From an uncultured Candidatus Saccharibacteria bacterium (GTDB taxonomy: Bacteria > Patescibacteriota > UBA1384 > CAILIB01): a DNA stretch of 64,000 bases. Numbering within the stretch: the stretch's first letter is position 1; each line of letters begins with the position of its first letter. The position numbers and the translations under genes were made by a program. Below are positions 1 through 64,000 of the stretch, in pieces. The stretch lies in NCBI GenBank assembly GCA_964593885.1, contig CAZQKK010000002.1, positions 286,990-350,989 of the forward strand, in the 5' to 3' direction. The notes under the pieces were generated by a model that had not been told where the DNA came from, did no database searches, and was given only the letters and a program-made list of their open reading frames with translations.

Positions 1-365
1 AGCTCGAGTGCCTTCTTGAGTACAAACTTGGTCTGTGGCATTGGGCCTTCTTGGGCATCTACCACGAGGATTACCCCGTTTGCCATGGAGAGGGTACGCT
101 CTACCTCGCCACCAAAGTCGGCGTGTCCAGGGGTATCAACGATGTTGATTTTGACGCCGTTGTAGGTAACCGCAGTGGTCTTTGCAAGAATGGTGATACC
201 ACGCTCGCGCTCTTGGTCGTTTGAGTCCATGATGAGCTCTTGGCTCATAGCAGCCTCATTCTCACGGAAGGTTTTTGCCTGCTTCAAGAGACCGTCTACC
301 AAGGTGGTTTTACCGTGGTCTACGTGAGCGATAATGGCGACGTTGCGAATGACTTGCTGTGGCAT
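1..365 (-). CDS. typA: TypA/BipA translational GTPase, N-terminal fragment (runs off window start)
   Basis: Reverse-strand translation from 365: [29 protein letters not shown]...[11 protein letters not shown]...[14 protein letters not shown]. The GTPase G1/G2/G3 motifs and TypA-type N-terminus are present. It is not in the ORF track because it is cut by the window edge. Confidence 0.8.
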
Positions 366-429
366 ACAAAAAAATAGGTGCGGATATAACCGTGTATCCC
401 TGGGAGTATAGCGGAAGCTAACAAAAAAA

Positions 430-456
430 GCCACCCATATAGGGTGACTTTGAAAC
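430..456 (-). terminator. Rho-independent terminator for the 94-aa gene
   Basis: On the - strand: AGUCACCC-UAUAU-GGGUGGCU 8-bp stem followed by UUUUUUUG, immediately 3' of the ORF ending at 458. Confidence 0.55.
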
Positions 457-457
457 G

Positions 458-742
458 TTAGGCGATGTACTTGCGCAGAACCAAGGCAACTGCGTCAAAG
501 GCGGCCTGATCCGGGATACCCGTTTCAATCCGCTCTTCAAGCCATCCCTTGGAGTGTCCATAACGCTCCATCCAGCTCAACACCGCCATAGTCACTTCGG
601 CGTAATCGATGGCCGTATCCTCACCGATTGCAGATTTGACCAATGTTTCCAACTCGTTAAGTTGGTTCTTCTCTTCTTCACTCATCTTCTCAAGTCCTGC
701 TTCTCTGACAGGTTGGGAGGATACTACCAGGAAAACCGGCAC
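458..742 (-). CDS. hypothetical small acidic protein (94 aa)
   Basis: ORF with a terminator downstream; no recognisable motif. Confidence 0.4.
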
Positions 743-764
743 TTGTCCAGGTTGAAGATGCCGC

Positions 765-1493
765 TTAGAGCAACCCCGCTACTACCGCAAACCTCCCCTC
801 AGGCTCTCCAGTTGCTTCGCTCCGGCGGTGGGAGAAGTACTTGCCTGCGTACGTATCCTCGGGGTAACCAGGTACCACCACTCCGGTACTGGTTAGCTGG
901 TCGAGGGCAGCCTGAATCCAGTCAACCTTCCACGGCCTTTCACTATCGCCACTTGGAAAGGTGTAGCGAGGCCAGAAATCTGCGGTAAACCTCGTTTTGA
1001 GGAAGTGATCGTCGTAGGTTGCCTGGTGGGTATCCCGTGCCGGCGAGAGCCACACCTCTAAGTCAGCCGGGTTTGAACCAAACTCGCTCACCATCGCCCC
1101 AATGAGCTTATGTGGCACACCAAGATTCACGCCAGGATGACCGGCGTGTGCTAGTCCAACAGATTTGGTAACCCGGTCAAATACAGCAATAGCAAGGCAG
1201 TCGGCAACCACCATCATCAGACGGGATCCAGAAAGGTTGCTAACGAGAATATCGGCATCGGGGAGCGAATCGTCAAAGCTGAGCATCCCCCACCCTAAGT
1301 CTTCAGGTCCAACCACCCTCACGGTATCGCCGTGTACCAGCGATGCGAGGGCTACGTCACTAGGCGAAACGCCAATAGACTTGAGCCACGTACTGCGGTT
1401 GCCCAGCACCTCACCTGCTTCGCCCCAACGCCACGCCATGTTGCCATCACTGAGGTTACTACACCTGAAAATTACCTCTGGCTGGAGGGTCAT
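765..1493 (-). CDS. YfiH/PgeF family (Cu-oxidase_4 / laccase-domain; purine nucleoside phosphorylase / peptidoglycan editing factor)
   Basis: VVADCLAIAVFD and AHAGHPGVNLGV match the family's V-ADC-P and HAGWRG-like motifs; 242 aa. Confidence 0.7.
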   Translation of the reverse strand: MTLQPEVIFRCSNLSDGNMAWRWGEAGEVLGNRSTWLKSIGVSPSDVALASLVHGDTVRVVGPEDLGWGMLSFDDSLPDADILVSNLSGSRLMMVVADCLAIAVFDRVTKSVGLAHAGHPGVNLGVPHKLIGAMVSEFGSNPADLEVWLSPARDTHQATYDDHFLKTRFTADFWPRYTFPSGDSERPWKVDWIQAALDQLTSTGVVVPGYPEDTYAGKYFSHRRSEATGEPEGRFAVVAGLL

Positions 1494-1495
1494 TC

Positions 1496-2374
1496 CTAGC
1501 GTCTGATCATCGCCTTGTGGGCGAGCTTCTTCTCCATTGCCTCGCCGAGGAGGTCTTTGTACTCCATCTCGTTCGGTGAGAGTTTCAGAGCTTTCTTGAA
1601 AGAAGATTCAGCCTTTGCGTACTGACGCATGGCCATGTACGCCTTACCCAGGTTTGCGTGACGGTTGGCGTTCAATTCATCCTGGCGAACCGCCATCTCA
1701 AACTGCCTGATGGCATCGGCGTACCTATCCTGGTGGTAGAGCACTAATCCCAGGTTGTTGAGGATGTAGCCGTTATCGGCATCAGTTTTGAGGGCTTGCC
1801 TGAAGGCTTCTTCGGCATCCTGCCAGTCTTCCCCGTTTTCCAGGTAGATAACCCCAAGCCTACTGTATGCCTTACTGCAACGAGGATCCTTTGATGCAGC
1901 CTGGAGGTACTTCTGCTCCGCAGCCTTAAGCTCTCCCTTCCTGAAGAAGATATCTGCCTCGTTGAGGAGCTCTTGCACCTCTGGGGAGTACTTCACCTCT
2001 GGTTCAGGCGCTGGAGCTACGGGAGCTGGCTGCTTACCTCGCGCTTGTGGAAGCATGTCATCAACTACATCCTCGTGGATAACCTGCACATCAGGGTCAA
2101 ATGAGGGTTTGCTACTTCCCATGGTCAGTCCCCAGGTTCTGTCTACACGTTTGGTTTGGGGAGCTGTCTTTCGCTCTGGTAAGCGCGGGCGCATGAAAGA
2201 AGGAAGCTTCTTGGTCTTTTTTGCCTCAGCACCCATCTGATTTGGGATGCTCTTTGGTGTATTGCGGGCATCGATGAGCTTTTGGAGGGCCGGGAAACGC
2301 TTGAGGACACCCTGCCAGTCAATGAGGAGGAGTACGAGGAGAACCGCGAGGAGAATGATGATCCAGGTAATCAT
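1496..2374 (-). CDS. TPR-repeat protein with N-terminal transmembrane anchor
   Basis: N-terminal hydrophobic helix IILLAVLLVLLLI; C-terminal half made of tandem 34-residue A/Y/L-rich TPR-like repeats; start overlaps the stop of the upstream gene. Confidence 0.6.
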   Translation of the reverse strand: MITWIIILLAVLLVLLLIDWQGVLKRFPALQKLIDARNTPKSIPNQMGAEAKKTKKLPSFMRPRLPERKTAPQTKRVDRTWGLTMGSSKPSFDPDVQVIHEDVVDDMLPQARGKQPAPVAPAPEPEVKYSPEVQELLNEADIFFRKGELKAAEQKYLQAASKDPRCSKAYSRLGVIYLENGEDWQDAEEAFRQALKTDADNGYILNNLGLVLYHQDRYADAIRQFEMAVRQDELNANRHANLGKAYMAMRQYAKAESSFKKALKLSPNEMEYKDLLGEAMEKKLAHKAMIRR

Positions 2375-2922
2375 ATGGTTGTGGAAGACTGGTATGCCTC
2401 CAGGACTTCGTCCTGGTTGACGGTGTTGTGGTTGAGAGGCTGGAGGTAGAGGAGACGCTTTACCGCTCTGCGATCAGCCTTACTCTCTACTGTATAGGAA
2501 GTGAGGAGCTCCTGCCAGCGTCTGAAAAAGGTACGCTCACCAGGTTTAGCTTCGGTGGATGGTCCCTCGGCCGCCCTCACTTCTCGCACCCGTGACCTGA
2601 CGGTGGGCAGCAACCTCCCCGATTCACTGAGGAGGAGCACCGATAGTTGATCTGGTGGCTCTTCTAAGAGTTTGAGGAGCGAATTTGAAACCTCAGCCCT
2701 GAATTGGTCGGCAAACCCCAAGATCACCAGTTTCTTGCCTGCAACAGGGGTTTGCGAGGTGAAAGTGTGCACCTTCTTTACCTCAGCCATGGTTGGAATG
2801 TCTGCAATGAGCGACATGAAGTCTGCTGCATGGTATGTGGCGGCGAGATCACTGGTAAAAGACTGCCAATTTTCTTGGGGAAGTGTGGCGTGTCCGCTTG
2901 CTGGGAGGGTCTCTGACTGCAT
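2371..2922 (-). CDS. DNA polymerase III delta'-like subunit (HolB-like), short form
   Basis: KKLVILGFADQFRAEVSNSLLKLLEEPP....LPTVRSR matches the clamp-loader delta' box (NALLKTLEEPP ... TIRSRC). The N-terminal ATP-binding region is not recognisable. Confidence 0.55.
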   Translation of the reverse strand: MQSETLPASGHATLPQENWQSFTSDLAATYHAADFMSLIADIPTMAEVKKVHTFTSQTPVAGKKLVILGFADQFRAEVSNSLLKLLEEPPDQLSVLLLSESGRLLPTVRSRVREVRAAEGPSTEAKPGERTFFRRWQELLTSYTVESKADRRAVKRLLYLQPLNHNTVNQDEVLEAYQSSTTI

Positions 2923-2976
2923 ACCCGTATGCTAGCGTACTTGTTGGCAGGATGCCATGCGTGGTATGAAAGGGGT

Positions 2977-3375
2977 ATGGAAACTTCTTCTCCGACACCT
3001 CCTCAGAACCTTGGTACTCCGCCAAGCTTCCAAGATGTCACCCTCTACGACCAAGAAACGGGCGAGCCCTTCACCTTTACCGCCAAAGAACAGGAGTTCT
3101 TCTGGAAACAGGGTTTCACCCACGTCCCCAAGTACAGCCCAGAGCGAAGGAAAGAGAAACGCGAGCAGCGCTACGCTGGAAAACCAGTATTCAACGTGAA
3201 GTGCTCAGTTTGTGGAAAAGTTGGTAAGATTGTCCAAGAACCCCTCCACCCAAAACGCATCCTCTGCGAGACCTGTTTCACGTCAAAGTGGGAGACGTAT
3301 TTAGAAAAGCACCCGGAAATCCGGGCGCTTCACGAGGCAGCAGAACTAGAGGTATCTACGCCTGAACAACAGTAA
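2977..3375 (+). CDS. zinc-ribbon protein (zf-trcl-like: EQEFFWKQGF ... CxxC-x17-CxxC)
   Basis: ATG at 2977 preceded by AAAGGGG; motif TAKEQEFFWKQGF plus two CxxC pairs. The ORF-track start at 2929 lacks an RBS. Confidence 0.45.
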   Translation: METSSPTPPQNLGTPPSFQDVTLYDQETGEPFTFTAKEQEFFWKQGFTHVPKYSPERRKEKREQRYAGKPVFNVKCSVCGKVGKIVQEPLHPKRILCETCFTSKWETYLEKHPEIRALHEAAELEVSTPEQQ

Positions 3376-3556
3376 CTGCCATTGCTTCAGCCATGAGGCG
3401 CTCTTGGCGCTTGATGGTACGGATAGCACGGGTAGAAACCTTGAGTCCTCGAAACTTCTGGATGTTTGGTTTAACCATCCGACGAGTCTTGTGGAGAGAC
3501 TTTGGTTTGTTGTTGATAGCGGTTGGGCGTTTGCCCGTGAGCATGCAGGTAGCCAT
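3356..3556 (-). CDS. rpmB: 50S ribosomal protein L28
   Basis: MATCMLTGKRPTAINNKPKSLHKTRRMVKPNIQKFRGLKVSTRAIRTIKRQ matches the L28 N-terminal consensus (CxxTGKRP..N..SH....RR..PNLQ). Confidence 0.85.
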   Translation of the reverse strand: MATCMLTGKRPTAINNKPKSLHKTRRMVKPNIQKFRGLKVSTRAIRTIKRQERLMAEAMAVTVVQA

Positions 3557-3639
3557 GGAAGGTGGGGTGTGCTAATCTTGCGGTAGTCTTTTGAGAGATT
3601 ACCAGATTAATAGAATACGGTCAACCACCCCCTCCCACC

Positions 3640-4284
3640 ATGCGCATCCTTGAACTTGCAGCTCAATCCCCCGCACTCGCTATTGCTTTCCTCCTCTCAA
3701 TCATCCTAGCTATTACCGTGCACGAGTTCTCTCACGCCTGGATGGCTGACAGATTGGGCGATGATACGCCAAGCTCCCAAGGCAGGGTTACCCTCAACCC
3801 CCTCGCCCACCTCGATCCGTTAGGTTCCCTCCTCTTCGTTATTTCTGGTTTTGGCTGGGGAAAACCGGTCATCTATGACCCTCGCAACCTGAGGGGGAGA
3901 GCTGACGAGCTCAAGGTTGCCCTTGCGGGCCCCGCAAGCAACCTCATTCTCGCCCTAGTCTTCAAGCTCATCTTGGTAGCCCAGGTTGCAGCAGGTGTCA
4001 CTGTTATCACCCCCATTTTCCTAGGGGTACTCATCACCATCAACCTGTACCTGGCGGCCTTCAACATGCTCCCCATTCCTCCACTGGATGGCTCAAGCGT
4101 TGTCGCCTACTTCTGGCCAGAGTACCGAAGTCTCGTGGGTGGGCAAGTTGGCTTCATCATCCTCATTGCCCTCGTGTTCCTGAGACTCCCAGGCGGAAGT
4201 CTGCTTTCAGTAGTGGTTACACCTATTCTCACCAGCTTTGACCATCTCACTAGCCTCTTCGGGCTCCTCCCCTTCCTCCTCTAG
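3640..4284 (+). CDS. site-2 protease family (peptidase M50) membrane metalloprotease
   Basis: HEFSHAW (HExxH) in a TM helix, LNPLAHLDPLG motif, multiple TM segments. Confidence 0.75.
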   Translation: MRILELAAQSPALAIAFLLSIILAITVHEFSHAWMADRLGDDTPSSQGRVTLNPLAHLDPLGSLLFVISGFGWGKPVIYDPRNLRGRADELKVALAGPASNLILALVFKLILVAQVAAGVTVITPIFLGVLITINLYLAAFNMLPIPPLDGSSVVAYFWPEYRSLVGGQVGFIILIALVFLRLPGGSLLSVVVTPILTSFDHLTSLFGLLPFLL

Positions 4285-4769
4285 TGTGAAGCTTCTTGCG
4301 CTTCGTGGATTCGCCTGATCTTATTGGCGAGAGCAACGAGGGCAGCATCATCAGCCCTCTCGTAGTCATGTGATGATAGGTAGCCAGGGTAGGTGGTGTA
4401 GTACTCGTTCACCTCGCTCTCAATTGCCTTCCAAGCCCCCATATCTGATGTGCCATGCATGGGGAAGAGTTTTGCGTGCACGTGGTCTACCCCAAAGCCT
4501 TCAAAGATGAGACCGGTTCTCCCCACGGTTTCAAGGGCGGTATCGAGGAGTTTCCCTACCTTCTTGGCGGCAAGGGTAAGGTTTGCCAGTACCTCATCTG
4601 GCAGGTCAAAGGCGTAGCTTCCGAAGTGGTCCTTAGGAATAACCACAGTTACCCCTTCGGTGTTTGGGAAAATGCTGAGGAACGCCATGAAGCTATCGTT
4701 CTCCCAGATTACGTGGGCGGGCGAAGTTCCCTGGGAAATTTGGCAGAAGATACAATTTTCTTGGTGCAT
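4281..4769 (-). CDS. HIT-family (histidine triad) hydrolase
   Basis: N-terminal CIFCQI and the histidine triad GVDHVHAKLFP. Confidence 0.75.
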   Translation of the reverse strand: MHQENCIFCQISQGTSPAHVIWENDSFMAFLSIFPNTEGVTVVIPKDHFGSYAFDLPDEVLANLTLAAKKVGKLLDTALETVGRTGLIFEGFGVDHVHAKLFPMHGTSDMGAWKAIESEVNEYYTTYPGYLSSHDYERADDAALVALANKIRRIHEAQEASH

Positions 4770-4796
4770 ACATGTAGTCTACCAGGAGAGACGTAC

Positions 4797-4825
4797 TTGA
4801 CAAATGGGGGGATTTATGGTAGAGT
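4797..4825 (+). promoter_or_regulatory. sigma70-like promoter (TTGACA-17-TAGAGT) for the 4887 gene
   Basis: TTGACA at 4797, 17-nt spacer, TAGAGT at 4820, in the divergent intergenic region with the HIT gene. Confidence 0.45.
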
Positions 4826-4886
4826 GCTGCGTTACCGAAAGAAGCGACCCTACGGGAGAGCTACTTGCGGAGGAACTGAACAACTC

Positions 4887-5735
4887 ATGAAGACAAACCC
4901 TTTCGCAGCAGCGTGTTTTGCCAATTGCACCATCCCGTTTGGGATGGTCACAGTCAGAGACCTTGGTGGCCTCTCCCACCTGCTGGGGGTGCCAGTAGAC
5001 CTTACCACCGGTGAGGTGGAAACTGAGAGCATCGAGGATGCCAACTCCTGTCACATCCACGATGTGAGCAAACTGACCTCAAAAGGAGAGCTCCCCGGCT
5101 TTTCAGCCGAGTTCATCAAGCAGTGGGCCGCGAGCCCAATGCGCGAGTCCTGGAAAGGCCAGGTGAAGGACACCGGCCGCCAGGTCGCTCACGGCCTAAT
5201 GACCCTGGGTGCGCTCCGCCCGGTTCTCCGTCTGTTCCACAGTGGAACGGTGAAGAATCAGAAGGGTGGAAATAGCAACCAAACGGTTGCCACCCTCTTT
5301 AGAGGGAAGCGCCCAGACGATCCTGCCGCGACGAAAGTCGCAGGGAGGTTGAAGTACCTCCTTGGCGAAAACCGAGGCACAAAGGATAGGGCGAAAGCCC
5401 TGCCGGATGAGACCCTCCTTGAGATCTACGTCTGGCTAAACCCGGACGACTCAGGTTGGCTACGTGCCAACTTCGTCATCAAATCGTGGCACATGTCCGG
5501 CGAAGAGCCCGAGGGCATCGGCTACCTCACCCATAACGGAAAACCTTTGGAGTTCAGCCTCCAGGTCATCCAGGAGGAGGAATCCGGCGCCTCGCATGAA
5601 GTATTGACCTTGGAGCCCGAGTGGCTCCTGGAAAAGGTTGGCGACATGCTTCGGCAGGTCGACCAAGAACTTCAACAAGCCGCTTCCACCCCTGAGCCCA
5701 CCAACGACAACCCAACCTTCGCCGGCCGCGCCTAA
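4887..5735 (+). CDS. hypothetical protein (282 aa)
   Basis: ATG at 4887 with GGAGG 12 nt upstream. The ORF-track extension back to 4455 is antisense to the HIT gene and is discarded. Own promoter and tandem terminators. Confidence 0.45.
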   Translation: MKTNPFAAACFANCTIPFGMVTVRDLGGLSHLLGVPVDLTTGEVETESIEDANSCHIHDVSKLTSKGELPGFSAEFIKQWAASPMRESWKGQVKDTGRQVAHGLMTLGALRPVLRLFHSGTVKNQKGGNSNQTVATLFRGKRPDDPAATKVAGRLKYLLGENRGTKDRAKALPDETLLEIYVWLNPDDSGWLRANFVIKSWHMSGEEPEGIGYLTHNGKPLEFSLQVIQEEESGASHEVLTLEPEWLLEKVGDMLRQVDQELQQAASTPEPTNDNPTFAGRA

Positions 5736-5758
5736 CCGCGCACCGGCCCCGTCCGTCA

Positions 5759-5790
5759 AGCCGCTACCCCACCATAGGTAGCGGCTTTTC
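5759..5790 (+). terminator. Rho-independent terminator (first of two in tandem)
   Basis: AGCCGCUACC-loop-GGUAGCGGCU followed by UUUUC. Confidence 0.6.
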
Positions 5791-5803
5791 ACTATCCCAA
5801 GCA

Positions 5804-5831
5804 AGTCGCCCCACCCGCGGGCGACTTTTTC
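5804..5831 (+). terminator. Rho-independent terminator (second of tandem)
   Basis: GUCGCCC-CACCCGC-GGGCGAC followed by UUUUUC; a TATACT -10-like element follows immediately, just before truD. Confidence 0.6.
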
Positions 5832-5853
5832 ATTTCCCCGCTATACTAACAAC

Positions 5854-7260
5854 ATGCAGGAATTCTCCTACCACCTCCGCGCCGCTGACGAGGCAAAGCT
5901 TCGTGAACTCAGTGAAACCAACCCTGAGCTCCTCAAGCCCGCTCGCGAAATGGACTTCTCACCAGAAGTGAGTGAGCTCGTTGGGATTACCCACATCCCC
6001 CAAACTGCCGGCAGCGCCCACATTAAACTCCTCTTCGAAGACTTCATCGTTGAGGAAATCACCGAAACAGGCGAGCTCTGTACCATCGCCCCATCCACAG
6101 GCTACCAAGCCCACCCGTACAACCCAGAGAATCAGAAGGTAGAGGCAACTATTGTGAAGAAAGGGATGAACGGCTTTGAGCTTTCAGAGCGTCTCGCGGA
6201 AGCCCTCAACGTTCCCCTCAAGTTCATCACCTACGGCGGACTCAAAGATGGGAGGGGAGTAACCTCGCAGCGCTACAGCTTCAACGGCATTCCCCCAGAG
6301 ATGCTTGCTGGCGTAAGAATTCCCAATACGTTCATTAAAGACATCCACCCACGCACCGGTATGCGAAACACCGGCGAGCTGCGGGGGAATCGGTTCACCC
6401 TCACCGTCAGAACATCGCCCGATACCAACCCCTACCTCTTCCACGCGAGGCTCCAAGACACTGCGCGAAACGGCTTTCTCAACTTTTTCTCACTCCAGCG
6501 GTTTGGGAGTAGGCTCAGCGCCCACCACCTCGGGCGTCTCATACTCCAACAACGTTACGACGAAGCTGTCAAAACCTTCCTCACCGAAACCTCTGATTTT
6601 GAAACGGGCCTCCTCACCTCGTACCGCAAACGTGCAGGTGAATCCTGGGGAAACTGGAGCGAAATGGCAGAAGCCTTCTCCCCGCTCCCCTACTTCTTCC
6701 AAAAAGAGCTTTCCATTCTCAAAGCCCTCGCTGATGGAGCAACACCAGTAGCTGCCCTCGCAAGCATCCCCCAGCAGGTGAAGATGTGGGTGGCTGCCTA
6801 CGAGAGCTACGCTTTCAACCTCCTCCTTTCAAGTAAGGCTAAGCAAGGTAACGTGCCAGAGAAGCTACCACAGCTCCACCCAGACTTTGAGGTGAAGCAG
6901 CTCTACAGCCAGGTACTTCCAGAGGCTGACCTTGCAAGTTTCAAGTACTACCACCCACAGCTCCTCTTCCTAGGAGGGGCGAAGCGACGCGAAACCTCAA
7001 CCTACTCCTTCCCTATCATCCACGCCTGTGAGAGGATACCTGCTGGCTACCTCCTACGCTTCGAGCTTGGCAAAGGTGCCTACGCCACCAACTTCCTCAC
7101 CAACCTCGTTTCACTCACCCAGGGGAGGTTTGCCCCAGATTGGGTGATGCCAGACCACGTTGATGCCACCGCTCAGATGGATGGCTTTGCAGTGAGTAAT
7201 ACCCTTGCCTCACTCACCCCTCAACAGGGCGAAAGTACCCTAGAAGACACCGAGGTTTGA
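5854..7260 (+). CDS. truD: tRNA pseudouridine(13) synthase TruD, long form with insertions
   Basis: FEDFIVEE (cf. PEDFVVVE), YGGLKDGRGVTSQ (cf. AGQKDKHAVTEQ) and NFFSLQRFG (cf. NYFGAQRFG). Confidence 0.75.
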   Translation: MQEFSYHLRAADEAKLRELSETNPELLKPAREMDFSPEVSELVGITHIPQTAGSAHIKLLFEDFIVEEITETGELCTIAPSTGYQAHPYNPENQKVEATIVKKGMNGFELSERLAEALNVPLKFITYGGLKDGRGVTSQRYSFNGIPPEMLAGVRIPNTFIKDIHPRTGMRNTGELRGNRFTLTVRTSPDTNPYLFHARLQDTARNGFLNFFSLQRFGSRLSAHHLGRLILQQRYDEAVKTFLTETSDFETGLLTSYRKRAGESWGNWSEMAEAFSPLPYFFQKELSILKALADGATPVAALASIPQQVKMWVAAYESYAFNLLLSSKAKQGNVPEKLPQLHPDFEVKQLYSQVLPEADLASFKYYHPQLLFLGGAKRRETSTYSFPIIHACERIPAGYLLRFELGKGAYATNFLTNLVSLTQGRFAPDWVMPDHVDATAQMDGFAVSNTLASLTPQQGESTLEDTEV

Positions 7261-7324
7261 CCAAGTCTTTCGGGGATTATAGCTACTAGTTTTTTTACTC
7301 AAATATTGCTAGCGTCGTTGTGAG

Positions 7325-8134
7325 ATGCATATTTCACTCAGCGCAGAGCACCTTTCTTTTTTTGGTTTGCATATTACCAATGCAATCCTCACCACCTGGA
7401 TCGTAAGCCTGGTCATTCTTGGTTTGGCTGTCGTTTTGCGCCGCAACCTCTCACAGGTTCCTGGGAAGATGCAGAACGTCGTAGAGATGGTCTACCTCTA
7501 CTTCCTCGATAGTGCCACCTCGATTATTGGGAGGCGCGAGATTGCTATCCAGATCTTCCCTTTCGTTGCCACCCTCTTCTTCTTCATCACCTTCTCAAAC
7601 TGGAGCGGACTCCTGCCGGGTAACCACTCGCTGGGGATCATCCACGGCTTAGATGAAGCAGGACACCCAGAAATCATCTCGTTCCTGAGGCCGCCATCCA
7701 CAGATCTCAACCTGGTAGCTGCCATGGCCATCTGTGCCGTTGGCTACGTTCAGTACATTGGCATGAAGTTCCTGGGAGCAAAGCACTACCTCGGAAAGTT
7801 CTTCAACTTCAGTAGTCCGGTGATGTTCTTCGTTGGCTTCCTTGAGTTAGTTGCTGAGTTCACCAGGATCATCAGCTACACCTTCCGTCTCTTTGGAAAC
7901 ATCTTTGCCGGCAAAGTCTTGGTAACCGTTATCTTCTTCCTCACCCTTTCCCTCGTTCAGTACGTCCCCTTCATTCCCCTTCCCTTCTACATGCTCGAAA
8001 TGTTCGTAGGGGCAATCCAGGCTTTCGTCTTCTGTTTCCTCGTCATCGTACTTACCGCCGTCGCCGTGACCAGTCACGACGATCACGGTGAGCACGAGGC
8101 CACACCCGGTCTCGCACCAGCATCAAATCACTAA
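7325..8134 (+). CDS. atpB: ATP synthase Fo subunit a
   Basis: Polytopic membrane protein at the head of the atp operon with a conserved Arg-containing C-terminal helix region (FRLFGNIFAG). Confidence 0.85.
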   Translation: MHISLSAEHLSFFGLHITNAILTTWIVSLVILGLAVVLRRNLSQVPGKMQNVVEMVYLYFLDSATSIIGRREIAIQIFPFVATLFFFITFSNWSGLLPGNHSLGIIHGLDEAGHPEIISFLRPPSTDLNLVAAMAICAVGYVQYIGMKFLGAKHYLGKFFNFSSPVMFFVGFLELVAEFTRIISYTFRLFGNIFAGKVLVTVIFFLTLSLVQYVPFIPLPFYMLEMFVGAIQAFVFCFLVIVLTAVAVTSHDDHGEHEATPGLAPASNH

Positions 8135-8160
8135 GTAGTAACCGTAAAGGGAGAACCTAT

Positions 8161-8388
8161 ATGGAAGTAGAGTCAGTAAAGCTTTGGGCGATGATGGGAA
8201 CCATCGCAGTTGGAACAATCGCACCAGCCCTCGCTATGGGAATGATCGCCTCAAAAGGCCTAGATTCAATTGGTCGCAACCCTGAGACCGAGAACGCTAT
8301 CCGTACCACCATGGTACTTGGTATCGCCTTCGTAGAGTCTATCGCCATTTTTGCCCTGGTTGTCGCCCTCATCATCAAGTTCGTCTAA
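8161..8388 (+). CDS. atpE: ATP synthase Fo subunit c
   Basis: 75-aa two-helix hairpin with GLDSIGRNPE loop and a conserved carboxylate helix (AFVESIAIFALVVAL). Confidence 0.9.
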   Translation: MEVESVKLWAMMGTIAVGTIAPALAMGMIASKGLDSIGRNPETENAIRTTMVLGIAFVESIAIFALVVALIIKFV

Positions 8389-8407
8389 TCCAAGGAAGGC
8401 GCGTCAC

Positions 8408-8893
8408 ATGGAAGCACTCGGCTTTGACCTGAAGTATTTCCTCTACCAGCTGGCTAACTTTGTGGTGCTCCTCTTCATTTTGAAGAAGCTCCTCCACAAG
8501 CCACTCCTCAACCTCCTTGAGAAACGCCGAGAGGAAATTGAGTCAGGTCTCACCAACGCCGAGGCTGCCCGTAAGGCGCTGGAGCAAACAGAGGAAGACC
8601 AAAAAGCAATTCTTGAAAATGCTCGTAAAGAGGCGCGTGGCCTCATTGAGGTAACTAAAGAAGAGGCAAAGGCCCTCGAGCTCAAGCTCACCGAGGACGC
8701 TGCCGCTAAAGCCGAGAGCCTCATGGCTAACGCTCGCACCGAACTCCACCAGGAGAAGGAACAGCTCCGTGCCGAACTTCGCTCAGAGCTAGCCGAGCTT
8801 GTGGTAACTGCAACTGAGAAGGTAATGAACGAAGCCATCACCGACGCTGAGAAGCGCAAACAGGTTGATAAGCTGGTTAAGGAGGTCTCATGA
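8408..8893 (+). CDS. atpF: ATP synthase Fo subunit b
   Basis: ATG at 8408 behind AAGGAAGG; N-terminal TM helix then long charged coiled coil. The track start at 8351 overlaps atpE and lacks an RBS. Confidence 0.75.
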   Translation: MEALGFDLKYFLYQLANFVVLLFILKKLLHKPLLNLLEKRREEIESGLTNAEAARKALEQTEEDQKAILENARKEARGLIEVTKEEAKALELKLTEDAAAKAESLMANARTELHQEKEQLRAELRSELAELVVTATEKVMNEAITDAEKRKQVDKLVKEVS

Positions 8894-9234
8894 GCAAAGT
8901 AGCTACCCCTGAAGCCCTCGCCAAGAGCTTCATTGAGTACCTGCGCGAGGAAGACCTCTACCAGATGCTCCCAGAAATAACCCAGGAGCTAGCAGATGAG
9001 GTGCTGCGCAACCAAGACATCACGGTTATCTCAGCCACAACCCTCACCGAAGCACAGGAGAAAGACATTGCCAGGGAGCTCAAAGCCAAGTGGGGTGAAC
9101 ACCAGGTAGTGTTCAGCGCTGATCCTTCGCTCCTGTCTGGTATGCTCATTCACTTCCAGGACAACGTCATAGACCTTACCGGCAAGCAGAGCCTCAGAGA
9201 ACTCAAGCAAAACCTAGCAACATCAGATGAGTGA
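8890..9234 (+). CDS. atpH: ATP synthase delta (OSCP) subunit, unusually short (114 aa)
   Basis: Position between atpF and atpA; C-terminal OSCP-like segment only; ATGA overlap with atpF. Confidence 0.6.
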
Positions 9235-10735
9235 ATCCCTTACCGCAGAGCTTAAGGCTCGCCTCGGCAGCTGGAAACCAACCCACAGCAACCAAGTTGT
9301 TGGGGTAGTTGAGCGCGTCGCCGATGGTATCACCCGCATCAGCGGCCTCCCAAAAACCAAAGCTGGTGAAAAACTCCACATCCAAACCCCTGCCGGCCCT
9401 GTAGCCGCCCTCGCCCTCAACCTTGAGGAAGAGACTATCGGTGCGGTAATCCTTGGCGAAGCCAGCGGTGTGGTAGCCGGTATGACCGTGATTGGAACTG
9501 GCGAAGTTGCCACCATCCCGGTTGGCCCAGACTTTGTTGGCCGAGTGGTAAATGTCTTGGGAGAACCCCTGGACGGCAAGGGAGCCATCAAAGCAGCCGC
9601 ATCCTACCCAATTGAGAAGGTTGCCCCTGGTGTTATCACCCGCGAGAGCGTCAGCCAACCTGTTCAAACCGGAATTAAGGCTATTGATGCAATGATTCCC
9701 ATTGGACGTGGACAGCGTGAGCTGATCATTGGAGACCGTGGAACCGGAAAGACAGCTGTAGCCATTGATACCATCATCAACCAGAAGGGTAGCGGCATCA
9801 CCTGCATCTACGTTGCCATCGGCCAGAAGGAATCCAAGATCGCGCGTCTCCGTGCCAAGCTTGAAGCCGAAGGCGCCATGGCCCACACCATCATCGTGGT
9901 TGCTGGTGCTTCAGATCCTGCCCCACAGCAGTTCCTCGCCCCATACGCTGGTTGCGCCCTAGGAGAGTACATCATGGACCAAGGCGGAGACGCCCTCATC
10001 ATCTACGATGACCTCACGAAGCACGCCAACGCCTACCGTGAGATTTCACTCCTCCTCCGCCGCCCACCAGGTCGTGAAGCCTACCCAGGTGACGTTTTCT
10101 ACCTCCACTCTCGCCTCCTTGAGCGCGCTGCCAAGCTTAACAAAGATTTTGGCGGAGGCTCACTCACCGCTCTCCCAATCATTGAAACGCAAGCTGGAGA
10201 CGTTTCTGCCTACATTCCAACTAACGTGATCTCCATCACCGATGGTCAGATCTACCTGGAATCAGAGCTCTTCTACCAAGGTGTAAGGCCAGCAGTAAAC
10301 GTGGGACTCTCAGTTTCGCGTGTTGGAGGATCCGCCCAGATCAAGCCTATGAAGAAGGTTGCAGGACAGCTCAGGCTTGAGCTTGCCCAGTACCGCGAGC
10401 TGGCTGCCTTCGCCCAGTTTGGTTCAGACCTCGATCCCGAGACCAAGTCACGCATCGAGCGTGGGAAGCGCCTCACCGAGCTCTTGAAGCAGCCTCAGTA
10501 CGCTCCCGCTCCTGTTGAGGAACAGGTAACCCTCGTCTACGCCGGTACCAACGGTCTCCTAGACAAGGTGCCAGCTGAGAAAACCGTAGAAGCAGGCAGC
10601 TTCATCGCCACTGAGCTCTCACGTTCTGAGAAAGCTCTCATGAAAACCATCGCCTCAGGAACCTGGGATGATGAAACAGCTGCCAAACTAAAGGCAGCAA
10701 TTGAGACAGCCGTTACTGATTTCCTCAAGATCTAA
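9227..10735 (+). CDS. atpA: ATP synthase F1 alpha subunit
   Basis: GDRGTGKT Walker A, full-length alpha homology. Confidence 0.95.
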
Positions 10736-10738
10736 GCC

Positions 10739-11611
10739 ATGCCATCCACCCGGGAGCTTCGAGCTCGGATTAAGTCGGTGAAGTCCACCCGCCAGATTAC
10801 CAAGGCGATGGAGCTGGTTGCTGCCGCAAAAATGCGCAAAGCCAGTGAAGCAACCCTCACCAGCAGACCCTACGTGAAGCGTGCCAGTGAGGTTGTCTTT
10901 GACCTCATCAAACGTCCCGTTGCAGGGGTTACCCACCCGCTCATTGCTGATAGAGAGGTGAAGAGCGTCCTCGTCTTTGCCATTGCTTCAGACCGAGGTT
11001 TAGCCGGTGCTTACAATGCTAACCTTGGGAAGGCCACCCTCAGCTTCTTTAAAGAGCAGGAAGGTCTTGGAAGGAAGGTAGGCTTCCTGAGCATGGGAAA
11101 GAGCATCGATAGGCTACTGCGAAAAGCTGGGGTAAACCTCATCCAGAGCTACCAGCACACCCCAACCCACCCAACCACCGCAGACCTCGTACCCATCAGT
11201 AAGTACATGGTTGAGAGTTTCCTTTCAGGCAAGGTTGACCAGGTGGTAGTTGCCTACACGGACTTTAGATCGCTCTTGGCCCAAGATGTGGTGCTCAAGA
11301 CAGTCCTTCCGCTCAACCCACCAACCCCAGAGCACCCGCTGGATGACAACCGCCACTTCAAGTACGAGCCCTCCCCTACAGCAGTTCTCAACGCCGTACT
11401 CCCCCGTCTCCTTGAGGCAGAGCTCTACCAGTGCCTCCAGGAATCCCTCGCCTCAGAGCACGCCTCACGGAGGATGGCGATGAAGAGCGCCACCGACAAC
11501 GCCTCTGACATGATCGACGACCTCACCCTCACCTACAACGGTGTCAGGCAAGGGAGCATCACCCAAGAACTTGCAGAAATTACCGGCGGCGCGGCAGCCC
11601 TCGGAGCGTAA
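10739..11611 (+). CDS. atpG: ATP synthase F1 gamma subunit
   Basis: MPSTRELRARIKSVKSTRQITKAMELVAAAKMRKA N-terminus and conserved C-terminal helix. Confidence 0.9.
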   Translation: MPSTRELRARIKSVKSTRQITKAMELVAAAKMRKASEATLTSRPYVKRASEVVFDLIKRPVAGVTHPLIADREVKSVLVFAIASDRGLAGAYNANLGKATLSFFKEQEGLGRKVGFLSMGKSIDRLLRKAGVNLIQSYQHTPTHPTTADLVPISKYMVESFLSGKVDQVVVAYTDFRSLLAQDVVLKTVLPLNPPTPEHPLDDNRHFKYEPSPTAVLNAVLPRLLEAELYQCLQESLASEHASRRMAMKSATDNASDMIDDLTLTYNGVRQGSITQELAEITGGAAALGA

Positions 11612-13006
<1,395 letters not shown>

Positions 13007-13011
13007 CTCCA

Positions 13012-13425
13012 ATGCTCACCATTGAGATTGTTACTCCCGAGAAAATCGTCCACCACCTCCACGGCACCGAGGTCATCCTTCCTACGATTGATGGCCAGAT
13101 TGGCGTGAGACCGGGGCACATTCCCCTGATCACCGTACTGAAGCCTGGCGAGATTGAGGTGAAGCACTCTTCTCACGCGCCTTCCTACTACGCGGTTGCC
13201 GGTGGGTTTGTTGAGGTACTTGGGAACGTGGTGAGAATTCTCGCTGATAGCGCTGATCGCGCTGAAGATTTGTCTGAGGAAAAGATCAACGCCGCCATCG
13301 CCCGTGCCGAGAGGATGAAGGAAGAAGCCACCGAGCAGGGACAGTTTGATGCTGCCTTTTCGCTCCTTGAGGCAAGCATTGCCAGGATGAAAGTCTTCAA
13401 GCGAAGGAAGAAACCTCGCGCCTAA
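13012..13425 (+). CDS. atpC: ATP synthase F1 epsilon subunit
   Basis: 137 aa, last gene of the operon, beta-sandwich plus C-terminal helix pattern. Confidence 0.85.
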   Translation: MLTIEIVTPEKIVHHLHGTEVILPTIDGQIGVRPGHIPLITVLKPGEIEVKHSSHAPSYYAVAGGFVEVLGNVVRILADSADRAEDLSEEKINAAIARAERMKEEATEQGQFDAAFSLLEASIARMKVFKRRKKPRA

Positions 13426-13440
13426 CGCGCAAAAAAAACG

Positions 13441-14940
13441 CTACCTACTGAGGAGGATAAGTCCCCCACCAGCCAAGGTAATAATGAGGAGGTAGAGCAT
13501 TGCCCAAGGGAACACCTCACGTACGGTGTGCCCTTCTTCTCTGTGGAGCCCAACAGAAGAAGATGCCGCCACAATGTTTGAGAGTGAGAGGGCATTTCCA
13601 GATGTTGCACCCAGTACCTGGAGCGAGAGAATGCTCGAGACTGGGTACCCTGCTGAAACCGCGGCGCTGGCCTGAACACCTCCAAAGATGATGTTTGAGA
13701 GGGTGGTACTGCCGGCGACAAATCCCCCAAGTGCTCCAATGAAAGGTGAAATGAGCGGCAGGAAGGCAGTGTCGAGACCCTGGAAGCTATACCTCACCAT
13801 GCTGGCGTACCCGGTTAGGTTCTCGCCTGAGAGTGCCATCACCTGGGTGAGTCCAACTGTGGTAACCAGGAGCACCGCTGGACGCTTGAGTCGCTTTAAC
13901 GCCTCAAAGCTAAGTCGTGGAGCCTCTGCACGTAGGTGAGGGTAGCCAATCCAGTAGACGAGTACCACTGCTAGGAAAGCGAACCCTGGGTTGAAGAGCC
14001 TGAGCATCTGTACTTCGCCCAGAGGGAGTGAGATTGGGTAGCTAGGGAGCACCACCCTGCCGGCAATGAGGAGTGACACTAGCGCTAGGTAGGGAGCCAG
14101 TACCCTGATTGGGTGGAGCGGGAGTTCGTTAGGTTCGTATGGCTTTGCCCGGTGCACCTCGCTTGGAGCAAACATCCCAAACTTGAGAGGAACAAGTGCT
14201 GCCACCAAGCCAAAGAGTGAGCCTAGGAGGGTTGGGAACTCCAAACCAATGTGCTGACTGAAGTAGTAAGCAACAGCAAAGACAGTCCCCGACCACAGTG
14301 CAAAGGGTAATCCTCCCATGAAGAATGCCTTATCTCGCTTGAGACCTTGGGTTAGGGCTGCCAGCACAATCACCGGCACGAAGAGCGATAGCATCGCCCC
14401 CAAGAAGACGGTATCTTGAGCCACCAGGGTATTTGAGAAGTCGGCGAGACCAATCCTTACCGGGGTACCAACAGCTCCAAATGATACGGGAACAGTATTA
14501 GCAACCAGCGCTAGCACCACCGCCAGCCTCGCTGAAATTCCAATGTGCACGAGGAGTGGAGCCACAATGAGCGCAGGTATGCCAAAACCAGCCGTCCCCT
14601 CGAGGAAAGCACCAAAGAACCAGACGAGGAGAATCACCTGCACCCTAATGTCACGCGAGAACTTCTCGAGGTAGTGTTCAAGTGAACTTAAGACACGTTC
14701 TGCCCGCATCACTTCAAGGAACACCAGAGCGCCAAAGAGAATCACCGAAATCTCACCCGCAATGAAGAGGGCTTTAATCCCCGCCGCCACAAAAGCGTGA
14801 GGGAGCATCTGCCAAACTCCCAGCGCCAAGACAACGGTGAGGAAGAAGCTGAAGATTGCCACCCCAAAAGCGTGTCTCCTGAGCGTTACGAGACCAACCG
14901 CAAAGACAGCAATTGGGAGGAGTGAGAGAACTACGAGCAC
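13441..14940 (-). CDS. L-lactate permease (LctP family)
   Basis: About 12 TM segments; FFGAFLEGTAGFGIPALIVAPLLV...ANTVPVSFGAVGTP matches the LctP signature region (GAFLEGAAGFGAPVAI...NTAPVAFGAMG). GTG start. Confidence 0.7.
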   Translation of the reverse strand: MLVVLSLLPIAVFAVGLVTLRRHAFGVAIFSFFLTVVLALGVWQMLPHAFVAAGIKALFIAGEISVILFGALVFLEVMRAERVLSSLEHYLEKFSRDIRVQVILLVWFFGAFLEGTAGFGIPALIVAPLLVHIGISARLAVVLALVANTVPVSFGAVGTPVRIGLADFSNTLVAQDTVFLGAMLSLFVPVIVLAALTQGLKRDKAFFMGGLPFALWSGTVFAVAYYFSQHIGLEFPTLLGSLFGLVAALVPLKFGMFAPSEVHRAKPYEPNELPLHPIRVLAPYLALVSLLIAGRVVLPSYPISLPLGEVQMLRLFNPGFAFLAVVLVYWIGYPHLRAEAPRLSFEALKRLKRPAVLLVTTVGLTQVMALSGENLTGYASMVRYSFQGLDTAFLPLISPFIGALGGFVAGSTTLSNIIFGGVQASAAVSAGYPVSSILSLQVLGATSGNALSLSNIVAASSSVGLHREEGHTVREVFPWAMLYLLIITLAGGGLILLSR

Positions 14941-14999
14941 ATCACCATTCTAGCATGGTGGCTGTAGCCTCCCCCAACCTTACTTGCTACACTGAGCGC

Positions 15000-15788
15000 A
15001 TGGAAAAATCCCAACTCCTCCAGGCTATCCGAGAGACCTACGGATCTGACACCGGAGCCCTCCTTGCAGACCTCAGCGCATCCGCCGCAAAACCAACTCC
15101 TCAAAGGGTAAATAACGGTGAGATCCTTGTGAATGTTGAAGATGTTTCGCGCACCTACAAACTTGGCAAAACAACCGTCCAGGCGCTTGATGGCGCCAAC
15201 CTCCAGGTAAAACAGGGAGAAATCATCGCTCTCACCGGGCCTTCTGGCTCCGGAAAGTCCACCCTCCTTCACCTCATTGCAGGACTTGATAAGCCCACCA
15301 GTGGGAAGATCAGCGTTGGCAAAACTGCCGTGCATACCCTCAAGGGTAACGAAGCGTCAAAGTACCGTGCCGAACAGCTCGGCTTCGTCTTCCAGTTCTT
15401 CTACCTCCAGCCTTTCCTCACCCTGAGTACCAATGTGAAGGTACCAACCATGTTTGTGAACATGACCGAGACTGAGCGAAACGAGCGTGCCAGTACTTTC
15501 ATTGAGGCAGTAGGTCTCTCTGACCGTGCCAACCACCTCCCCCGCGAACTCTCAGGTGGACAAATGCAGCGGGCTGCTATTGCCAGATCACTCACGAACC
15601 ACCCGCAGCTGATCTTGGCTGACGAACCTACCGGTAACCTCGATAGCGCAAACGCAAAACTGATTATGGAAGAGTTTGAGAAGGTCCGTGAAACCTACGG
15701 TACCACCATCATTGTTGTCACCCACGACCACCGGATTGCCGACATGGCAGACCGAGAGGTAAAAATGAAAGACGGGAGGGTACTATGA
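15000..15788 (+). CDS. ABC transporter ATP-binding protein (MacB/LolD type)
   Basis: [11 protein letters not shown] Walker [16 protein letters not shown] signature, [11 protein letters not shown] Walker B. ATG 15000 chosen; ATG 14955 also possible. Confidence 0.8.
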
Positions 15789-17158
15789 ACATTCGCTACG
15801 CCAGCCTCCTCGCTGCCACCAAGTTTAGGACTCGCCTTGGGAGGAGCATCGTTACCGTTGTCGCTGCTTCCCTCGTTGCCAGCATCATGCTGGTTGCCAG
15901 CTTCTCGCTCACCGGTCTTGAGAATGGGGTAAGAGAGCTGGGCGACACCAAGCTTGCCGCCATGCACCTCGTGAAGGATAACCTCTTCGGGAGTGCCGTT
16001 AACCCAGATGGTAGCCAAGATACTTCAAAGCTTCCCTTCAAGAACCTAGACGAGTACCGCCTCTACACCAAGGATGACGGAGTTAGCGAGGTCTTCCAAG
16101 AGTACCCACTTGACCCCTTTACCTTCACCGAACCAAAGCTCACCACACCAAGCATGGATGGCGATGGCTTTAAAGGGGGCGATGGAACTTTCTCAATCTC
16201 CGCGCGCTCAGCAAAACTCTTCGCGCTCTACCTAGGCGACAACCCTCCTGCCGTAGCAAGCGGAACCGTGCCAGCAACTATCTCCCTCGATGTCTTGACT
16301 AGCCTCGCAGGGATCAAGTTTGGAGCCAAGGAAAGCGCCGAAGAGCGAGTAGCTAAGCTCCGCGATGCTGCATCAACCTGGCTAGGAAAGCAGGTAACCG
16401 TTTCTCAGACCCCCGCCCCAGAGCAGCCAGCGGTAACCACAAAGCTCACAATCCTGGGCTACTTCTCAACCTCAGGCCTCCTCAATACCGGCGAGTACAA
16501 CTCAGTGATTGTCCCCGACGATACTCTTGGAACACTTACTAGCAATCCAACCACAAAGGTGGCTGGCCTCACCTACTTCGCTTCGTTTAAGGATGAAGAC
16601 TCGCAGCTCAAGTACGTTGAGGAGGTGAATAAGCCATCGCTTGAAAATCAGTTCTACAGGTACGCTTCCCCATTTGGCAACCCGCTCCTCGCCTTCCGTG
16701 AGCTCCAGCAAACCACCCAGAAGGTCCTCGTCTACATTGTGATAGCACTCCTTGTAGCTGTTGGCATTGCCATGCTTACCACCCTCGCCAAGATTATTTC
16801 TGACAGCGAACGAGAGAGTGGGGTATTCAGGGCAATTGGGGCAAAATCACAGGACATCCTCCAGATTTACCTCACGTACAGCATTTTCGTTTCGGCAGCC
16901 GCTATTGCTGTTGCCTTCTTCATAGCCATTGCCATCTCCAGCTACCTCACCAGCAAGTACGCGCCAGACCTTACCGCCCAACTCATCTCGCTCAGTGGTA
17001 CCGCAAACACCAACACCAACATTTCACTCATCGGCTTCAACCTCCTCCACGTTATTGGGGTGTGCTTTGCCGTTGCAGTTGCAGGGGTACTTGGCACGCT
17101 CATTCCCCTCTCAAACCTGCTCAGACAAGACCCTATCAAGGCCCTTCGAGCAGACTAA
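15785..17158 (+). CDS. ABC transporter permease, FtsX/MacB-like (N-terminal TM, large periplasmic domain, C-terminal 3-TM bundle)
   Basis: ATGA overlap with the ATPase gene; topology typical of FtsX-fold permeases. Confidence 0.7.
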   Translation: MNIRYASLLAATKFRTRLGRSIVTVVAASLVASIMLVASFSLTGLENGVRELGDTKLAAMHLVKDNLFGSAVNPDGSQDTSKLPFKNLDEYRLYTKDDGVSEVFQEYPLDPFTFTEPKLTTPSMDGDGFKGGDGTFSISARSAKLFALYLGDNPPAVASGTVPATISLDVLTSLAGIKFGAKESAEERVAKLRDAASTWLGKQVTVSQTPAPEQPAVTTKLTILGYFSTSGLLNTGEYNSVIVPDDTLGTLTSNPTTKVAGLTYFASFKDEDSQLKYVEEVNKPSLENQFYRYASPFGNPLLAFRELQQTTQKVLVYIVIALLVAVGIAMLTTLAKIISDSERESGVFRAIGAKSQDILQIYLTYSIFVSAAAIAVAFFIAIAISSYLTSKYAPDLTAQLISLSGTANTNTNISLIGFNLLHVIGVCFAVAVAGVLGTLIPLSNLLRQDPIKALRAD

Positions 17159-17182
17159 AAAACCACCCGGATTGGGTGGTTG
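17155..17182 (-). terminator. Rho-independent terminator (works for the - strand; the hairpin also sits right after the + strand ABC operon)
   Basis: AACCACCC-GGAUU-GGGUGGUU hairpin with an A-run on + (a U-run on -). Confidence 0.55.
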
Positions 17183-17192
17183 AGAAATGAGA

Positions 17193-17888
17193 TTAGCGGT
17201 GGACTCTCCGCTTCTTCGTGACACCAATGAGCGCACCGTAGTTGGGAACCAGCGGAGCGATGTGGTGTGGATGCGCAATAGGCGTCCCGTACAGACAGTA
17301 CGTCACCACTCGTTCTCGCTCAGTCTGACCGAGGAGCAGGAACTGCCGATGCATGAAGGCATCATCCCGAATCCTGAGCTCCGCCCGGGTTCGCTTCAGG
17401 TGGTCGTGCATCTCATGGACGTCGGTCCCACGCGTCAGTACGGCATCCGGTAGCCGAGTGAGGATAGCGTCCTGGAAGAACCAGGCGTGCCGAGGGTTGA
17501 GGAAGATCCTTTCACCCTCTTGCTTCCCAACCATCAGGAGTTCTGGAATTTCCTCAGATTCCTGGAAGTTGGTAGCAGCGAGAGCCATGAAGCACCCCCG
17601 TTTCTGCCCGGCGCCGTAGCCACCTTTGGCAAGTCCCAAGAGCGGGAACTCTCTGCATGCGCCAACCTTCAGGAAGTGCCTGAGGCCGCCAAGGTGGTGC
17701 CCATTACCACCCAGAACCAGGCCGTAGTCGTGGCAACTGCGCAGCGATGCGCTCCTCACCAGCGTGTCGTTTGCCGGAACCAGTCCGACAGAAGTGTTTC
17801 GAAGTTGGAGAGCGGGGCTCTCCGTTCCAATCCAAGTAAGAATACTGATTGTTTTCCTCGTGAGCACATCGGTGGTCCGATAGCTCAC
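17193..17888 (-). CDS. hypothetical ORF with GTG start; possibly the decayed C-terminal part of the upstream photolyase-related gene
   Basis: 231-codon ORF with no ATG start. Lies directly downstream of the truncated DPRP ORF. An in-frame TAA sits just upstream of the GTG. Coding status uncertain. Confidence 0.3.
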   Translation of the reverse strand: MSYRTTDVLTRKTISILTWIGTESPALQLRNTSVGLVPANDTLVRSASLRSCHDYGLVLGGNGHHLGGLRHFLKVGACREFPLLGLAKGGYGAGQKRGCFMALAATNFQESEEIPELLMVGKQEGERIFLNPRHAWFFQDAILTRLPDAVLTRGTDVHEMHDHLKRTRAELRIRDDAFMHRQFLLLGQTERERVVTYCLYGTPIAHPHHIAPLVPNYGALIGVTKKRRVHR

Positions 17889-17937
17889 CCGGACTATACC
17901 TGGTTACAACCTGAAATCAAGGCTACCTGCAAGTGAG

Positions 17938-18882
17938 CTACGCCTGGAAACGCTGCCACTCACGTTTGAGTATGGGTCTGAGGAAAGCTTCTATCGCTGC
18001 TGGTGAAGCCAGTTTCTGCTGGAGTAATCGTGTTGTGACAGTACTGGGGAGTAGTAAACCAAGCATGACGCTGGGGAGTACGTACTTTTCGCAGACACTC
18101 TCGGGCGCCGCTTGCCAGTCACCTTCAAGGACGTACTCAAGCTGGTCTTCGGCATCGGCAAAGGTTACCGGAGATGGCACGCCTGCCACTCCCCCCTTAA
18201 CCCGTGGGAAGTGCTCTGCAACGTAAGTTGCCGCTTCTTCAACGTACCGATTCCTCTCAGGAAGGGTAATTGCTAGGGTGTACTTTCGCTTTGGAACTTG
18301 GGGAAGTTTCCAGCTCCCTCCAACGGGGTCACCCTTACCATCAACCAGAATACTGAGCTTTTGGCGTAGGAAAGCGGTGAACCTTGAGCCAACCTTTTCT
18401 TCGCCCTTTAACTCGTTACGCAAACTTTCTGTGAGCAAGAAACCCTGACTTGCCACCACCTCAAGTGAAATCCGGTTGAGCTTGCATACCTTTACTAACT
18501 CTCGCTCTTCTTTCATGGTTGGGAGTGGGTAGGTTTGAAGTGCTGTAACGCCAGAAGCAGCAAGGTGTTTCACCACAGATTGCAGACTTGGGTGTACCGA
18601 AGCTTCTAGGTAGTCAACCTGGTACCCCTTTACCAAAAGCCTCTCGCGTAATGCTTGGAGTGAGGCTCGGTAGGTAACTAGCTCAGCCTTTGTGGCCTTC
18701 TGGTTCCTGAAGTACTTGGGTAGCTCAACCACTACCACCTTCTGCTCACGAGGAAGGTTGAGGATTGATCGATGGAGCTGGGTGGGAAGCACCAGGAAGT
18801 GTGGGTGTGAGGTCATCTTCCCACTACTACACCAGGACAAACCTGAAACGTCAACCTGGTAACCTGGTAAAAGTGACCTCAT
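17938..18882 (-). CDS. deoxyribodipyrimidine photolyase-related protein (DPRP family), truncated at the GWREF motif
   Basis: RNQKATKAELVTYRASLQALRERLLVKGYQVDY, FLRQKLSILVDGKGDPVGGSWKLP and SVMLGLLLPSTV...IEAFLRPILKREWQRF follow the DPRP and early FAD-binding-domain consensus. The ORF stops right in the (I/L)GWREF box. Confidence 0.55.
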   Translation of the reverse strand: MRSLLPGYQVDVSGLSWCSSGKMTSHPHFLVLPTQLHRSILNLPREQKVVVVELPKYFRNQKATKAELVTYRASLQALRERLLVKGYQVDYLEASVHPSLQSVVKHLAASGVTALQTYPLPTMKEERELVKVCKLNRISLEVVASQGFLLTESLRNELKGEEKVGSRFTAFLRQKLSILVDGKGDPVGGSWKLPQVPKRKYTLAITLPERNRYVEEAATYVAEHFPRVKGGVAGVPSPVTFADAEDQLEYVLEGDWQAAPESVCEKYVLPSVMLGLLLPSTVTTRLLQQKLASPAAIEAFLRPILKREWQRFQA

Positions 18883-18896
18883 TCACCCCGTGAGTA

Positions 18897-18924
18897 CTTG
18901 AAAAAAACGCAAAACATGCTACTA
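18897..18924 (+). promoter_or_regulatory. sigma70-like promoter TTGAAA-16-TACTAT
   Basis: Precedes the RBS AAGGAG and ATG 18979. Confidence 0.45.
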
Positions 18925-18978
18925 TTTCGTAGCTTTCTCACCTGCCCTCGCAAGACGTCACTGAGAAGGAGAACCCCT

Positions 18979-19635
18979 ATGGAAAACCTGGCTCCTATCG
19001 CCTGTGGACAGGCGCTCGCACTCCTCTATAAGGAAGAGTTAAACCTCCACCGCTTTGCGGTGGCGCTCGGTACCATGTACGGATATGAATCTGACCAGTG
19101 GCCAGAAGCAATTTCGAACATTTCGCGTTTCTCGGTTTCAAAAGGTTCACACTCCTTCGACGAACTTGTAGAAGCGGCAGGAGTATACGATACTACGCTC
19201 CCCCACCGAGGATCGTTGCAACTCGTACGATCGTACCGACACATCCATGCCCCTCCTGACGGCGAAGAAGGAGAGAAGCCCTACAACTTTGTTATGGGAC
19301 AACTCACCTTTCCCGTAGACAGACTCCAGGGAGAACACTTCGGTGTTGTTCCAGGAAACTACATGGCTGAAAGCCTGGCTCAGCTCCTTGCAGTTGCAGC
19401 AATCACCAATGGTCAACTCAAGGAGGGCTACGTACCGCTCCTTGCAGAAAGCCTCGGGAGAACAAAGAAGCCACTCCCCACTTCTTCGGAAGATCCTATC
19501 TGGGGAATCATCGCCTATGCTCCCGACAAGGATGTGAAGCGCTTCGCAGCTGTCGGCCTCATAGGTCAGGATACTAACCTGATCTACGCCGGTGCTGTCC
19601 TGGGTGTCTCCTACCCCCGCTGCAGACTGAAGTAG
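18979..19635 (+). CDS. hotdog-fold (FabA/FabZ-like dehydratase-type) protein
   Basis: GEHFGVVPGNYMAESLAQLLAVAAI resembles the FabZ HFPG-PVMPGVL-EA-AQ core; ATG 18979 with AAGGAG RBS. Confidence 0.5.
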   Translation: MENLAPIACGQALALLYKEELNLHRFAVALGTMYGYESDQWPEAISNISRFSVSKGSHSFDELVEAAGVYDTTLPHRGSLQLVRSYRHIHAPPDGEEGEKPYNFVMGQLTFPVDRLQGEHFGVVPGNYMAESLAQLLAVAAITNGQLKEGYVPLLAESLGRTKKPLPTSSEDPIWGIIAYAPDKDVKRFAAVGLIGQDTNLIYAGAVLGVSYPRCRLK

Positions 19636-19644
19636 TAAGATCTC

Positions 19645-19670
19645 AACCCACCACCACGGTGGGTTTTTTC
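19645..19670 (+). terminator. Rho-independent terminator after the hotdog gene
   Basis: CCCACC-ACCAC-GGUGGG followed by UUUUUUC. Confidence 0.6.
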
Positions 19671-19711
19671 GTGGGTTCGTCCCACAAGCGGCTTTAGGCT
19701 ACAATCGTGGT

Positions 19712-20608
19712 ATGCCTTCACACACCACAGCATCTCAACGAGTCTCACTGCAGTTCCTCCTCAAGACCTCGCGTCCACGCTTCTGGATGTACGTCATGGG
19801 ACCAGTGGTTCTTGGCTTCCTTGCCGCAACACCATCTCTCGCCCTCCTACCGTTTGCCGCCTACCTCCTGATCTACTTTTCCTTTCCTGCAAACCTTCTC
19901 ATCTACGGGGTGAACGACATCTTTGACTTCGCCACAGACCAGCACAACGCAAAGAAGGGTACCTACGAGGTGCTCCTCCAACCAAGTCAGCGCAAGAAAG
20001 TCTGGCTAACCATCATTGCGCTCAACCTCATCTTCCTCGTGCCACTGATGTACCTTGAATTGAGCCACGGTGGCTTCTTGGTGAGCCTCTCCCTTCTCGG
20101 CTTCCTCTTCTTCGGTATCTTCTACTCGGCTCCTCCTATCAGGGCAAAGGAAATTCCTTTCCTAGACAGCTTTTTCAACATCCTCTACGTTTTTCCAGGC
20201 ATTGCCGCCTACCTGGTGGGGGGTGGGAACAAGATTAACATTCCTATCCTCGTGGCTGCCACTGCCTGGTGCATGGCCATGCACGCCTTCTCAGCCGTAC
20301 CTGATATTGCGGCAGACAAGAAGGCGAAGCTCAGAACGGTGGCCACGTACCTCGGTGAGCGAAAAACCATCATCTTCTGCGCTTGTCTCTACGGCCTCGC
20401 CACCTTACTGACATACCCAAGCCTGGGCAATCAGGTTGCGCTCCTGGGTGCAGGATACGTAGGCATCATGGTGAGTTCGCTCCAAAAGACACCAAAAAAG
20501 GCGTCTCAACCAGACGCCATCTTTGCTACCTACAAGAGCTTTCCCCTGCTCAATACTCTGGCGGGAACCGTCCTCACCCTCCTCCTGCTACGCCAGTGGC
20601 TCAGCTAG
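19712..20608 (+). CDS. UbiA-family prenyltransferase (NDIFDFATDQ motif); candidate lycopene elongase-type enzyme given its neighbourhood
   Basis: 8-9 TM helices, NDxxDxxxD motif; convergent and 21-nt overlapping with crtI. Confidence 0.7.
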   Translation: MPSHTTASQRVSLQFLLKTSRPRFWMYVMGPVVLGFLAATPSLALLPFAAYLLIYFSFPANLLIYGVNDIFDFATDQHNAKKGTYEVLLQPSQRKKVWLTIIALNLIFLVPLMYLELSHGGFLVSLSLLGFLFFGIFYSAPPIRAKEIPFLDSFFNILYVFPGIAAYLVGGGNKINIPILVAATAWCMAMHAFSAVPDIAADKKAKLRTVATYLGERKTIIFCACLYGLATLLTYPSLGNQVALLGAGYVGIMVSSLQKTPKKASQPDAIFATYKSFPLLNTLAGTVLTLLLLRQWLS

Positions 20609-22126
20609 TGGACCAGCACTCTTATCGTTACGCAAACGCTTGAGCAGGAGCTCAGCGCTAATCAGGCACATTGGCATACCAATGCCGGGGTTAGTATCGG
20701 CACCCACGTAGAAGAGGTTTTCAATCTTCTTATTGGTGTTATTTGGCCTAAATATTGCTGTCTGATTGAGGGTGTGTGCAAGTCCCAGAGCGGTACCTTG
20801 AAAACTGTTGTAGTCGGCTTTGAACTGATCAACGCTGTACACCCGTTTCTGGATCACCCGTTTCCTGAGATCTGGAATTTCCATGGTGTATTCCATGTTG
20901 TGGAGAATGGTATCCCCGTACACTTCCATCCAAACCTTGCTCTCCTCAACTCCAGCTGGAATTGGGACGAGGACAAAGAGATTCTCGTACCCTTTTGGTG
21001 CGACAGTCTCATCGGTGACACTTGGCGCACAGACGTAGTAGGAGGGATCGGTTGGGAGGTACTTGTGTTCGCCAAAAATCTGCTTGAAGTTCTCCTCCCA
21101 GTCTTCAGAAAAGACCAGGTTGTGATGGGTGAGTTGTGGTATTCTCCCCTTAATCCCGAGGTACATGATGTAGGCAGATGGGGCGAGGGTGGCTTTATCC
21201 CAGGTTTCATCTGAGATGGTTCGGTACTCCTTTGGAATAAGGGAGGTTTCGGTGTGGTGCCTATCTGTGTTAGAGACAACAATATCTGCCTCAACAACCT
21301 TGCCGCCTTCAAGGACTACCCCAACTGCCTTCCCGTTCTCTACGATAATTTGCTCAGTAGGTGCTGAATTCACCACCGTAACACCATGCTTTTCCATGAG
21401 GTTTTTGAGCACCTCAACAATCCGGTAAATGCCACCTTCTGGGTAGAACACTCCAAGGTTAAAGTCTATGTGCGCCATGATGCTGTAGAGCGCGGGGGTG
21501 TTGTAGGGAGAGCTCCCCAGGAACACCAAGTTGTACTCCATGATCTTCTGCATCTCAGGGGTGTGAAAGTAGCGGGTGACGTAGCCGTGCATCTTGCTAA
21601 ATACCCTCAGCTTGCTGCCTTTGAGAAGTGCTTCTAGGGTGAAGAAGTCTTTCACCGTGTCATAGTTCTTGTAAACAAAGCTTTGCATTGAAATCTTGTA
21701 CTGCTCTTCTGATTTCTTGAGGTACTCTCTAAACCTCGGGGTGACACCTGGCTCAATTTCCTCAAAAATCTTGAGGTCACGCTCAACGTCCCCCGTCACA
21801 TCAACGGTGAGACCGGTGTCCTTAAAGAAGATACGGTACGAAGGATCAAGTGGTTTGAGAGTAATGTGCTCGGCAATATCTTCGCCCATGAGCTTAAAGT
21901 AGTGCTCAAAGACATCTGGCATGAGGTACCAAGAAGGTCCCATGTCAAACACGAAGCCATCCTTTTTGAAGAGTCCGGCCTTTCCGCCAAGGTTAGCATT
22001 CTTCTCGTAGAGTGAAACCTTGTAGCCAGCCTTCCCCAAGAGTGCTGCAGTAGCCATGCCGCCAATACCACCCCCGATAACCACAACGTGAGTACCCTTG
22101 GCTTTCTGTGGTGTTTTCTTTGCCAT
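20588..22126 (-). CDS. crtI: phytoene desaturase (CrtI family, FAD-dependent)
   Basis: VVVIGGGIGGMATAALL dinucleotide-binding fold, 512 aa, directly downstream of the phytoene synthase gene. Confidence 0.85.
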   Translation of the reverse strand: MAKKTPQKAKGTHVVVIGGGIGGMATAALLGKAGYKVSLYEKNANLGGKAGLFKKDGFVFDMGPSWYLMPDVFEHYFKLMGEDIAEHITLKPLDPSYRIFFKDTGLTVDVTGDVERDLKIFEEIEPGVTPRFREYLKKSEEQYKISMQSFVYKNYDTVKDFFTLEALLKGSKLRVFSKMHGYVTRYFHTPEMQKIMEYNLVFLGSSPYNTPALYSIMAHIDFNLGVFYPEGGIYRIVEVLKNLMEKHGVTVVNSAPTEQIIVENGKAVGVVLEGGKVVEADIVVSNTDRHHTETSLIPKEYRTISDETWDKATLAPSAYIMYLGIKGRIPQLTHHNLVFSEDWEENFKQIFGEHKYLPTDPSYYVCAPSVTDETVAPKGYENLFVLVPIPAGVEESKVWMEVYGDTILHNMEYTMEIPDLRKRVIQKRVYSVDQFKADYNSFQGTALGLAHTLNQTAIFRPNNTNKKIENLFYVGADTNPGIGMPMCLISAELLLKRLRNDKSAGPLAEPLA

Positions 22127-22129
22127 GTA

Positions 22130-22990
22130 CTACCTCCAGTAGTGTTTGAGAATAAGCTTCAGTTTTCGCCACCTGCCAACCCGCGCCCTCCCTACAAATG
22201 GATTGTAGCCTTGCGCAGCGATACTATCCAGAATGCCTGCATAGAGTTTTGCCGCCAGCCTCACTGCCCGCCTACCCTCTGGCTTTAAGAGGTGGATTCC
22301 TTTCTCTGCTTCAGCAAAGAGGTTACGTGATCGCTCAACCTGGAATCTCATCAGTCTCAGGAGGTTCTCACTGGCGTTCCTCTCTGCGATATCGCTATCA
22401 CTGACACCATACCTCCTCATCTCATCTTGGGGAAGGTAGATTCTCCCACGCTCTCGGTAGTCTTCATCAACATCACGGAGGAAGTTGGTGAGCTGCATGG
22501 CGTTTCCAAGGTACGTAGCACTCTTTAGGACTTCATCCTCTTTTGCCCCATCTACCACTCCGATAATTTGTGCCATCATGAGGCCTACCACCACTGCGGA
22601 ACCGTACATGTAGCCTTCAAGATCACTGTAGCTCTCGTACCGTGACTTCTCCGTATCTTGGAGCATTGCCTTGAGAAAGTCTTCGCCATACGTACGGTCA
22701 ACCCCGTAAGCTTTGAACAGCTCGGTGGAAAGTTGGATGAGTGGGTCTCCTGAAGGTTTACCATCCATCTCACCATTCCAGGCGGCTATCCAACGCTCTA
22801 GCTCTCCCCTTGCTTCGGTAGGGTTCTCAGGCTCATCCACAATTTGATCAGGAATCCTTACAAACGCGTAGAGCGCGTAGGTGGCTTTCCTCAGTTTCTT
22901 TGGGAAAAACTGGGTAGCCAGGTAGTAGCTGGTACCGTGTTTCTTCTGAATTGCTTGCGCCTGCTGCTGGGCAGTCTGGATGTGTGCCAT
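22130..22990 (-). CDS. crtB: phytoene synthase (CrtB)
   Basis: YLATQFFPKKLRKATYALYAFVRIPDQIVDE and downstream DxxxD-type motifs of squalene/phytoene synthases. Confidence 0.85.
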   Translation of the reverse strand: MAHIQTAQQQAQAIQKKHGTSYYLATQFFPKKLRKATYALYAFVRIPDQIVDEPENPTEARGELERWIAAWNGEMDGKPSGDPLIQLSTELFKAYGVDRTYGEDFLKAMLQDTEKSRYESYSDLEGYMYGSAVVVGLMMAQIIGVVDGAKEDEVLKSATYLGNAMQLTNFLRDVDEDYRERGRIYLPQDEMRRYGVSDSDIAERNASENLLRLMRFQVERSRNLFAEAEKGIHLLKPEGRRAVRLAAKLYAGILDSIAAQGYNPFVGRARVGRWRKLKLILKHYWR

Positions 22991-24058
22991 CTACTTTTTC
23001 CTCGTTTCAATGAGAGTGAGGAGGGATTCCCAAGGCTTTCGCTGATCAGCTTCCAAACTCGCGAGGGCATTCCTCGCCACAGCAAAGGAGCTTGAGATTT
23101 CCCGTTCGGCCCGCGAGATGGCACCTGAGTCTCTGTAGAGAGTCTTCGCCTGCTTCAGCTCTGTTTCGGTGAGCTTGGTACCCATGAATTTCTTGAGGAG
23201 CGCCTGTTGCTCTGGGGTACCATCACTCAGAATGTAGCTGGTAAGGATGGTATGAGCGCCTTCTTGGATATCGTTGAGAACCGGCTTTTGGAGCTGCTCT
23301 TCCGTAAGGATTACATCAAAGAGGTCATCCTGGATTTGAAAACCAGTTCCAATAGCCCTCCCATAGGTGTCGGCAAACTCCATCCACTGCTTACTCCCGC
23401 CAGCAGCTACCGCACCAATCTGCATAGGCCTCACGAAGGTGTAGAGGGTTGATTTGAAGAGCGTTTTCTCGGTGAGCTCAGCTTCGGTAACCTCGGTGCG
23501 CGTGGTCATATCAACATCAATCATCTGCCCAACCACCACCTCAAGGAACATCCGTGAGAAGACAGCATTCACTGCCATCTTTTCGGCGGGTGAGATAGCC
23601 ACTTCTTGCAGTCTTGCCTGGGAGAGCGCGAGGAGGAAGTCCCCCCAGAGAATAGCCTGCGAATCCGCCACGCGTGGTAGGTTGCCAATCCTCCCCCGGG
23701 ATCGAAGCCAGCTCTCGGTGTAGTGGTGCATGGTGGTCACACCGCGCCTAGAGGCTGCTTCGTCCATAATGTCATCATGGATGAGGGCAAAGAGGTGGAA
23801 GAGCTCGAGGGCAACCGCCAGTTTCACCGCAACGTCTCTGTTGGTACCTCCAGCACTCAGGTACATCTGGTAGGCACCGTACCCCCTGATTCGCTTCCCA
23901 CCCGCGAGAATCAGCTTCTCAAGGTACTCAACGCTCTCGTCTACGTACGAAACCTTGGTTTCTTTCTGGACTGAAACAATAAGCTCTCGCACGGTGGTGG
24001 CGAGAGCTGCGTCAATTTCGTCTCGGATGGTAGAGAATGACGGTTCGGCAGCGGACAT
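22991..24058 (-). CDS. crtE: polyprenyl (geranylgeranyl) diphosphate synthase
   Basis: FARM LIHDDIMDE and SARM GFQIQDDLFD motifs. ATG at 24058 chosen, because the track start at 24136 is a GTG without support. Contiguous with crtB. Confidence 0.8.
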   Translation of the reverse strand: MSAAEPSFSTIRDEIDAALATTVRELIVSVQKETKVSYVDESVEYLEKLILAGGKRIRGYGAYQMYLSAGGTNRDVAVKLAVALELFHLFALIHDDIMDEAASRRGVTTMHHYTESWLRSRGRIGNLPRVADSQAILWGDFLLALSQARLQEVAISPAEKMAVNAVFSRMFLEVVVGQMIDVDMTTRTEVTEAELTEKTLFKSTLYTFVRPMQIGAVAAGGSKQWMEFADTYGRAIGTGFQIQDDLFDVILTEEQLQKPVLNDIQEGAHTILTSYILSDGTPEQQALLKKFMGTKLTETELKQAKTLYRDSGAISRAEREISSSFAVARNALASLEADQRKPWESLLTLIETRKK

Positions 24059-24059
24059 A

Positions 24060-24860
24060 CTATACCTGTATGCTAGCAAGATTAGCTGGTACTGGGAAGC
24101 CTTCTCGGGTGAGTGAGGTGAGTGCCTGGTGTACACGCTCAGGAGTATCCCCCGTTGCTACAACCAGTTCTTGCACATCCCAGTCCGCCTTTTCCAAGAA
24201 GAGCCTCAGGAGCTTTCCCCGCAGCTGCCTCAACGAACCCTCAAACTTTGATTGCTTCGTGTAGTGCTTACTTCGCCTATTTGCATTGGGCACCTGCTTT
24301 GCCAGCCACGAGCCGTAGTCCATGAGTGCGTAGTAGTACTCACGCGGATTATCCCGGTCTAGGTTTCGCTCAATAATTGGCATAAGCTCGGCATCAGAAA
24401 CCCCCTCTCCCTCGGGAAAGTAGTGGTGGAGGAAAACCCTCCTAATGTTGGTTTCAATCATCACAACCGGCTGGTTGTAGGCAAAAGCAACCACCGCTCC
24501 CGCCGTGTAGGGACCCACACCGGGAAGCTCCATGAGACCTTCTTGCGTAGTGGGGAAATTCCCCCGTTCAACGGTAGTGCGCGCTGCTTTCTGGAGCGAA
24601 AGGGCGCGGCGATTGTACCCTAACCCCTGCCAGAGTTTGAGGACCTCCTCGGGAGCTGCCGCTGCTAGCGCGCTTGCCGTTGGAAATGCCTCGAGGAAAG
24701 CGAGGTATTTGGGTACCACCCGCTCAGCTTGGGTCTGCTGGAGCATCACTTCTGAAACGAGCACCTTGTAAGGATCGTCAAGGTTTCGCCATGGGAGGAG
24801 GTCTCTCCCCTGTTCATGGTAGAACTTCATTACCAGCGCCCTAAAATCGGTATCTTCCAT
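24060..24860 (-). CDS. HhH-GPD superfamily DNA glycosylase (EndoIII/MutY-like) without FeS-cluster cysteines
   Basis: LPGVGPYTAGAVVAFAYNQPVVMIETNIRRV helix-hairpin-helix/GPD motif. No C-x6-C-x2-C-x5-C cluster loop. ATG 24860 with GGAAAGG RBS, 1 nt after the upstream gene's stop. Confidence 0.7.
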   Translation of the reverse strand: MEDTDFRALVMKFYHEQGRDLLPWRNLDDPYKVLVSEVMLQQTQAERVVPKYLAFLEAFPTASALAAAAPEEVLKLWQGLGYNRRALSLQKAARTTVERGNFPTTQEGLMELPGVGPYTAGAVVAFAYNQPVVMIETNIRRVFLHHYFPEGEGVSDAELMPIIERNLDRDNPREYYYALMDYGSWLAKQVPNANRRSKHYTKQSKFEGSLRQLRGKLLRLFLEKADWDVQELVVATGDTPERVHQALTSLTREGFPVPANLASIQV

Positions 24861-24861
24861 C

Positions 24862-25299
24862 CTACCTTTCCTGGAGCATGAGGAGAAAAGCAGCGAAACT
24901 AGACCACCAACCAAGGAACGAAAGTATGAAAGAAAAGGTGATGCCCAGCTGCCAGTTAGACGGGAGGAGCTCTGATGACTTCCCTTGCTTTTCACGCTGC
25001 AGGAGGAACCTACTCACCCCAAAGGTAAGGTAGAGGCCATTGAGGATGAGGAGGAGTGCTACGGCAACTTGCCAGCCGATCCCATAGGAAATAACACTCC
25101 CACTGAGTAGTGCTATACTTCCAACCCAGATAAGAGGTTTTGTTACCTTGTGGGTGCGAGTAGTAGCTTCAGTCCAGTAGGAAGACCGCCTCCCCAGGAA
25201 CCCGTGGAGATCAATGACCGTCACTGCGCCCAGCCCTAACGTGAAGGCAAGGAGGAGAAGGACATCGCCAGTGAGTTGCGCGGTTGGAATGAGAGCCAT
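24862..25299 (-). CDS. small 4-TM membrane protein, first gene of the carotenoid/glycosylase operon
   Basis: Four hydrophobic helices; translationally coupled to the glycosylase gene. Confidence 0.45.
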   Translation of the reverse strand: MALIPTAQLTGDVLLLLAFTLGLGAVTVIDLHGFLGRRSSYWTEATTRTHKVTKPLIWVGSIALLSGSVISYGIGWQVAVALLLILNGLYLTFGVSRFLLQREKQGKSSELLPSNWQLGITFSFILSFLGWWSSFAAFLLMLQER

Positions 25300-25437
25300 A
25301 TCAGCCTCAGCATAGCAGGCGGCTACTTGCCGATAAAGCTCATTTCTGCTATTACAGTGGCAGGTTCTTTTGCGTTCGCGCGAAAGGATACTTCAACTTG
25401 ACCCAGGGATGGGCAAGCAGGATATGGAACCTATGAC

Positions 25438-25920
25438 ATGAGTGGTATGGCAACAGTTGCTTCGGTACGCAGGAATGTGTACCTCGGCCAAAACATTGCG
25501 AGTGCCCGGGTGGAAGACCTGGCAACTCAACGACAAGGAAAGAGCAGCAGTCAGAGAGGGTTTGAGAGGTACCTCGAGAACCTTGACCGCAGCATTGCGA
25601 GGTTGAACCGCGAAGCGTACGCGAAACTGGGTTACCGGCAACGGACGCTAAGTCTCGCACTCCTTCGCCAAGAAAGGTGGCAAAAAAAACTTGCCGAAAA
25701 CGACATCAAACTGAAAGAGGTTGGACGCAGCATTGCTGCTACAGAAAACCGACGTCAGCTGGAAGTGTTGAGAGCAAGAAGGTCACGAATCAAAGAGACC
25801 ATCCACCGCAACCGCGAAGAGCTTGCACGAGCAACTCAAGCGGTAAGAAAGGCGGAAAATGCCGTCAGACAATCAGAAGAAGCTGGCAAAGCACTTGGGC
25901 AAGTGCCGCAGCGAGAGTAG
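25438..25920 (+). CDS. hypothetical coiled-coil protein (R/E/K/Q-rich, 160 aa)
   Basis: ORF with a strong terminator downstream; no motif. Confidence 0.4.
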   Translation: MSGMATVASVRRNVYLGQNIASARVEDLATQRQGKSSSQRGFERYLENLDRSIARLNREAYAKLGYRQRTLSLALLRQERWQKKLAENDIKLKEVGRSIAATENRRQLEVLRARRSRIKETIHRNREELARATQAVRKAENAVRQSEEAGKALGQVPQRE

Positions 25921-25953
25921 GGGGATCACAAGTTTCCCGGGCAAAAAAATCCT

Positions 25954-25983
25954 TACCACACCCCAACAGGTGTGGTTTTTTTA
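25954..25983. terminator. bidirectional Rho-independent terminator
   Basis: CCACACC-CCAACA-GGUGUGG flanked by an A7 run upstream and a T7 run downstream, between convergent genes. Confidence 0.65.
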
Positions 25984-26400
25984 GAACTTTCGTACTACCA
26001 ACCCCCACTCACCAACGTGAGAAGCAATTTCGTCTCCGGTAAACGCATAGTTTTGGCTGTGAGGGACTGGCTTTTCACCAACTGCTCCCATTTCCTCAGG
26101 GCTCACCTTGCGCTCTTTGGCGTCGCCATCTGGAATGGTTAGGATTGAGAGGAACTTGTGCGAACCTGCGTTTGCGCGTACCTGTGCCTCGTTATCACTG
26201 AAGAACTGCTGATCCTTCACAATACCCCTCAGCTCAACAAGCCTCACGTACTTCTCCTTACCCATGCGCCTGAAGGCATCAACCATGTACTCCCCGGCTG
26301 GGCCGCTGTCCCGCTCGCGCTCGAGGTGGGCCAGTTCACTCCTCAGCGCATCGGTGGCGATTTGGGGCGAATCAGATGTTGCTCGGTAGAGGGTGATCAT
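25981..26400 (-). CDS. hypothetical cytoplasmic protein (139 aa), co-transcribed downstream of the nuclease
   Basis: 4-nt overlap with the nuclease gene; no signal peptide. Confidence 0.4.
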   Translation of the reverse strand: MITLYRATSDSPQIATDALRSELAHLERERDSGPAGEYMVDAFRRMGKEKYVRLVELRGIVKDQQFFSDNEAQVRANAGSHKFLSILTIPDGDAKERKVSPEEMGAVGEKPVPHSQNYAFTGDEIASHVGEWGLVVRKF

Positions 26401-27023
26401 CGTTTCCCGTTACAGCTAGATGGGTTCCAAAATCCTTTTGATTCTTCTTTAGCACCAAGCTCAGCTGCCTTGAAGGCTTTCTGGAACTTGTAGGGTTTCT
26501 GGTAGGTGTACTCAGTTCCGTAACCTTCTTGAATGAGCTGTAGGTTGAAGAAGGTGCCATCTGGTAGGTAGACATAGCGAAGGATCCTGTTGTACTTATC
26601 AACATCCCCCTGGGTTGGATCTCCCTCAAGTACCACCTCTTTGCCTGAAAGCTTCTCCTTGGTGAACTGTGAGGCCTCTTTGCCAAAGCACTGCACCGTT
26701 TTGCGAGGATCAACTGTTTCAGGAGTATCTACCCCAAGCAGTCTGACGGTTTGTTCGCTCCCATCTTGCAACCTCACCTTGAAGGTATCCCCGTCAGCCA
26801 CGCTCACCACTGTGGGGCGAAGCGAAATGTTTGCGTTGGTAGCATTTTGGGTGGCAGCTGGTGTTGGTTGTACAGTTGCCTCAGCAGTAGGTACACCTAA
26901 CAGTTTTCCCAACTCACTACCAGTAGCGGCGGTTTTTGGCGAAAGCTGAAAGAGAAATACCAGCGCTAGGAGCGCCACTGTAACACCAATGTTTGAGAGT
27001 TGCTTTCTTGAGGCTTTCCGCAT
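26397..27023 (-). CDS. secreted/membrane-anchored thermonuclease (SNase-like)
   Basis: N-terminal signal/anchor (VTVALLALVFLF). SNase motif VADGDTFKVRL....VRLLGVDTPET. ATG at 27023, because the track start at 27059 is TTG. Confidence 0.75.
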   Translation of the reverse strand: MRKASRKQLSNIGVTVALLALVFLFQLSPKTAATGSELGKLLGVPTAEATVQPTPAATQNATNANISLRPTVVSVADGDTFKVRLQDGSEQTVRLLGVDTPETVDPRKTVQCFGKEASQFTKEKLSGKEVVLEGDPTQGDVDKYNRILRYVYLPDGTFFNLQLIQEGYGTEYTYQKPYKFQKAFKAAELGAKEESKGFWNPSSCNGKR

Positions 27024-27059
27024 AGCTGCAGTATACGCTCGCAACGAGGTTGGGTGCAA

Positions 27060-27443
27060 AATTTGAAGCCCACCCCGAATGAGGGGTGGGCAGATTCAGC
27101 ATCCTCCGGACATCAACACAGGCCAGGTAACCCTGTGCAACCACGTACGAGTGACGCTTCTCACCATATGAGCCTGCCCTGACAGCGCTGCTGGGAAGAG
27201 CACCTGGGAGCCTCAACCAACACGTGCGAACAGGCGACATGTACCGGACAGGTGCAAATGAGCACCCCCGATTGCGTCTCCCTTGCCTCGGCGCACCGTT
27301 TGGTACCCGGATTGGCTAGGAGAGTGACTCTCACATCCGGAAGGTATCCGGCGGAGGTCGCTGAGCGTCAGTTCCAATGGTGAACCGAACGGTAACCTAC
27401 GAGGTGTGAGTTACCTGGTAACTCTAGCAGATTGAGGAAACCC
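27060..27443. ncRNA. candidate structured ncRNA locus (possibly RNase P RNA-like); orientation unresolved
   Basis: 384 nt with no credible ORF, GC-rich, many stable hairpins. On +: a 9-bp hairpin GCCCACCCC-GAAUGA-GGGGUGGGC, then UCCGG, then CCAGGUAACCCUG and GUGCAAC, in the same order as P3 / P4-5' strand / P8 / GUGCAAC of bacterial RNase P RNA. On -: a TTGTAA-17-TAGAGT promoter-like element just after the ddl stop, and the same 9-bp hairpin followed by UUCAAAUUUU as a terminator. Confidence 0.3.
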
Positions 27444-28376
27444 TTACAAAGATACAGCGTACTGATGTGATATGTATTTCTTCGCTACCTCAACTAACCG
27501 CGAAACGAAGTCATTGTAAGGTATACCCGCTGCTTGCAACTCTTTGGGGAGGAGCGACGTCTTGGTCATACCAGGTAGCGTATTAATCTCAAGAAAGTAT
27601 GGCTTTCCGTCTTCGCTCAAGATCCAATCAACACGGGCGTAGTGCCTGCAGCCCAAGACTTTGAATGCTTGGAGCGACAGTTCCTGTAGTTCTTTTGTAA
27701 CTTTTTCAGGTAAATTTGCGGGGCACATTTCTTCACACTTACTTGAGGTGTACTTCGCATCAAAGTTGAAAAACTCTTCGGTGGGACGAATTTCTACGAG
27801 TGGAAGAACCTCTGGACTTCCCTCCAAATGGATCACGCCACACGTCAGCTCCCTTCCCTTAACAAAGGTCTCGAGGAGAATTTCACTGCCGTACTTGAAT
27901 GCTTCCTCCACTGCTTGTGTGAGCGCTTCAGGGCTTTTCACAATGGTTACTCCGAAACTGGAGCCATCGCCATTTGGCTTCACTACCACAGGGTAGGTTT
28001 CATCCCAGGTTACTGCATGTCCTTTTGAGAACCGCTTAGAGGTTGGGGTGAGAATAGGCGTTTGTGCCGAAACCACCTCTTTAGTTTTGGTCTTATCGAT
28101 GGTGAGTTTGGAGACCACTGAGCTAGAACCGGTGTAGGGTATTCCGGCCTCTTCAAGTAACCTCTGCACCTGACCATCTTCACCAAAGGGACCGTGGAGA
28201 GCAATGATAACCAGCTTTGATTGCGCCTCAACTACCTGGTTCAGCCAATCGGAGTCTGCCGCATCAACTTCCTGGAATGGGAGCTTAAGTGACGCGATGG
28301 CATCGGCGATTGTTGCCGCCGTCCAGAGTGATACCTCACGTTCTGCCGATGTTCCGCCTTTGAGAATGGTAATCAT
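27444..28376 (-). CDS. ddl: D-alanine--D-alanine ligase
   Basis: Full-length Ddl homology (ATP-grasp): GPFGEDG, EVNTLPGMT-type C-terminal motifs. Confidence 0.9.
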   Translation of the reverse strand: MITILKGGTSAEREVSLWTAATIADAIASLKLPFQEVDAADSDWLNQVVEAQSKLVIIALHGPFGEDGQVQRLLEEAGIPYTGSSSVVSKLTIDKTKTKEVVSAQTPILTPTSKRFSKGHAVTWDETYPVVVKPNGDGSSFGVTIVKSPEALTQAVEEAFKYGSEILLETFVKGRELTCGVIHLEGSPEVLPLVEIRPTEEFFNFDAKYTSSKCEEMCPANLPEKVTKELQELSLQAFKVLGCRHYARVDWILSEDGKPYFLEINTLPGMTKTSLLPKELQAAGIPYNDFVSRLVEVAKKYISHQYAVSL

Positions 28377-28473
28377 AGAAATTGTAGGCTACACCAGACA
28401 TGTCAGACGTGCAATATTCCATGCAAAAATAACAATGTGAACCTCTTTTAGACACCCACTACAGATTGACAAT

Positions 28474-28758
28474 ATGCAAGTAAGTTGGTATAAGGATTCC
28501 GTGTATAAGGCGTTAAAGAGTACCATTGAAACACTCAATACTAACCTCCAGGTTAGTTTAGCTGCCAGACAAATCGCTATCGACCCAAAAACAACAGATG
28601 AGACCAAAAAGAGGAAGCTTAAGAGCTACCTCGAACTTGGACCTGAGGTGACTATCACCATCATCAACCGTGGTGGTAAGCGCGGATTCAGGATTGAGGG
28701 AAAAGAGAAGATCGCATCTGTCGAAATGTCACAATCTTACGAAACTACCGTTTCCTAA
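28474..28758 (+). CDS. hypothetical small basic protein (94 aa) in a lower-GC block
   Basis: ORF with a strong terminator; local composition more AT-rich than its surroundings. Confidence 0.35.
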   Translation: MQVSWYKDSVYKALKSTIETLNTNLQVSLAARQIAIDPKTTDETKKRKLKSYLELGPEVTITIINRGGKRGFRIEGKEKIASVEMSQSYETTVS

Positions 28759-28766
28759 GAAGTCTA

Positions 28767-28793
28767 AGCCACCTTACAGAAGGTGGTTTTTTG
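28767..28793 (+). terminator. Rho-independent terminator
   Basis: CCACCUU-ACAG-AAGGUGG followed by UUUUUUG. Confidence 0.65.
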
Positions 28794-28896
28794 TGTATTT
28801 CAAGAAAGAGGATACAGCAAGCTGCCGTTTCCTGGTCAAAAGCGCTTCGCTTTCCGCGCCAGGAGCACGAACGAATCCTCCGTGAACAACACAATA

Positions 28897-28927
28897 CAAA
28901 AGAGAGTAGCTAGCTACTCTCTTTTGT
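28897..28927. terminator. bidirectional terminator (perfect 22-nt palindrome) 3' of tRNA-Pro
   Basis: AAAAGAGAGUAGCUAGCUACUCUCUUUU perfect palindrome with U-runs on both strands. Confidence 0.6.
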
Positions 28928-28929
28928 AT

Positions 28930-29006
28930 TGGTCGGGGAAAGAGGATTCGAACCTCCGATCTCTGGACCCCCAGCCCAGCGCACTAGTCCACTATGCTAT
29001 TCCCCG
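28930..29006 (-). tRNA. tRNA-Pro (anticodon GGG), CCA encoded
   Basis: Reverse complement folds as a cloverleaf: 7-bp acceptor CGGGGAA/UUCCCCG, U8, D-arm GCAU/GUGC with a GG loop, anticodon stem CUGGG/UCCAG with loop CU-GGG-GG, 5-nt variable loop, T-arm GGAGG-UUCGAAU-CCUCU, discriminator A, CCA. Confidence 0.85.
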
Positions 29007-29140
29007 AGGAGAAATGCGTCGCGGAAATGCTTGCATTTCCATGACCATTTCGACGAGGGGAAATCAGCAAAGCTGATTGTCCCCGAGACTCAGTGTTGTC
29101 AGGGTAACCCGCCGCAGGCGGGTGTCCCCGAGGCTCCGTC
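29007..29140 (-). repeat. tRNA-5'-end-like direct repeats (CTCGGGGA x3 including the tRNA itself) interleaved with three strong hairpins
   Basis: Reading the - strand upstream of the tRNA: CCUCGGGGACACCCGCCUGCGGCGGGU..., CUCGGGGACAAUCAGCUUUGCUGAUUUCCCCUCG..., then CUCGGGGAAUAGC (the tRNA 5' end). Hairpins: ACCCGCC-GCA-GGCGGGU, AAUCAGC-AAA-GCUGAUU, GGAAAUGC/GCAUUUCC. Confidence 0.4.
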
Positions 29141-29329
29141 TGTAATTTAAAGGGCCCACGAGCGTCGTATGCGGCCTGGAGATATCCAGGTGGGCTGCCT
29201 CACTGCCACTCCACGGAGTTGCAAAATATCGGCGTCCCAATGCATGAAAAGATGACCACATACACGCCCGTAGGCACTTCACACCGTAACCCATTTACCC
29301 TGGAATAGCAACAGAGTATACTTGGGTAT

Positions 29330-31675
29330 ATGAGTGCCACGCTCGCTGCCGAGCTCTGCCGAATTGTCCCGCCGGAAAAACTTCCAGACCGCCTTTTGGC
29401 ATCGGGAGTTATTCGTCCTTCTCGCACTGCTTCCCTGGCTGAACAGCCGGTACTTGCGTACGTTTTTGAGGTTGGAAAACCTTGGCTACCATCGTCCCAA
29501 CTCCTCCCCTCCCTCGTTACCACCCTTGAAGAGGGGTACACCAACCTTGAGGGAAAGGGAAATCTGGATGACCAGTTTGAGAACCTCCTCCGTGACGTAA
29601 ACCAGAAGCTCAACGAGATTTCCGAGTCTGGCGAGACTGACTGGATTGGAAGTCTCAACGGCCTAATCCTCCTCATCGGAAAGCACGAGCTCCACTTCGC
29701 CCAAACTGGTAGGTGTCCCGCATTTCTTCTCCAGAACAACCGTATTCGCCAAATCACCGATGACGCTAGCGCATCTGAAGGTGACGTTCACCCCCTTAAA
29801 ACATTCTCAAACCTTGCGTCAGGCAGGCTTGGCGAGAACGATCAAATCCTCATCGCCAACCAAGAGCTGTATGGAGAAATCTCTCTCGATGCCCTCCGCC
29901 GGATTCTCAATACCAGCTCGCCCTACCAGAGCTCTGTTCTCATCAGTAAAGAGCTCAAGAAAGAAAAGAATTCAAAAATCTGTAGCTTAATTATCGCCCT
30001 TAAGCACACCAACGAGCTTGGAAACGAACCTGAGGTTGTCAGCCTTGAAGAAGCTCTACAGAGCAACATAAAGAAGGTGCAAGGAAAACTTGGTCCATTG
30101 CTTGAAAAAGCCAAAATCGGTGCAAAAAAATTAAGTGAGGTAAGTGCAAAAGCCGCGGTAAAGGTTGGCGAGAGCGCCAAGAAAGCAGCAGAGCAAGCAA
30201 GCAGTAAAGCTAAGGAAACCTTCAAAACAGCAGAGCCTGTAGATGGTCTCCACCAGACGTCACCCGAAACTCCTGCAGTGGAGGAAACTACAGAACCTTC
30301 AGTAATAGAGGAGATTAAACCGACAGGCTTTGAGGAAGAAGAGACAATCACCGAGTCAGAGATTGGTACCATCATCCCAGCAAGCGAGTTTGATCTCGAG
30401 AAACCAAAACGTCACCACGAGAAAAAATCACGGCACGGTGTTGAGCTGGTAAAGTACCTCATCCTCAAGAAAATCCCCTACCTTGCCATTACGGGTCTTC
30501 ACCACTTCATTCTCTGGCTTCAGGTGCCTAAAAACAAAAAGATTGCTGCCCTCGGTCTTGCATGCCTGCTGATAGTCATTGTTGCCTGGGGAGCAGTTGC
30601 CCAGAGAAACCCTTCAACTGAACAAGGTGGGAGCACGAGCAACGCAAGTCTCATCGCCGACGTCACCTCTCTTAAAGGTAAAATTGCTACAGCAATTGAG
30701 CTCCAGCAGGAGGTAGAAGCAAGTCGCTTGGTAGAACAGGCTATAGAGAAGCTCATGGCAGTTGCTGATCCAAGTAACTCGCAGCGCGACGAGGTGAATA
30801 AGCTATGGGACAGCATCACGGCATCTGGTGACACATTGAGTAAAACTACCCGTCTCACTACCGCAGCTGCCACCTATGACTTTGACAGCGAGGTTACCAA
30901 CTTCATTACCAACCTTCCCTACTTCTACGGGATCAAAAAAGATACGTCAGATGTGAAACGCACCGGAATTGGTAACCTCAAAGAAATCCAAACAAGCATC
31001 GCTATCCCATTTAAAGATGATGCCGTAGTCTCTCTTGCAAAGAGCGTTGAGTCAGATACGGCTGGGTATGTTCTTACCAAGCAGAGTCAGGTCTTACGTA
31101 TTGCTCAAATAGGCAGTAGCACCGACGTCAGACCAATTTCGCCTTCCTCAGGTGAATTCGCCGCAGGAGATGTTATCGCAAGCTACTCTGGAAATGTATA
31201 CATCTTAGATACCAAATCTGGTCTCGTTTGGAGGTACGGCAACAGCGGCACCGTCTACAGTGAAGGGAAGAGTCTCTTCGACCCCAACAAAGTCAACCTG
31301 AAAAAGAGTGTTTCACTAGCAATTGATGGGAGTTTCTACATTCTGAAACAGGATGGCAGCATCACAAAACTGACAGGCGGTAAGCAGGACACTACATTTA
31401 CCTTGAAAGGTCAGCCGACTCTCAGCCAAAAGCTTACCCAGCCACTCCAGGTGGTAACCAATGAAGGACTGAGCAGCATTTTTGTCCTTGATGCGGGTAG
31501 CACCAGTAGTGACAGGTCAACAGGAAGAATTCTTGAATTTACAAAGAATGGTGATTTTGTGAAGCAGTACGCTTTCCCAAACAACTTCACCAATGTGAGG
31601 GCGTTTGATATCAATACAAAAGACAACAAAATCTGGATCCTCAACGGATCAACTGTTTCAGAATTCTCAATCTAG
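29330..31675 (+). CDS. single-pass membrane protein with an N-terminal catalytically degenerate PP2C-like domain and a C-terminal beta-propeller-like repeat domain
   Basis: N-domain follows the PP2C fold pattern (VFEVGKPW ... GSLNGLILLIGKHELHFAQTGRCPAFLLQNNRIRQITDD ... ILIANQELYGEIS) but with the metal-binding Asp positions substituted. Acidic/Lys-rich linker, TM helix IAALGLACLLIVIVAWGAV. C-domain has repeated YILD/FYIL/IFVLD/IWILNG strands. Confidence 0.55.
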   Translation: MSATLAAELCRIVPPEKLPDRLLASGVIRPSRTASLAEQPVLAYVFEVGKPWLPSSQLLPSLVTTLEEGYTNLEGKGNLDDQFENLLRDVNQKLNEISESGETDWIGSLNGLILLIGKHELHFAQTGRCPAFLLQNNRIRQITDDASASEGDVHPLKTFSNLASGRLGENDQILIANQELYGEISLDALRRILNTSSPYQSSVLISKELKKEKNSKICSLIIALKHTNELGNEPEVVSLEEALQSNIKKVQGKLGPLLEKAKIGAKKLSEVSAKAAVKVGESAKKAAEQASSKAKETFKTAEPVDGLHQTSPETPAVEETTEPSVIEEIKPTGFEEEETITESEIGTIIPASEFDLEKPKRHHEKKSRHGVELVKYLILKKIPYLAITGLHHFILWLQVPKNKKIAALGLACLLIVIVAWGAVAQRNPSTEQGGSTSNASLIADVTSLKGKIATAIELQQEVEASRLVEQAIEKLMAVADPSNSQRDEVNKLWDSITASGDTLSKTTRLTTAAATYDFDSEVTNFITNLPYFYGIKKDTSDVKRTGIGNLKEIQTSIAIPFKDDAVVSLAKSVESDTAGYVLTKQSQVLRIAQIGSSTDVRPISPSSGEFAAGDVIASYSGNVYILDTKSGLVWRYGNSGTVYSEGKSLFDPNKVNLKKSVSLAIDGSFYILKQDGSITKLTGGKQDTTFTLKGQPTLSQKLTQPLQVVTNEGLSSIFVLDAGSTSSDRSTGRILEFTKNGDFVKQYAFPNNFTNVRAFDINTKDNKIWILNGSTVSEFSI

Positions 31676-31681
31676 GAAGGT

Positions 31682-33352
31682 CTAATCAGCTACCGTTTCG
31701 CGGGAGAGACTTTCTGGAGCGCTAATGTTCAGGAGATTTAATCCTAGTTTAATCGTCTTCCTTGTAAGCTCAGAAAGAGCGAGACGACTGGAAGACACCT
31801 CTGCAGCTCCTGGATCAACAACCCGGTTCTGCGCGTAGAACTGGTGGTAACGTGCCGCAAGTTCCTGGAGGTACTGACAGAGGAGGTTGATACGGAAGCT
31901 CTCAGCTGCTTCACCAATGACGGTTGGGAAAGCGCTCAACTGACGTACCAGCCTACGCTCAGTCTCGCTCAAAACACCACTCACATCCCCTGGGTACAAA
32001 TTTTGTGTCGCTGCACGAGAGATGAGACTTGCAACCCTTGCGTGGGCATACTGAATAGAGTAGACAGGATTCTTTTCAGAGGTGTCTTTTGCAAGTTGGA
32101 GATCAAAGTCTACGTGAGTTTCGTTGGCCTTGCTTACCATAAAATAGACAAAAACATCTCGCGGAACCTCATCAAGAACTTCCGCTGCTGAAACAAATTT
32201 CCCCGTTCGTTTAGACATATCCAGTGTTTTCCCGTCTTTTTTGAGCTGCACGTACTGGTACACAACTGCCTGGTACTGGCTAGCTTCAAGCCCCAATGCA
32301 ACCATTCCAGCCCGCATCCTTGGTGGGTGTCCAGAGTGGTCAGCACCTAATAGACAAACAGCAATATCGTTACCCCGGTGAGTTAACTTATCAACATGGT
32401 AAGCAAGGTCATTCGTAAAATAGGTTGTTGAACCATCAGACTTCACCAATACTGTTTCCCTATCATCGTCTTGAATACCTGCCTTCAACCAGAGCGCACC
32501 ATCGTTTTTAACCGTTGCTCCATGAGCCTCAAGGAGAGCTAGACACTCTGTAATACCGCCCTTTTCCTGGAGGGTATTCTCCCAAAACCAGAGGTCAAAA
32601 TGGATACCCATCCTCTCAACCACAGCCTTGGTATTTTCAACCATTCTTTCAATGGCGGCTTTTCGCATTTGCTCTACCCAAGTTGCTTCGTCTCCCTGGA
32701 TCAAGGCATCTCCATGGGCTGCTGCAAGGTTTGACGCAAGCTCTTTTACGTAGTCACCCTGGTAGCCATCTTCAGGGAACTGATATTCTCTCCCAAAGTG
32801 TGATGCATAGAAATGGAGTACACTTGCCGCAAATCTATTAGCTTGCCCCCCAATACTGTTCACGTAAAACTCACGTGTAACCTTGTGACCACGAGCTGAA
32901 AGAACGCGAGAGATTGCTTCACCCAGAGGTCCTCCACGTGCATTACCAATGTGAAGAGGTCCAGATGGATTTGCACTCACGTACTCAACTGAGATTTTCT
33001 TTCTATCTGCATCAGGCAAGAGGAGCTTTGATGCAAACTCTTGTTCATCACCTGCAGATAACTGCGATGCTACCTCCAGATAGAATGCGTTTGAAAGGGT
33101 AATGTTTAAGAAACCAGGGCCGGCAATGCTCACCTCTTCAACGTGAGGATTTGATCTTAAGACATCCGAGATTTCTTCCGCAATGACACGTGGGGATTTC
33201 CCAGCATCCTTTGCCAATAGCATTGGTGCATTCAAAGAAACATCTCCACCTGCGTGTGCAGGAGGTTCTACAGCAAGTAGACCATCAGGCACTTGATAAC
33301 CTAGTTGGGTGAGGACATCCTCAATTGTCTTGAGGATAAGTTTGAATATCAT
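31682..33352 (-). CDS. argS: arginyl-tRNA synthetase
   Basis: Class I HIGH variant PSGPLHIGNARGG and KMSK-like region; 556 aa. Confidence 0.9.
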   Translation of the reverse strand: MIFKLILKTIEDVLTQLGYQVPDGLLAVEPPAHAGGDVSLNAPMLLAKDAGKSPRVIAEEISDVLRSNPHVEEVSIAGPGFLNITLSNAFYLEVASQLSAGDEQEFASKLLLPDADRKKISVEYVSANPSGPLHIGNARGGPLGEAISRVLSARGHKVTREFYVNSIGGQANRFAASVLHFYASHFGREYQFPEDGYQGDYVKELASNLAAAHGDALIQGDEATWVEQMRKAAIERMVENTKAVVERMGIHFDLWFWENTLQEKGGITECLALLEAHGATVKNDGALWLKAGIQDDDRETVLVKSDGSTTYFTNDLAYHVDKLTHRGNDIAVCLLGADHSGHPPRMRAGMVALGLEASQYQAVVYQYVQLKKDGKTLDMSKRTGKFVSAAEVLDEVPRDVFVYFMVSKANETHVDFDLQLAKDTSEKNPVYSIQYAHARVASLISRAATQNLYPGDVSGVLSETERRLVRQLSAFPTVIGEAAESFRINLLCQYLQELAARYHQFYAQNRVVDPGAAEVSSSRLALSELTRKTIKLGLNLLNISAPESLSRETVAD

Positions 33353-33361
33353 TTGAAGAGC

Positions 33362-34546
33362 CTACTTTTCAAGCTTGAGGAATCGGTGCCTACCAACTTG
33401 GAGCACCCCAGGAGTAAGAACATGTTGGTGTGATGTAATTTGTACGCCTTCAAGACGTACGCCGCCTTGGTCAATAATTCTACGAGCATCGGTATTGCTG
33501 GTAGCAAATCCAGACGATACAAGAACACTAACTACGCTATCCTCACTTGAAAGCGAAAAGACTTCCATATTTTCTGGAAATGATTTCTGTAAGGTTTCAT
33601 GATCCCATTGTGTTGAAGCTGCCTCTGCCGCAGCCTCACCCCAAAACAACTCGACAAACCTAGCTGCTAGTTTGAGCTTCACATCTCTTGGGTTACTATC
33701 AGCTAACATTTTGCTAAGTTCTTCTTCAGGCATTAGCTGCGCAGACTTTGGTAGACAACGATGTACCATCAGAATATCTGCGTCAGCAACCTGCATGATT
33801 GCGGTAAAGAAGCCAAAAGGTGGTTGATTGAGAGAAATCCCGTTACCCTGGCTCGAACTCATTTTCTTACCTGTAGAGTCTGTAATAAGTTCGCCAGTGA
33901 TAATTGCTTGCGGTTGTAGGCCCCTCTGTTCTTGAAGAACCCTCCCAGCAAGAAGGTTAAACCACTGGTCTGTGCCTCCGAGCTCAATGTCAGCCCCAAC
34001 CGCAACTGAATCGTACCCTTGCATGATTGGGTAGAAGAATTCGCGAAGCGAAACCCTACTGCCTGCCTCTAACCGTTTTGCAATAAGCTCACGTTTTACA
34101 AACTGGTTAACTGAGAACGCATCAGCAAGAGTAATCAACTCTGAGAAAGTTAGCTTTTCAAGCCACTCATGGTTGTAATGAATGTGGACTAACTCTTTTT
34201 TTTCAGGATTTAGTACTCGCCAAAGTTGTTCTTCGTAGTGAGCAATATTTGCCTTAACCTGTTCCTCAGTCAACATTGGTCTTTCAGCATCTTTATCAGA
34301 GGTATCACCCACAAGCGCCGTGAAGCTACCAATAATGAGGTGCACCTCATGACCAAGCTCTTGAAACGCTCGTAGCCTCCACAGCGGCAAAGTTCTGCCT
34401 AAGTGAAGGTCTGGACTAGTGGGATCAATACCAAGTTTAACGTGCAATTTTTCCCCACGAGAAGCCTTCTCGCGAACTCTCGCAAGATCCACTGATTCCG
34501 CTACCAAATGCTCAAAACAGTCACTTAGTTCGAAGGTAAGTCTCAT
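33362..34546 (-). CDS. tyrS: tyrosyl-tRNA synthetase
   Basis: GIDPTSPDLHLGR (HIGH), KMSSS (KMSKS), C-terminal S4-like domain. ATG 34546 chosen, because the track start at 34582 is TTG. Confidence 0.85.
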   Translation of the reverse strand: MRLTFELSDCFEHLVAESVDLARVREKASRGEKLHVKLGIDPTSPDLHLGRTLPLWRLRAFQELGHEVHLIIGSFTALVGDTSDKDAERPMLTEEQVKANIAHYEEQLWRVLNPEKKELVHIHYNHEWLEKLTFSELITLADAFSVNQFVKRELIAKRLEAGSRVSLREFFYPIMQGYDSVAVGADIELGGTDQWFNLLAGRVLQEQRGLQPQAIITGELITDSTGKKMSSSQGNGISLNQPPFGFFTAIMQVADADILMVHRCLPKSAQLMPEEELSKMLADSNPRDVKLKLAARFVELFWGEAAAEAASTQWDHETLQKSFPENMEVFSLSSEDSVVSVLVSSGFATSNTDARRIIDQGGVRLEGVQITSHQHVLTPGVLQVGRHRFLKLEK

Positions 34547-34612
34547 ATCTGTTACTCTACCTAGTTTCTTGCTATACTTCAAACATCTTTCCGTAACGCA
34601 AAGCGTTCGGCC

Positions 34613-37576
34613 ATGCGCAAAAGTCGCACTTTCAACCCCCTCAACTTACGACAATCCAAACGTCCATTGCCAAAACCAAGTGGCAGACTAGGAAAGTTAG
34701 GCACAATTTCTACCCGTCAGGATAAAGATGCGTCAAAGCGCATCTTTAAACGCCTTCCCTGGCCAACTCGTGGCACCTTTCGTTTTACCTGGAAGAAGTT
34801 TGCAATCGTATTAGGATCACTTTTTGCCATTTTCGTAATCGGCATTGGGATAACCTTTGCGCTGGTTGTAAAGGAACTGCCAAACCCAAAGGAACTCTCT
34901 AGTAAATCACAGGACCAATCAACCAAGCTCCTTGACCGGAATGGAAACCTTCTCTTCAATTTCTATGATGAGAAGAACCGTACCCTCCTCAAATCTGAGG
35001 ATATAAGCGATAACATCAAAAAAGCTACCATCGCACTTGAGGATGCATCCTTCTACGATCACCCAGGCTTTGCGGTAAAGGGACTCGCGCGGGCTGTTTT
35101 CTGTAGAATCTACCCTAAGTGTGGGAGAACTGCAGGTGGTGGTTCTACTATTACCCAGCAGTACGTAAAAAACGCCCTCCTATCTTCAGAGCAGACGGCA
35201 AGTAGGAAACTGAAAGACCTCATCCTCGCAATTGAGGTAGAACAGGTCTACACCAAGGAAGAAATCCTCACAGGATACCTCAACGAGATCCCCTATGGTG
35301 GAAGCATCTACGGAGCTGAAGCGGCATCTCAAGCGTACTTCGGTAAATCTGCCAAAGACCTCACCCTCGCGGAGGCAGCAACCCTTGCTTCTATTCCCCA
35401 GAGGCCTTCCTACTACTCACCATATGGGAGTCACCTTGATGCCCTCTTTAGGCGTAAAGACTACGTCTTAGACCGTATGGTAATTGTTGGGTACATCACA
35501 CAAGAACAGGCAGATGCCGCCAAGAAAGAGGCACCAAATGCAGAGAACCCAACCTTTGCAAAAAGAAACTCAATTGTAGCGCCACACTTCGTCTTCTATG
35601 TGAGGCAAAAGCTTCTTGAGTTCATGCAGCAAGACGGCGTACTTGATGCCCAGGTTGCCGAGTCAAAGCTTGATACTGCCGGCTACATTGTTACCACTTC
35701 ACTTGACCTTGATACCCAAAGGCTCGCTGAGGGCGTCATGCAAGAAATGGGTCCAAACATGGTGAAGAAGTACAACGCGAGTAACGCAGCTCTCACAGCA
35801 GTAGACCCAAAGACTGGTGAAATCCTCGCTATGGTAGGAAGTATCGACTACGAAGAGTCAAAATCTGGAAACACCAACTTTGCAAACGCACTTCTCCAAC
35901 CTGGCTCAAGCTTTAAGCCATTCGTCTATGCAACTGCCTTCGATAAAGACCATAAGTTTTCTCCTGCCTCAATAACTTTTGACCTACAAACTGATTTTGG
36001 AAACTACGTCCCGCAAAACTATGATGGTAAATTCCGAGGACCAATTACCAATCGTAACGCTCTAGCGCAATCTCTCAATATCCCCGCGGTAAAAAATCTT
36101 GGTCTTGTTGGAATTAAGGACGCAATTTCAACAGCTGAGCGCCTGGGGATTACCTCGCTCACCAATAAACCTGCAGACTACGGTCTCTCACTCGTACTCG
36201 GTGCTGGTGAAGTAAGACCAGTTGAGATGGCTGGAGCGTATGGGGCATTCTCAAACAATGGCTTGAAGCATACTCTCAGGCCTGTGATTAAAATTGAAAA
36301 AGAGGGAAAGATGGTGAAAGACTACACCAAAGATGAACCAGTCCAAGCAATTGAGCCTGAGGTTGCCTACCAAATCACCAGCATTCTTTCAGATAACGCT
36401 GCCCGTGCTCCAATCTTTGGCACTAGGAGTAACCTCGTTCTTTCAGACAGGCCCGTCGCAGCAAAGAGTGGTACTACAAACAACAACCGTGATGGTTGGG
36501 TGGTGGGCTTCACCCCACAGATCTCAACCGCTGTTTGGGTGGGTAACAACGAGGCAAACAAGACCATGACCAAGGGAGCTGATGGCTCAGTGGTTGCTGG
36601 CCCAATTTGGAAGCGCTTTATGCAAGAGTACCTCAAGGGTAAACCAGTGGAGCAGTTTACTCGCCCAGACGGACTAAAAGAAGTCACCGTTGATAGGCTC
36701 TCTGGGAAACTCCCAACAGACCAGAGCCCAACTGACCAACGCGTAACCGACCTCTTTGCTGAGTGGCAAATTCCTAAAGATTTTGATGATGTTCACCAAA
36801 AGGTAAGAATTGATAAACTCACCGGCAAACTAGCAACAGACCTTACTCCCCCTGAGAACATTGAGGAGCGAATCTACTTTAAGGTTCACTCAGAGCAGCC
36901 AAACAACCCAAATTGGGAAGTACCAGTTCAGGAATGGGCGCGAGCTAACGGCGGCGGCACCCCTCCACCAACTGATTCTGACGACGTCCACACTGAGGCA
37001 AACAGACCAACCATTACCATCACAAGCCCTACAACTGGTGCAACGGTTGCAGGCGAATTCACCATGTCTGCTGACGCAGGTGGCCCAAGTGAAATTACCA
37101 AAGTTGATTTCTTCATCAACAACGTTTCAGTTGGAAGTAAAACAAGTGCCCCCTGGTCAGTTACCTATAACGCAACAGACCTCCCATCAGGAAGTCAGAT
37201 CATCGAAGCGAAAGCAACCAATGCCCTAGGACTCACCAGAACTGCACAAATTACCGTGGTGAAATCCGGAGATGTCACTCCGCCTGGAAAAGTTACCGGA
37301 GCAAGCATTATTAAAATTCCAAGCAGAGGAGCCAGGTTATCTTGGATTAACCCAATAGACTCTGACTTTAGTTCAGTAAACATCTACCAGTCTTTCGCAG
37401 CAGGAGTACTGGGGAGTAAGGTGAGAAACCTACCTGGATCCCCTGGAGGATCTGCCACCACAGACTTCACCGGTCTACCCCTTGGACCTGTGTACTTCAC
37501 GCTCAGACCAGTTGACGCTAGTGGAAACGAGAACCAAGATACCTCGCAGCTGAGTGTAATTATTACCGGACCGTAA
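34613..37576 (+). CDS. class A penicillin-binding protein (PBP1a-type transglycosylase/transpeptidase) with C-terminal Ig-like/fn3-like extension
   Basis: GT51 motifs EDASFYDHPGF and RQ; transpeptidase SSFKP, SLN, KSGTT; N-terminal TM anchor; about 250-aa beta-rich C-terminal tail. Confidence 0.85.
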   Translation: MRKSRTFNPLNLRQSKRPLPKPSGRLGKLGTISTRQDKDASKRIFKRLPWPTRGTFRFTWKKFAIVLGSLFAIFVIGIGITFALVVKELPNPKELSSKSQDQSTKLLDRNGNLLFNFYDEKNRTLLKSEDISDNIKKATIALEDASFYDHPGFAVKGLARAVFCRIYPKCGRTAGGGSTITQQYVKNALLSSEQTASRKLKDLILAIEVEQVYTKEEILTGYLNEIPYGGSIYGAEAASQAYFGKSAKDLTLAEAATLASIPQRPSYYSPYGSHLDALFRRKDYVLDRMVIVGYITQEQADAAKKEAPNAENPTFAKRNSIVAPHFVFYVRQKLLEFMQQDGVLDAQVAESKLDTAGYIVTTSLDLDTQRLAEGVMQEMGPNMVKKYNASNAALTAVDPKTGEILAMVGSIDYEESKSGNTNFANALLQPGSSFKPFVYATAFDKDHKFSPASITFDLQTDFGNYVPQNYDGKFRGPITNRNALAQSLNIPAVKNLGLVGIKDAISTAERLGITSLTNKPADYGLSLVLGAGEVRPVEMAGAYGAFSNNGLKHTLRPVIKIEKEGKMVKDYTKDEPVQAIEPEVAYQITSILSDNAARAPIFGTRSNLVLSDRPVAAKSGTTNNNRDGWVVGFTPQISTAVWVGNNEANKTMTKGADGSVVAGPIWKRFMQEYLKGKPVEQFTRPDGLKEVTVDRLSGKLPTDQSPTDQRVTDLFAEWQIPKDFDDVHQKVRIDKLTGKLATDLTPPENIEERIYFKVHSEQPNNPNWEVPVQEWARANGGGTPPPTDSDDVHTEANRPTITITSPTTGATVAGEFTMSADAGGPSEITKVDFFINNVSVGSKTSAPWSVTYNATDLPSGSQIIEAKATNALGLTRTAQITVVKSGDVTPPGKVTGASIIKIPSRGARLSWINPIDSDFSSVNIYQSFAAGVLGSKVRNLPGSPGGSATTDFTGLPLGPVYFTLRPVDASGNENQDTSQLSVIITGP

Positions 37577-37577
37577 A

Positions 37578-38070
37578 GGAAAAGACCCGCCGCCACGGGG
37601 CGGACAGGTCTTTCGAAAGTGGGAGTTAGCGTGAGTGTTTGGGAACTCACGGTACTTTCCCTATTTTCCTGCAGCCAGGAGTTCAGGCTCACGGGACGCC
37701 TGTGTCATTTTGCTGCTCCTTCACCAATCTGATTCCAAACATGGCGAAGTACCACTAGCCTATGCTTGTGTTTTGAAGCTGTCAAGCAGCACATACATCT
37801 CTCAACAACGAAGAAGGAGCCCCGAAGGGCTCCCTGTGATGGGCGTTCAGTACCTGGGCAAGCCCAGAGTACTTACGTTCTTTTGGAGAGGGAGAGAAGT
37901 TGACGGAATACTTACTACTCCATGTTGCTTGGGTGGCGATTGCCTCCCGTGATGTGTCAGCCCACAGGCCAACTCGAGCTGCATATGTGCCAACTCGATC
38001 GCTTTCCGTCTCACCACAGCTTAACCGCTAACGTGGTGATAGAAAAATCCTACCACAAGCACAGCCTACG
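37578..38070. ncRNA. second ORF-free structured region (about 490 nt): candidate ncRNA or long structured 3' UTR of radA; orientation unresolved
   Basis: No plausible coding ORF. Contains a GC-rich bidirectional terminator hairpin at the PBP end (GACCCGCCGCC-ACGGGG-CGGACAGGUC plus U-run on both strands) and several strong internal hairpins (for example GGAGCCCCGAAGGGCUCC). Confidence 0.2.
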
Positions 38071-39411
38071 TCAAGCGGTTTCCACAAGAGAACCCCCACG
38101 AGTCCCCTTCTTCACGTACTTCTCAACTAGCGGCCGAAGCTCCCGAGACCCAGAAGCTAGTGTGTAGCCCAGTGTTGCAACCTCTTTCTCCCTTCGCTCA
38201 CTGCTACTCACCCGCCTAAGCTCACCTGAGAGTCCAACCTCGCCTACTACCACAAGGGATGGAGGGAGCGATACACCTGCCCTGGCAGAGGCCAGAGCAA
38301 CGCACACTGCGGCATCAATCCCCGGCTCCTTCACCTTGAGACCGCCAACAATGTTCACGTAGACATCGTGAGCTGAAAGGTCTACGCCAGCCCGCCGCTG
38401 CAGCACCGCTAGCAGGAGGTTCAAACGATTGGGATCAAATCCGGAAGCGGTTCTCCGAGGGTTCCCAAACACGGTTGGAACCGTCAACGCCTGTACCTCA
38501 ATGAGAATAGGTCTACTTCCCTCCATTACCACGGTGAGCACCGATCCTGGTGCCTCAACCCTCTCCTGGAGCAAGAAGCTGCTGGCGTTTGCCACCTCGT
38601 TCATACCCTTCTCTTCCATCACAAACATGCCCGTTTCGGTGGCGTCGCCAAAACGATTCTTTGCAGCGCGCAAGATACGGAGGTCATGGCTAGGTTCGCC
38701 CTCAAGGTAGAGCACCACATCTACTAGGTGTTCAAGCGTACGCGGTCCGGCAACCGTCCCTTCTTTCGTAATGTGGCCTACCAGGATAACCGAGACGTTA
38801 AGTTTCTTTGCCAGCTGCTGAATCCGCATGGCAGTTTCCCTCACCTGCACAATGCTCCCGGGCGTAGATGGGTAGGCACCGTCGTACATGGTCTGGATAG
38901 AGTCCACAATGACCAGTGAAGGCTTCTCGGCCTCAATCACCTGCTGGACCTGGGAAACGTCTGTGACGGCCAGAATAGACACGTTTCCACCCGTGAGCCC
39001 CAACCTATCGGCACGCAGTTTCACCTGCTCAGGGGACTCCTCGCCTGAAACATAGAGAACAGGCTGCTTGACTAGGTTTGCCACCTGCAGTAGCAAGGTA
39101 CTCTTTCCAATACCTGGATCTCCCCCAACCAAGATCACGCTCCCCGGCACAATTCCCCCGCCTAGCACCCTGTCTACCTCAGCAAACCCAGAAGGCATTC
39201 GTTGGAGATTGCTACTGGTCACATCTTTGAGCACCCTCGGCTTCTGGGAAGCTGCGGGCGAAGTTACCCGTGCCCCTGGGTGGTCAACGGCAACAGAGAA
39301 CTCTTTGATGGTGTTCCAGTTCCCACAGTTGGCACACCTCCCCTGCCACTGCATGTACTCTTCACCGCAATCACTACAGACAAACAGGGTTTTGGAGGTT
39401 TTTTTGGACAT
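38071..39411 (-). CDS. radA: DNA repair protein RadA (Sms)
   Basis: N-terminal C4 zinc finger CSDCGEEY..CANCGNW; RecA-like GDPGIGKSTLLLQ Walker A; C-terminal Lon-protease-like domain. Confidence 0.9.
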   Translation of the reverse strand: MSKKTSKTLFVCSDCGEEYMQWQGRCANCGNWNTIKEFSVAVDHPGARVTSPAASQKPRVLKDVTSSNLQRMPSGFAEVDRVLGGGIVPGSVILVGGDPGIGKSTLLLQVANLVKQPVLYVSGEESPEQVKLRADRLGLTGGNVSILAVTDVSQVQQVIEAEKPSLVIVDSIQTMYDGAYPSTPGSIVQVRETAMRIQQLAKKLNVSVILVGHITKEGTVAGPRTLEHLVDVVLYLEGEPSHDLRILRAAKNRFGDATETGMFVMEEKGMNEVANASSFLLQERVEAPGSVLTVVMEGSRPILIEVQALTVPTVFGNPRRTASGFDPNRLNLLLAVLQRRAGVDLSAHDVYVNIVGGLKVKEPGIDAAVCVALASARAGVSLPPSLVVVGEVGLSGELRRVSSSERREKEVATLGYTLASGSRELRPLVEKYVKKGTRGGSLVETA

Positions 39412-39486
39412 ACACCAGTTATTACACGAAAGCGAGTGAGCGGCAACTCAATTGCAGGATGCTCACTATTCTGGCATACAGATAAC

Positions 39487-39966
39487 ATGCGAAAACCACG
39501 CCTGCTCTTCATGAGTTTGGCTGAGTTAGATCGCCAACAGGAAGAGCTCAAACTGAGACGGACAACTGAGCTGGAGATGTGCTCCCGCTACGCAACCAGT
39601 GAAGATGACAGGTACCCAATCATCTTAGAGCTATGGATGAGCCACTCACTCATAGTACTTAACATCCTCAGGACACATCCCTGGATAACGAGGTACGTGG
39701 GCGACATTGAGAACTTCATTGAAACAGGACTTCGAGATGCGTGCCTTGCTACTGCCATCATGCAAATGTACAACTACCCAGATCGCCACACCTTTCTGGT
39801 AGAGTACATCCTTGACGCTGCATTCGCTGCAATCATTACATCATTCGGAGATGACAAGAATAATGCCATTGGGAAAGGCTGGGATGAGAAGTTTAAGCTT
39901 ACCCATGCTGGATTCCACTACGAGATCTCAATGGTAGAAATCAGTGACGAAGATCCCTACTTCTAG
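39487..39966 (+). CDS. hypothetical protein (159 aa)
   Basis: ATG 39487; the track ORF start at 39202 overlaps radA antisense and is discarded; terminator follows. Confidence 0.4.
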   Translation: MRKPRLLFMSLAELDRQQEELKLRRTTELEMCSRYATSEDDRYPIILELWMSHSLIVLNILRTHPWITRYVGDIENFIETGLRDACLATAIMQMYNYPDRHTFLVEYILDAAFAAIITSFGDDKNNAIGKGWDEKFKLTHAGFHYEISMVEISDEDPYF

Positions 39967-39993
39967 ACCACCTACACGGTGGTCATTTTTTTC
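39966..39993 (+). terminator. Rho-independent terminator
   Basis: GACCACC-UACAC-GGUGGUC followed by AUUUUUUUC. Confidence 0.6.
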
Positions 39994-41654
39994 ATCTGTA
40001 CATTTGGCGAAGTAACTCCCTGCCACGTTTCAAGTGAGACAGTTCCTAGTACCTCTACCTTCGCTCCATCTCGCACTTCACCTCGTGTCATACCAAAACC
40101 GATTGCTTTCTTCTTTACCTCGGGGTGCTCTGGATCAACAAGGAAGCAGCTCAAGTGATTTCCATCCCTTCCAACTTCCTTCAGTGACTCCACAGTTGCT
40201 GGAATGTTGAATACAGGTTGCGGGAAGCCAATCCCAAATGGCTCAAGTTCTTGGAGAGCCGTTGCTAGCTCTACGGTGACATCGGCAAGTGAGATAACCG
40301 CTTCAGGCTTTCGCTCCCCCGCAAGAGCAAGCTCTTCAAGTGAAGCGTCGGCTGCTCCAAGCTGCACGAGTTCCCTAAACCCAGCCACGGCTCCAACTGC
40401 AACTGCTCCTGTTCTAAAGGTAAGACCAGCAGCCTTAGCGTGACCCCCATACCTCTCCAAGAAGGCCTCACCTGCTTCCACCAGCTTTACCGCGTGCACT
40501 GCCCCAATACTCCTTACCGAGCCTTTCACCACACCTCCCTCAAGTGCCAGGACCACTGCAGGGCGCTTGTAGGTTTCTACTAGCTTACTTGCCACGAGAC
40601 CAATCACCCCCGTTGACCACGTTTCGTGGAATACGACGATGACCTTTGCGCTGAGCTGTTCGTTAGCCTGTCGATGCGCCTCCACAAGGTGGGCATCAAC
40701 GAGTGCCTGCCTATCGGCGTTTGCGGTGTTAAGGAACTGTGAAATGGTTACCGCTTCCTCACTACTACTTGCTAGGAAGAGGTTGAGAGGAGCATGGCCA
40801 CCTGACGGCAAGAGCTCGTGGTGCATGCGGGAAGGTGCGTTAATCCTCGGGGCAAGTTTGAAACCAACGTCACCAGCACTCACACCCTTGAGCGTCACCC
40901 CAGCAACCTGGGCAAGCGCCTGGATGCCTACGTTTCGCGTCTGTCCCATCACCTGCAGGCCAAACTTGGCGAAGAGCCTATTCTCGCCCACTAGCGGAAC
41001 GAGGTCTGCAATGGTAGAGAGAGCTACTAGGTCTAGCTCCCACTTGAGGAAGTCAGTTGACTGCTTGAGTGCCTCGGCTAGCTGCCAGAGCATCTTCCAG
41101 GCGAGGGCACAGCCACACAGCTCTTTGAAAGGGTACGGGCACTGCTCTTGCTTAGGGTTGATGATTGCCAAGGCGGCATCGGCAACGTGTCCTGCCTGGG
41201 GTTCGTGGTGATCGATGACAATTACACTAACACCAGCCCGGGAAAGTGTCTCAACCTCCTCTCTTGCCACCGTACCGTTATCTACGGTAATGACGAGGCT
41301 TGGGTGTTCGCCAAGAATCTTCTCTACTGAGTTTGAGGTGAGCCCGTATCCTTCTGAGCGAAGCGGGATAATTGGGACCAACTGCTTGTACCCAAGTACC
41401 CGCAGGCACCTGACGAGGAGGGCAGTAGCTGGAACACCATCAGCATCGTAGTCACCAAAGATGACAATCCGCTCATCCTGAGCCTTCAAGAGCCTCTCAA
41501 CCGCCTGGTGCATACCCCTCATTTTTGAGGCGTCGTGCTGATCTCTCAAAAAGTCAGGGTGTAAAAACTCCTGTTGGTTTTCTGGGGAGATTCCTCGCTC
41601 TCGTAACAAGCTTGAGATAATTTCTTGTGGTTTCATGGTTTTACGTAAGCCCAA
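39972..41654 (-). CDS. recJ: single-stranded-DNA-specific exonuclease RecJ
   Basis: DHH motifs IVIFGDYDADGVPATALL and VIVIDHHEP; DHHA1 and OB-fold C-terminal region. Confidence 0.85.
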   Translation of the reverse strand: MGLRKTMKPQEIISSLLRERGISPENQQEFLHPDFLRDQHDASKMRGMHQAVERLLKAQDERIVIFGDYDADGVPATALLVRCLRVLGYKQLVPIIPLRSEGYGLTSNSVEKILGEHPSLVITVDNGTVAREEVETLSRAGVSVIVIDHHEPQAGHVADAALAIINPKQEQCPYPFKELCGCALAWKMLWQLAEALKQSTDFLKWELDLVALSTIADLVPLVGENRLFAKFGLQVMGQTRNVGIQALAQVAGVTLKGVSAGDVGFKLAPRINAPSRMHHELLPSGGHAPLNLFLASSSEEAVTISQFLNTANADRQALVDAHLVEAHRQANEQLSAKVIVVFHETWSTGVIGLVASKLVETYKRPAVVLALEGGVVKGSVRSIGAVHAVKLVEAGEAFLERYGGHAKAAGLTFRTGAVAVGAVAGFRELVQLGAADASLEELALAGERKPEAVISLADVTVELATALQELEPFGIGFPQPVFNIPATVESLKEVGRDGNHLSCFLVDPEHPEVKKKAIGFGMTRGEVRDGAKVEVLGTVSLETWQGVTSPNVQMKKMTTV

Positions 41655-42460
41655 CGGTCTATTCTCAGGTCAACCTGGGATGTTGGGGAAATGGTTTCTT
41701 GTACTAGGAGTCGTTTGAGGTTTCTCACCTGCACCGCAGCTTCCCCTAGCGTGTTCATCTGCACCCGTAAGCCCTGCTCGGTTACAACCAGGAGATCGTA
41801 GGTTGTCTGCTGTACCTCAAGCTTAACCACTTTTAGCTCAGGGAGGTAGGCGAGCATCTCCTGCTGGAGGCTGGCGACAAAACTGACAAACTGGGAAGTT
41901 GCAATGCTGGTACCTGTGGTAACGGCGATGTTCTGACTATCGGTGACGCGGGGGAGTTGGTTGAGGGTAGTTCCCGGCTCAGCATCTGCATTGGGGAAAT
42001 CTGAAACTTTGTAGGTGAAGAGTACCTCACCGTTTGCATCAATGAGCGAAACTCCATCCCCTGACTGCCAGAGAATCACTGGTTTGCGTTCCTCAACCAC
42101 AATCCTCAGGCTACTCGGAATCCCCTTGAGTACCTTTACATCAATAACTGGCTGCGAGGCAAAAATGCTCGCTTTTATCTTTGCCTCGGGAACAAACCAG
42201 ATGCTCCCGCCTCGAGGAACTAGTTCAGAAATTTTCTGACTATTACTGAGTAACGTGCCTTGTACCTCAACATTTTTTACCTTGAAAACTGGACTCCAGA
42301 AGAGAACCCAGACAATTGCCGCGACAGTCCCCGACCAGATTAGGTGACGAAGCACCGTAAAGAGCATCGAGTAGTCTCGCTTCTCTTTCTGGAGGTTTCC
42401 ATAGATGAGCGGGGTTTGGCGAACATGCCGCGCCCTCACCACGTTTCGTCGTCGGTGCAT
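41633..42460 (-). CDS. ftsQ: cell division protein FtsQ/DivIB-like (TM + POTRA)
   Basis: N-terminal TM helix followed by POTRA-like and beta domains; last gene of the dcw cluster. Confidence 0.6.
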   Translation of the reverse strand: MHRRRNVVRARHVRQTPLIYGNLQKEKRDYSMLFTVLRHLIWSGTVAAIVWVLFWSPVFKVKNVEVQGTLLSNSQKISELVPRGGSIWFVPEAKIKASIFASQPVIDVKVLKGIPSSLRIVVEERKPVILWQSGDGVSLIDANGEVLFTYKVSDFPNADAEPGTTLNQLPRVTDSQNIAVTTGTSIATSQFVSFVASLQQEMLAYLPELKVVKLEVQQTTYDLLVVTEQGLRVQMNTLGEAAVQVRNLKRLLVQETISPTSQVDLRIDRWAYVKP

Positions 42461-42472
42461 ACCACCAGTGTA

Positions 42473-43492
42473 CTAGAAATTTCCTGGTATCGCCCCGTCG
42501 CGCTCGCCAATTATGGTGAACGCCGGCGTCAGCTTCGCCCCAAAGAACTTTTCTACCTGCTCAATGACGGCTGTTGTAAACGCTTCCAGCCTTCGCACCG
42601 AAACAGGAAGTTCTGACTTCTTGAACATTGCTGAGGTAACGGTGGCGTAGTTTGGGTAGGCACTGCTCATCTTGAGCCCAGAAACGCTCATTCCAAAAAC
42701 CTTGGAGGCATCAAAGGCCTCTTGAAGGGTGACGTTTGGCAGCGGTAAGAAGAGTGGACCAAAGTATCGGTGAGCCTCATCTTCTGGCGGCTCAGTTTCA
42801 CGTACCGCCATCACTTCTTGCTGCATCCTCCTCATGATCTCATCAGACCTGAGGCTGGTGAGCTGAATTTGAGCGGTGAGGATCACTGGCATCCTTCCCC
42901 CGTCACGTTCTGCCGCCTGCGAGAGCTTAGTCTGCCCATCTTCTACCCGTGTGGTGAGCCAGGTGCCCTTAAACCTCACGATGCTGGGGTCTGGCTTGAT
43001 CTTTGTTGGAGGCATGAGGAGGGTGAGCGAACGCAGAGAATCGGCAAACTGCTGCTTGCTCTCGTGGGCGTGGGTGTTGTTACTGAAGAGTGCACCTCCA
43101 ACACTTCCCCCACCTGCGTAGAGGGGAAGTAATCCCCCAAGCTCAAGGTTGGCGGTGATGGTGAGGAGCCTTCGCATCGGCATGCCACTATCAACCACCA
43201 CCTGGCTCTGCTCCTGCGAAACAGCGTAGCTCTCTGAGGCATTCTGAATGATCAGTCCCTCATACCCACCGTCAGCAATAATGGTACTCTCGCCTAAGCC
43301 AAGTACCCGGTAGGGGATGCCCGCATCGCACGCCGCCTTTACCGCCTGCACCAGCTCTACCGTATCAGCTGCCACCGTGTAGTAGCGCGCCGGTCCCCCG
43401 ATGCCGAGTGGCCGTGTACTCCCGAGGGGGAAGCCTGTCTCAACCTTGGGAATTACCTTGAGAAGTTGCTGTTTTATCTGATCCTCAACCAC
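42473..43492 (-). CDS. murB: UDP-N-acetylenolpyruvoylglucosamine reductase
   Basis: FAD-binding PCMH domain (LGIGGPARYYTVAADTVELVQAV...VLGLGESTII); GTG start overlapping the murC stop. Confidence 0.8.
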   Translation of the reverse strand: MVEDQIKQQLLKVIPKVETGFPLGSTRPLGIGGPARYYTVAADTVELVQAVKAACDAGIPYRVLGLGESTIIADGGYEGLIIQNASESYAVSQEQSQVVVDSGMPMRRLLTITANLELGGLLPLYAGGGSVGGALFSNNTHAHESKQQFADSLRSLTLLMPPTKIKPDPSIVRFKGTWLTTRVEDGQTKLSQAAERDGGRMPVILTAQIQLTSLRSDEIMRRMQQEVMAVRETEPPEDEAHRYFGPLFLPLPNVTLQEAFDASKVFGMSVSGLKMSSAYPNYATVTSAMFKKSELPVSVRRLEAFTTAVIEQVEKFFGAKLTPAFTIIGERDGAIPGNF

Positions 43493-44822
43493 GCTGCCAC
43501 CTCTGTACCATATTCCTAATGTCGCCAGCGCCTACGGTAAAGAGCGTTCCTCCTCCCGCTACGGCATCTCTCACCTGCTTTTCTAGCTCTACGGTATCTG
43601 CTGCAAGGAGGACTTCCATACCCTCTGGTGCTTTCTTCATTACCTCGTCTCGTACATCGGTACTACTAACCTCTATGTCGTCCTCCCTACCTGCAACTTG
43701 GTAGATGGGAGCGATGATAAGCCTATCCACCGGATGCTCGTCAAAAGCTCTCCCAAATTCTTTCAGGTGGTTTTTGGTTCGCGCTTTCTGGTGTGGCTGG
43801 AATACCACCGTTACCTTCTCTTTGCCACCTCGCGGGAACCTGTCGTTGATACCGCTGAGGAGCGCACGAAGTTCGGTTGGGTGGTGGGCGTAGTCATCGT
43901 AGAGCTCAGTCTTGCCCCAGGTACCCCAGTGTTCAAACCGTCTCTCGGTTCCAGGGAAACAGGCGAGTGCCTTGAGGATTACCTCTTGCGACACCCCAAG
44001 CTCATGGCAGACTCGCGCTGCAGCAGTAGCATTGAGAAGGTTGTGCAGTCCAGGCTGCGGTAGCTTAAGGCCAGGCCAGAGTTTTCGCTCATCGTACCAG
44101 CGGAACGTGTACTTGAAGCCCTTAGCTACCTTCCTGATCCTGGCATCTTTACCGTAGGCAACCACGAGGCCTTTGCCTTTTGGCGTTGCATGTACGCCAC
44201 TTGGGAGGTTGCGCAGGAAAGTGTGGTACGAAGCCTCAATCTCGGGAAGTCCACCCGTGTAGTAGTCGAGGTGGTCAGCATCAATGTTGAGTACCACAGC
44301 TACCTGGGGGTAAAACTGGTGGAAGCTCCTGTCAAACTCATCTGCCTCAAGCACCAGGTACTCTCCCGACCCCACCCTCGTTCCACCCCATGGAGCCAAG
44401 GTACTCCCCACAAAGACTGTTGGGTCAAGTCCTGCCTGGTCAAGGATCCAGCCAATCATCCCTGTAGTGGTGGTTTTCCCGTGAGCCCCTGCAACTGCAA
44501 TGGTGGTGTACTGCCGGGTGAGCTTCCCAACCCAAACGGCGCGCTTTACCACTGGAATTCCTCGCCTCTCAAGCTCAAGAAACTCTGGGTAGTGGGGAGC
44601 CTTCTCGGTAACTGCTGCAGATACCACTGCCTCGGTTACACCCTCAGGAATGGCGCTAGGGTCTGAGCCAATGTGAATAGATGCTCCCGCGGCTCGCAAA
44701 CGTCTCACCTGGTCTGTTTCGGTGACATCGGTACCAGAAAGCTGCCACCCCTGTGCAAGGGCGTAGTCCGCAATCCAGAGCATTCCCACTCCGCCAATGC
44801 CAACGAGGTAGAGGTGTCTCAT
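43485..44822 (-). CDS. murC: UDP-N-acetylmuramate--L-alanine ligase
   Basis: LYLVGIGGVGMLWIADYAL N-terminus and Mur-ligase P-loop AVAGAHGKTTTTGM. Confidence 0.85.
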   Translation of the reverse strand: MRHLYLVGIGGVGMLWIADYALAQGWQLSGTDVTETDQVRRLRAAGASIHIGSDPSAIPEGVTEAVVSAAVTEKAPHYPEFLELERRGIPVVKRAVWVGKLTRQYTTIAVAGAHGKTTTTGMIGWILDQAGLDPTVFVGSTLAPWGGTRVGSGEYLVLEADEFDRSFHQFYPQVAVVLNIDADHLDYYTGGLPEIEASYHTFLRNLPSGVHATPKGKGLVVAYGKDARIRKVAKGFKYTFRWYDERKLWPGLKLPQPGLHNLLNATAAARVCHELGVSQEVILKALACFPGTERRFEHWGTWGKTELYDDYAHHPTELRALLSGINDRFPRGGKEKVTVVFQPHQKARTKNHLKEFGRAFDEHPVDRLIIAPIYQVAGREDDIEVSSTDVRDEVMKKAPEGMEVLLAADTVELEKQVRDAVAGGGTLFTVGAGDIRNMVQRWQRG

Positions 44823-44870
44823 ATGGTTCTATCCTAGGCGAAAATACCTGTCCTGACCACCAAAGTAGCG

Positions 44871-46010
44871 CTACTCTGCAGCTGACAGGAGACGCCTGGC
44901 GATTTCTCGGGCAGCATCAGGTTTTGCAAACTTGGAGATGGTTTTCCTGAGAGACTGACGCCTTTCTTCAGAGGCGTGGAGCTCTTGGATAACCGCAAGA
45001 AGTTCAGCTGCTGAGAGGATTGTTTCATTCAAGACTATGGCGGCATCATCTTTACCGAGAACCTGGGCGTTTTCCCACTGGTGGTTCTGGGCAGCGGTTG
45101 AGAGGGGAATAAGGATACTGGCAGCCTTGCTAGCAGCAAGCTCTGCAATGATGCCACCTGCCCTACTAATAACCAGCTCAGCGTGCTGGAGGAGCGGTGC
45201 CATATCGGTAATGCTTGGGAGGAGGTGGAGTCTATCCTGTAACTCCTCAGGCAGTTCAAGTTTCCTCTCAAGGAGCTTGGTGTAGTCTAGGTGACCACAC
45301 TGCTGGACAATTTGAAAGGTCTTGAGGAGCTCTCCCCAGTTTTCAGCTACGAGGTTGTTGATCTTTCGCGAACCCTGGCTTCCGGTAATGAAGAGGAGTG
45401 GCAGCTCAAGTGACAGCTTCACGTCCTCGCCAATCTCGGTGGGAAATGCGAGCTCACTAAAGAAGCTCTTTCGTACCGGCTGACCGATGTACTCAAGCTT
45501 GTGCTGGGGAAGCTTCCTGTACACACTCTTTGGGAAAGCGGTAAAAATCTTGCGCGAAATCTTTGCTAGCAACCTGTTTGCAAGCCCTGGCACCACGTCG
45601 CTCTCGTGGCTGTAGACGGGAACCTTGAGCATCTTTGCCACCATTGCAACCGGCACGCTGACAAATCCTCCCTTACAGAAGACGACATCCGGCTTCACAT
45701 CTTTCATGAGCTGCAGGGCGTCGCTGAACCCTTGGCCAAACTTGAAGAGCTCACCAAGGTGCTTGTGGGTGGCAAAACGGTTGAGCTTGCCTGCGGTAAT
45801 GGCATGGCGCGAAAAGTCAAGGCCGCTCATGTCGAGGGCAGGTGAGGTGAGATCTGAGAGCAGCCCCGCGTAGGAGAGGTTGGCTTCGCCATCAAGCTCG
45901 TGCACTGCTTCCATCACCGCAACAAGTGGTGAGATGTGTCCCATCGTCCCACCTCCCACAAAGAGGATGTGCTTAGGTGGCTTTTCGGTTTGTTCTAGCT
46001 CGCTACTCAT
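44871..46010 (-). CDS. murG: undecaprenyldiphospho-muramoylpentapeptide beta-N-acetylglucosaminyltransferase
   Basis: ILFVGGGTMGHISPLVAV G-loop; GT28 N- and C-domains. Confidence 0.85.
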   Translation of the reverse strand: MSSELEQTEKPPKHILFVGGGTMGHISPLVAVMEAVHELDGEANLSYAGLLSDLTSPALDMSGLDFSRHAITAGKLNRFATHKHLGELFKFGQGFSDALQLMKDVKPDVVFCKGGFVSVPVAMVAKMLKVPVYSHESDVVPGLANRLLAKISRKIFTAFPKSVYRKLPQHKLEYIGQPVRKSFFSELAFPTEIGEDVKLSLELPLLFITGSQGSRKINNLVAENWGELLKTFQIVQQCGHLDYTKLLERKLELPEELQDRLHLLPSITDMAPLLQHAELVISRAGGIIAELAASKAASILIPLSTAAQNHQWENAQVLGKDDAAIVLNETILSAAELLAVIQELHASEERRQSLRKTISKFAKPDAAREIARRLLSAAE

Positions 46011-47182
46011 GTGGTTTTCTTCTGCATTCGTTTTGTAACCTGCCTTTTCTGGTGGTCATCCTCACTACCCTTTGCTTTCTGGTAGCGAGAGATGTTGAGG
46101 ATAACCCCCATCGCACAGAGGGTCACAATGATGTTGGTTCCGCCGTAGCTCACAAACGGGAGCGGAATACCCTTCAGGGGAGCCAGCTGGAGCATTGCTG
46201 CAAGGTTGAGCATAGACTGGTAGGTTAGCCAGGTTGCGATACCGGTTACCAGGAGTTGTGAGAAGACATCGGGAGCACGCGAGGCAACCTGGTAGCTTCG
46301 GTAGAGGATGAAGCTAATCAGTCCAATGAGGAGAGCCGAAATAATGAACCCTAGTTCCTCAACGATAATCGCAAAAATAGAGTCTGTTTGAGGCTCAGGT
46401 AGGAACAAGCGCTTTTGCTTACTCTCACCAAACCCGAGACCAAACCACCCGCCAGACCCGATGGCAATTGCGATGTTGTCACTGTGGTACACCGCAGCAT
46501 CTTTAGTCTGTGTACTGGTGGTTGTATCAGCCTGGTTCTGATTGAGGAAGGCAACGATACGTGCACGTCGGTAGGGCACCGAAAGCGCTCCCGCCAACCC
46601 AACTGCAGCAATGAGGAGTGTTACCCCTAGGTGCTTCCAGCTCATACCTGCCGTCCAGTACACAGCTGCTGCTGAAACCAGCATTACGGTGAGGGTACCA
46701 AAATCTGGTTGCTGGAGCATTAGGAACGAAATCACCGCACAGATCCCCACAAAGGGGATGAAGGTTTCTTGCAGGTTGCCAACCTTATCCTTACGCTGGC
46801 AGAACCACGCGGCAAGGTAGGCGAGGAAGGTAAACTTCACCACTTCAGCAGGCTGGAAGCTGAACCCTCCTACCACAATCCAGCGGTGGGCACCGTTGAT
46901 GTTTCCCTTACTGAAAAGGAACACGCTCACGAGGAGGAGGATGCTTGCCAGGAGCATCCACTTTGCATTCTTCTGCCACACCTTGTAGTCAACGTTTGAG
47001 AGGAACGACATGAGCCCAAGTCCCAGGATCACAAATACCAGGTGTCGCTTAAAGAAGAAGGCTGGGTCTGCCTGGGGAAGGGTGAGCCCCTTGATCACCG
47101 AGGCTGAGTAGACCATCACCAACCCAAAGAGGGTGAGGGTAACCACACCAATAGCAAGGTAGGTGTCAATGTTTCGTCTCAC
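46007..47182 (-). CDS. ftsW: SEDS-family peptidoglycan polymerase FtsW
   Basis: 10-TM SEDS topology and position between murD and murG; GTG start. Confidence 0.85.
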   Translation of the reverse strand: MRRNIDTYLAIGVVTLTLFGLVMVYSASVIKGLTLPQADPAFFFKRHLVFVILGLGLMSFLSNVDYKVWQKNAKWMLLASILLLVSVFLFSKGNINGAHRWIVVGGFSFQPAEVVKFTFLAYLAAWFCQRKDKVGNLQETFIPFVGICAVISFLMLQQPDFGTLTVMLVSAAAVYWTAGMSWKHLGVTLLIAAVGLAGALSVPYRRARIVAFLNQNQADTTTSTQTKDAAVYHSDNIAIAIGSGGWFGLGFGESKQKRLFLPEPQTDSIFAIIVEELGFIISALLIGLISFILYRSYQVASRAPDVFSQLLVTGIATWLTYQSMLNLAAMLQLAPLKGIPLPFVSYGGTNIIVTLCAMGVILNISRYQKAKGSEDDHQKRQVTKRMQKKTT

Positions 47183-47183
47183 C

Positions 47184-48593
47184 TTACGCCTTTCCGCTTA
47201 CCACGCGCGTAAATGCATCGCCACGTTCTTTGTAGTTTGCGTAGGGACTGGCACTTGCGGCAGAGGGGGACAGGAGGAGTACATCGCCAGGCTTGAGTTC
47301 ATCACCAAGGGCCGCAATAAGCTCTTCCATTACACCAGTTGCATCGGTACTCACCGCCTGTACTACTTTCACCTCACTACCCAACGCCAGTACCTTGGAA
47401 GCAAGGCTTCCGGAAGACTCTCCGGGAAGCACTAGGAGCGATACACATCGCTTGGCAATCTCTGGCGCGAGGGAGGTATAGTCCTGCCCCTTATCCTTCC
47501 CTCCTGCCACGAGGTGAATTCGCTTACCCTCAAATGCCTCCAGAGCTACCAGGCAAGACTCGGGGGTGGTTGCGATACTGTCATCATAGGCCAAGATCCC
47601 CCGCTCGTTTTCAACCACCGAGAGGCGGTGTTCAAGACCGGTAAAGGCAACAATTTCTTTCTGCATGACGCTAGGGGAGACGTGGAACAGGGAAGCTACC
47701 AAGATTGCTGGAAGGATGTTTTCTAAGTTGTGTTTTCCTAAGAGCTTTCTCCCTGCGAGGCTCAGCGAGTCAACAGAACCCCCCACGGCGAAGAAGGCAA
47801 CTTCGCTCCCCTGCTGCTCGTCCACCCAAGCCGTCTCCATTCCTGGGAGGCTGCGATGGTACCTGATGATGCGCGCTGGAGCTGCAGCGATGAAGCTCTC
47901 CATCTCTGGGTACTCGGCGTTGATAATCGCCACATCACCTTCACGCTGGTGGGTAAGAATGTTTCTCTTTGCCTCCCGGTAGGCGGCCAGGTTTGCATGG
48001 TGATCGAGGTGGTCCTGGCTAACGTGGAGTACCACGGCAATGTTGGGACTCTTGGTTAGCCCATCAAGCTGGAAGCTTGAGAGCTCCAGGACAACAATGT
48101 CCTCTGGCGCGAGATTCTCAAGGAATGAAAAAGGATCAACCCCAATGTTTCCCGCTAAGTACACCTTCTTCTCTGGAAACGCCGCTTTAAGGATTGCTGT
48201 AATCAGCGTTGAGGTAGTCCCCTTCCCCTTGGTGCCGGTAACCCCTACGGTCTTTGCCTGGCAGAGATCGAGGAAGAGCTGGGTTTGCGAGGTGAGTACC
48301 ACCCCACGTGAGGCTGCAGCTTGGAGGTTTGGGTGGTGAAAAGGAATTCCCGGACTCCTGAAGACTAGGTTGAAGCTTTCAAGGTCTTCGGTAACCTCAG
48401 GGCGCTCCTCAAAGCTGAGCTTCTCAGCGGCATCAGGGTACTTGGCGAAGAGTTCTTCTCGCTTCGAGCCATCCCTATCCCTCACCACCACCTCCAAACC
48501 GTGCCTCAGCAGAAACCCAACCAGCTCGTGGTGGTTGGCGCCGTAGCCCAGGACACAGGCTCTCGATGATGCTGGAAAAGGGAGATCGTGCAT
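47184..48593 (-). CDS. murD: UDP-N-acetylmuramoylalanine--D-glutamate ligase
   Basis: VGVTGTKGKGTTSTL P-loop; ATG 48593 immediately after the mraY stop. Confidence 0.85.
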   Translation of the reverse strand: MHDLPFPASSRACVLGYGANHHELVGFLLRHGLEVVVRDRDGSKREELFAKYPDAAEKLSFEERPEVTEDLESFNLVFRSPGIPFHHPNLQAAASRGVVLTSQTQLFLDLCQAKTVGVTGTKGKGTTSTLITAILKAAFPEKKVYLAGNIGVDPFSFLENLAPEDIVVLELSSFQLDGLTKSPNIAVVLHVSQDHLDHHANLAAYREAKRNILTHQREGDVAIINAEYPEMESFIAAAPARIIRYHRSLPGMETAWVDEQQGSEVAFFAVGGSVDSLSLAGRKLLGKHNLENILPAILVASLFHVSPSVMQKEIVAFTGLEHRLSVVENERGILAYDDSIATTPESCLVALEAFEGKRIHLVAGGKDKGQDYTSLAPEIAKRCVSLLVLPGESSGSLASKVLALGSEVKVVQAVSTDATGVMEELIAALGDELKPGDVLLLSPSAASASPYANYKERGDAFTRVVSGKA

Positions 48594-48595
48594 GG

Positions 48596-49618
48596 TTAAG
48601 TGAGCTGGAGGAGCGATAGTACCAAGCCGGCGGCACAACCCACCGCTGAGATTACCCAGAACCTCATGGTCACCTTTGTCTCTGGCCAGCCAATAGCCTC
48701 AAAGTGGTGGTGAATGGGGGCCACCAAAAATACCTTTCGCTTGAATACCTTCTTTGAGAATATTTGAATCACCGTTGAGGCTCCTTCAAGGAATGGGATG
48801 AAGAGAATGAAAGGAAGGAGTACCACTGAGTTGGTGAGGAAAGCCAAAATGGGGAGCGTCATCCCCAACGCCATACTTCCGGTATCCCCCATGAAGAACC
48901 GTGCGGGATTAATGTTGAACCAGAGGAAGGCCAGGAGCGAGCCAAGCATGGTGGCGCAGAAAATGGCCAGGTGCACCTTCCCCTGTGAGAGGGAGATGAA
49001 GGTGAAGACAAAGAAGGCAAACATACCCACTCCCCCAGCGAGACCATCAAGGCCGTCTGTTTGGTTCATACTGAAGCCAACAAAAATAACGGTGAGGATA
49101 AAGAGCGGTACGTACCACCAGCCAATCACGAAGCTTCCAAGTCCTGGGATACCGAGGGTGTTCCAGCCCAGCTTCTCGTAGAACCACCAAGATCCTACTA
49201 CTGCAACCGCGGCGTAGATGATGAACTTATGCCAGAACCGGAGGCCTCCCCCATTTGATCCTTTCCCCATCACATTCATGATGTCATCTACTGCCCCAAT
49301 AAAGCCTGCACAGACGAGGGTAAAGAGCGGGAGGTACGTCTCTCCCCTATCAAGGTTGAAGGCGAGGGTGAAAATTGCCGTGGTTACCCAGAAAAGTAAC
49401 CCTCCTCCTACCGGTGTCCCTGCCTTACTGGCATGGAGCTTGGCAAATATGGGGACAGCCTTCCCATCAACGCCTGTTTGGCGAAGCTGCTTTCCTAAGC
49501 TATTACGGTAGAGGAAGTTGGTGAGGATGGGGGCGAGAATGAAAGCAACAAGAAAAGCTGCGGTGACGTTAAGGGTAACCTGGAGAACGTCTGAGGTAGC
49601 GATGGTAATGGCACTCAT
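48596..49618 (-). CDS. mraY: phospho-N-acetylmuramoyl-pentapeptide transferase
   Basis: 10-TM MraY with AGTPVGGG loop; ATG 49618 chosen, because the track start at 49681 overlaps murF by 44 nt. Confidence 0.85.
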   Translation of the reverse strand: MSAITIATSDVLQVTLNVTAAFLVAFILAPILTNFLYRNSLGKQLRQTGVDGKAVPIFAKLHASKAGTPVGGGLLFWVTTAIFTLAFNLDRGETYLPLFTLVCAGFIGAVDDIMNVMGKGSNGGGLRFWHKFIIYAAVAVVGSWWFYEKLGWNTLGIPGLGSFVIGWWYVPLFILTVIFVGFSMNQTDGLDGLAGGVGMFAFFVFTFISLSQGKVHLAIFCATMLGSLLAFLWFNINPARFFMGDTGSMALGMTLPILAFLTNSVVLLPFILFIPFLEGASTVIQIFSKKVFKRKVFLVAPIHHHFEAIGWPETKVTMRFWVISAVGCAAGLVLSLLQLT

Positions 49619-49637
49619 AGGAAAATTGAAGAGGTAG

Positions 49638-50903
49638 TTACTGCCAGAAAGCTCCCTGACGAACGAGGAGTTTCCCCGCATCTTCTGGTTTCGCCATGAG
49701 CTCTTTCACAATTCGCTCCAAGAACATACCGTTCTGCGAAGCTTTAATGTAGATAACATCGTGGCGATGCACCAGCTGAAAGAGATGGTCTTTGAGCTCA
49801 ACAGGTGTTGGGAAAGCAATCATCTGGGTGGGCGACATCCCCGCATCGCGAGCGGCGCGCAGCATATCGTTTGCGTACTTGCCTACAGCGATGAAGAAGG
49901 TAGCCCGCTTAGCAGCCTCTGCCGCAACCTCACGGTGTGAGTCTAGGGCGTACTCGCCAAGCTCATTCATACTACCAAGAATTGCTACCTTTCGCCGCTT
50001 TCCAGCGTAAGCTTCAAGCACCTGTAAACCAGCCTTCACCGCCTCGGGCGAGGAGTTTGCCGTATCGTCAATGATCGTCATCTCATTCTTGCCTGCGATG
50101 AGCTTTCCCCTTCCCGGTGGGAGGGTATAGTTTGCCACTCCCTTGTTGAGCTGCTTTACCTTCATGCCTAGGTCACTACCAACTGAGAGAGCTGCCAAAA
50201 TTGGAAGTACCTGGTAGTGCGCCAGCACGTGGGTCTGCACGGTTTCTTCCTCCTTGCCACTGGTGTAGCTGAGCTCCAACCCTTCGGCATTCATCTTGGT
50301 AGTTTTTGGAGATACACCAGCCTTTGCGCCTTTGCCATACCACTTCACGTTTGACACACCCTTAAGCTCTCGTACCTGGTGAGGGTCTTCAGCGTTGGCC
50401 AGAATCCAACCACCTTCTCTTAGGGTACTGTGGAGCCTCAGGGTTTCCCTCACCATCACCTCCTCGGTGCCGTACTGCTCCATGTGGACGGGAACAATGG
50501 TGCAGTAAACTGCTACATCGGGAGCGATCCTCGTCACAAGAAAATCAGTCTCCCCTTCAATATCTGATGAGTACTCAAGCACGTAGATAGGCTTATCTTC
50601 TGGCTTGTAGCGTGGTTTCGCTACCAGTGACCTGAAGATCACCTCAACCCAGCCAAATACCCCAGAAGGGGGATCTTGAAATCCTAAGAGTGAAAGGGGA
50701 ACACCACTATCGGTGGCAAGGTTACCAAACGTTTTCCTCACCGGCCTCCCGCTCTCAGCTAGTACCTCAGCGAGGGCTTCTTTCGTGGAGGTTTTCCCGA
50801 CACTCCCTCCAACCGCCACCACAAATGGCCTCTCACCCCGATATATCCGGAGTGCACCCATCCACATGGTTCTGATGATCAGGAACTTGAGAAAGCTTCG
50901 CAT
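49638..50903 (-). CDS. murF: UDP-MurNAc-tripeptide--D-Ala-D-Ala ligase MurF (short N-terminus)
   Basis: VAVGGSVGKTSTKE P-loop; GNLATDSGVPLSLL (cf. GNLNNEIGVPLTLL); C-terminal IIDDTANSSPEAV and VAILGSMNELG. Confidence 0.8.
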   Translation of the reverse strand: MRSFLKFLIIRTMWMGALRIYRGERPFVVAVGGSVGKTSTKEALAEVLAESGRPVRKTFGNLATDSGVPLSLLGFQDPPSGVFGWVEVIFRSLVAKPRYKPEDKPIYVLEYSSDIEGETDFLVTRIAPDVAVYCTIVPVHMEQYGTEEVMVRETLRLHSTLREGGWILANAEDPHQVRELKGVSNVKWYGKGAKAGVSPKTTKMNAEGLELSYTSGKEEETVQTHVLAHYQVLPILAALSVGSDLGMKVKQLNKGVANYTLPPGRGKLIAGKNEMTIIDDTANSSPEAVKAGLQVLEAYAGKRRKVAILGSMNELGEYALDSHREVAAEAAKRATFFIAVGKYANDMLRAARDAGMSPTQMIAFPTPVELKDHLFQLVHRHDVIYIKASQNGMFLERIVKELMAKPEDAGKLLVRQGAFWQ

Positions 50904-50911
50904 CTGAATCC

Positions 50912-52699
50912 CTAACGGTTAGTTGGCGGTATCTGGTAGTAATTCAAGAGGAAGTTTGCCACTCGTGCAAATAGTGGTACGGCAGTAGTCTCGGCAAACT
51001 GACCAACTTTTGCAATGTTTGGCTGGTCAACCTTGGTGAGCACCAGGAATTCTGGGTCATCTACTGGTCCAAACCCTACAAACGAGTGCACGTATGCATC
51101 AAGGTACCCTGGTCCCTCTGGATTTGGCACCTGTGCGGTTCCGGTTTTCCCCGCTATCTTGTAGCCGTTTACTGAAGCCCGCTTGTGCCCATGCTGCACT
51201 ACCGAGGTGAGCATAACTTTGAGCTGTTCAACCACCTCTGGCTTGAGAATTCTCGGCCCAACCTCTGGGGCAATTGCCTCGCGCTCCCCGTCTGCCCTCA
51301 CCACAGTTTTAACCACGTGTGGCTTCACCACGCTGCCGTCACCGGCGAGAGCGGTATAGCCCGTAAGCACCTGGAGAGGCGTGGTGGCGACACCCTGTCC
51401 GAAGGCAACCGTTGCGCGGTCAATTGCTTTCCATGAATTCACCGGTTTAAACGTACCAGCTATCTCATTCCTCAGGTCAATGCCGGTTCGCTTCCCAATC
51501 CCAAAGCTACTCAGGTAGTCGGCAACCATCTGGTTTCCCATCTTGTTTGCTAGCCATACCATCGCCACGTTGTCTGAATTTACGAGAACGTCGGTCATGC
51601 TCTCATCACCGTAAGCTCGTTTAAGAGCAGTATTGATGGTGTAGCCATCTACCACCACACTTCCTGGAAAGGTATCTCTCGTAGCTGGAGTAACTACCCC
51701 TTCATTAATAGCTGCCGCCATGACGAGTGGCTTAAAGATACTTCCCGGCTCCCACTGCTTGCTAATCGCTGGGTTATCAAACAGTCCAATCTGATCTTTT
51801 GCGATAGTTCTGAAAGCATTGGGGTCGTAGGCAGGGGTACTTGCCATACCCTGAATCTCCCCAGTTTTTGGGTTCATCACGATAATGCTTCCGCCCTTAG
51901 CCTCAGAACGCGCTACCTCCTCAGTAAGCTGCTGCTCCAGGTAGTACTGGATGTTCCTGTCTATGGTGAGCTCGTAGGTATTTCCATCTTCTCCCTTAAT
52001 GGATCCAGATTCACCGAGGAGGTTTCCAATACTGTCCTTCTCCAGCCTCACCTTTCCAATGAACCCTCTGAGCTCTTGGTCGTACTGTCCTTCAAATCCG
52101 TACTGGCCCTTTCCTCTATCGTCCACAAATCCCATGAGCTGACCCGCAAGCTGTCCCTCGGGGTAGACCCGTTGGTACTCACGCACAAAGAAGAACCCAT
52201 TAATTGAGTAGAGGATACCACCTTGGGCAGCATCAAAGTTGAGAACACGGGTGCTCCTATCTGGATCAATTTCCTGTGCAAGTTTGTTGAAAGCATCCTG
52301 GATATCTTCAAGCTGATCCTTAGTGAGACCATGGGCGAAAGGATCCATGTAGAGGCTATCGCGCTTGAAGCTGGTGAGGAGCTTCTCCCTATCCAGTTGG
52401 AGCATCGAGGCCAGGAGGTCTGCGTACCTTTCCTTGTCCTTGACGTTATTTGGCGTCGCCGAGAGTGCGTACCGTTCAACGCTCGTTGCTGCAAGGGTAG
52501 CCTTTCCAGCAGAAAGATCTTGGAGGTACACCGATCCACGCCGCGGCAGGACATCTCGCTCAACATTCTGCTGCTTCTCAGCTTGGGCAACGTGAACGCT
52601 GTGCTCGAGAACGCTGGTACTAAAAAGTTTGCCCACGAGTACGAGGGCAAAGGCGAGCATGATGATGGTAAAGAAGCGGATCCGACCAGACTCTACCAT
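50912..52699 (-). CDS. ftsI: class B PBP transpeptidase FtsI
   Basis: N-terminal TM anchor; SIFKP (SxxK), SDN, KTGT motifs. Confidence 0.85.
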   Translation of the reverse strand: MVESGRIRFFTIIMLAFALVLVGKLFSTSVLEHSVHVAQAEKQQNVERDVLPRRGSVYLQDLSAGKATLAATSVERYALSATPNNVKDKERYADLLASMLQLDREKLLTSFKRDSLYMDPFAHGLTKDQLEDIQDAFNKLAQEIDPDRSTRVLNFDAAQGGILYSINGFFFVREYQRVYPEGQLAGQLMGFVDDRGKGQYGFEGQYDQELRGFIGKVRLEKDSIGNLLGESGSIKGEDGNTYELTIDRNIQYYLEQQLTEEVARSEAKGGSIIVMNPKTGEIQGMASTPAYDPNAFRTIAKDQIGLFDNPAISKQWEPGSIFKPLVMAAAINEGVVTPATRDTFPGSVVVDGYTINTALKRAYGDESMTDVLVNSDNVAMVWLANKMGNQMVADYLSSFGIGKRTGIDLRNEIAGTFKPVNSWKAIDRATVAFGQGVATTPLQVLTGYTALAGDGSVVKPHVVKTVVRADGEREAIAPEVGPRILKPEVVEQLKVMLTSVVQHGHKRASVNGYKIAGKTGTAQVPNPEGPGYLDAYVHSFVGFGPVDDPEFLVLTKVDQPNIAKVGQFAETTAVPLFARVANFLLNYYQIPPTNR

Positions 52700-52708
52700 G
52701 GGTGGGAC

Positions 52709-53098
52709 TTAGTTACCGGTTGAAACTCCTGCTACCTCCCCTTTTTCAACAAACTCTGCATCTTTAATTGGCTGCATTCCCTCTTTGCTGGCGGTGTTCT
52801 GAATTTCTTGGATGGTTTGGGCGCGCTTGGCTTCAAGTTTCAGCTGTTCAATCTCCTGCCCAACCTTTCCCACCTCTTTCCTAAGCTGGTTCTGGGTGTA
52901 GGCTTCGGTTGAACTTGAGCTTGAACGGGTGAGCATCACCACGGCGAGAACTACCAAGATGAGCATGCCAAAGTAGCGCGCAGCCATTGGACCAAATGTT
53001 ACCTTGCGGGTGTTGGTTCGAATAGTTTGACGCGCAACAGGTCTCCTACTTGCTACTACGTATCCTCGAGTTTTGGAATAGCGGGCTCGCATGATCAA
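52709..53098 (-). CDS. FtsL-like division protein (basic N-tail, TM, coiled coil)
   Basis: Position between mraZ and ftsI; single TM helix plus coiled coil; TTG/ATG start ambiguity. Confidence 0.5.
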   Translation of the reverse strand: MIMRARYSKTRGYVVASRRPVARQTIRTNTRKVTFGPMAARYFGMLILVVLAVVMLTRSSSSSTEAYTQNQLRKEVGKVGQEIEQLKLEAKRAQTIQEIQNTASKEGMQPIKDAEFVEKGEVAGVSTGN

Positions 53099-53118
53099 AT
53101 CCTCCTAACGTGCAGTAC

Positions 53119-53550
53119 TTAGATGCCGATTTCTTTGAGCGCCTGGCTAAAGTCTGCTGTCCCCTGGTCAATGCCACCCTGGTACTGATCCCACAGCTTG
53201 CTGTCCCATACTTCGATATGGCTGTGGAGTCCGGCGAGAGTTACATTTTTTTGTAAGGAAGCAAACTGCCTAAGGTACGGTGGCACAACCACCCTCCCGG
53301 CTTTATCCAGTTCTACGTCTACCGCACCGGCTAAGGTTTGGCGAACATAGGCGCGAGCGTTTGGATCACTCTGAGGGAGCGATGCCAACTTCGTCGCAAT
53401 CTCAACCCAAACTGAGGCAGGATATAGTTTGAGGGAGCCGTCAAACCCCTTGGTAATAACGGCTCCATCGGCCAACTTCGGACGCCACTTCACCGGAACC
53501 TGCAACCGTCCCTTGTCGTCAATGTTGTGATTGTGTTCACCAATGAACAT
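53119..53550 (-). CDS. mraZ: transcriptional regulator MraZ
   Basis: Duplicated MraZ fold with DDKGRLQVP and a second DKAGRVVVP motif. ATG 53550 (MFIGEHNHN...) chosen, because the track's GTG 53592 would overlap the repeats below. Confidence 0.8.
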   Translation of the reverse strand: MFIGEHNHNIDDKGRLQVPVKWRPKLADGAVITKGFDGSLKLYPASVWVEIATKLASLPQSDPNARAYVRQTLAGAVDVELDKAGRVVVPPYLRQFASLQKNVTLAGLHSHIEVWDSKLWDQYQGGIDQGTADFSQALKEIGI

Positions 53551-53587
53551 CAAGGTGTGGTTACTGGCTAGATGGTGAAGTAGTCGC

Positions 53588-53614
53588 CCCACTTTGCCCC
53601 ACTTTTTCCCACTT
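53588..53614 (-). promoter_or_regulatory. candidate MraZ operator: three direct AAGTGGG (plus-strand CCCACTT) repeats at exact 10-bp phasing
   Basis: CCCACTTTGC CCCACTTTTT CCCACTTCTC on + (AAGTGGG x3 on the mraZ strand), between the putative mraZ promoter and its start codon. This matches the reported GTGGG/TGGGN 10-bp-spaced MraZ boxes. Confidence 0.5.
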
Positions 53615-53621
53615 CTCGCCT

Positions 53622-53650
53622 AGTATGCGACTAGTTTAGGAAGGTGTCAA
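53622..53650 (-). promoter_or_regulatory. putative dcw-cluster promoter TTGACA-17-CATACT
   Basis: On the - strand, TTGACA (53645-53650 on +) and CATACT (53622-53627 on +) with a 17-nt spacer, just upstream of the MraZ-box repeats. Confidence 0.45.
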
Positions 53651-53798
53651 CACATCTGCACCACAAAAAAAGCCGACTCCGTGAGGAGCCGGCTTTTCGC
53701 CAGGTCTAGAAACCTAGTTTGTTTCGTCTGTGGCACTCCCTTTACCTGTAAGTATTGAAATCCCTGCGGACAGGAGCGAGAAGATGTAGAATGAGACT

Positions 53799-56700
53799 AT
53801 GACGGTTGAGCACCTCAAATTAGAAACCGACGAAACCCCTCTCGCACACATTGAAGAAGGTTCTACTTCTCGTGATCAAACTCAACTGGATGAAACTCAG
53901 ATTGAAGATGAAACTCCGCAGGAACGCGAACTCAAGAGGCTCAACGCAATAGTTGAAGAAAAGCTTGCGGTCTTCGCTCAGCAGGAAATTCTCACCCCAG
54001 CAGCCACTCCTCCTACCAAAGTTGCTCATCGTTCGCTCCCCGATCGACTCGCTGGTGTTCCTATTCGTGATAAAGAGGTCATCCCCAGGAAAGAAAGCAC
54101 CACAACACACCTTGCCCGAACCTACCGGTTTCGAAAGCACAGAATCAAAAAAGGATCTGAGGCAGAGCAGCTAGCTTTCCAGCTCACCGGTGTTGCGGTG
54201 GATAGAGACTTTGAGGAACTTAAGCAAAACTCCCCTCACTACAAACGAGATCTACAAAAACTCATTAGTAAAGGCTACAAGTATTCCTATTCCCGCGAAG
54301 AAAGTTGGCACCAAGAGAAGCCATTTGAGCCCACAGACAACTTCTTAAAGTACGAGGAGCGTGAGTTGAAAGATTCCGAGCTCACGAATATCCCTAAAGT
54401 TGCTGATCAGGTAGAAAACAGTACCGAAAAAATCAAACTCCTCAGCAGCTTCGGGTTAAGCGAAGCAATCCTAACCTCTCTCGACAGGCGCAGAAGCTAT
54501 GCCGGTGAAGATAGACTCGCGGAACTTGTTTCATTCCTCAATACCGAGGAGAGTATCGCACTGGTACGAAAGCTAGTGTCGCATGGCATTTCCTTTAACC
54601 ACATCAATTCGGGGAATAGCTACAACTCTGATGCAAACCGTTTTAGCACTATTGCAGAGGTACTCGCTGATGCTTCTGAAAACATTCTCCCTGTACTTGA
54701 AGCTGGATCAAACCACATTGCAGAGGCAAGAAAGCTTTCTGAACTAGACCAGGAGAACGGTAGCTTCACCCTCTTCATGAATCTCCTCAAGTTCTTTAAC
54801 GAGGGTGGATCACCTGAAGAGCTAGCGAGTATGTCTACCTACATTAGTACCCACCCACCGCGAGATTATAGGGGTGAGTTAGAGCCTCAAATGAAACTTC
54901 GTGAGCTCACCCAAACTTCTCTCCAGCACACTCAAGCTCTCAAGCAGGTGGGGCTCTTTGAAGAGTTCTTAGCCGCCCAATACCTCTATGCCTCCCTACC
55001 TCTCTATGGTTCAGGTGATTTTCAGGATCTCACCCACTTCCTCACCGAAGTTGCAGACGGAAGATTTGGTACCCGAGATGAGGTAGCAGCAAGCATCAAA
55101 CGTTATGCTGCCGTTACCGGCGAGCATACGCTCTCACCTCGTAGTGCACACAGCTTTCTCTACCAGCTAGACAATGAGCCAACACTCATCCCAGCGCTCG
55201 TTGCCTGCAGTGAGTTGAAAGCTGCTGGAGCCTTAGAAGGAGATGACCTATTCACCGCTGCAAACCTTGCACCCTATGTTACTAATCCAAACTGGGTTGC
55301 TACCTACACCAACATCCATGCATTTGCCGCAGAGACCGTCAGTAAGCGAACAAGCAGACCGATCTTAGAGAATATTAGGCAACTTTCGGAAAAACCTGAG
55401 GTTATCGAGCGCGTTACCAGTGAGCCTTTCTGTCACTTTATTACCCCAGGCTACCAAAATCAGTACACAAACATTGAGGACCTCAATCACTACACGAGGC
55501 TACCTAATGCAGAAGTTGCTGCAAGAGCAATTCTTAAACGTGTTAGCAACACTCACGAGAGATACAAAGAACTCTCAACCTACTCCCAGGAAGTGTACCG
55601 TAACCCAGATGTGTTCTCTGATCCGGAAATTACTGAGGCTCTCATCTCCCACCCGTACTATAACCTTGCCACTGATGGTATCAACGCCTACTTCAAGGAT
55701 GCGGGACAAACACCCGAAACCCTGAAAACGTGTCTTGATTACATGGAAACGTTTGGCGTAGTAACTGCAGGTAATATCCTGAAACTCAACGCAAACCCTG
55801 ATGGAAAGCAGTACGGCGAACTTGTTGCAGGCTACCTTGCAACTCATGGAAAAGAGCAAGCCGATACCCTCTACAGCAACTTTGCCCAGGCATTCATCCC
55901 TCATGCCACCACAGAGGCACACCTAGAAAGGATTCTTGCCATCTTTAATCGAAGACTCCCAGGTGATTTCGTCATGAACAACAGGGAGCTCCTCCTAGAA
56001 GTTCCCGGTGAGAAGTTTGAAACGTACCTCAATGTCAGCGAGAGACTCAGATCTTCTTGTTGCCAAGAGCTCATCCGGGTTGAGAACGAGCTCATGCCAG
56101 TAGTGCTCGCAAGTGATAATCCTATGGCAGCCTACGAGAAAATTGAAAAGGTATTCCTCCGCAACAACCTTCCCTACCTTGGGAAAGCTTACAGCGTTTT
56201 CAACATTCTCTACCCACCAGCAGTCCTCAACGGCAAGCTCAACGAGAAGAGCAGCCCCGTACTGCAAAAGGCCTCAACTCGTGAGCGCTACCACATCCTC
56301 TACAATGATCTGGTCAAGGTGCAGGTTGCCTCAGGAAACCGTTCACTCGAAAACTACGCATCGCTCCTCGCCCAATACGAAGGAGTACTCACAACTGCGG
56401 AAGAAAAAAGCTTCGAAAACCTGTCTGAAGAAGAAACTACTCAGCTTCGTAACTTTGCCGAAATGCTAGGGGTACTCTTTGATAACAGTACCTACAAACG
56501 AATGTTCTCAGAAGCTGGTACATCCGAGACTTCACAAGTAGACCTCAGGGACAGCCTCAACCAGCTCCGCCAAGACCTAGGGGTACCAGAAGGCGGAAGC
56601 ATTATCCAGCGCCTCCACGAGATGTTCCTTCGCGCGAGCAACTCCGCCAACTTCTCCGAGTTAGCCGCCGCCATGCGGGAATCACGCCAGACTGCTGACG

Positions 56701-58112
56701 CAAAGAACCGTAGTTTCAGCCAAGAACATCGCAAGCTTGGCGTCCTTGGCGAAGGCACGCTCGTCAAAGGTTTCAGCGCTGCTCACATCTCGAGCATCCT
56801 CCAAAACGGTTCTGTGGCAAAAGAATTCCTTGGTGGCGGATCCAGTTCTGACATGACCCCCCTGGATACCGACCTTGAGATGATCCATCCTAGTGAAGAA
56901 TCCTCAGATGGTGCCCGGGTGCTTTCGCGTTCAAAGATGGCAAGTGGTTACGGCGAGCTAAAGATGTTCATGTCAGAGCCTCCTGAAGGCTACGAGCTCT
57001 TCGAAACCCTAGGAGCAGGCCACATGGGGATTAGAACAGGCTTTCCACTCACCATGATCGATGGCTTAATCTGCAGCGATGACCCTATCCACCCAAGTGT
57101 GATGGACTACAAGGTAGCTATCACTGAAAATGGCTACTACATCCCAATCTACTCGGAAGATGGCAGCCTCATTTTCACACCAGAGGAGTTTGACAACCTC
57201 AAGCAAGCATACCGAGGCCTCAAGCGTTTCAACGCCCCTCCACTTGAGCCGCAGCGCGGAGCTTTCATTACAGACAGCTCTACCCCTGGTGAGCTCATGA
57301 AAGATCAGGAACAGGTTTCTCAAACTTTCAACTCCATTCAAGCGACAATCAGCGAGATCCTGACAAGGCACGGGGTAACCCTCAGGTCTCAAGATGACCA
57401 CAGTCTCACCGGAGCAGAGCTTGAGAGTACCGGTTCCACCGGTAGAGGCACCAACAAACCTGGTGACTACGACTTTGACCTCTCGCTGAGGCTCGACCCC
57501 CTCGATTTCCAGAAACTCACCGCAGCAGATATCACCCAGGAACTCCGCGATGCCTTCAATCCGGAATCAGAGATGAACAGCAATCCGGGCGATGCCACCA
57601 CCCAGTACCGTTTCTTTGGCGCAAAGGTAGGTGAAGTTACTGCCGATATCGACATAGCGTTTACCCAGAAATCTGAACTCCAGCTCTTTGCCACCCACCA
57701 GGCAATCCAGGAGCGTCTCTCGTCTATTGCAGACCCAGGAATACGCAGCCAAGTTGCATCAGACATTATCTGGATAAAGAAGCAGCTCTCTGAAAGAAAC
57801 GTATACAAAAAGGGCAACCACGCAGGTGATGAAAACCAAGTTGGAGGTCAGGGTGGTTTGGGAGGTGTCGGAGTAGAAACCTGGATCCTCAACCACAACG
57901 GCTCTACCCGAGAAGCTATGGCAAGTTTTGCCTCAGCAGCTTACAACCCAGATGGCACCCTTAAGCCACTTGAAGAGTTCCAGGTAGCCTACCCAATCAT
58001 TGATGCCGGAGTGAACCTCCGCAACAAACGCCACGACAACTACGTGAGAATTCTCTCAGAAGAGAGCTACGCAAAGATGGCAGCCTTCTGCCGGGACATG
58101 GTGAGAAGATAA
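53799..58112 (+). CDS. giant hypothetical protein (1437 aa) with C-terminal Pol-beta-superfamily nucleotidyltransferase-like domain
   Basis: Single uninterrupted ORF; acidic N-terminus; no Walker A and no TM helices. Near the C-terminus, GSTGRGTNKPGDYDFDLSL (GS-x9-DhDh) and about 50 aa later TADIDIAF form the NTase fold catalytic signature. A Gly-rich segment GGQGGLGGVGVETWIL follows. Confidence 0.6.
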   Translation: MTVEHLKLETDETPLAHIEEGSTSRDQTQLDETQIEDETPQERELKRLNAIVEEKLAVFAQQEILTPAATPPTKVAHRSLPDRLAGVPIRDKEVIPRKESTTTHLARTYRFRKHRIKKGSEAEQLAFQLTGVAVDRDFEELKQNSPHYKRDLQKLISKGYKYSYSREESWHQEKPFEPTDNFLKYEERELKDSELTNIPKVADQVENSTEKIKLLSSFGLSEAILTSLDRRRSYAGEDRLAELVSFLNTEESIALVRKLVSHGISFNHINSGNSYNSDANRFSTIAEVLADASENILPVLEAGSNHIAEARKLSELDQENGSFTLFMNLLKFFNEGGSPEELASMSTYISTHPPRDYRGELEPQMKLRELTQTSLQHTQALKQVGLFEEFLAAQYLYASLPLYGSGDFQDLTHFLTEVADGRFGTRDEVAASIKRYAAVTGEHTLSPRSAHSFLYQLDNEPTLIPALVACSELKAAGALEGDDLFTAANLAPYVTNPNWVATYTNIHAFAAETVSKRTSRPILENIRQLSEKPEVIERVTSEPFCHFITPGYQNQYTNIEDLNHYTRLPNAEVAARAILKRVSNTHERYKELSTYSQEVYRNPDVFSDPEITEALISHPYYNLATDGINAYFKDAGQTPETLKTCLDYMETFGVVTAGNILKLNANPDGKQYGELVAGYLATHGKEQADTLYSNFAQAFIPHATTEAHLERILAIFNRRLPGDFVMNNRELLLEVPGEKFETYLNVSERLRSSCCQELIRVENELMPVVLASDNPMAAYEKIEKVFLRNNLPYLGKAYSVFNILYPPAVLNGKLNEKSSPVLQKASTRERYHILYNDLVKVQVASGNRSLENYASLLAQYEGVLTTAEEKSFENLSEEETTQLRNFAEMLGVLFDNSTYKRMFSEAGTSETSQVDLRDSLNQLRQDLGVPEGGSIIQRLHEMFLRASNSANFSELAAAMRESRQTADAKNRSFSQEHRKLGVLGEGTLVKGFSAAHISSILQNGSVAKEFLGGGSSSDMTPLDTDLEMIHPSEESSDGARVLSRSKMASGYGELKMFMSEPPEGYELFETLGAGHMGIRTGFPLTMIDGLICSDDPIHPSVMDYKVAITENGYYIPIYSEDGSLIFTPEEFDNLKQAYRGLKRFNAPPLEPQRGAFITDSSTPGELMKDQEQVSQTFNSIQATISEILTRHGVTLRSQDDHSLTGAELESTGSTGRGTNKPGDYDFDLSLRLDPLDFQKLTAADITQELRDAFNPESEMNSNPGDATTQYRFFGAKVGEVTADIDIAFTQKSELQLFATHQAIQERLSSIADPGIRSQVASDIIWIKKQLSERNVYKKGNHAGDENQVGGQGGLGGVGVETWILNHNGSTREAMASFASAAYNPDGTLKPLEEFQVAYPIIDAGVNLRNKRHDNYVRILSEESYAKMAAFCRDMVRR

Positions 58113-58113
58113 A

Positions 58114-59586
58114 TTAGAGGAGATTTGCTCGCAACTTCTCCGTGAGTGCATCAACAGTAAGTCGCTCCTGCTCCATGCTATCTCTATCGCGCAGGGTCAC
58201 CGTGCCGTCTTCAAGGGTTTGGTAGTCCAGGGTAACACAGAAAGGTGTTCCAATCTCGTCCTGCTTTCGGTAACGCTTCCCTACTGCCCCGGTTTCTTCG
58301 CACACCATGAGGCGCCCAGGCACTGCCTTACGTAGCGTGCCAAACAACTCTTTCGCCTTCTCAGATAGCCCATCCTTCTTCATGAGTGGGAGTACCGCAA
58401 CGGCAACTGGCGCCACTTTAGCAGGTAGATGGAGCACCGTTTCTAGCTCAGTCCCCTTCCCATCTCTCCCCTGGGGGTACTCACGGTAGGAATCAATGAG
58501 GAGCGCCAGGAGCAGCCTTCCGTGCCCAAAGGTTGGCTCAATAACGTAGGGAACGTACCTCTCGCGCTTCTCCTCGTCAAAGTAGGAGAGTTCTTTCCCA
58601 CTTCCATCCTGGTGCGCCTTGAGGTCAAAGTCTGTTCGGTTTGCGAGACCAGTCAGTTCGCCCCAGCCACCAAATGGGTAGTTGTACTCCCAGTCTATGG
58701 TGCGCTTTGAGTAGTGTGAAAGTTTCTCGCGTGGGTGCTCGTAGGGGCGAAGTTCATCACGCGTCATCCCCATGTCATCCACGAGGAAAGCTTCCTGCTC
58801 CTTGAGCCAGTGTTCAAACGCCTCCTCATCAGTTCCTGGACTCACGAAGTACTCAATCTCCATCTGCTCAAGCTCGCGTACCCGGAAGAGCGAGTTTCCC
58901 GTGGTGATTTCGTTCCTGAACGCCTTCCCAATCTGGGCGATCCCAAACGGCAGCTTCTTGTGGTAGGTGTCGAGGACGTTCTTGAAGTTGGTGAAAATCC
59001 CCTGCGCCGTTTCTGGCCTGAGGTAGGCGCGAGATCCCGCTCCCTCAACTGCCCCTAGCTGGGTTGCAAACATCATGTTGAAGAGACGAGGCTCTGAAAA
59101 CTTTGCCTCACCACAGTTTGGACAGACCAGCTGCTTGTCCTCGTGCATCAGTTTGTTCCAGGCTACACCTGCCTCATCCTCTGCCCGCTTCTCACCAATC
59201 TTTCGCTGCTTAATGGCTTCGTCTCGCCACCTGACAATGAACACCTCCTGTGATTCTTCCTCAAGGTAGTGGTCTGCCCGCAGCCTAATGTGGCAGTTCT
59301 GACACTCAATCAAAGGGTCACTGAAAGAATCAACGTGCCCAGAGGCTTTCAGTACCGCTTCTGGGGTGAGGATGGCGGCATCTAACCCAACCACGTCCTC
59401 GCGCATGTAGACAAAGCGCTGCCACCAGAGCTTCTTGATGTTGTTCCCAAGCTCAACTCCAAGTGGACCGTAGTCAAAGAGACCGTTGGCGCCGTTGTAG
59501 ATTTCGGCGGAGTTGAAGAAGAAACCTCGGCGTTTTGCCAGGTTCAGAATTGGGTCAAGTGAGGTGGTGCGTGGTGGTTTTTCCAT
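58114..59586 (-). CDS. glyQS: glycyl-tRNA synthetase (dimeric class II GlyRS)
   Basis: Class II motifs, FFNSAEIYNGANGLFDYGPLG N-terminal region, anticodon-binding C-terminal domain. Confidence 0.85.
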   Translation of the reverse strand: MEKPPRTTSLDPILNLAKRRGFFFNSAEIYNGANGLFDYGPLGVELGNNIKKLWWQRFVYMREDVVGLDAAILTPEAVLKASGHVDSFSDPLIECQNCHIRLRADHYLEEESQEVFIVRWRDEAIKQRKIGEKRAEDEAGVAWNKLMHEDKQLVCPNCGEAKFSEPRLFNMMFATQLGAVEGAGSRAYLRPETAQGIFTNFKNVLDTYHKKLPFGIAQIGKAFRNEITTGNSLFRVRELEQMEIEYFVSPGTDEEAFEHWLKEQEAFLVDDMGMTRDELRPYEHPREKLSHYSKRTIDWEYNYPFGGWGELTGLANRTDFDLKAHQDGSGKELSYFDEEKRERYVPYVIEPTFGHGRLLLALLIDSYREYPQGRDGKGTELETVLHLPAKVAPVAVAVLPLMKKDGLSEKAKELFGTLRKAVPGRLMVCEETGAVGKRYRKQDEIGTPFCVTLDYQTLEDGTVTLRDRDSMEQERLTVDALTEKLRANLL

Positions 59587-59631
59587 GACACCACTCTAGC
59601 GCAAAACTGGGTATGCTACCAGGTTACCCTG

Positions 59632-59660
59632 TTGACGATGACTCACCTGAAAGCTACACT
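59632..59660 (+). promoter_or_regulatory. putative promoter TTGACG-17-TACACT
   Basis: Located in the divergent glyQS / 59827 intergenic region. Confidence 0.4.
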
Positions 59661-59739
59661 ACTCCCATGATGTTTTCATGTCGTCACTTTGCCTGGATTT
59701 ACCTCCAAACCCTTCCCGCGGGTGGCGATTTGACTGTGA

Positions 59740-59810
59740 ACATCTAGTAACTTTCTCAAGAACTAGCACACAGAGATCATCCACCGCGGATGGTCTCTCT
59801 TTGTTTTTGG
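59740..59810 (+). promoter_or_regulatory. terminator/antiterminator-like leader element (possible attenuator or riboswitch expression platform)
   Basis: The CAUCC-ACCGC-GGAUGG hairpin followed by UCUCUCUUUGUUUUUGG sits immediately before the RBS GGGAGGAGG. An upstream CCGCGGGUGG can alternatively pair with the terminator 5' arm CCACCGCGG. Confidence 0.35.
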
Positions 59811-59826
59811 GAGGAGGAAAGAGATC

Positions 59827-60273
59827 ATGCAATCGACCCCTGACATCACCGTTGGCTTCTCATCCGGAGCACACGACCTTCTCGCCAACTTTGCTGGCAA
59901 CTACGTGAGTAGCAACCAGCGCGCCTCCATGGCCCAGTGCAACTCGGGCGATAGCCCTTGCTGCTTTGGCTCCATCCAACGCAGCTACGCCAGCCCTGCT
60001 ATCACCATGTTTGGTGCACCCGCTGAAGATGTTTCCGAGGCAAGCTTCTTTGTTGAAGCTACCGCCTGTTCCCACCAAGCCAATTTCTCCCTGGTTACCA
60101 GAGAGAAGGAAGGTATCAGGAGAGTTAAGCTGACTTACAACCCCAACCTCACTGGGAGAACCTGGAAGGTCATCTACGGAATGCTCCTGAGGGAAATCTG
60201 GCTTGCCGGCCTCAAAGAGCGATCAAAAGCGCAGCAAAATCCAGACCTCCCGACGTTTCGTCGGGGTTGGTAA
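59827..60273 (+). CDS. hypothetical protein (148 aa)
   Basis: ATG behind GGGAGGAGG RBS; terminator downstream; no motif. Confidence 0.4.
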   Translation: MQSTPDITVGFSSGAHDLLANFAGNYVSSNQRASMAQCNSGDSPCCFGSIQRSYASPAITMFGAPAEDVSEASFFVEATACSHQANFSLVTREKEGIRRVKLTYNPNLTGRTWKVIYGMLLREIWLAGLKERSKAQQNPDLPTFRRGW

Positions 60274-60280
60274 CGTTTCT

Positions 60281-60306
60281 AACCACCCCTACCCGGGTGG
60301 TTTTTT
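60281..60306 (+). terminator. Rho-independent terminator
   Basis: AACCACCC-CUAC-C-GGGUGGUU followed by UUUUUU. Confidence 0.6.
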
Positions 60307-61045
60307 AGAACCCAATGGTGAAGGCACTCCTTAGTGGCTTTCCTACCCGTGTCTGGAGGTAGTTAAGGGTAACTGCCACTACTTCAGCTCTCACTTCATC
60401 ATCCATGGCAATCCGTTCCGCTAGAAACTGGGGTCGAACAAACTGACGCAGTGCCACCACCACCTTTGGGTTACTAATAGGCAACTGAAAGGGAGCGAGG
60501 CCATTAAGCCCATCCCGGTTGAGCACCCCACCAAGTTCACTGTCCCAAATCAAGTTATCTGGTTCCAAAGGCAACCCAGTTGCAACACTCCTTTCAAGCT
60601 CTGGTGAGTAGCCCAACGTAACCAGGCACTTGAGGAAGAACTCAGACACCACCACCTGGGGGTACTCTGAAACATGGAGTCGCTCTAGGGTGTAGACTAG
60701 TCCATCGTAGAGTTCTGGATGCGCCTCGCCCTCAACCATCAGGAAATCTACCGCCTCAGCAACTAGCTCGGCGTACTGGAGGAAGCTGAGAGAGTCTGTT
60801 GGGTACGATCCTACCTCCATGATGTGAGCCTTGGTAATGAGGTGCCAACCTCCCGTCTCCACCATGTTCACCTCAGTTGGGAGGTACGCCAAGAGGTGGC
60901 CGGTAAGCCTACTGGTAGGTTTTCTGACACCCTTTGCTCGGGCTCTAATCTTGCCAAAGTTGCGTGTGAAGAGGAGGAATGAACGATCGGCGTCAAAAAC
61001 GTCGGTGGTTCTGAGGATTACCGCGGTGGTTTGGAGTTCGCGCAT
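60305..61045 (-). CDS. recO: DNA repair protein RecO
   Basis: N-terminal OB-fold region (AVILRTTDVFDADRSFLLFTRNFGKIRARAKG) typical of RecO. Confidence 0.75.
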   Translation of the reverse strand: MRELQTTAVILRTTDVFDADRSFLLFTRNFGKIRARAKGVRKPTSRLTGHLLAYLPTEVNMVETGGWHLITKAHIMEVGSYPTDSLSFLQYAELVAEAVDFLMVEGEAHPELYDGLVYTLERLHVSEYPQVVVSEFFLKCLVTLGYSPELERSVATGLPLEPDNLIWDSELGGVLNRDGLNGLAPFQLPISNPKVVVALRQFVRPQFLAERIAMDDEVRAEVVAVTLNYLQTRVGKPLRSAFTIGF

Positions 61046-61047
61046 GG

Positions 61048-61908
61048 CTACTTCTGGCAGTTAGTGCAGAAGTGAGTACTTCTCCCACCAACCTTAATCC
61101 GCCTAATCTCGTATCCTGGACACCTTGGACACGGCAAGCCTGTTTTCCGGTAGACGTTAGCCACCTTGAGGTACGTCCCCTTCTCGCCAATGGAGTTGAC
61201 GTAGTCTCGCTCACTTGAGCCCCCGTGCTTCAACGCAAGCTCCAAGGTATCGGTAATGGCTAGCGCTAGTGTCTCCACTTCTTCAGAACTGAGCGAACCA
61301 GCCCGCCTCTCTGGATGGATACCCGCCCTGAAGAGGCTCTCATCGGCGTAGATGTTCCCAATCCCCGCAATGTGAGCCTGATCAAGGAGGAAGCTCTTGA
61401 TCACGGCGCTCTTTGCCTTGGAGAGACGTTCCTGCAAGTAGGTTGCGTTAAAATCACTTCCCAGGGGCTCAGGACCTAGTCTGCCCAGAAAGCCGTGCAC
61501 CTTGAACTCTTCAGGTCCCATCAGCTCGGCAAAGCCAAATTTCCTGAGATCATTGAAGTACATCACCGATCCGTCGGTGAAACTGAAGGTCATCCGGGTA
61601 TGTTTGTTGGGAAGCTCGTCAATGTAAGACTGCGCCGGGTGGCCTCCCATCACGGATTCGCCCCCAATCCCTTTCCAGAGCAGCTGCCCGGTCATCTTGA
61701 GGTGGATGGTCAGGAACCTGCCATCATCAAGGTGAAAGATGAGGAGCTTTCCGCGCCGATCGGTCTTGCTAATCCCCACACCGGCAAGGGTGCGCGGATC
61801 GCCAATGAACTGCTTTGGAGTTTCCACCTTCACGCCCTCAATCACCCTCCCCGTGAGGTGAGGATCGAGGCCACGCCGAATGGTTTCAACTTCGGGAAGC
61901 TCAGGCAT
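61048..61908 (-). CDS. mutM: formamidopyrimidine-DNA glycosylase (Fpg/MutM)
   Basis: MPELPEVE N-terminus (catalytic Pro2/Glu3), H2TH, C-terminal zinc finger CPRCPGYEIRRIKVGGRSTHFCTNCQ. Confidence 0.85.
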   Translation of the reverse strand: MPELPEVETIRRGLDPHLTGRVIEGVKVETPKQFIGDPRTLAGVGISKTDRRGKLLIFHLDDGRFLTIHLKMTGQLLWKGIGGESVMGGHPAQSYIDELPNKHTRMTFSFTDGSVMYFNDLRKFGFAELMGPEEFKVHGFLGRLGPEPLGSDFNATYLQERLSKAKSAVIKSFLLDQAHIAGIGNIYADESLFRAGIHPERRAGSLSSEEVETLALAITDTLELALKHGGSSERDYVNSIGEKGTYLKVANVYRKTGLPCPRCPGYEIRRIKVGGRSTHFCTNCQK

Positions 61909-61911
61909 GGG

Positions 61912-62943
61912 TTACTTGAGGTAGAGCTCGGCTTCTTGGAGGTAGAGGATGGCCATGAGGGCTCGCGCCAGGCGTTTGCTGTCGTGTCTGATTAGCGTTC
62001 GCTCCTTGGCTAGCGCATCAGCACTAGCACTCCCCTGGGTACTCCTCCCCACGCTGTTGATGAGGTTAGCGCCAATCATCCGGTACGAGAGTTTCTTGCG
62101 CCGCTTGAGATCCACCGTAACTGGACGGCGTTCACGCTCCTGCTTGTACCTGCTCAAGAGCTCTGCTGATGGCTTCTTGCTGTTGTAGAGAGCGTAGTCC
62201 ACCTGTCCCTCCCCCAGGTAGGTCTCAATGAGCTCTACAAAGTCTTGGACGGCAAACTCGTCCCCTTGGCCTTTCTCGGTCATGATGTTCACCACCTGTA
62301 CCACCTTCGCGCGGCTCTTCCTCACCGCTTCCTTAGTACCCTCAACAATAAAGTTGGGCACCAAGCTAGTGAAGATGCTCCCCGGGGCGATGACAATGAG
62401 GTCTGCCTGCTTGATGGCGAGGGCGGCGAGCGGGTGAAGCGTGCAGGGTGGTTCCAGCCAAAACCTTTTTAGCGAAGTTCGTTCAGCCCAGATGTGCTCC
62501 TCAATCGCATGCTCACCCAACACCACCTCGCCCTCGGTGCTCTGGGCACGCAGGTGCATGTGGTCAGTGGTAACAGGTAAGACCTTTCCCCGAATGGCGA
62601 GAATCTTGCCAGCCTCAAGCACGGCAGTATCAAAGCTACCAGTCACCTTTTCTAGAGCGGAGAGGAAGAGGTTGCCAAAGCTGTGACCCTTGAGTGAGCC
62701 CGAGGTAAACCGGTAGCCCAAGAGCTCACGGAGCACCGAGGAGTCATCCGCAAGTGCTACCAGCGCCTGCCTGAGGTCTCCCGGAGGAAGGACGCCAAGT
62801 TCATCGCGAAGGATGCCAGTGGAGCCTCCATCATCAGCAGTTGAGACGATTGCCGTCAGTTCACAGGGAGTGTCCCTGAGCGCCTGGAGCACGGTAAAGG
62901 TTCCGGTTCCCCCACCAATCACGACGATACGTTTCATGCTCAT
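61912..62943 (-). CDS. YvcK/CofD-like gluconeogenesis-factor family protein (UPF0052)
   Basis: IVVIGGGTGTFTVL and TADDGGSTGILR motifs. Confidence 0.75.
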   Translation of the reverse strand: MSMKRIVVIGGGTGTFTVLQALRDTPCELTAIVSTADDGGSTGILRDELGVLPPGDLRQALVALADDSSVLRELLGYRFTSGSLKGHSFGNLFLSALEKVTGSFDTAVLEAGKILAIRGKVLPVTTDHMHLRAQSTEGEVVLGEHAIEEHIWAERTSLKRFWLEPPCTLHPLAALAIKQADLIVIAPGSIFTSLVPNFIVEGTKEAVRKSRAKVVQVVNIMTEKGQGDEFAVQDFVELIETYLGEGQVDYALYNSKKPSAELLSRYKQERERRPVTVDLKRRKKLSYRMIGANLINSVGRSTQGSASADALAKERTLIRHDSKRLARALMAILYLQEAELYLK

Positions 62944-63049
62944 AGATTGTAGGCTCTAGTGGCTGTTTTTTATCCAGATACTCACGTAAGTATGACAGAT
63001 TTGTATCGCTCCGAACAAGCTGCTACCATGGATACATAAACCTCGACCC

Positions 63050-63403
63050 ATGAGTGCTCCAGCCAACCCCACTTCACCTTCGTACTGGAGAGCCCTCATC
63101 AACCAGAGCGCCATCAGGTTCTTCATCCTGCGCGCCCTCTGGGATAAGGACTCCTATGGCTACATCCTCTCTAAAGAAATAGAGGATCTCTCTTGGGGTT
63201 TCTGCACACCAACCGAGAGCACCCTCTACCCTGCCCTCGCAGACCTTGAGAAGCGCGGACTCATCCACAGTAGCGCCGTGGTAGCCAACTCACGGACCCG
63301 CAAAATGTACCACATCACCGAACAGGGCAAACTTGCCTTCCGTACTGCCGCAAAAACCTGGGGCGAAATTATTCCGGCGATACGAAAAGCAACCACGCTG
63401 TAG
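63050..63403 (+). CDS. PadR-family transcriptional regulator
   Basis: Winged-helix signature SYGYILSKEI ... TLYPALADLEKRGLI. Confidence 0.75.
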   Translation: MSAPANPTSPSYWRALINQSAIRFFILRALWDKDSYGYILSKEIEDLSWGFCTPTESTLYPALADLEKRGLIHSSAVVANSRTRKMYHITEQGKLAFRTAAKTWGEIIPAIRKATTL

Positions 63404-63423
63404 ACAGCCCCCCCTACCGCACG

Positions 63424-63452
63424 CATACTAGGTGTACAACCTAGTATTTTTT
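63424..63452 (+). terminator. Rho-independent terminator after the padR-like gene
   Basis: ACUAGGU-GUACA-ACCUAGU followed by AUUUUUU. Confidence 0.55.
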
Positions 63453-63466
63453 AAAGGAGAAATTCT

Positions 63467-64000
63467 ATGCAGAACCCAAAAGGTGACTTGCTGGTGCCTG
63501 TGATTGCAAGCCTTCTCGTTGGAGCACTGGTAAGTGGCGGCATTGTGTACGCAGTGACAGGTATGGATACTGACGAAGAGCCAGTCGCAGTGGCGGCTGC
63601 CACACCAACAGCTACCCCAAGTGCCACGGCCAGCGCAACTCCCACACCAACGTCTTCGCCAGCAACCACCAAAGATTTTACGTACAACAGCAAGGTCCTC
63701 TTCAGCTACCCAGCTGAGTACACGATTATTCAACAAACATCAAAATATGATGGTGGTGGTGGCACCCTCCTCAAAGTTGAACTTGCTACAACCAACGCCA
63801 CAACTGGACTAGTTGAAAAGTTACCAATCTCTATCTCTTCTCTTAGCTACGGAGCACCAACTGAAGCACCTAGTCTTGAGAGCCTTCTTCCAGAAGGTAC
63901 TGAAGACAAAAAAACCTTTACGAACAGTAAAGGCACAAAGGCACTGACAGCAAAATATCAAGATCTGGGAGGCTACGATTACTATGGGGTAGTGACTGAG
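63467..64000 (+). CDS. hypothetical secreted/membrane-anchored protein with low-complexity A/T/P linker, 3'-truncated by window end
   Basis: ATG 63467 behind AAAGGAGA; N-terminal TM helix LLVPVIASLLVGALVSGGIV then AAATPTATPSATASATPTPTSSPATT linker; open to the window end. Confidence 0.4.
   Translation, partial: MQNPKGDLLVPVIASLLVGALVSGGIVYAVTGMDTDEEPVAVAAATPTATPSATASATPTPTSSPATTKDFTYNSKVLFSYPAEYTIIQQTSKYDGGGGTLLKVELATTNATTGLVEKLPISISSLSYGAPTEAPSLESLLPEGTEDKKTFTNSKGTKALTAKYQDLGGYDYYGVVTE

Follow-up and report, generated by a model that had tools for sequence, protein, structure and literature searches.

Carotenoid biosynthesis genes packed together with a DNA glycosylase gene and a photolyase-related neighbor raise the question of whether such a locus is a mobile photoprotection island or a resident pigment locus, and which pigment it would make. 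The window, i.e., the whole 64-kb stretch of DNA analyzed here, carries one such locus (Table 1). With a probability of roughly 0.6, we consider it a vertically inherited locus for a C45/C50 carotenoid of the bacterioruberin type, in which a MutYX-type glycosylase gene is co-transcribed with the crt genes and a FabZ-like hotdog protein serves, tentatively, as a tailoring enzyme. The locus would be organized as four transcription units: one promoter would drive the genes for the membrane protein, MutYX, CrtE, CrtB and CrtI, with the gene for the lycopene elongase LyeJ convergent to them.

Table 1. Genes and predicted signals of the carotenoid locus (positions in the window).
Feature	Coordinates	Strand	Length	Details and basis
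DPRP-type cryptochrome/photolyase-family gene, N-terminal part only	17938..18816	-	~292 aa	Divergent from hotdog gene; Pfam PF04244, 66 bits
Promoter-like site, hotdog gene	18898..18925	+		TTGAAA, 16 nt, TACTAT, with TG; consensus scan
Orphan FabZ-like hotdog protein	18979..19635	+	218 aa	Helical N-terminal ~70 residues, then hotdog domain
Predicted intrinsic terminator, hotdog gene	19645..19671	+		CCCACC..GGTGGG, then T-run; scan
TACAAT -10 box	19700..19705	+		6 nt before UbiA ATG; sequence reading
LyeJ-type lycopene elongase/1,2-hydratase (UbiA superfamily)	19712..20608	+	298 aa	Pfam UbiA, NCBIfam NF009516
Candidate crt-operon terminator	20500..20518	-		Hairpin + TTTTTT inside 3' end of UbiA coding sequence; scan
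CrtI, probably bifunctional CrtI/CrtD	20588..22126	-		TIGR02734, NF058655
CrtB phytoene synthase	22130..22990	-	286 aa	Pfam SQS_PSY, 248 bits
CrtE, short-chain trans-prenyl diphosphate synthase	22991..24058	-	355 aa	ATG 24058, stop 22991; Pfam polyprenyl_synt, 171.7 bits
MutYX-type clusterless adenine DNA glycosylase	24060..24860	-	266 aa	ATG 24860, stop 24060; PDB 8UUC match
Conserved four-helix membrane protein, first operon gene	24862..25299	-	145 aa	ATG 25299, stop 24862; motif conservation
Promoter-like element, five-gene operon	25309..25337	-		TTTATC, 17 nt, TATGCT; ends 9 nt before ATG; sequence reading

All seven genes of the preliminary description, from the hotdog gene to the membrane protein gene, were confirmed at the coordinates given there. 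The minus-strand spacers, read from the sequence, are 1, 1, 0 and 3 nt in the order membrane protein, glycosylase, CrtE, CrtB and CrtI, and the convergent UbiA gene overlaps crtI by 21 nt, as had been described. Gene lengths in relatives agree with the starts set by these junctions; longer GTG-initiated frames of 311 and 381 aa in the ORF list were rejected as over-extensions. A spacing of 1 nt is no proof of co-transcription or co-regulation. The five-gene operon architecture proposed earlier holds, with one conserved promoter-like element 5' of its first gene suggesting co-transcription. This element is kept in the related genomes L005 and L004, and in the latter, where the membrane protein gene is absent, it lies directly 5' of the glycosylase gene. 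The candidate terminator, kept in L001 but not in L004, L005 or L007, is a weak indication. The gene arrangement is conserved in five related genomes, with the same order at 63–86% UbiA identity, and was kept while synonymous sites neared or reached saturation (dS ~1 to >2). Judged by dN/dS against L001, an 87% relative, all the genes are under purifying selection, with values of 0.055–0.09 for the crt, glycosylase and membrane protein genes. A Pfam scan of 46 ORFs of the window, almost all of them 150 aa or longer, detected no cyclase, no MerR/CarH-type domain and no light-responsive regulator, in agreement with the preliminary description.

The UbiA-family protein had been placed in the class of lycopene elongases. 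On the LyeJ model NF009516 it scores 242.6 bits (cutoff 205), and the prenyltransferase of the Halarchaeum crtI-lyeJ-cruF cluster matches the same model (397 bits). Both Asp-rich motifs (N68, D69, D72 and D76; D198 and D202) are invariant, and homologs at 43–50% identity adjoin CruF and crtI-crtB in most of 80 loci. The convergent LyeJ(+)/crtI-crtB(-) core recurs in most of these loci, in Acidobacteria, Saccharibacteria, Uhrbacteria, Peribacteria, Abditibacteria, Actinomycetota and Kapaibacterium. On these matches the protein is assigned to the LyeJ-type class, as first proposed. The alternative of a quinone or haem prenyltransferase (MenA, UbiA or CyoE/CtaB) that merely adjoins crt genes has a next to negligible probability: by Pfam it is a generic family member, and several sources label its homologs 4-hydroxybenzoate polyprenyltransferase, but the MenA, ChlG and UbiA models give only 36, 25 and 23.6 bits, the haem O synthase models give no match at E ≤0.01, and CruF and crtI-crtB flank the homologs in most of the 80 loci. 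The -10 box 6 nt before the ATG suggests a leaderless or near-leaderless transcript; L001, L004 and L007 also carry the stretch GCTACAATC(G/A)(T/A)GGT-ATG.

The remaining steps can be proposed by comparison with characterized haloarchaeal enzymes. CrtE, in which the motifs DDIMD and DDLFD are present, presumably makes geranylgeranyl diphosphate (GGPP), the C20 chain length following from the gene context. CrtB would condense GGPP to phytoene; all its NCBIfam equivalog scores are under cutoff, and its assignment is based on family membership and context. A single CrtI-family enzyme (503.9 bits on TIGR02734 crtI_fam, cutoff 238), the sole desaturase among the scanned ORFs of the 64 kb, would convert phytoene to lycopene. 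Its best equivalog is NF058655 CrtID at 599.8 bits, just below the cutoff of 640, whereas the desaturase of the haloarchaeal cluster scores 754 bits. Bifunctionality of this kind has been demonstrated for Haloarcula japonica C0507 and D1086 (PMC11946383). The window enzyme is probably also a bifunctional CrtI/CrtD and would then perform the 3,4-desaturations, a point overlooked in the preliminary description. At each end of the molecule LyeJ would add a C5 unit to C-2 and hydrate the 1,2 bond, and the product of CrtE, CrtB, CrtI and LyeJ alone would be bisanhydrobacterioruberin. The roles of LyeJ, CrtD and CruF are taken from PMC11946383, which cites Yang (2015). We infer an acyclic C45/C50 pigment of the bacterioruberin type here; a report from 2023 had already described bacterioruberin genes in Patescibacteria.

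The locus was suggested to be horizontally mobile, and a compositional comparison with the flanking genes speaks against this. The GC3 values of the region (0.53–0.68) and of the ATP synthase genes (0.58–0.66) overlap, and in tetranucleotide usage the region correlates with the remainder of the window more strongly (0.93–0.94) than any other part does. On one side lie genes for ATP synthase, lactate permease and ABC/FtsX, on the other those for SNase and Ddl, and synteny of these flanks, ATP synthase through Ddl, extends to relatives with UbiA identities as low as 63%. No integrase or transposase was found among the scanned window ORFs, and no tRNA gene adjoins the locus, the only one lying 3.6 kb away, beyond Ddl. 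The locus is probably chromosomal and vertically inherited. LyeJ clusters are scattered over haloarchaea, Actinomycetota, Acidobacteria, Patescibacteria and others, which points to old transfers, and the sole crt-linked relative of the membrane protein gene is in a distant phylum; against this composition and synteny, a recently acquired mobile photoprotection island is very improbable.

The glycosylase was described as clusterless, which is borne out. It matches MutYX of Eggerthella (PDB 8UUC) over query residues 20–233 with E = 6.4e-70, and its invariant E37, E136 (in IETN), Q203 and R211 correspond to MutYX Glu33, Glu134, Gln201 and Arg209 (PMC12631127). There is no cysteine anywhere in the sequence, and therefore no 4Fe-4S ligands. 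By this match the protein is a member of the MutYX family, a clusterless OG:A adenine glycosylase with a structure solved in 2025 (PMC12631127). A glycosylase in a crt operon was called unusual, which is true of the position and not of the protein: the characterized family has at least 7,999 homologs and is common in metagenomes, whereas the position inside the crt operon is confined to one narrow lineage. Among relatives, only L001, L002, L004 and L005 keep it at this place in the operon, and none of the 80 other LyeJ loci carries a MutYX gene.

The membrane protein, without a match in Pfam or NCBIfam, has a motif that is invariant across phyla (GLGAVTVIDxHGFLG..YW..ATTRTHKVTKPxIW) and 422 relatives in metagenomes. 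Its distribution is not that of a carotenoid gene, since crt genes are missing from the surrounding 6 kb in all of 80 metagenome loci; a Kapaibacterium locus has the order TspO-Memb-crtE-crtB-crtI. Elsewhere the family neighbors photolyase, DPRP, TspO, SOUL/NmrA-DUF2867, KatG and RudS. The photolyase-related neighbor in the window is truncated and corresponds to no more than the first ~60% (N-terminal) of a protein of the cryptochrome/photolyase family: the product aligns to residues 12–314 of 509-aa chains and ends there. Its start is probably M23 (18816, 292 aa), as in relatives, where lengths of 292–294 aa are called, and four relatives retain a promoter-like element, TTGACG-N17-TGTAGT.

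Taken with the repair genes at other Patescibacteria LyeJ clusters, the neighbors of the membrane family give contextual support to the earlier theme of light or oxidative stress, and induction of the locus by light or oxidants may be envisaged. Alternatively, MutYX and the membrane protein gene were rearranged upstream of crtE in a small, gene-dense genome and share the transcript of a genuine carotenoid cluster with no functional coupling to pigment synthesis, which we consider possible but rather unlikely. Restriction of the embedded MutYX to one narrow lineage, despite the size of its family, and the lack of any of the searched repair families in 11 of the 17 other Patescibacteria LyeJ loci mean that the linkage could be such neutral packing. 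The window consists throughout of tightly packed core chromosome, L004 shows a clean loss of the membrane protein gene with nothing else changed, and unrelated genes (TrmB-like methyltransferase, Band 7, GDYXXLXY and GreA) lie upstream of crtE in other lineages. Functional coupling, however, is favored by the persistence of the arrangement at near-saturated synonymous sites and by three Patescibacteria lineages in which, independently and with non-homologous enzymes, a pair of repair or photolyase-type genes lies only a few genes from the LyeJ cluster. Beside the LyeJ clusters of other Patescibacteria stand a family-4 uracil-DNA glycosylase (UDG4) gene together with a photolyase gene, or the pair of Xth and an AlkD-like glycosylase. 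In addition, on an unrelated contig, a gene of the membrane family and a MutYX-like gene occur in one KatG/PerR/rubrerythrin/RudS island.

The hotdog protein was called FabZ-like, rightly so by its motifs and predicted fold. No match was found in Pfam or NCBIfam; the top four PDB matches of a six-sequence profile are all FabZ chains (E 0.016–0.57), with the alignment falling on LPHR / HF / PG / EALAQ. The top 21 Foldseek matches in the PDB for its AF2 model, which has no more than moderate quality (pLDDT 69, pTM 0.68), are FabZ (E from 2.6e-5). His120, Glu131 and the LPHRGSL motif are invariant. The proposed separate promotion and termination of the gene is supported by a predicted promoter-like site, also found in L001, L004 and L007, and by a predicted hairpin and T-run (scan hit at 19645-19665) kept in the window, L001, L004, L005 and L007; the hairpin itself recurs in all five compared relatives. 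Relatives form only three further clusters among 1.84 billion cluster representatives, and the gene always lies between DPRP and LyeJ and in no other slot. It evolves 2.5–4 times faster than the crt genes (dN/dS 0.22 against L001; 29–37% identity where CrtI has 70–76%).

By profile, 74 of the 91 loci compared encode CruF near LyeJ, as a rule directly upstream of it, and CruF was found neither in the 64-kb window nor in the L001–L009 loci; adjacent CruF is also missing in ten other Patescibacteria loci. That the hotdog gene occupies the slot of a missing CruF had escaped the preliminary description. Five Saccharibacteria loci have a GT2 glycosyltransferase upstream of LyeJ, so that this slot varies by lineage and hosts lineage-specific tailoring enzymes. 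We tentatively regard the hotdog protein, with its separate transcription unit and intact His/Glu dyad, as a (de)hydratase that this lineage would use to tailor the elongated end group. FabZ enzymes act on thioester-activated double bonds and not on isolated carotenoid alkenes, which, like the soluble appearance of the hotdog protein, speaks against a tailoring role. With a likelihood somewhat short of even, the gene is unrelated to carotenoids and serves DPRP or is a remnant or repurposed lipid enzyme, the pathway ending at bisanhydrobacterioruberin or CruF residing elsewhere in the genome. CruF may indeed do so, given a reported Saccharibacteria bin in which cruF and lyeJ are far apart (PMC9948471). 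The gene's own predicted promoter and terminator and its fast evolution fit this alternative, and its divergence from DPRP in every locus means that linkage cannot tell DPRP from LyeJ as the partner. The tailoring role is favored in turn by the occurrence of the gene only in genomes with an empty CruF slot beside LyeJ, by the pathway genes (CruF or GT2) filling this slot in other lineages, and by the invariant catalytic residues and motif, which argue for an active enzyme.

Most parts of the locus have precedents. What is new is the orphan enzyme at the place where the usual last enzyme of the pathway would sit, and MutYX inside a crt operon is seen in this lineage only. MutYX would remove adenine mispaired with 8-oxoguanine and, were its gene on one transcript with the pigment genes, the antioxidant pigment and the repair of oxidized DNA would rise together.

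The seven-gene arrangement given in the preliminary description, a minus-strand operon of five genes facing a UbiA-family gene that is preceded by a hotdog-fold gene, was borne out by an ORF map, in which reading of the minus-strand sequence fixed the true starts. The lengths of the five operon genes agree with those of genes called in related contigs. All of them are real genes under selection: comparison with the closest relative (L001) gave dN/dS values of 0.055-0.09 for the crt genes, the glycosylase and the membrane protein, and of 0.22 for the hotdog gene. The membrane protein gene is preceded by a promoter-like element (TTTATC, 17 nt, TATGCT), the end of which lies 9 nt from the ATG. 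In L004, a related contig without the membrane protein gene, the same element stands directly before the glycosylase ATG; no stronger evidence is available for a single promoter of the five-gene block. Relatives also conserve the hairpin following the hotdog gene and a TACAAT box located 6 nt upstream of the UbiA ATG.

Coordinates of the carotenoid locus and of other features of the window
Feature	Position	Strand	Length	Remarks
Membrane protein	25299-24862	-	145 aa	1 nt gap to glycosylase
Glycosylase	24860-24060	-	266 aa	1 nt gap to CrtE
CrtE	24058-22991	-	355 aa	0 nt gap to CrtB
CrtB	22990-22130	-	286 aa	3 nt gap to CrtI
CrtI	22126-20588	-	512 aa	
UbiA	19712-20608	+		21-nt overlap with CrtI end
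Hotdog gene	18979-19635	+		Promoter-like site and hairpin with T-run (scan)
DPRP gene	17938-18882	-		
ORF downstream of DPRP	17193-17888	-	231 aa	
Fpg/MutM gene	61048-61908	-		Adjoins RecO
Large ORF	53799-58112	+	1437 aa	No Pfam family at E ≤1e-4
Large ORF	29330-31675	+	781 aa	No Pfam family at E ≤1e-4
Large ORF	4455-5735	+	426 aa	No Pfam family at E ≤1e-4

Just 6 and 9 nt separate the -10-like boxes of UbiA and of the first operon gene from their start codons (19700-19714 and 25297-25314), which suggests that both mRNAs may be leaderless or have very short leaders; the hotdog gene, by contrast, has a leader of approximately 45 nt, whose Shine-Dalgarno sequence is GAAGGAG. Between the crt operon and the divergent ORF 25438-25920 lies a hairpin-forming sequence, CTGCCACTGTAATAGCAG (25345-25364), conserved in the related contigs L001, L004 and L005; it may serve as an operator or form a structure at the 5' end of the divergent gene. 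By-eye comparison across relatives revealed no operator shared among the DPRP, hotdog, UbiA and crt promoters, only ordinary -10/-35-like elements being common to them.

Judged by its sequence, the UbiA protein is a LyeJ-type lycopene elongase/1,2-hydratase. It scores 242.6 bits on the NCBIfam model NF009516 (cutoff 205), 68 bits on Pfam PF01040 and at most 36 bits on the MenA, UbiA and ChlG models. The assignment is made because the same NF009516 model is matched (397.5 bits) by a cluster-encoded haloarchaeal enzyme, that of the crtB-crtI-prenyltransferase-cruF cluster of a Halarchaeum plasmid. The 16 homologues compared all retain both Asp-rich motifs, NDxxDxxxD (N68, D69, D72, D76) and DxxxD (D198, D202). 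What LyeJ, CrtD and CruF do in the pathway has been described previously (PMC11946383). CrtI passes the crtI_fam model (503.9 bits, cutoff 238), but its best-scoring model is CrtID NF058655, where its 599.8 bits fall just below the equivalog cutoff of 640; the desaturase of the haloarchaeal cluster reaches 754 bits. Bifunctional phytoene/3,4-desaturases have been demonstrated in Haloarcula japonica (PMC11946383), and no second desaturase was found within the 64 kb. CrtB and CrtE are ordinary members of their Pfam and NCBIfam families. CruF, the C50 carotenoid 2'',3''-hydratase (PF04240), was detected in the 64 kb neither by tblastn (E up to 1) nor with a 69-sequence profile, and the profile found nothing in the nine contigs of the window lineage either (L001-L009). 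A scan of 46 window ORFs, almost all at least 150 aa long, showed neither a MerR/CarH-type regulator nor a cyclase.

The window resembles the haloarchaeal crtI/crtD-lyeJ-cruF cluster (Haloarcula japonica c0507-c0506-c0505) and its bacterial counterparts in having a LyeJ-family prenyltransferase, which adjoins a CrtI/CrtD-type desaturase and CrtB. The prenyltransferase shares only 38% identity with the haloarchaeal LyeJ. Unlike that cluster, the window has a single desaturase, an orphan FabZ-like gene in place of CruF, and crtE, a MutYX glycosylase and a membrane protein gene joined in the same operon.

A GTDB scan with the UbiA alignment as query (one genome per species) gave 80 loci among the matches listed, at 42-50% identity, from Acidobacteria, Saccharibacteria, Uhrbacteria, Peribacteria, Abditibacteria, Actinomycetota and others; the best match among those listed (50%) is from Saccharibacteria. 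In most of the 80 listed loci LyeJ is convergent with crtI-crtB, as in the window, and crtE sometimes follows. A profile search placed CruF near LyeJ, mostly directly upstream, in 74 of 91 loci. The core cluster is therefore common and old, and bacterioruberin genes have been reported before in Patescibacteria from Lake Baikal (PMC9948471). In two acidobacterial loci (L025, 6694-8004; L035, 6636-7940) CruF is fused to a NUDIX domain in proteins of 434-436 aa, the NUDIX part possibly being an IPP-isomerase-like module.

Nine contigs with 63-86% UbiA identity represent the lineage of the window. Those that are long enough share their flanks, with ATP synthase, lactate permease, ABC/FtsX and DPRP genes on one side and SNase and Ddl on the other, and the glycosylase is present wherever the contig reaches its position. 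The earlier suggestion that the locus may be a horizontally mobile island found no support, and its composition shows no sign of recent transfer: GC3 resembles that of the ATP synthase genes and the tetranucleotide correlation (0.93-0.94) is the maximum for the window. The window itself is core chromosome, with the dcw cluster, aminoacyl-tRNA synthetases, RecJ, RadA, RecO and Fpg. A compositional outlier within it is the region 27001-39000 (GC 0.45-0.49 vs. 0.52-0.55 elsewhere, tetranucleotide correlation down to 0.72), which still carries core genes (ArgRS, TyrRS, class A PBP) together with the 781-aa ORF that has no Pfam match.

The hotdog protein matched no Pfam hotdog family at E up to 10 and no NCBIfam model at E up to 0.01. 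Among 1.84 billion cluster representatives, all scanned with HMMER, three proved to be real relatives, and the family profile found nothing in the other 80 listed LyeJ loci; every member of the family is located between DPRP and LyeJ. The invariant motifs are LPHRGSL, EHF, VPG and E-A-L-A-Q, and residues H120, P125, E131 and Q135 are invariant in six members and in register with FabZ chains. With the family profile the top four PDB matches are FabZ chains aligned on these motifs (E from 0.016); hhalign against one approximate E. coli FabZ sequence aligned the same motifs but was uninformative, with a probability of 2%. An AF2 model from a three-sequence alignment was unusable (pLDDT 35), and addition of two distant members raised pLDDT to 69 (pTM 0.68). 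The top 21 Foldseek PDB matches of the five-sequence model are FabZ (E 2.6e-5 to 8e-4, TM (target) 0.55-0.61). The motifs and the model characterize the protein as a remotely FabZ-like enzyme that retains the catalytic His and Glu, and not as a FabZ orthologue. With FabZ, the (3R)-hydroxyacyl-ACP dehydratase, it shares the predicted fold and, in register, the elements LPHR, HF, PG and E-A-x-A-Q; unlike FabZ, it falls outside the Pfam hotdog models, carries an extra helical N-terminus of approximately 70 residues, occurs in only three other cluster representatives and is encoded in a window without fatty-acid synthesis genes.

The position beside LyeJ taken here by the hotdog gene is occupied by CruF in most lineages and by a GT2 glycosyltransferase in five Saccharibacteria loci. 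This suggests, by analogy, that the slot upstream of LyeJ carries the tailoring enzyme of each lineage, which here would be the hotdog protein. Several points speak against such a role: FabZ chemistry ordinarily depends on a thioester, the hotdog protein appears soluble and evolves fast, and CruF could be encoded elsewhere in the genome. We know of no previous link between the hotdog fold and carotenoids. The other candidate for the missing enzyme within the locus, the membrane protein (as a cyclase or CruF substitute), was discarded, since none of 80 sampled loci of its family has crt genes within 6 kb.

The glycosylase (Pfam HhH-GPD and HHH) has as its closest solved relative PDB 8UUC (E = 6.4e-70), the MutYX of Eggerthella sp., a clusterless OG:A-specific adenine glycosylase (Trasvina-Arenas et al., NAR 2025, PMC12631127). 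Like the Eggerthella enzyme it has no Fe-S ligands; there are zero cysteines in its 266 residues and hence no Cys-X6-Cys-X2-Cys-X5-Cys. It also shares the catalytic and OG-recognition features described for MutYX (PMC12631127). The catalytic Glu is E37 (SEVMLQQTQ) and the Glu replacing the catalytic Asp is E136 (IETN), aligned to Glu33 and Glu134 of 8UUC, while the OG-recognition pair Q203/R211 corresponds to Gln201/Arg209, aligned with the TRQS and GSRRQ of 8UUC by a numbering offset taken from the alignment; none of the four varies among 16 homologues. The window protein may also share the short C-terminal X domain that stands in place of a NUDIX-like one; the alignment with 8UUC reaches residue 233 of 266, and some homologues give weak HTH_24 or TrmB matches. 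Unlike Eggerthella MutYX (Ala116, Tyr132), the window protein does not have the Tyr-Ala swap: its GPYT keeps the canonical helix-H8 Tyr, and Met stands where Eggerthella recruited Tyr132. Because the swap is exclusive to the actinobacterial clade (PMC12631127), its absence does not exclude membership in MutYX. The window glycosylase combines the actinobacterial Glu with a Tyr position of the Entamoeba/Chlorobi type.

The preliminary description had regarded a cluster-less glycosylase embedded in a carotenoid operon as unusual. The lack of the cluster and the unusual position both stand, the latter also setting the gene apart from that of Eggerthella, but the protein itself is no oddity, as it belongs to a known family with at least 7,999 members at E ≤1e-5, whose source names include Verrucomicrobiae and Deltaproteobacteria. 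MutYX therefore appears to be far larger than the approximately 46 clusterless MutY homologues, from anaerobes, of the 2025 structure paper (PMC12631127), and unlike the known hosts, the host of the window is not an obvious anaerobe of the clades described there. Only the position of the gene is special, and only in the lineage of the window, MutYX being found in none of the other 80 listed LyeJ loci. The Fpg/MutM gene of the window, together with MutYX, gives the organism a complete pair of GO-system arms, one removing 8-oxoG and the other correcting OG:A; only MutYX is placed in the crt operon.

The membrane protein is predicted to have four helices; one loop is strikingly conserved, and 422 relatives were found in metagenomes. 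Recurrent neighbours of the family are SOUL with NmrA/DUF2867 (21 loci), TspO (10), photolyase (5) and DPRP (3), further ones being DUF2177, DUF1295 and flavin reductase. On an unrelated metagenome contig (L153, 1828-10096) the membrane protein is grouped with KatG, a Fur-family regulator (possibly PerR), rubrerythrin, a TudS-DUF1722 (RudS-type) desulfidase, NmrA-DUF2867 and a MutYX-like glycosylase (52% identity), a cluster that looks like an oxidative or UV stress island. In a Kapaibacterium genome TspO and the membrane protein are followed by crtE-crtB-crtI. By association, the membrane protein belongs with light and oxidant stress genes and not with carotenoid enzymes.

The DPRP gene encodes the N-terminal ~60% of a cryptochrome/photolyase-family protein (residues 12-314 of 509). 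In all relatives it is kept at approximately 292 aa, which makes a working photolyase unlikely. The ORF downstream of it was rejected as the missing C-terminal half, because it resembles no cryptochrome/photolyase chain and no Pfam family; nor has it a PDB match. Its dS against L001 is unusually low (0.37 vs. ~0.9-1.5 for the neighbours), and several plus-strand ORFs overlap it. In the relative L005 a full CPD photolyase gene takes its place beside DPRP. The DPRP promoter region in relatives contains a conserved element with the inverted repeat CCAGG..CCTGG.

Repair genes are also found beside LyeJ in other lineages. In four Saccharibacteria species (L010, L012, L048 and L058, ~4500-7950) GT2, a family-4 uracil-DNA glycosylase (UDG), a DedA/VTT membrane protein and a CPD photolyase lie directly upstream of LyeJ, whereas L024 has GT2 only; the GT2 slot suggests that these bacteria may make glycosylated rather than CruF-hydrated C50 carotenoids, beside DNA-repair genes. 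In two Peribacteria (L073, 3313-4077 and 8505-9221; L047, 5287-6057) exonuclease III adjoins LyeJ, and a gene for an AlkD-like DNA glycosylase immediately precedes crtE in L073 and lies close to the cluster in L047. The window lineage is the third, with the full photolyase beside DPRP in one member. As the repair enzymes of the three lineages are non-homologous, their presence hints at selection for linkage with LyeJ. On the other hand, none of the repair families searched for was found in 11 of 17 other Patescibacteria LyeJ loci. A CoaBC and long-form UDG gene pair is located beside or near crtB in the acidobacterial loci L025 and L035. Approximately 30 acidobacterial UDG matches were discounted as independent support, because the UDG travels with CoaBC and the loci are interrelated, amounting to one lineage-level event.

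Of the photoprotection island first proposed, the photo-oxidative theme remains plausible and has comparative support. Light-inducible LitR/CarH or sigma-E regulons group carotenoid and stress genes with photolyase and CryB-type proteins, as in the Pseudomonas PplR/PmlR regulons (PMC9758184). The window similarly groups a pigment pathway with photolyase-family and DNA-damage genes and a small uncharacterised membrane protein, and the neighbours of the membrane protein family (photolyase, DPRP, NmrA-type reductases, TspO) resemble the gene sets of such regulons. The window differs in having no LitR/CarH/MerR regulator or anti-sigma pair among its scanned ORFs, and the repair enzyme of its operon is a base-excision glycosylase and not a photolyase.

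Taken together, these observations raise the possibility that a FabZ-derived hotdog enzyme was recruited as a C50 end-group tailoring (de)hydratase replacing the unrelated membrane hydratase CruF, and that small-genome bacteria repeatedly co-regulate an antioxidant pigment pathway with base-excision or photolyase repair genes. We consider this joint proposal unlikely, at roughly one chance in five. If true, the substrate of a hotdog enzyme would be a carotenoid and not an acyl thioester, and the photo-oxidative defence unit would even include a MutYX glycosylase made from the crt mRNA.

The glycosylase family and the presence of bacterioruberin genes in these bacteria were already known; new points are that MutYX is joined to the crt operon, that an orphan FabZ-like gene takes the position of CruF, and the gene context in which the unnamed membrane protein family occurs. 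Current knowledge is not overturned, and the value of the locus lies in specific hypotheses and three testable leads. Bacterioruberin-type pigments stiffen membranes and quench reactive oxygen, and they have been reported only recently in tiny, host-dependent bacteria. For these, the locus is a lead to a minimal pathway, in which a C50 carotenoid may require no more than CrtE, CrtB, a single desaturase and LyeJ, and the hotdog protein is a lead to a possible new enzyme of the last carotenoid step. MutYX, described from about 46 sequences in anaerobes, becomes a family with thousands of environmental members. By joining pigment synthesis with 8-oxoguanine repair, the locus bears on how genome-reduced bacteria without dedicated regulators defend themselves against stress.

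Follow-up and report, generated by a model that had tools for sequence, protein, structure and literature searches.

An uncatalogued structured RNA, probably the product of its own gene, between ddl and a nuclease gene

The stretch of DNA analysed here (64,000 nucleotides, referred to as the window) contains, on the minus strand at 27058..27414, what is likely to be an independent gene for a non-coding RNA. The product, about 355 nucleotides long, is probably stable and highly structured, belongs to no catalogued family, and may be an accessory scaffold that acts in trans. Transcription would start at approximately G27414, from a dedicated promoter with a TG-extended -10 element. It would end at a 9-bp hairpin, conserved among the copies, which lies shortly before a separate, leaderless promoter for the nuclease gene. 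In the predicted fold, a pair of 5' hairpins is followed by a long helix (P1) that closes a multi-helix core with seven invariant blocks. A candidate 6-bp kissing contact may lock two arms together or join two molecules. Exposed UCAYUY repeats could allow multivalent recognition, either by a partner protein or between copies of the RNA itself. That the RNA would work in trans, as a compact scaffold, is something we purely infer. Coordinates are listed in Table 1.

Table 1. Positions of the predicted RNA gene, its elements, and the flanking genes
Feature	Position	Strand	Description
ddl	27444..28376	minus	Pfam-confirmed
RNA promoter	27421..27449	minus	TTGTAA (27449..27444), 17-nt spacer, TG-extended -10 TGCTAGAGT (27429..27421)
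ncRNA gene	27058..27414	minus	~357 nt (about 355); conservation, covariation, no Rfam match
Predicted RNA 5' end	G27414	minus	conserved start after -10 box
H1, 5'-end hairpin (GUAACUC...AGGUUAC)	27392..27414	minus	2 pairs changed on both sides; invariant U-G pair
H2, second 5' hairpin (CGU-UCGGU...ACUG-ACG)	27366..27391	minus	3 pairs changed on both sides; 100% paired
P1 5' strand CAGCGACCUCCG	27352..27363	minus	predicted to pair with 27097..27108; closes ~245-nt core
Hairpin a (CCGGA-UACCU-UCCGG)	27337..27351	minus	stem differs per lineage, always complementary
Three-tiered hairpin domain, after invariant AGAGUCACUCUCC	27279..27331	minus	CUCC/GGAG, GCC/GGC, CGG/CCG, variable tip
GACGC and hairpin e (AUCGGGGGUGC-UCAUUU-GCACCUGUCCGGU)	27243..27278	minus	GACGC predicted to pair with GCGUC at 27153..27157
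Domain f, long irregular hairpin	27169..27236	minus	helices 9-12; large end loop with CCAGGU (27207..27202)
Hairpin g, conserved 9-nt loop GUUACCUGG	27115..27139	minus	stem with 5 pairs changed on both sides
P1 3' strand CCGGAGGAUGCUG	27097..27109	minus	invariant in all three copies
Terminal hairpin and tail	27058..27091	minus	GCCCACCCC-UCAUUC-GGGGUGGGC then UUCAAAUUUU
RNA 3' end	~27058	minus	U-rich tail past terminal hairpin; predicted
Nuclease promoter TTGCAC-18-TATACT	27030..27059	minus	6 nt, then ATG at 27023; downstream boundary of RNA gene
SNase-family nuclease gene	26397..27023	minus	Pfam-confirmed

The locus and its relatives

The region was originally predicted to be free of open reading frames and dense in hairpins, and this proved correct. 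Only short ORFs, overlapping in several frames, lie between ddl and the nuclease gene. The GC content is 0.595-0.605 (about 0.60) in 200-nt windows from 27100 to 27399; most neighbouring windows have values of 0.45-0.53. Minimum free energy z-scores, relative to shuffled sequences, are -3.0 for the minus strand and -2.4 for the plus strand. The interval 27058..27414 is non-coding, GC-rich, and strongly self-complementary.

Related contigs were gathered through homologs of ddl and the nuclease, and this yielded seven related lineages with conserved gene order. Among homologs of the window proteins, the source is given as Candidatus Berkelbacteria, as Patescibacteria group bacterium, or by a soil-metagenome tag, 'PAT4'; the window is therefore probably from a bacterium of the Patescibacteria/CPR type. 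In addition to the window, two lineages have the RNA. The copy in L009 (L009/L010) is 75% identical over 332 nt (blastn, E = 8e-51) and that in L025 was detected with nhmmer (E = 4.5e-43). All three copies are directly upstream of the nuclease gene and in the same orientation. Their upstream neighbours vary: the window copy follows ddl, the L009 copy lies next to a divergent gene for a GDSL lipase, and the L025 copy comes after a tRNA gene and the terminator of that gene. The alignment between the window RNA and the L009 copy has many indels with lengths that are not multiples of three. Furthermore, translated similarity between the RNA copies is present in every frame of both strands, and no single ORF is conserved. 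We therefore read the element as non-coding. A small protein gene was also considered, and is ruled out by the frameshifting indels and by the lack of any single conserved ORF.

At the syntenic site, which is the part of those genomes that the search covered, the RNA is absent from four of the seven lineages (L005, L011, L022, and L027). The site is occupied by an aminotransferase gene in L005-L008 and is an 80-nt gap in L011. In L022-L024, the lipase gene is there, and a mere 83 nt separate it from the nuclease gene. In L027, the nuclease promoter directly follows the tRNA terminator. The nuclease proteins of L009 and L025 are only 67-72% identical to that of the window. Nuclease identity pairs the window with L005 (92%) and L009 with L022 (84%). 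Hence, lineages with and without the RNA are interleaved. RNA identity, at 79-83% of aligned positions, compares with 72-76% for the nuclease DNA; conservation of the RNA is at least as high. RNA divergence also tracks nuclease divergence. As judged from these comparisons, the distribution fits vertical descent with repeated loss, or relocation.

Other searches were made. A scan of GTDB species representatives with the ddl protein gave best matches only 33-35% identical, from unrelated phyla, and no close relative; an exact look-up of the window ddl had no match. Metagenome contigs, scanned with the pattern ACGCAATCGGGGN{8,24}CCTGTCCGG, produced four matches, none homologous according to nhmmer. 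Viral contigs, scanned with the conserved blocks, returned one chance match inside a GC-rich region and nothing else. Comparison with phage and plasmid collections, using blastn, did not detect the RNA. Similarly, a protein search with six-frame translations of the three copies found no spurious ORFs called over homologous RNA genes. A covariance model of the 95 most conserved positions, run over 231 kb (the window and related loci), recovered the three known copies only, and a mismatch-tolerant motif search identified the same three. There was no RNA copy in the more distant ddl neighbourhoods L012-L016. The family is rare, with three members found in a small clade of related, uncultured, and probably Patescibacteria-type bacteria.

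Strand, ends, and fold of the RNA

In alignments of the three copies, invariant blocks alternate with variable stretches. Seven blocks are invariant throughout: AGAGUCACUCUCC, GCCAAUCCGGGU, and GCCGAGGC, from the region of the three-tiered domain, together with GGAGACGCAAUCGGGGG, CUGUCCGG, AAGCGUCACUCGU, and CCGGAGGAUGCUG. With the three sequences as input, RNAalifold predicted 103 pairs, 23 of them with compensatory changes. Our curated fold has 98 pairs in 15 helices, including the loop-loop contact, and was counted on alignment A5. The fold is 95.9% paired, compared to 36-42% with partners slid by 1-3 columns, a difference inflated because the fold was built from the same sequences. Twenty-four pairs are changed on both sides. 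The equivalent number was 9.5±2.5 in column shuffles, none of 500 reaching 24, and 1-5 in slid alignments. Hence, with compensatory pairs above the controls, a conserved structured RNA is strongly supported. In its generic form, as a structured non-coding RNA, the original prediction is thus borne out by conservation and covariation in three lineages. The best-supported helices are H1, H2, hairpin e, hairpin g, the terminal hairpin, and parts of domain f.

On the evidence of sequence comparison, the functional strand is minus. We make this assignment because of the conserved TGnTAnnnT box, the G-U cells of the fold, the RNAalifold energy, and the U-rich tails in two of the three copies. Note that the curated fold has 36 G-U cells, several of which are invariant in covarying helices, and that these become A·C mismatches on the plus strand. 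Canonical cells number 279 of 291 for the minus strand and 247 of 291 for the plus strand, although the contrast is partly circular, with the fold derived on the minus strand. The RNAalifold energy is -106.3 kcal/mol for the minus strand and -93.2 kcal/mol for the plus strand. The corresponding structure conservation indices are 0.73 and 0.69.

The promoter-like TTGTAA-17-TAGAGT element (27449..27421, minus strand), the 9-bp hairpin, and the tail noted originally are all present as described. The -35-like TTGTAA overlaps the ddl stop codon. A TGnTAnnnT box occurs in all three copies: the window has TGCTAGAGT, L009 has TGGTACGGT, and L025 has TGCTAGACT. In each case, exactly 6 nt separate the -10 box from the conserved 5' end, GUA(A/G)(C/U)UCA. 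Leaderless genes of the window have the same distance between -10 box and first transcribed base. At the other end, the hairpin reads GCCCACCCC-GAATGA-GGGGTGGGC on the plus strand (27068..27091) and the tail, UUCAAAUUUU, is at 27067..27058. The stem covaries, being ACCCGUCGC/GCGGCGGGU in L025, including a U-G pair, with 3 pairs changed on both sides. Its UCAUUC loop is invariant in all three copies. The U-tract that follows is good in L025, moderate in the window, and poor or absent in L009. We consider the hairpin a probable terminator or 3'-end structure. Hence, comparison across copies favours the promoter and terminal hairpin proposed originally, while a simple consensus scanner, at its thresholds, called neither promoter nor terminator, and L009 does not have the U-tract.

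Within the fold, P1 consists of CAGCG-A-CCUCCG with CGGAGG-A-UGCUG, and is 93.9% paired and almost invariant. The GACGC/GCGUC helix is almost invariant too. Both helices, unproven by covariation, are modelled from thermodynamics only, and RNAalifold predicts alternative pairings for P1. Hairpin a has the form GGG-UUCAUUU-CCC in L009 and AGCGU-UCAUUC-ACGCU in L025; it was left out of the pair counts because MAFFT misaligns its lineage-specific stems. In the three-tiered domain (helices 4-6), a U-G pair is exchanged for A-U in the outer helix, and A-U for G-C in the tip. Double-sided changes affect 3 pairs of hairpin e (helix 8), in which two G-U pairs are invariant; its stem is longer in L025. 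Domain f is the most variable part and has a 20-nt insertion in L025. The ACCUGG in the loop of hairpin g (27128..27123) is complementary, over 6 bp, to the CCAGGU of domain f. In L025, the two sites are ACUUGG and CCAAGU, which amounts to one exchange of C-G for U-A; the rest is invariant. We regard ACCUGG/CCAGGU as a candidate kissing interaction, either tertiary or between molecules.

Each copy contains UCAYUY 4-5 times, compared to an expected 0.4-0.7, although the copies are homologous and the counts not independent. Sites common to all three copies are in the terminal hairpin loop and two invariant junction blocks. Others are in the loop of hairpin e (window and L009) and the loop of hairpin a (L009 and L025).

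Alternative readings of the element

The product of the adjacent nuclease gene has an N-terminal hydrophobic signal or anchor segment, as read from the translated sequence. All seven lineages keep the predicted nuclease promoter (TTGCRC, 17-18 nt, TAnAnT, 6 nt, ATG), whether or not they have the RNA; where the RNA is present, this promoter sits downstream of its terminal hairpin. Similarly, for ddl, a UbiA-family gene, and a gene encoding 781 amino acids, the distance between a -10 box and the ATG is 4-7 nt, and there is no Shine-Dalgarno sequence. Leaderless mRNAs are thus seemingly usual here, since several window genes share this layout. A further possibility is that the RNA controls the nuclease operon in cis, as a leader or attenuator, with the terminal hairpin stopping or passing transcription upon binding of a ligand or protein. 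Consistent with this, the nuclease gene immediately follows every copy and shares its orientation, even though the upstream neighbours differ, and a hairpin with a U-rich tail lies between RNA and gene. However, the RNA is probably not the nuclease leader, because a conserved leaderless promoter for the nuclease lies between the hairpin and the ATG, 6 nt before the latter, and is kept in four lineages without the RNA. In addition, a read-through transcript would have no Shine-Dalgarno sequence before the nuclease ATG. Inspection of the three-sequence alignment identified no conserved antiterminator pairing, the hairpin stem of L025 differs without a matching change elsewhere, and no riboswitch family matches. 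Note that a riboswitch should have no promoter between aptamer and gene; here, a promoter recognised by its sequence is in that position. We consider a cis-acting leader unlikely. Most simply, the nuclease would be transcribed on its own and the RNA would be a separate unit. The functional strand could also be plus, the element then being the 5' leader of the divergent GDSL lipase gene, as in L009, and orphaned in the window once that gene had been lost. The lipase gene does follow the element on the plus strand in L009, and the plus strand also folds well (z = -2.4). Conversely, L022-L024 have the lipase, just 83 nt before the nuclease gene, without the RNA. The window and L025 have no lipase, yet their RNA is retained and shows compensatory changes. 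The lipase has a predicted leaderless promoter, with a -10 box 6 nt ahead of its true start (MLGK...); the L009 gene call begins 19 codons too early, within the promoter region of the RNA. Visual inspection of the alignments showed no conserved promoter on the plus strand, and the 36 G-U cells would be A·C mismatches. A lipase leader is therefore very improbable.

We assign an equally small probability to a decaying remnant (a pseudogene or mobile-element relic) or a DNA-level element with no RNA function. The interval between ddl and the nuclease gene is variable among relatives, containing an aminotransferase gene, a lipase gene, or nothing, and the presence of the RNA is patchy, both in favour of this reading. 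Against this, conservation is at least equal to that of neighbouring coding DNA, and 24 pairs show double-sided compensation. No match exists in phage or plasmid collections and TRF found no tandem repeats in 26950..27500. An aminotransferase or lipase remnant at the site was rejected, since tblastn detected no trace of either. A target-site duplication was also rejected; the search for direct repeats in the flanks gave just one 10-mer, with a mismatch, and the element is not enclosed by it. Least probable of all is a divergent RNase P RNA, or another housekeeping RNA (tmRNA, SRP, or 6S). The length of around 350 nt, the closing helix, the stand-alone gene with its end hairpin, and the absence of rnpB from the 64-kb window would all suit such an RNA. 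However, covariance models for RNase P, tmRNA, SRP, and 6S had no match, at E values up to 10, on either strand of the window, L009, and L025 copies. ARAGORN detected no tmRNA in the window, only tRNA-Pro. L005, L011, L022, and L027 have no copy of the RNA gene at the syntenic site, and a separate 6S-like candidate is at 29149..29279. Finally, signature strings for the RNase P P4 strands and J11/12, the tmRNA T-arm, and SRP domain IV scored no better than in shuffled sequences, on either strand. For P4 CR-I (GAGGAAAGUCCGGGC-like) and CR-V (ACAGAAcCCGGCUUA-like), taken as in E. coli M1 RNA, the best matches had 5-7 mismatches of 15, and 22-100% of shuffles matched as well.

These searches also bear on what was first suggested for the locus. 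An RNase P identity is contradicted by the Rfam scan of both strands in three copies. The RNase P-like strings of the plus strand do exist, but their motif matches do not exceed those of shuffles. For this reason, the P3/P4/P8-like strings are chance matches, antisense of minus-strand helices. The window was also said to be devoid of rnpB, ssrA, ffs, and 6S genes. For rnpB this agrees with cmscan; for 6S it is doubtful, given a sub-threshold match at 29149..29279 on the minus strand. In a permissive cmscan of 26900..27600, no E value was below 2, and the models for RNase P, tmRNA, SRP, and 6S were not among the matches. The window, L009, and L025 copies have no Rfam match in common, and no family reaches E = 10 consistently. 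At gathering thresholds, the sole match in the whole window was tRNA-Pro at 28933..29006. Hammerhead-like or box C/D-like strings were also considered and, by inspection, are not conserved.

Likeness to known RNAs and possible role

Our preferred reading remains an independent gene for a structured RNA that would act in trans. Because sister lineages have lost the gene from the site, the distribution suggests a role that is accessory rather than housekeeping. Patescibacteria/CPR-type bacteria have very small genomes with little non-coding DNA. Hence, in such a genome, a 355-nt RNA gene that is conserved and has a dedicated promoter is unlikely to be idle. New, large, and intricately folded bacterial RNAs are rare; RNase P, OLE, ROOL, and GOLLD proved to be ribozymes, ribonucleoproteins, or RNA-only assemblies. 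Literature searches found no description of an RNA such as that reported here. The family appears to be new, a claim of novelty that covers the family and not the mechanism. We put at roughly even the chance that the RNA is the founding member of a new, ornate class of bacterial non-coding RNA, in a small and probably Patescibacteria clade. Such a class would have a fold-based function, as a ribozyme or as an RNA-only or RNA-protein assembly, with ACCUGG/CCAGGU and the UCAYUY loops mediating self-association or multivalent binding.

Similarities to OLE, ROOL, GOLLD, raiA-motif, and HEARO RNAs are evident. Each is a stand-alone or loosely linked gene, of several hundred nucleotides, with many helices, invariant junction blocks, loop-loop contacts, a restricted range, and a function that cannot be deduced from neighbours. 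The window RNA nevertheless matches none of their Rfam families and is smaller than OLE, ROOL, and GOLLD. Furthermore, unlike the orphan large non-coding RNAs, it is confined to a small, probably Patescibacteria clade, with three members and no prophage context. Homo-oligomeric complexes are reported for ROOL, GOLLD, and OLE (PMC12286853). The complementary loop pair could, purely by analogy, join molecules of the window RNA.

Like RNase P RNA (RF00010/RF00011), the window RNA is around 350 nt in length, has a terminal helix that closes the structure and is immediately followed by a hairpin, and comes from a gene that stands alone. In contrast, the window RNA has no covariance-model match, P4 pseudoknot, or CR-I/CR-V, and is dispensable at the locus in sister lineages. 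A different parallel is provided by the type III toxin-antitoxin (ToxI) arrangement, where an RNA gene, a hairpin, and a nuclease gene are in the same orientation. Here, however, the locus is free of tandem repeats (TRF, 26950..27500). The window nuclease also has a signal or anchor segment and a promoter of its own, and four lineages have the nuclease but not the RNA.

RNAs of the CsrB/RsmZ type, and 6S RNA, have their own promoter and terminator, and CsrB/RsmZ RNAs repeat GGA in exposed hairpin loops. The window RNA resembles the CsrB/RsmZ type in having a promoter and terminator of its own, as predicted, and UCAYUY in exposed loops. By analogy, this suggests multivalent binding of one protein. 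Conversely, there are far fewer motif copies and the predicted fold is compact and long-range, rather than a string of hairpins.

With boundaries, strand, secondary structure, and a candidate tertiary contact defined, the RNA is open to synthesis and direct probing. Sister lineages, some having the RNA and others not, provide a natural comparison for finding partners. Note that rarity of the family limits both the statistics and the immediate impact.

As for 6S RNA, the Rfam model misses the window RNA and has a weak match at 29149..29279 instead. This sub-threshold, 6S-like match is on the minus strand and scores 26.1 bits; the homologous site in L009 scores 21 bits.

Content of the ddl-nuclease interval

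What lies between ddl and the SNase-family nuclease gene varies from one close relative to another. We compared this interval across the window and four metagenomic contigs retrieved through ddl or nuclease homologs (see table). Depending on the lineage, the site carries the gene for a class III aminotransferase, for a GDSL lipase or for the proposed structured RNA, or it is empty. Note that several gene calls overlapping the RNA are artefacts. In L009, a contig with a copy of the RNA, the nuclease call (7966..8712) is 40 codons too long; its start is an ATG inside GGAGGATG of the 3' strand of P1, the closing helix. Similarly, the L009 lipase call (6897..7670) is 19 codons too long. In the window, we rejected the 107-aa ORF (26917..27240) as spurious, a gene-calling artefact over the RNA.

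An imperfect 10-nt direct repeat, GCAGATT(C/G)AG, occurs at 27090..27099 and 27427..27436, 337 nt apart. One copy is in the spacer of the RNA promoter and the other falls between P1 and the terminal hairpin. The repeat does not enclose the RNA element and is probably due to chance.

Coordinates of intervals and features discussed
Feature	Position	Strand	Remark
ddl-nuclease interval, window	27024..27443
ddl-nuclease interval, L005	6943..8271
ddl-nuclease interval, L009	6897..7670
ddl-nuclease interval, L011	2297..2376
ddl-nuclease interval, L022	526..1242
ORF-free GC-rich conserved region	29007..29325, core 29149..29279	minus	between tRNA-Pro and 781-aa gene
139-aa protein gene	25981..26400	minus	overlaps nuclease stop codon
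Carotenoid-type gene cluster	19712..24136		UbiA-family prenyltransferase, phytoene desaturase-like amino oxidase, phytoene/squalene synthase, polyprenyl synthetase
Gene starts with -10-like box near ATG	27030..27023, 28376+, 19712-, 29330-		operon-first genes

A probable 6S RNA

A second ORF-free region is conserved in L005 (88% identity, 447 nt) and L009 (73.5% identity, 412 nt), with pieces also matched in two further contigs, L012 and L015. Its minimum free energy has a z-score of -5.3. The 6S RNA model (RF00013) matches full-length but below threshold, scoring 26.1 bits at the core in the window; the homologous site in L009 scores 21 bits. We conclude that the region probably encodes a short and divergent 6S RNA, contradicting the original prediction, in which no 6S gene was evident in the window.

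Neighbouring genes and their starts

The 139-aa gene lies 3' of the nuclease gene in all related loci that reach far enough; in two short contigs the gene is cut. Its product had no match in Pfam, NCBIfam or PADLOC, and could be a cognate inhibitor or partner of the nuclease.

The nuclease, ddl, UbiA-family and 781-aa genes each have a -10-like box (TATACT or TACAAT) 4-7 nt 5' of the ATG, and none has a Shine-Dalgarno sequence. Since this arrangement recurs at several operon-first genes, the sequence suggests that leaderless mRNAs are widespread in the source organism.

The carotenoid-type cluster is kept in relatives. Its host is apparently a small-genome, Patescibacteria-like organism.

What the first reader, a model, noticed from the sequence alone, without database searches (positions are those of the whole stretch)
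53799..58112. Giant 1437-aa cytoplasmic protein carrying a C-terminal Pol-beta / CD-NTase-like nucleotidyltransferase core
This single 4.3-kb ORF sits between the dcw cluster and glyQS. It has no TM helices, no P-loop, a strongly acidic N-terminus and more than 1100 aa of non-repetitive sequence with no recognisable family. Its last roughly 300 aa contain the GS-x9-D-h-D-h ... h-D-h-D carboxylate triad of the Pol-beta nucleotidyltransferase fold (GSTGRGTNKPGDYDFDL ... TADIDIAF), then a Gly-rich loop (GGQGGLGGVGVETW). The cGAS/DncV-like, MNT and Cid1/OAS-like nucleotide-transferring enzymes share this fold. A stand-alone giant protein ending in such a domain is not a standard arrangement. It could be a novel nucleotide-signalling or nucleotide-modifying effector of the kind seen as orphan giant proteins in small-genome bacteria.
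Basis: partly seen in the sequence, partly recalled or inferred. Interest (0 to 1): 0.7.

Follow-up and report, generated by a model that had tools for sequence, protein, structure and literature searches.

The report
Giant ART-plus-nucleotidyltransferase family protein
The 1437-residue gene is real and its tail does fold like a nucleotide-adding enzyme, but it is not an orphan: it belongs to a very large, so far unnamed family of giant bacterial proteins whose conserved end joins an ADP-ribosyltransferase-like domain to that enzyme.

Summary
The ORF 53799..58112 (+, 1437 aa) exists as described. It is a real gene under purifying selection: a syntenic ortholog is 76% identical end to end (dN/dS 0.08-0.30).

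Three points were missed or wrong:
1. It is not an orphan. At least 776 clusters at 50% identity match at E<=1e-10. Nearly all are giant proteins (median ~1500 aa) with the same C-terminal ~710-aa module.
3. The N-terminal half evolves fast but is homologous at profile level to the largest subgroup.

In Clostridia the gene rides mobile elements and is sometimes split in two. No Pfam, NCBIfam, PADLOC, PHROG or PDB sequence match exists, and no neighbour is conserved.

Best reading: an active two-centre (ART-like plus template-independent NTase) enzyme acting on nucleic-acid ends or nucleotides. The substrate is unknown.

The parts
53799..58112 (+). Whole gene, 1437 codons plus stop
   Evidence: ORF list and translation. 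A full-length ortholog P0073 is 76% identical and colinear in a syntenic contig. dN/dS over the whole gene is about 0.15.
53799..53933 (+). Acidic N-terminal tail, residues 1-45 (net charge -11)
   Evidence: Residue counts. It is the least conserved part against the ortholog: residues 1-120 are 52% identical with dN/dS 0.30.
53799..55967 (+). Fast-evolving N-terminal half, residues 1-723. Only the ortholog is detectable by phmmer.
   Evidence: phmmer against 245 collected family proteins hits only P0073. dN/dS is 0.15-0.30. Across the family, N-terminal BLAST similarity vanishes once the module falls below about 50% identity.
54123..55223 (+). Residues 109-475: the part of the N-terminal half that is homologous, at profile level, to the N-termini of the largest subgroup of giants
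   Evidence: hhalign of window+P0073 against a 60-sequence alignment drawn from the 75-member N-terminal cluster: probability 95.3%, E 2.2e-8, 311 columns.
55968..56723 (+). Conserved all-alpha domain, residues ~724-975, with the F786-x-R-N789-N-x-P792-x-x-G-K796 motif. This is the start of the family-wide C-terminal module.
56751..57233 (+). ADP-ribosyltransferase-fold domain, residues ~985-1145 (Tpt1/KptA- and DarT-like)
57276..57374 (+). Long linker helix, residues ~1160-1192, leading into the NTase core
   Evidence: Helix 258-286 of the model of residues 905-1437. It is poorly conserved in sequence.
57396..57683 (+). Pol-beta nucleotidyltransferase catalytic lobe, residues ~1200-1295, with G1212-S1213, D1225, D1227 and D1283/D1285
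57684..58109 (+). Helical second lobe of the NTase, residues ~1296-1437, with K1327, Y1336-K1337 and the Gly-rich loop GGQGGLGGVGVETW (1349-1362, nt 57843-57884)

Best explanation
The gene encodes a cytoplasmic member of a very large, unnamed family of giant bacterial proteins.

Shown:
- The family-defining unit is the C-terminal ~710 residues. It consists of a conserved helical domain, an ADP-ribosyltransferase-fold domain closest to the nucleic-acid-directed ARTs Tpt1/KptA and DarT, and a bilobal Pol-beta nucleotidyltransferase of the PAP / TUTase / class-I CCA / OAS / CD-NTase type.
- The NTase keeps every catalytic residue.
- The N-terminal ~720 residues are a rapidly diverging but selected region.

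Inferred:
- The NTase is active. It binds NTP-Mg2+ through G1212-S1213, D1225, D1227 and D1285, with K1327 and Y1336-K1337 from the helical lobe. It transfers nucleotides without a template.
- The most likely acceptor is the 3' end of an RNA, or less likely a DNA.
- The adjoining ART-like domain acts on or recognises the same substrate. It either uses NAD+ on a terminal phosphate or a base, or only binds the nucleotide or nucleic acid.
- The variable N-terminal half provides targeting or regulation.
- Its carriage on Clostridial mobile elements suggests a role in genetic conflict rather than core metabolism. In this genome, however, it is a stable chromosomal gene.
For: - Real, selected gene: colinear 76% ortholog in a syntenic contig. 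dN/dS is 0.08-0.10 in the module and 0.15-0.30 in the N-terminal half.
- Family size and architecture: 776 representatives at E<=1e-10 and 589 at E<=1e-30. Of the 149 giants listed besides the ortholog fragment P0002, 128 exceed 1200 aa, and the match is always at the C-terminus. All 80 metagenome loci have the module at the end of one ORF of 665-3078 aa; the 13 that run off a contig end include most of the shortest.
- NTase fold and catalytic set.
- The ART-like domain has about ten polar residues conserved at 95% or more, as expected of an active or ligand-binding site.
- The best NTase matches are RNA 3'-end transferases: CCA-adding enzyme, PAP, Cid1, URT1, TUT1/7.
- Stand-alone action: no neighbour family occurs in more than 8 of 80 loci.
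- Fast N-terminal divergence with residual profile homology.
- Mobile-element carriage in Clostridia: serine recombinase, Mob_Pre, TnpV and the adjacent PADLOC candidate PDC-S13. Split and fused forms are close relatives.
Against: - The ART assignment is by predicted fold only. No Pfam, PDB-profile or hhalign match is significant. The canonical H-Y-E, R-S-E or R-H-R-R residues are not evident. A Lys (K990) appears to sit where ARTs have His or Arg, so NAD+ use is unproven.
- No RNA-binding body or tail domain like that of CCA-adding enzymes follows the NTase.
- No NAD/ADP-ribose-processing genes (macro, NADAR, 2H) or RNA-repair genes are linked.
- The conflict role rests on Clostridial context only. 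In the window the gene sits among housekeeping genes.
Confidence: 0.4

Rival explanations
1. A sensor-coupled signalling synthase of the cGAS / OAS / CD-NTase kind. The variable N-terminal half senses a ligand or an invader. The NTase then makes a cyclic or 2'-5'-linked oligonucleotide, possibly from or together with an NAD+-derived moiety supplied by the ART-like domain. That product acts on an unlinked effector.
For: - Pfam SMODS is hit weakly by 3 of 54 homologues, best E 4.5e-4.
- A long helix precedes the NTase core, as in OAS and cGAS.
- A fast-evolving half fits a sensor.
- The Clostridial copies lie on mobile elements next to a PADLOC defence candidate.
Against: - No effector, Cap2/Cap3, HORMA/TRIP13 or receptor gene is linked. 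No neighbour family is shared by more than 8 of 80 loci.
- No PADLOC model matches any family member.
- RNA-end transferases score higher than CD-NTases.
- No family member was found in viral contigs, and nothing ties the window copy to a defence island.
Confidence: 0.2
2. A protein-modifying effector. The NTase AMPylates or otherwise nucleotidylates a protein, and the ART-like domain ADP-ribosylates a protein. The target is either in a host or partner cell, if the organism is an epibiont, or in a recipient cell after transfer of the Clostridial element.
For: - Some named family members come from Patescibacteria.
- Pol-beta NTases and ARTs are both recurrent protein modifiers in conflict systems of mobile elements (PMC5512222).
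- The large variable N-terminal region resembles effector targeting regions.
Against: - No signal peptide or TM segment and no linked secretion genes.
- The closest ART matches are nucleic-acid enzymes, not protein ARTs.
- The NTase is of the bilobal PAP/CCA type. It is not the minimal MNT type, nor the GlnE/DrrA type that, from general knowledge, AMPylates proteins (PMC5512222).
Confidence: 0.15
3. A non-catalytic scaffold. The NTase and ART folds would be retained only as structural or binding modules, as in NF90/NF45, Utp22/NOL6 or MiD49/51.
For: - The ART-like domain lacks recognisable canonical catalytic residues.
Against: The complete NTase catalytic set (GS, DxD, third Asp, Lys, Tyr-Lys) is at least 95% conserved over 150 diverse members, and the window protein has all of it. 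In the inactive relatives these residues are typically lost (general knowledge of those families). dN/dS is 0.08 in this domain.
Confidence: 0.05
4. An assembly chimera or spurious long ORF.
For: GC content is about 0.48 over the first two thirds of the gene against 0.52-0.54 in the last third and the flanks.
Against: - An independent metagenome carries a colinear 1439-aa ortholog in the same mraZ...glyS context, on two contigs.
- Purifying selection acts along the whole length.
- Eighty other loci show the same single-ORF architecture.
Confidence: 0.01

Closest known systems
Template-independent RNA nucleotidyltransferases of the Pol-beta superfamily (archaeal class-I CCA-adding enzyme, canonical poly(A) polymerase, Cid1/TUT/GLD-2 non-canonical PAPs)
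   Same: - GS...DhD...D triad and Lys/Tyr-Lys on the helical lobe are conserved.
   Different: - Sequence identity is only 12-15%. There is no Pfam NTP_transf_2 or PAP_assoc hit above threshold.
- No RNA-binding body/tail or RRM-like domain follows. The protein ends with the helical lobe.
- It is fused behind an ART-fold domain and about 1000 further residues.
CD-NTases (CBASS) and OAS/cGAS
   Different: No linked effector or Cap genes. No PADLOC or SMODS match for the window protein. The protein is several times larger and carries an ART-fold domain.
Tpt1/KptA RNA 2'-phosphotransferase and DarT DNA ADP-ribosyltransferase (ART superfamily)
   Same: - A strand-helix element 'hhKG...ILQNG' resembles the ART 'hhHG[ST]...I..G' element. 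This is a non-significant hhalign alignment to E. coli KptA residues 105-124.
   Different: - No detectable sequence relationship.
- No Tpt1 N-terminal winged-helix lobe, and no DarG-type macro-domain antitoxin nearby.
- Canonical catalytic residues were not identified. The invariant residues here are K990, D1023, D1025, E1066, H1075 and R1079.
Polyvalent proteins of phages and conjugative elements (Iyer et al. 2017, PMC5512222)
   Same: Very large multi-enzyme proteins that can combine ART and Pol-beta NTase domains. They occur on Firmicute mobile elements.
   Different: - The NTase described there is a minimal four-strand version, usually fused to ArdC-N and linked to T4SS genes.
- The family here has a fixed C-terminal tri-domain module, is mostly chromosomal in Patescibacteria-type contigs, and matched no PHROG or viral contig.

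Membership tests
Pol-beta nucleotidyltransferase superfamily | hG[GS]-x9-13-Dh[DE]h motif on the first strand-turn-strand | tested here: met
   G1212-S1213-x11-D1225-F-D1227-L. G, S and both D are invariant in 54 homologues and at least 95% conserved in 150.
Pol-beta nucleotidyltransferase superfamily | Third catalytic carboxylate on a later beta-strand | tested here: met
   D1285 is invariant and D1283 is at least 90% conserved, 58 residues after D1227. They lie on a strand of the model.
Pol-beta nucleotidyltransferase superfamily | Alpha/beta core fold superposable on solved members | tested here: met
   [not shown]
Pol-beta nucleotidyltransferase superfamily | Curated profile (Pfam NTP_transf_2) above the gathering score | tested here: not met
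   13.5-14.6 bits against a cut-off of 21 for the window protein. Best E-value among the 54 homologues is 1.2e-4, matched at E<=1 by 37 of them; the members scanned singly reached at most 17.2 bits.
Class-I CCA-adding enzyme | Head-neck-body-tail architecture with a tRNA-binding body and tail after the NTase | tested here: not met
   Only 209 of 436 residues of 4x4n align. The protein ends at the helical lobe (residue 1437).
Non-canonical PAP / TUTase (Cid1 family) | PAP-associated (PAP_assoc) domain recognisable by profile | tested here: not met
   No PAP_assoc hit for the window protein at E<=10, and none among the 25 families most often matched by the 54 homologues. The similarity is structural only.
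CD-NTase / CBASS | Operon with an effector and/or Cap2, Cap3, HORMA or TRIP13 genes | tested here: not met
   No neighbour family is shared by more than 8 of 80 loci. The window neighbours are the dcw genes and glyS. No PADLOC hit.
CD-NTase / CBASS | Sequence membership (Pfam SMODS / CD-NTase models) | tested here: not met
   No SMODS hit for the window protein. It is weakly hit in 3 of 54 homologues, best E 4.5e-4.
CD-NTase / CBASS | Product is a cyclic oligonucleotide | not testable with these tools
   Needs enzymology.
ADP-ribosyltransferase superfamily (Tpt1/KptA, DarT clades) | Split beta-sheet ART fold | tested here: met
   [not shown]
ADP-ribosyltransferase superfamily (Tpt1/KptA, DarT clades) | Catalytic signature (H-Y-E, R-S-E, or the Tpt1 R-H-R-R tetrad) | tested here: inconclusive
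   No significant sequence or profile alignment to any ART. The non-significant hhalign alignment puts K990 at the KptA His of the H-G-T element.
ADP-ribosyltransferase superfamily (Tpt1/KptA, DarT clades) | NAD+ as the ADP-ribose donor | not testable with these tools
   Needs biochemistry.
HEPN (RiboL-PSP) / fused MNT-HEPN | Pfam HEPN_RiboL-PSP above the gathering score, and an Rx4-6H motif | tested here: not met
   [not shown]

The most novel reading that the evidence does not exclude
The family is a widespread, undescribed class of two-centre enzymes. A divergent Tpt1/DarT-like ART domain and a PAP/CD-NTase-like NTase would act in sequence on one substrate. One possibility is ADP-ribosylating (or removing a phosphate from) an RNA or DNA end and then nucleotidylating it. 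Another is building an NAD+-derived oligonucleotide signal. A hypervariable N-terminal half would set target or trigger specificity. That would be a new nucleic-acid modification or immune-type system, common in Patescibacteria and on Firmicute mobile elements.
Probability: 0.2. Interest if true: 0.85.

Novelty: new variant of a known kind. Interest (0 to 1): 0.6.

Why it matters
Pol-beta NTases and ARTs are each central to RNA processing, toxin-antitoxin systems and antiviral immunity. A fixed fusion of the two, at the end of giant proteins, is absent from the 2025 Pfam copy, NCBIfam 20, PADLOC 2.0 and PHROGs v4.

The family is large: hundreds of 50%-identity clusters from groundwater, peat, rumen and human-gut metagenomes. 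Some named members come from Patescibacteria, whose giant proteins are mostly unexplained. Giving this one a testable catalytic core turns a 'hypothetical protein' into a defined enzymology problem:
- two predicted active-site regions with named conserved residues;
- a soluble ~710-aa module;
- a naturally split version.

If the conflict reading is right, it adds a new effector architecture. If it is housekeeping in small-genome bacteria, it points to an unknown RNA-end pathway.

Tried and rejected
- Whole-protein searches gave nothing: Pfam, NCBIfam, PADLOC and PDB by phmmer.
- The first word-indexed homologue search with the full 1437 aa returned only the query itself. That was a candidate-cap artefact. 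Searching the C-terminal 367 aa gave 71 hits, and the exhaustive phmmer gave hundreds.
- Genome-collection scan for relatives of the giant: none confirmed.
- Scan with GlyRS: 80 loci, none with a giant next to glyS. The insertion site is therefore lineage-specific, and the organism could not be named.
- Exact look-up of the window's neighbour proteins failed.
- PDB profile searches with the 533-aa module and with the ART-like domain alone: no meaningful hit.
- hhalign of the ART-like domain against E. coli KptA: not significant.
- Viral contigs: no relative. PHROGs: none.
- Metagenome scan with the N-terminal half: none.
- The afdb50 fold library was unavailable.
- Considered and rejected:
  - the small 51-59 aa upstream ORF or the L081 93-aa ORF being fused into the window's N-terminus;
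  - the Clostridial ~150-aa partner being part of the giants;
  - a conserved operon partner;
  - HEPN identity of the last lobe for the window protein;
  - identity with the minimal NTase of polyvalent proteins.
- Literature searches found no description of this architecture. This does not prove that none exists.


Full report
**1. The observation**

The ORF is present as stated: 53799..58112, + strand, ATG start, 1437 codons.

It lies between two housekeeping blocks.
- Upstream and divergent is a dcw cluster on the minus strand: mraZ, ftsL-like, PBP transpeptidase, a MurF-type ligase, mraY, murD, ftsW and murG.
- Downstream and convergent is a single-chain glycine--tRNA ligase (NCBIfam 601 bits against a cut-off of 312). 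Its stop codon is one base from the giant's stop.

- No hydrophobic segment looks like a TM helix; the highest 19-residue hydropathy mean is 1.2.
- There is no Walker-A pattern.
- There are no internal repeats and no tandem DNA repeats.
- Residues 1-45 have a net charge of -11.

The quoted motifs are all present. One register needs correcting. The family-invariant carboxylates are D1225, D1227 and D1285, so the motif reads GS-x11-DhD...D.

**2. The gene is real, not a chimera**

A cluster look-up turned up a 1439-aa protein from two JGI metagenome contigs. It aligns end to end with the window protein at 76% identity with four gap positions. It sits in the same context: Mur ligase, PBP, mraZ ... 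giant ... glyS, recO, fpg, cofD-like, padR.

Nei-Gojobori estimates give dS of about 0.96. dN/dS is 0.08-0.10 across residues 724-1437 and 0.15-0.30 across residues 1-723. The whole reading frame is therefore under purifying selection, the C-terminal half more strongly.

**3. It is not an orphan**

The first word-indexed search with the full protein returned only the query. Candidates are capped at those sharing the most words, and that hid the family.
- The last 367 residues alone gave 71 homologues, mostly proteins of about 550 aa.
- The exhaustive phmmer of residues 238-1437 against 1.84 billion cluster representatives gave 1000 hits at E<=1e-3, 776 at E<=1e-10 and 589 at E<=1e-30.
- The top of that list is the ortholog fragment P0002. 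Of the 149 other listed hits, 128 exceed 1200 aa and the median is 1493 aa. In nearly all of the listed hits the match covers window residues ~724-1430 and ends at the protein's C-terminus.
- A metagenome scan returned 80 loci. In every one the module is the C-terminal end of a single ORF of 665-3078 aa, and most of the shortest run off a contig end.

Named members are 'hypothetical protein' from Patescibacteria-group bacteria, a Pseudobdellovibrionaceae MAG and Clostridia. Several contigs come from human-gut metagenomes. Five giants scanned against Pfam had no hit.

So a 'giant protein ending in an NTase' is the normal architecture of a large unnamed family. The window protein is a typical member.

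**4. Anatomy of the conserved module (residues ~724-1437)**

Two AlphaFold2 models were built with family alignments.
- Residues 905-1437: 54 sequences, pLDDT 84.7, pTM 0.83.
- Residues 701-1150: 47 sequences, pLDDT 87.7, pTM 0.87.

(a) Residues ~724-975 are all-helical.
- They carry a highly conserved F786-x-R-N789-N-x-P792-x-x-G-K796 motif.

(b) Residues ~985-1145 form an alpha/beta domain with an ADP-ribosyltransferase fold.
- The first eleven hits of the second search are all ART-superfamily proteins.
- About ten polar residues are at least 95% conserved over 150 members: K990, E1009, D1018, T1020, D1023, D1025, E1066, H1075, R1079 and Y1114.
- This assignment is by predicted fold only. 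Pfam per-member scans, a PDB search with a domain profile, and hhalign against E. coli KptA gave nothing significant.
- The hhalign alignment is not significant, but it pairs 'KGFSAAHISSILQNGSVAKE' with KptA '[20 protein letters not shown]'. That would put K990 where ARTs have their first-strand His. I treat this as a lead, not a test.

(c) A long helix (~1160-1192) leads into the NTase.

(d) Residues ~1200-1437 are a bilobal Pol-beta NTase.
- Foldseek agrees, with Cid1 at E 1.7e-5.
- G1212, S1213, R1216, T1218, D1225, D1227, D1285, K1327, Y1336, K1337 and the GGxGGxGxE loop are at least 95% conserved, and all are present in the window protein.
- Pfam NTP_transf_2 matches the GS...DxD segment below threshold, in the window and in 37 of 54 homologues.
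- Pfam HEPN_RiboL-PSP matches the last helical lobe in 9 of 54 homologues. Two Clostridial ones score just above threshold. The window protein has no such hit and no canonical Rx4-6H, so I do not call this lobe HEPN here.

**5. The N-terminal half**

- Residues 1-723 hit only the ortholog when searched by phmmer against the 245 family proteins collected up to that point.
- Across 201 giants, N-terminal BLAST similarity tracks module identity. It is present in 98-100% of pairs whose modules are at least 70% identical. It falls to 48% of pairs at 50-59%, 10% at 40-49% and 1% at 30-39%.
- This looks like rapid colinear divergence rather than wholesale domain swapping.
- Profile comparison recovers homology between window residues 109-475 and the largest N-terminal cluster: probability 95.3%, E 2.2e-8.

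**6. Context**

- No neighbour gene family is shared by more than 8 of 80 loci. The protein therefore appears to act alone.
- A subgroup of loci has a 51-59 aa ORF, helical-looking by sequence, abutting or overlapping the giant's start. The window does not have it.
- In Clostridia the family sits on Tn4451-like mobilisable elements with a large serine recombinase, Mob_Pre, TnpV and Bro-N. There it is split into a ~1000-aa gene and an abutting or overlapping ~550-aa gene.
- Window residues 757-901 match the end of the ~1000-aa protein (E 9e-24).
- That ~1000-aa protein is homologous over 788 columns to the N-termini of single-ORF giants of about 1200-1560 aa, including L135 (ORF lengths). The split is therefore a recent fission.
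- A PADLOC defence candidate (PDC-S13) lies just upstream of the split pair, and a ~150-aa partner is conserved between two such elements.
- No family member matched PADLOC or PHROG models, and none was found in viral contigs.

**7. Interpretation**

Shown:
- a selected gene;
- a large family;
- a fixed helical + ART-fold + NTase module;
- an intact NTase catalytic set;
- a fast-evolving N-terminal half;
- mobile-element carriage in Clostridia.

Inferred:
- The NTase is active and template-independent.
- Its nearest structural relatives extend RNA 3' ends, and the nearest relatives of the adjoining domain act on RNA or DNA. The most economical model is therefore a two-centre enzyme working on nucleic-acid ends, with the N-terminal half giving specificity or control.

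I put this at about 0.4. The rivals are:
- a cGAS/OAS/CD-NTase-like signalling synthase, about 0.2. The fold is compatible, but no effector is linked.
- a protein-modifying effector, about 0.15.
- an inactive scaffold, about 0.05. The conserved catalytic residues argue against it.
- an artefact, about 0.01.

**8. Novelty**

Both folds are well known. The fixed combination at the end of giant proteins matches no curated family in the libraries searched. I found no description of it in the literature held here. The polyvalent-protein NTase of Firmicute conjugative elements is a different, minimal version fused to ArdC-N (PMC5512222).

I rate this a new variant of a known kind. It is of moderate to high interest for three reasons: the size of the family, its presence in Patescibacteria and gut Clostridia, and the clear experiments it allows.

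Noticed in passing
window 53587-53612: Three direct CCCAC(T) repeats spaced 10-11 nt (GTGGG on the mraZ strand) lie just upstream of mraZ. They resemble the repeated TGGGN operator bound by MraZ in E. coli (from general knowledge). The listed mraZ start at 53592 is probably too far upstream, because NCBIfam aligns from residue 14.
   Followed up: partly
window 53662-53697: An imperfect G+C-rich hairpin (GCCGACTCC...GGAGCCGGC), flanked by A7 on one side and T4 on the other, lies in the 206-nt spacer between mraZ and the giant gene. It looks like a bidirectional terminator, yet no gene reads into it from either side. The consensus scan did not list it.
   Followed up: no
window 44871-53592: The dcw cluster reads mraZ, ftsL, PBP, murF-type ligase, mraY, murD, ftsW, murG. 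No rsmH/mraW lies between mraZ and ftsL. There is only one MurE/F-type ligase, and it scores below the murF cut-off (199 against 288.6 bits).
   Followed up: partly
L081 4171-6047 (ortholog contig): The related contig has three extra genes between mraZ and the giant: 259 aa on the - strand with a hydrophobic N-terminus, and 224 aa and 93 aa on the + strand, both acidic or helical-looking. None has a counterpart anywhere in the window.
   Followed up: partly
L090 7414-7584; L092 4125-4280; L096 1212-1379; L098 4237-4398; L102 5335-5511; L103 1522-1692; L110 5291-5470; L138 2308-2475: A 51-59 aa ORF, helical-looking by sequence (consensus about MDKxEIQxKxxELxxIMxxYKxELGxLEKEL...EKLKEIR), ends at or overlaps the start of the giant gene in a subgroup of family loci. 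This suggests a translationally coupled small partner. It is absent from the window.
   Followed up: partly
L083 3868-10119; L087 2945-9883: On Clostridial Tn4451-like elements the family is split into ~1000-aa and ~550-aa genes. It is accompanied by a conserved ~150-aa protein (32% identity between two elements). In L083 a PADLOC candidate defence gene, PDC-S13, lies just upstream; its 165-aa ORF overlaps the end of the preceding Bro-N ORF.
   Followed up: partly
L086 6549-11737: In this contig the family module is spread over three ORFs in three different frames (964, 191 and 578 aa). This is either a real three-way split or indel errors in the assembly. A 1918-aa protein with no Pfam hit lies just downstream.
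   Followed up: partly
window 53500-56500: G+C is about 0.48 over the first two thirds of the giant gene, against 0.52-0.54 in its last third and in the flanking genes. This matches the weaker constraint on the N-terminal half.
   Followed up: no
window 59827-60273: A 148-aa ORF between glyS and recO has no Pfam or NCBIfam match. A gene of 149 aa occupies the same position in the related contig L081, but the two sequences were not compared.
   Followed up: no
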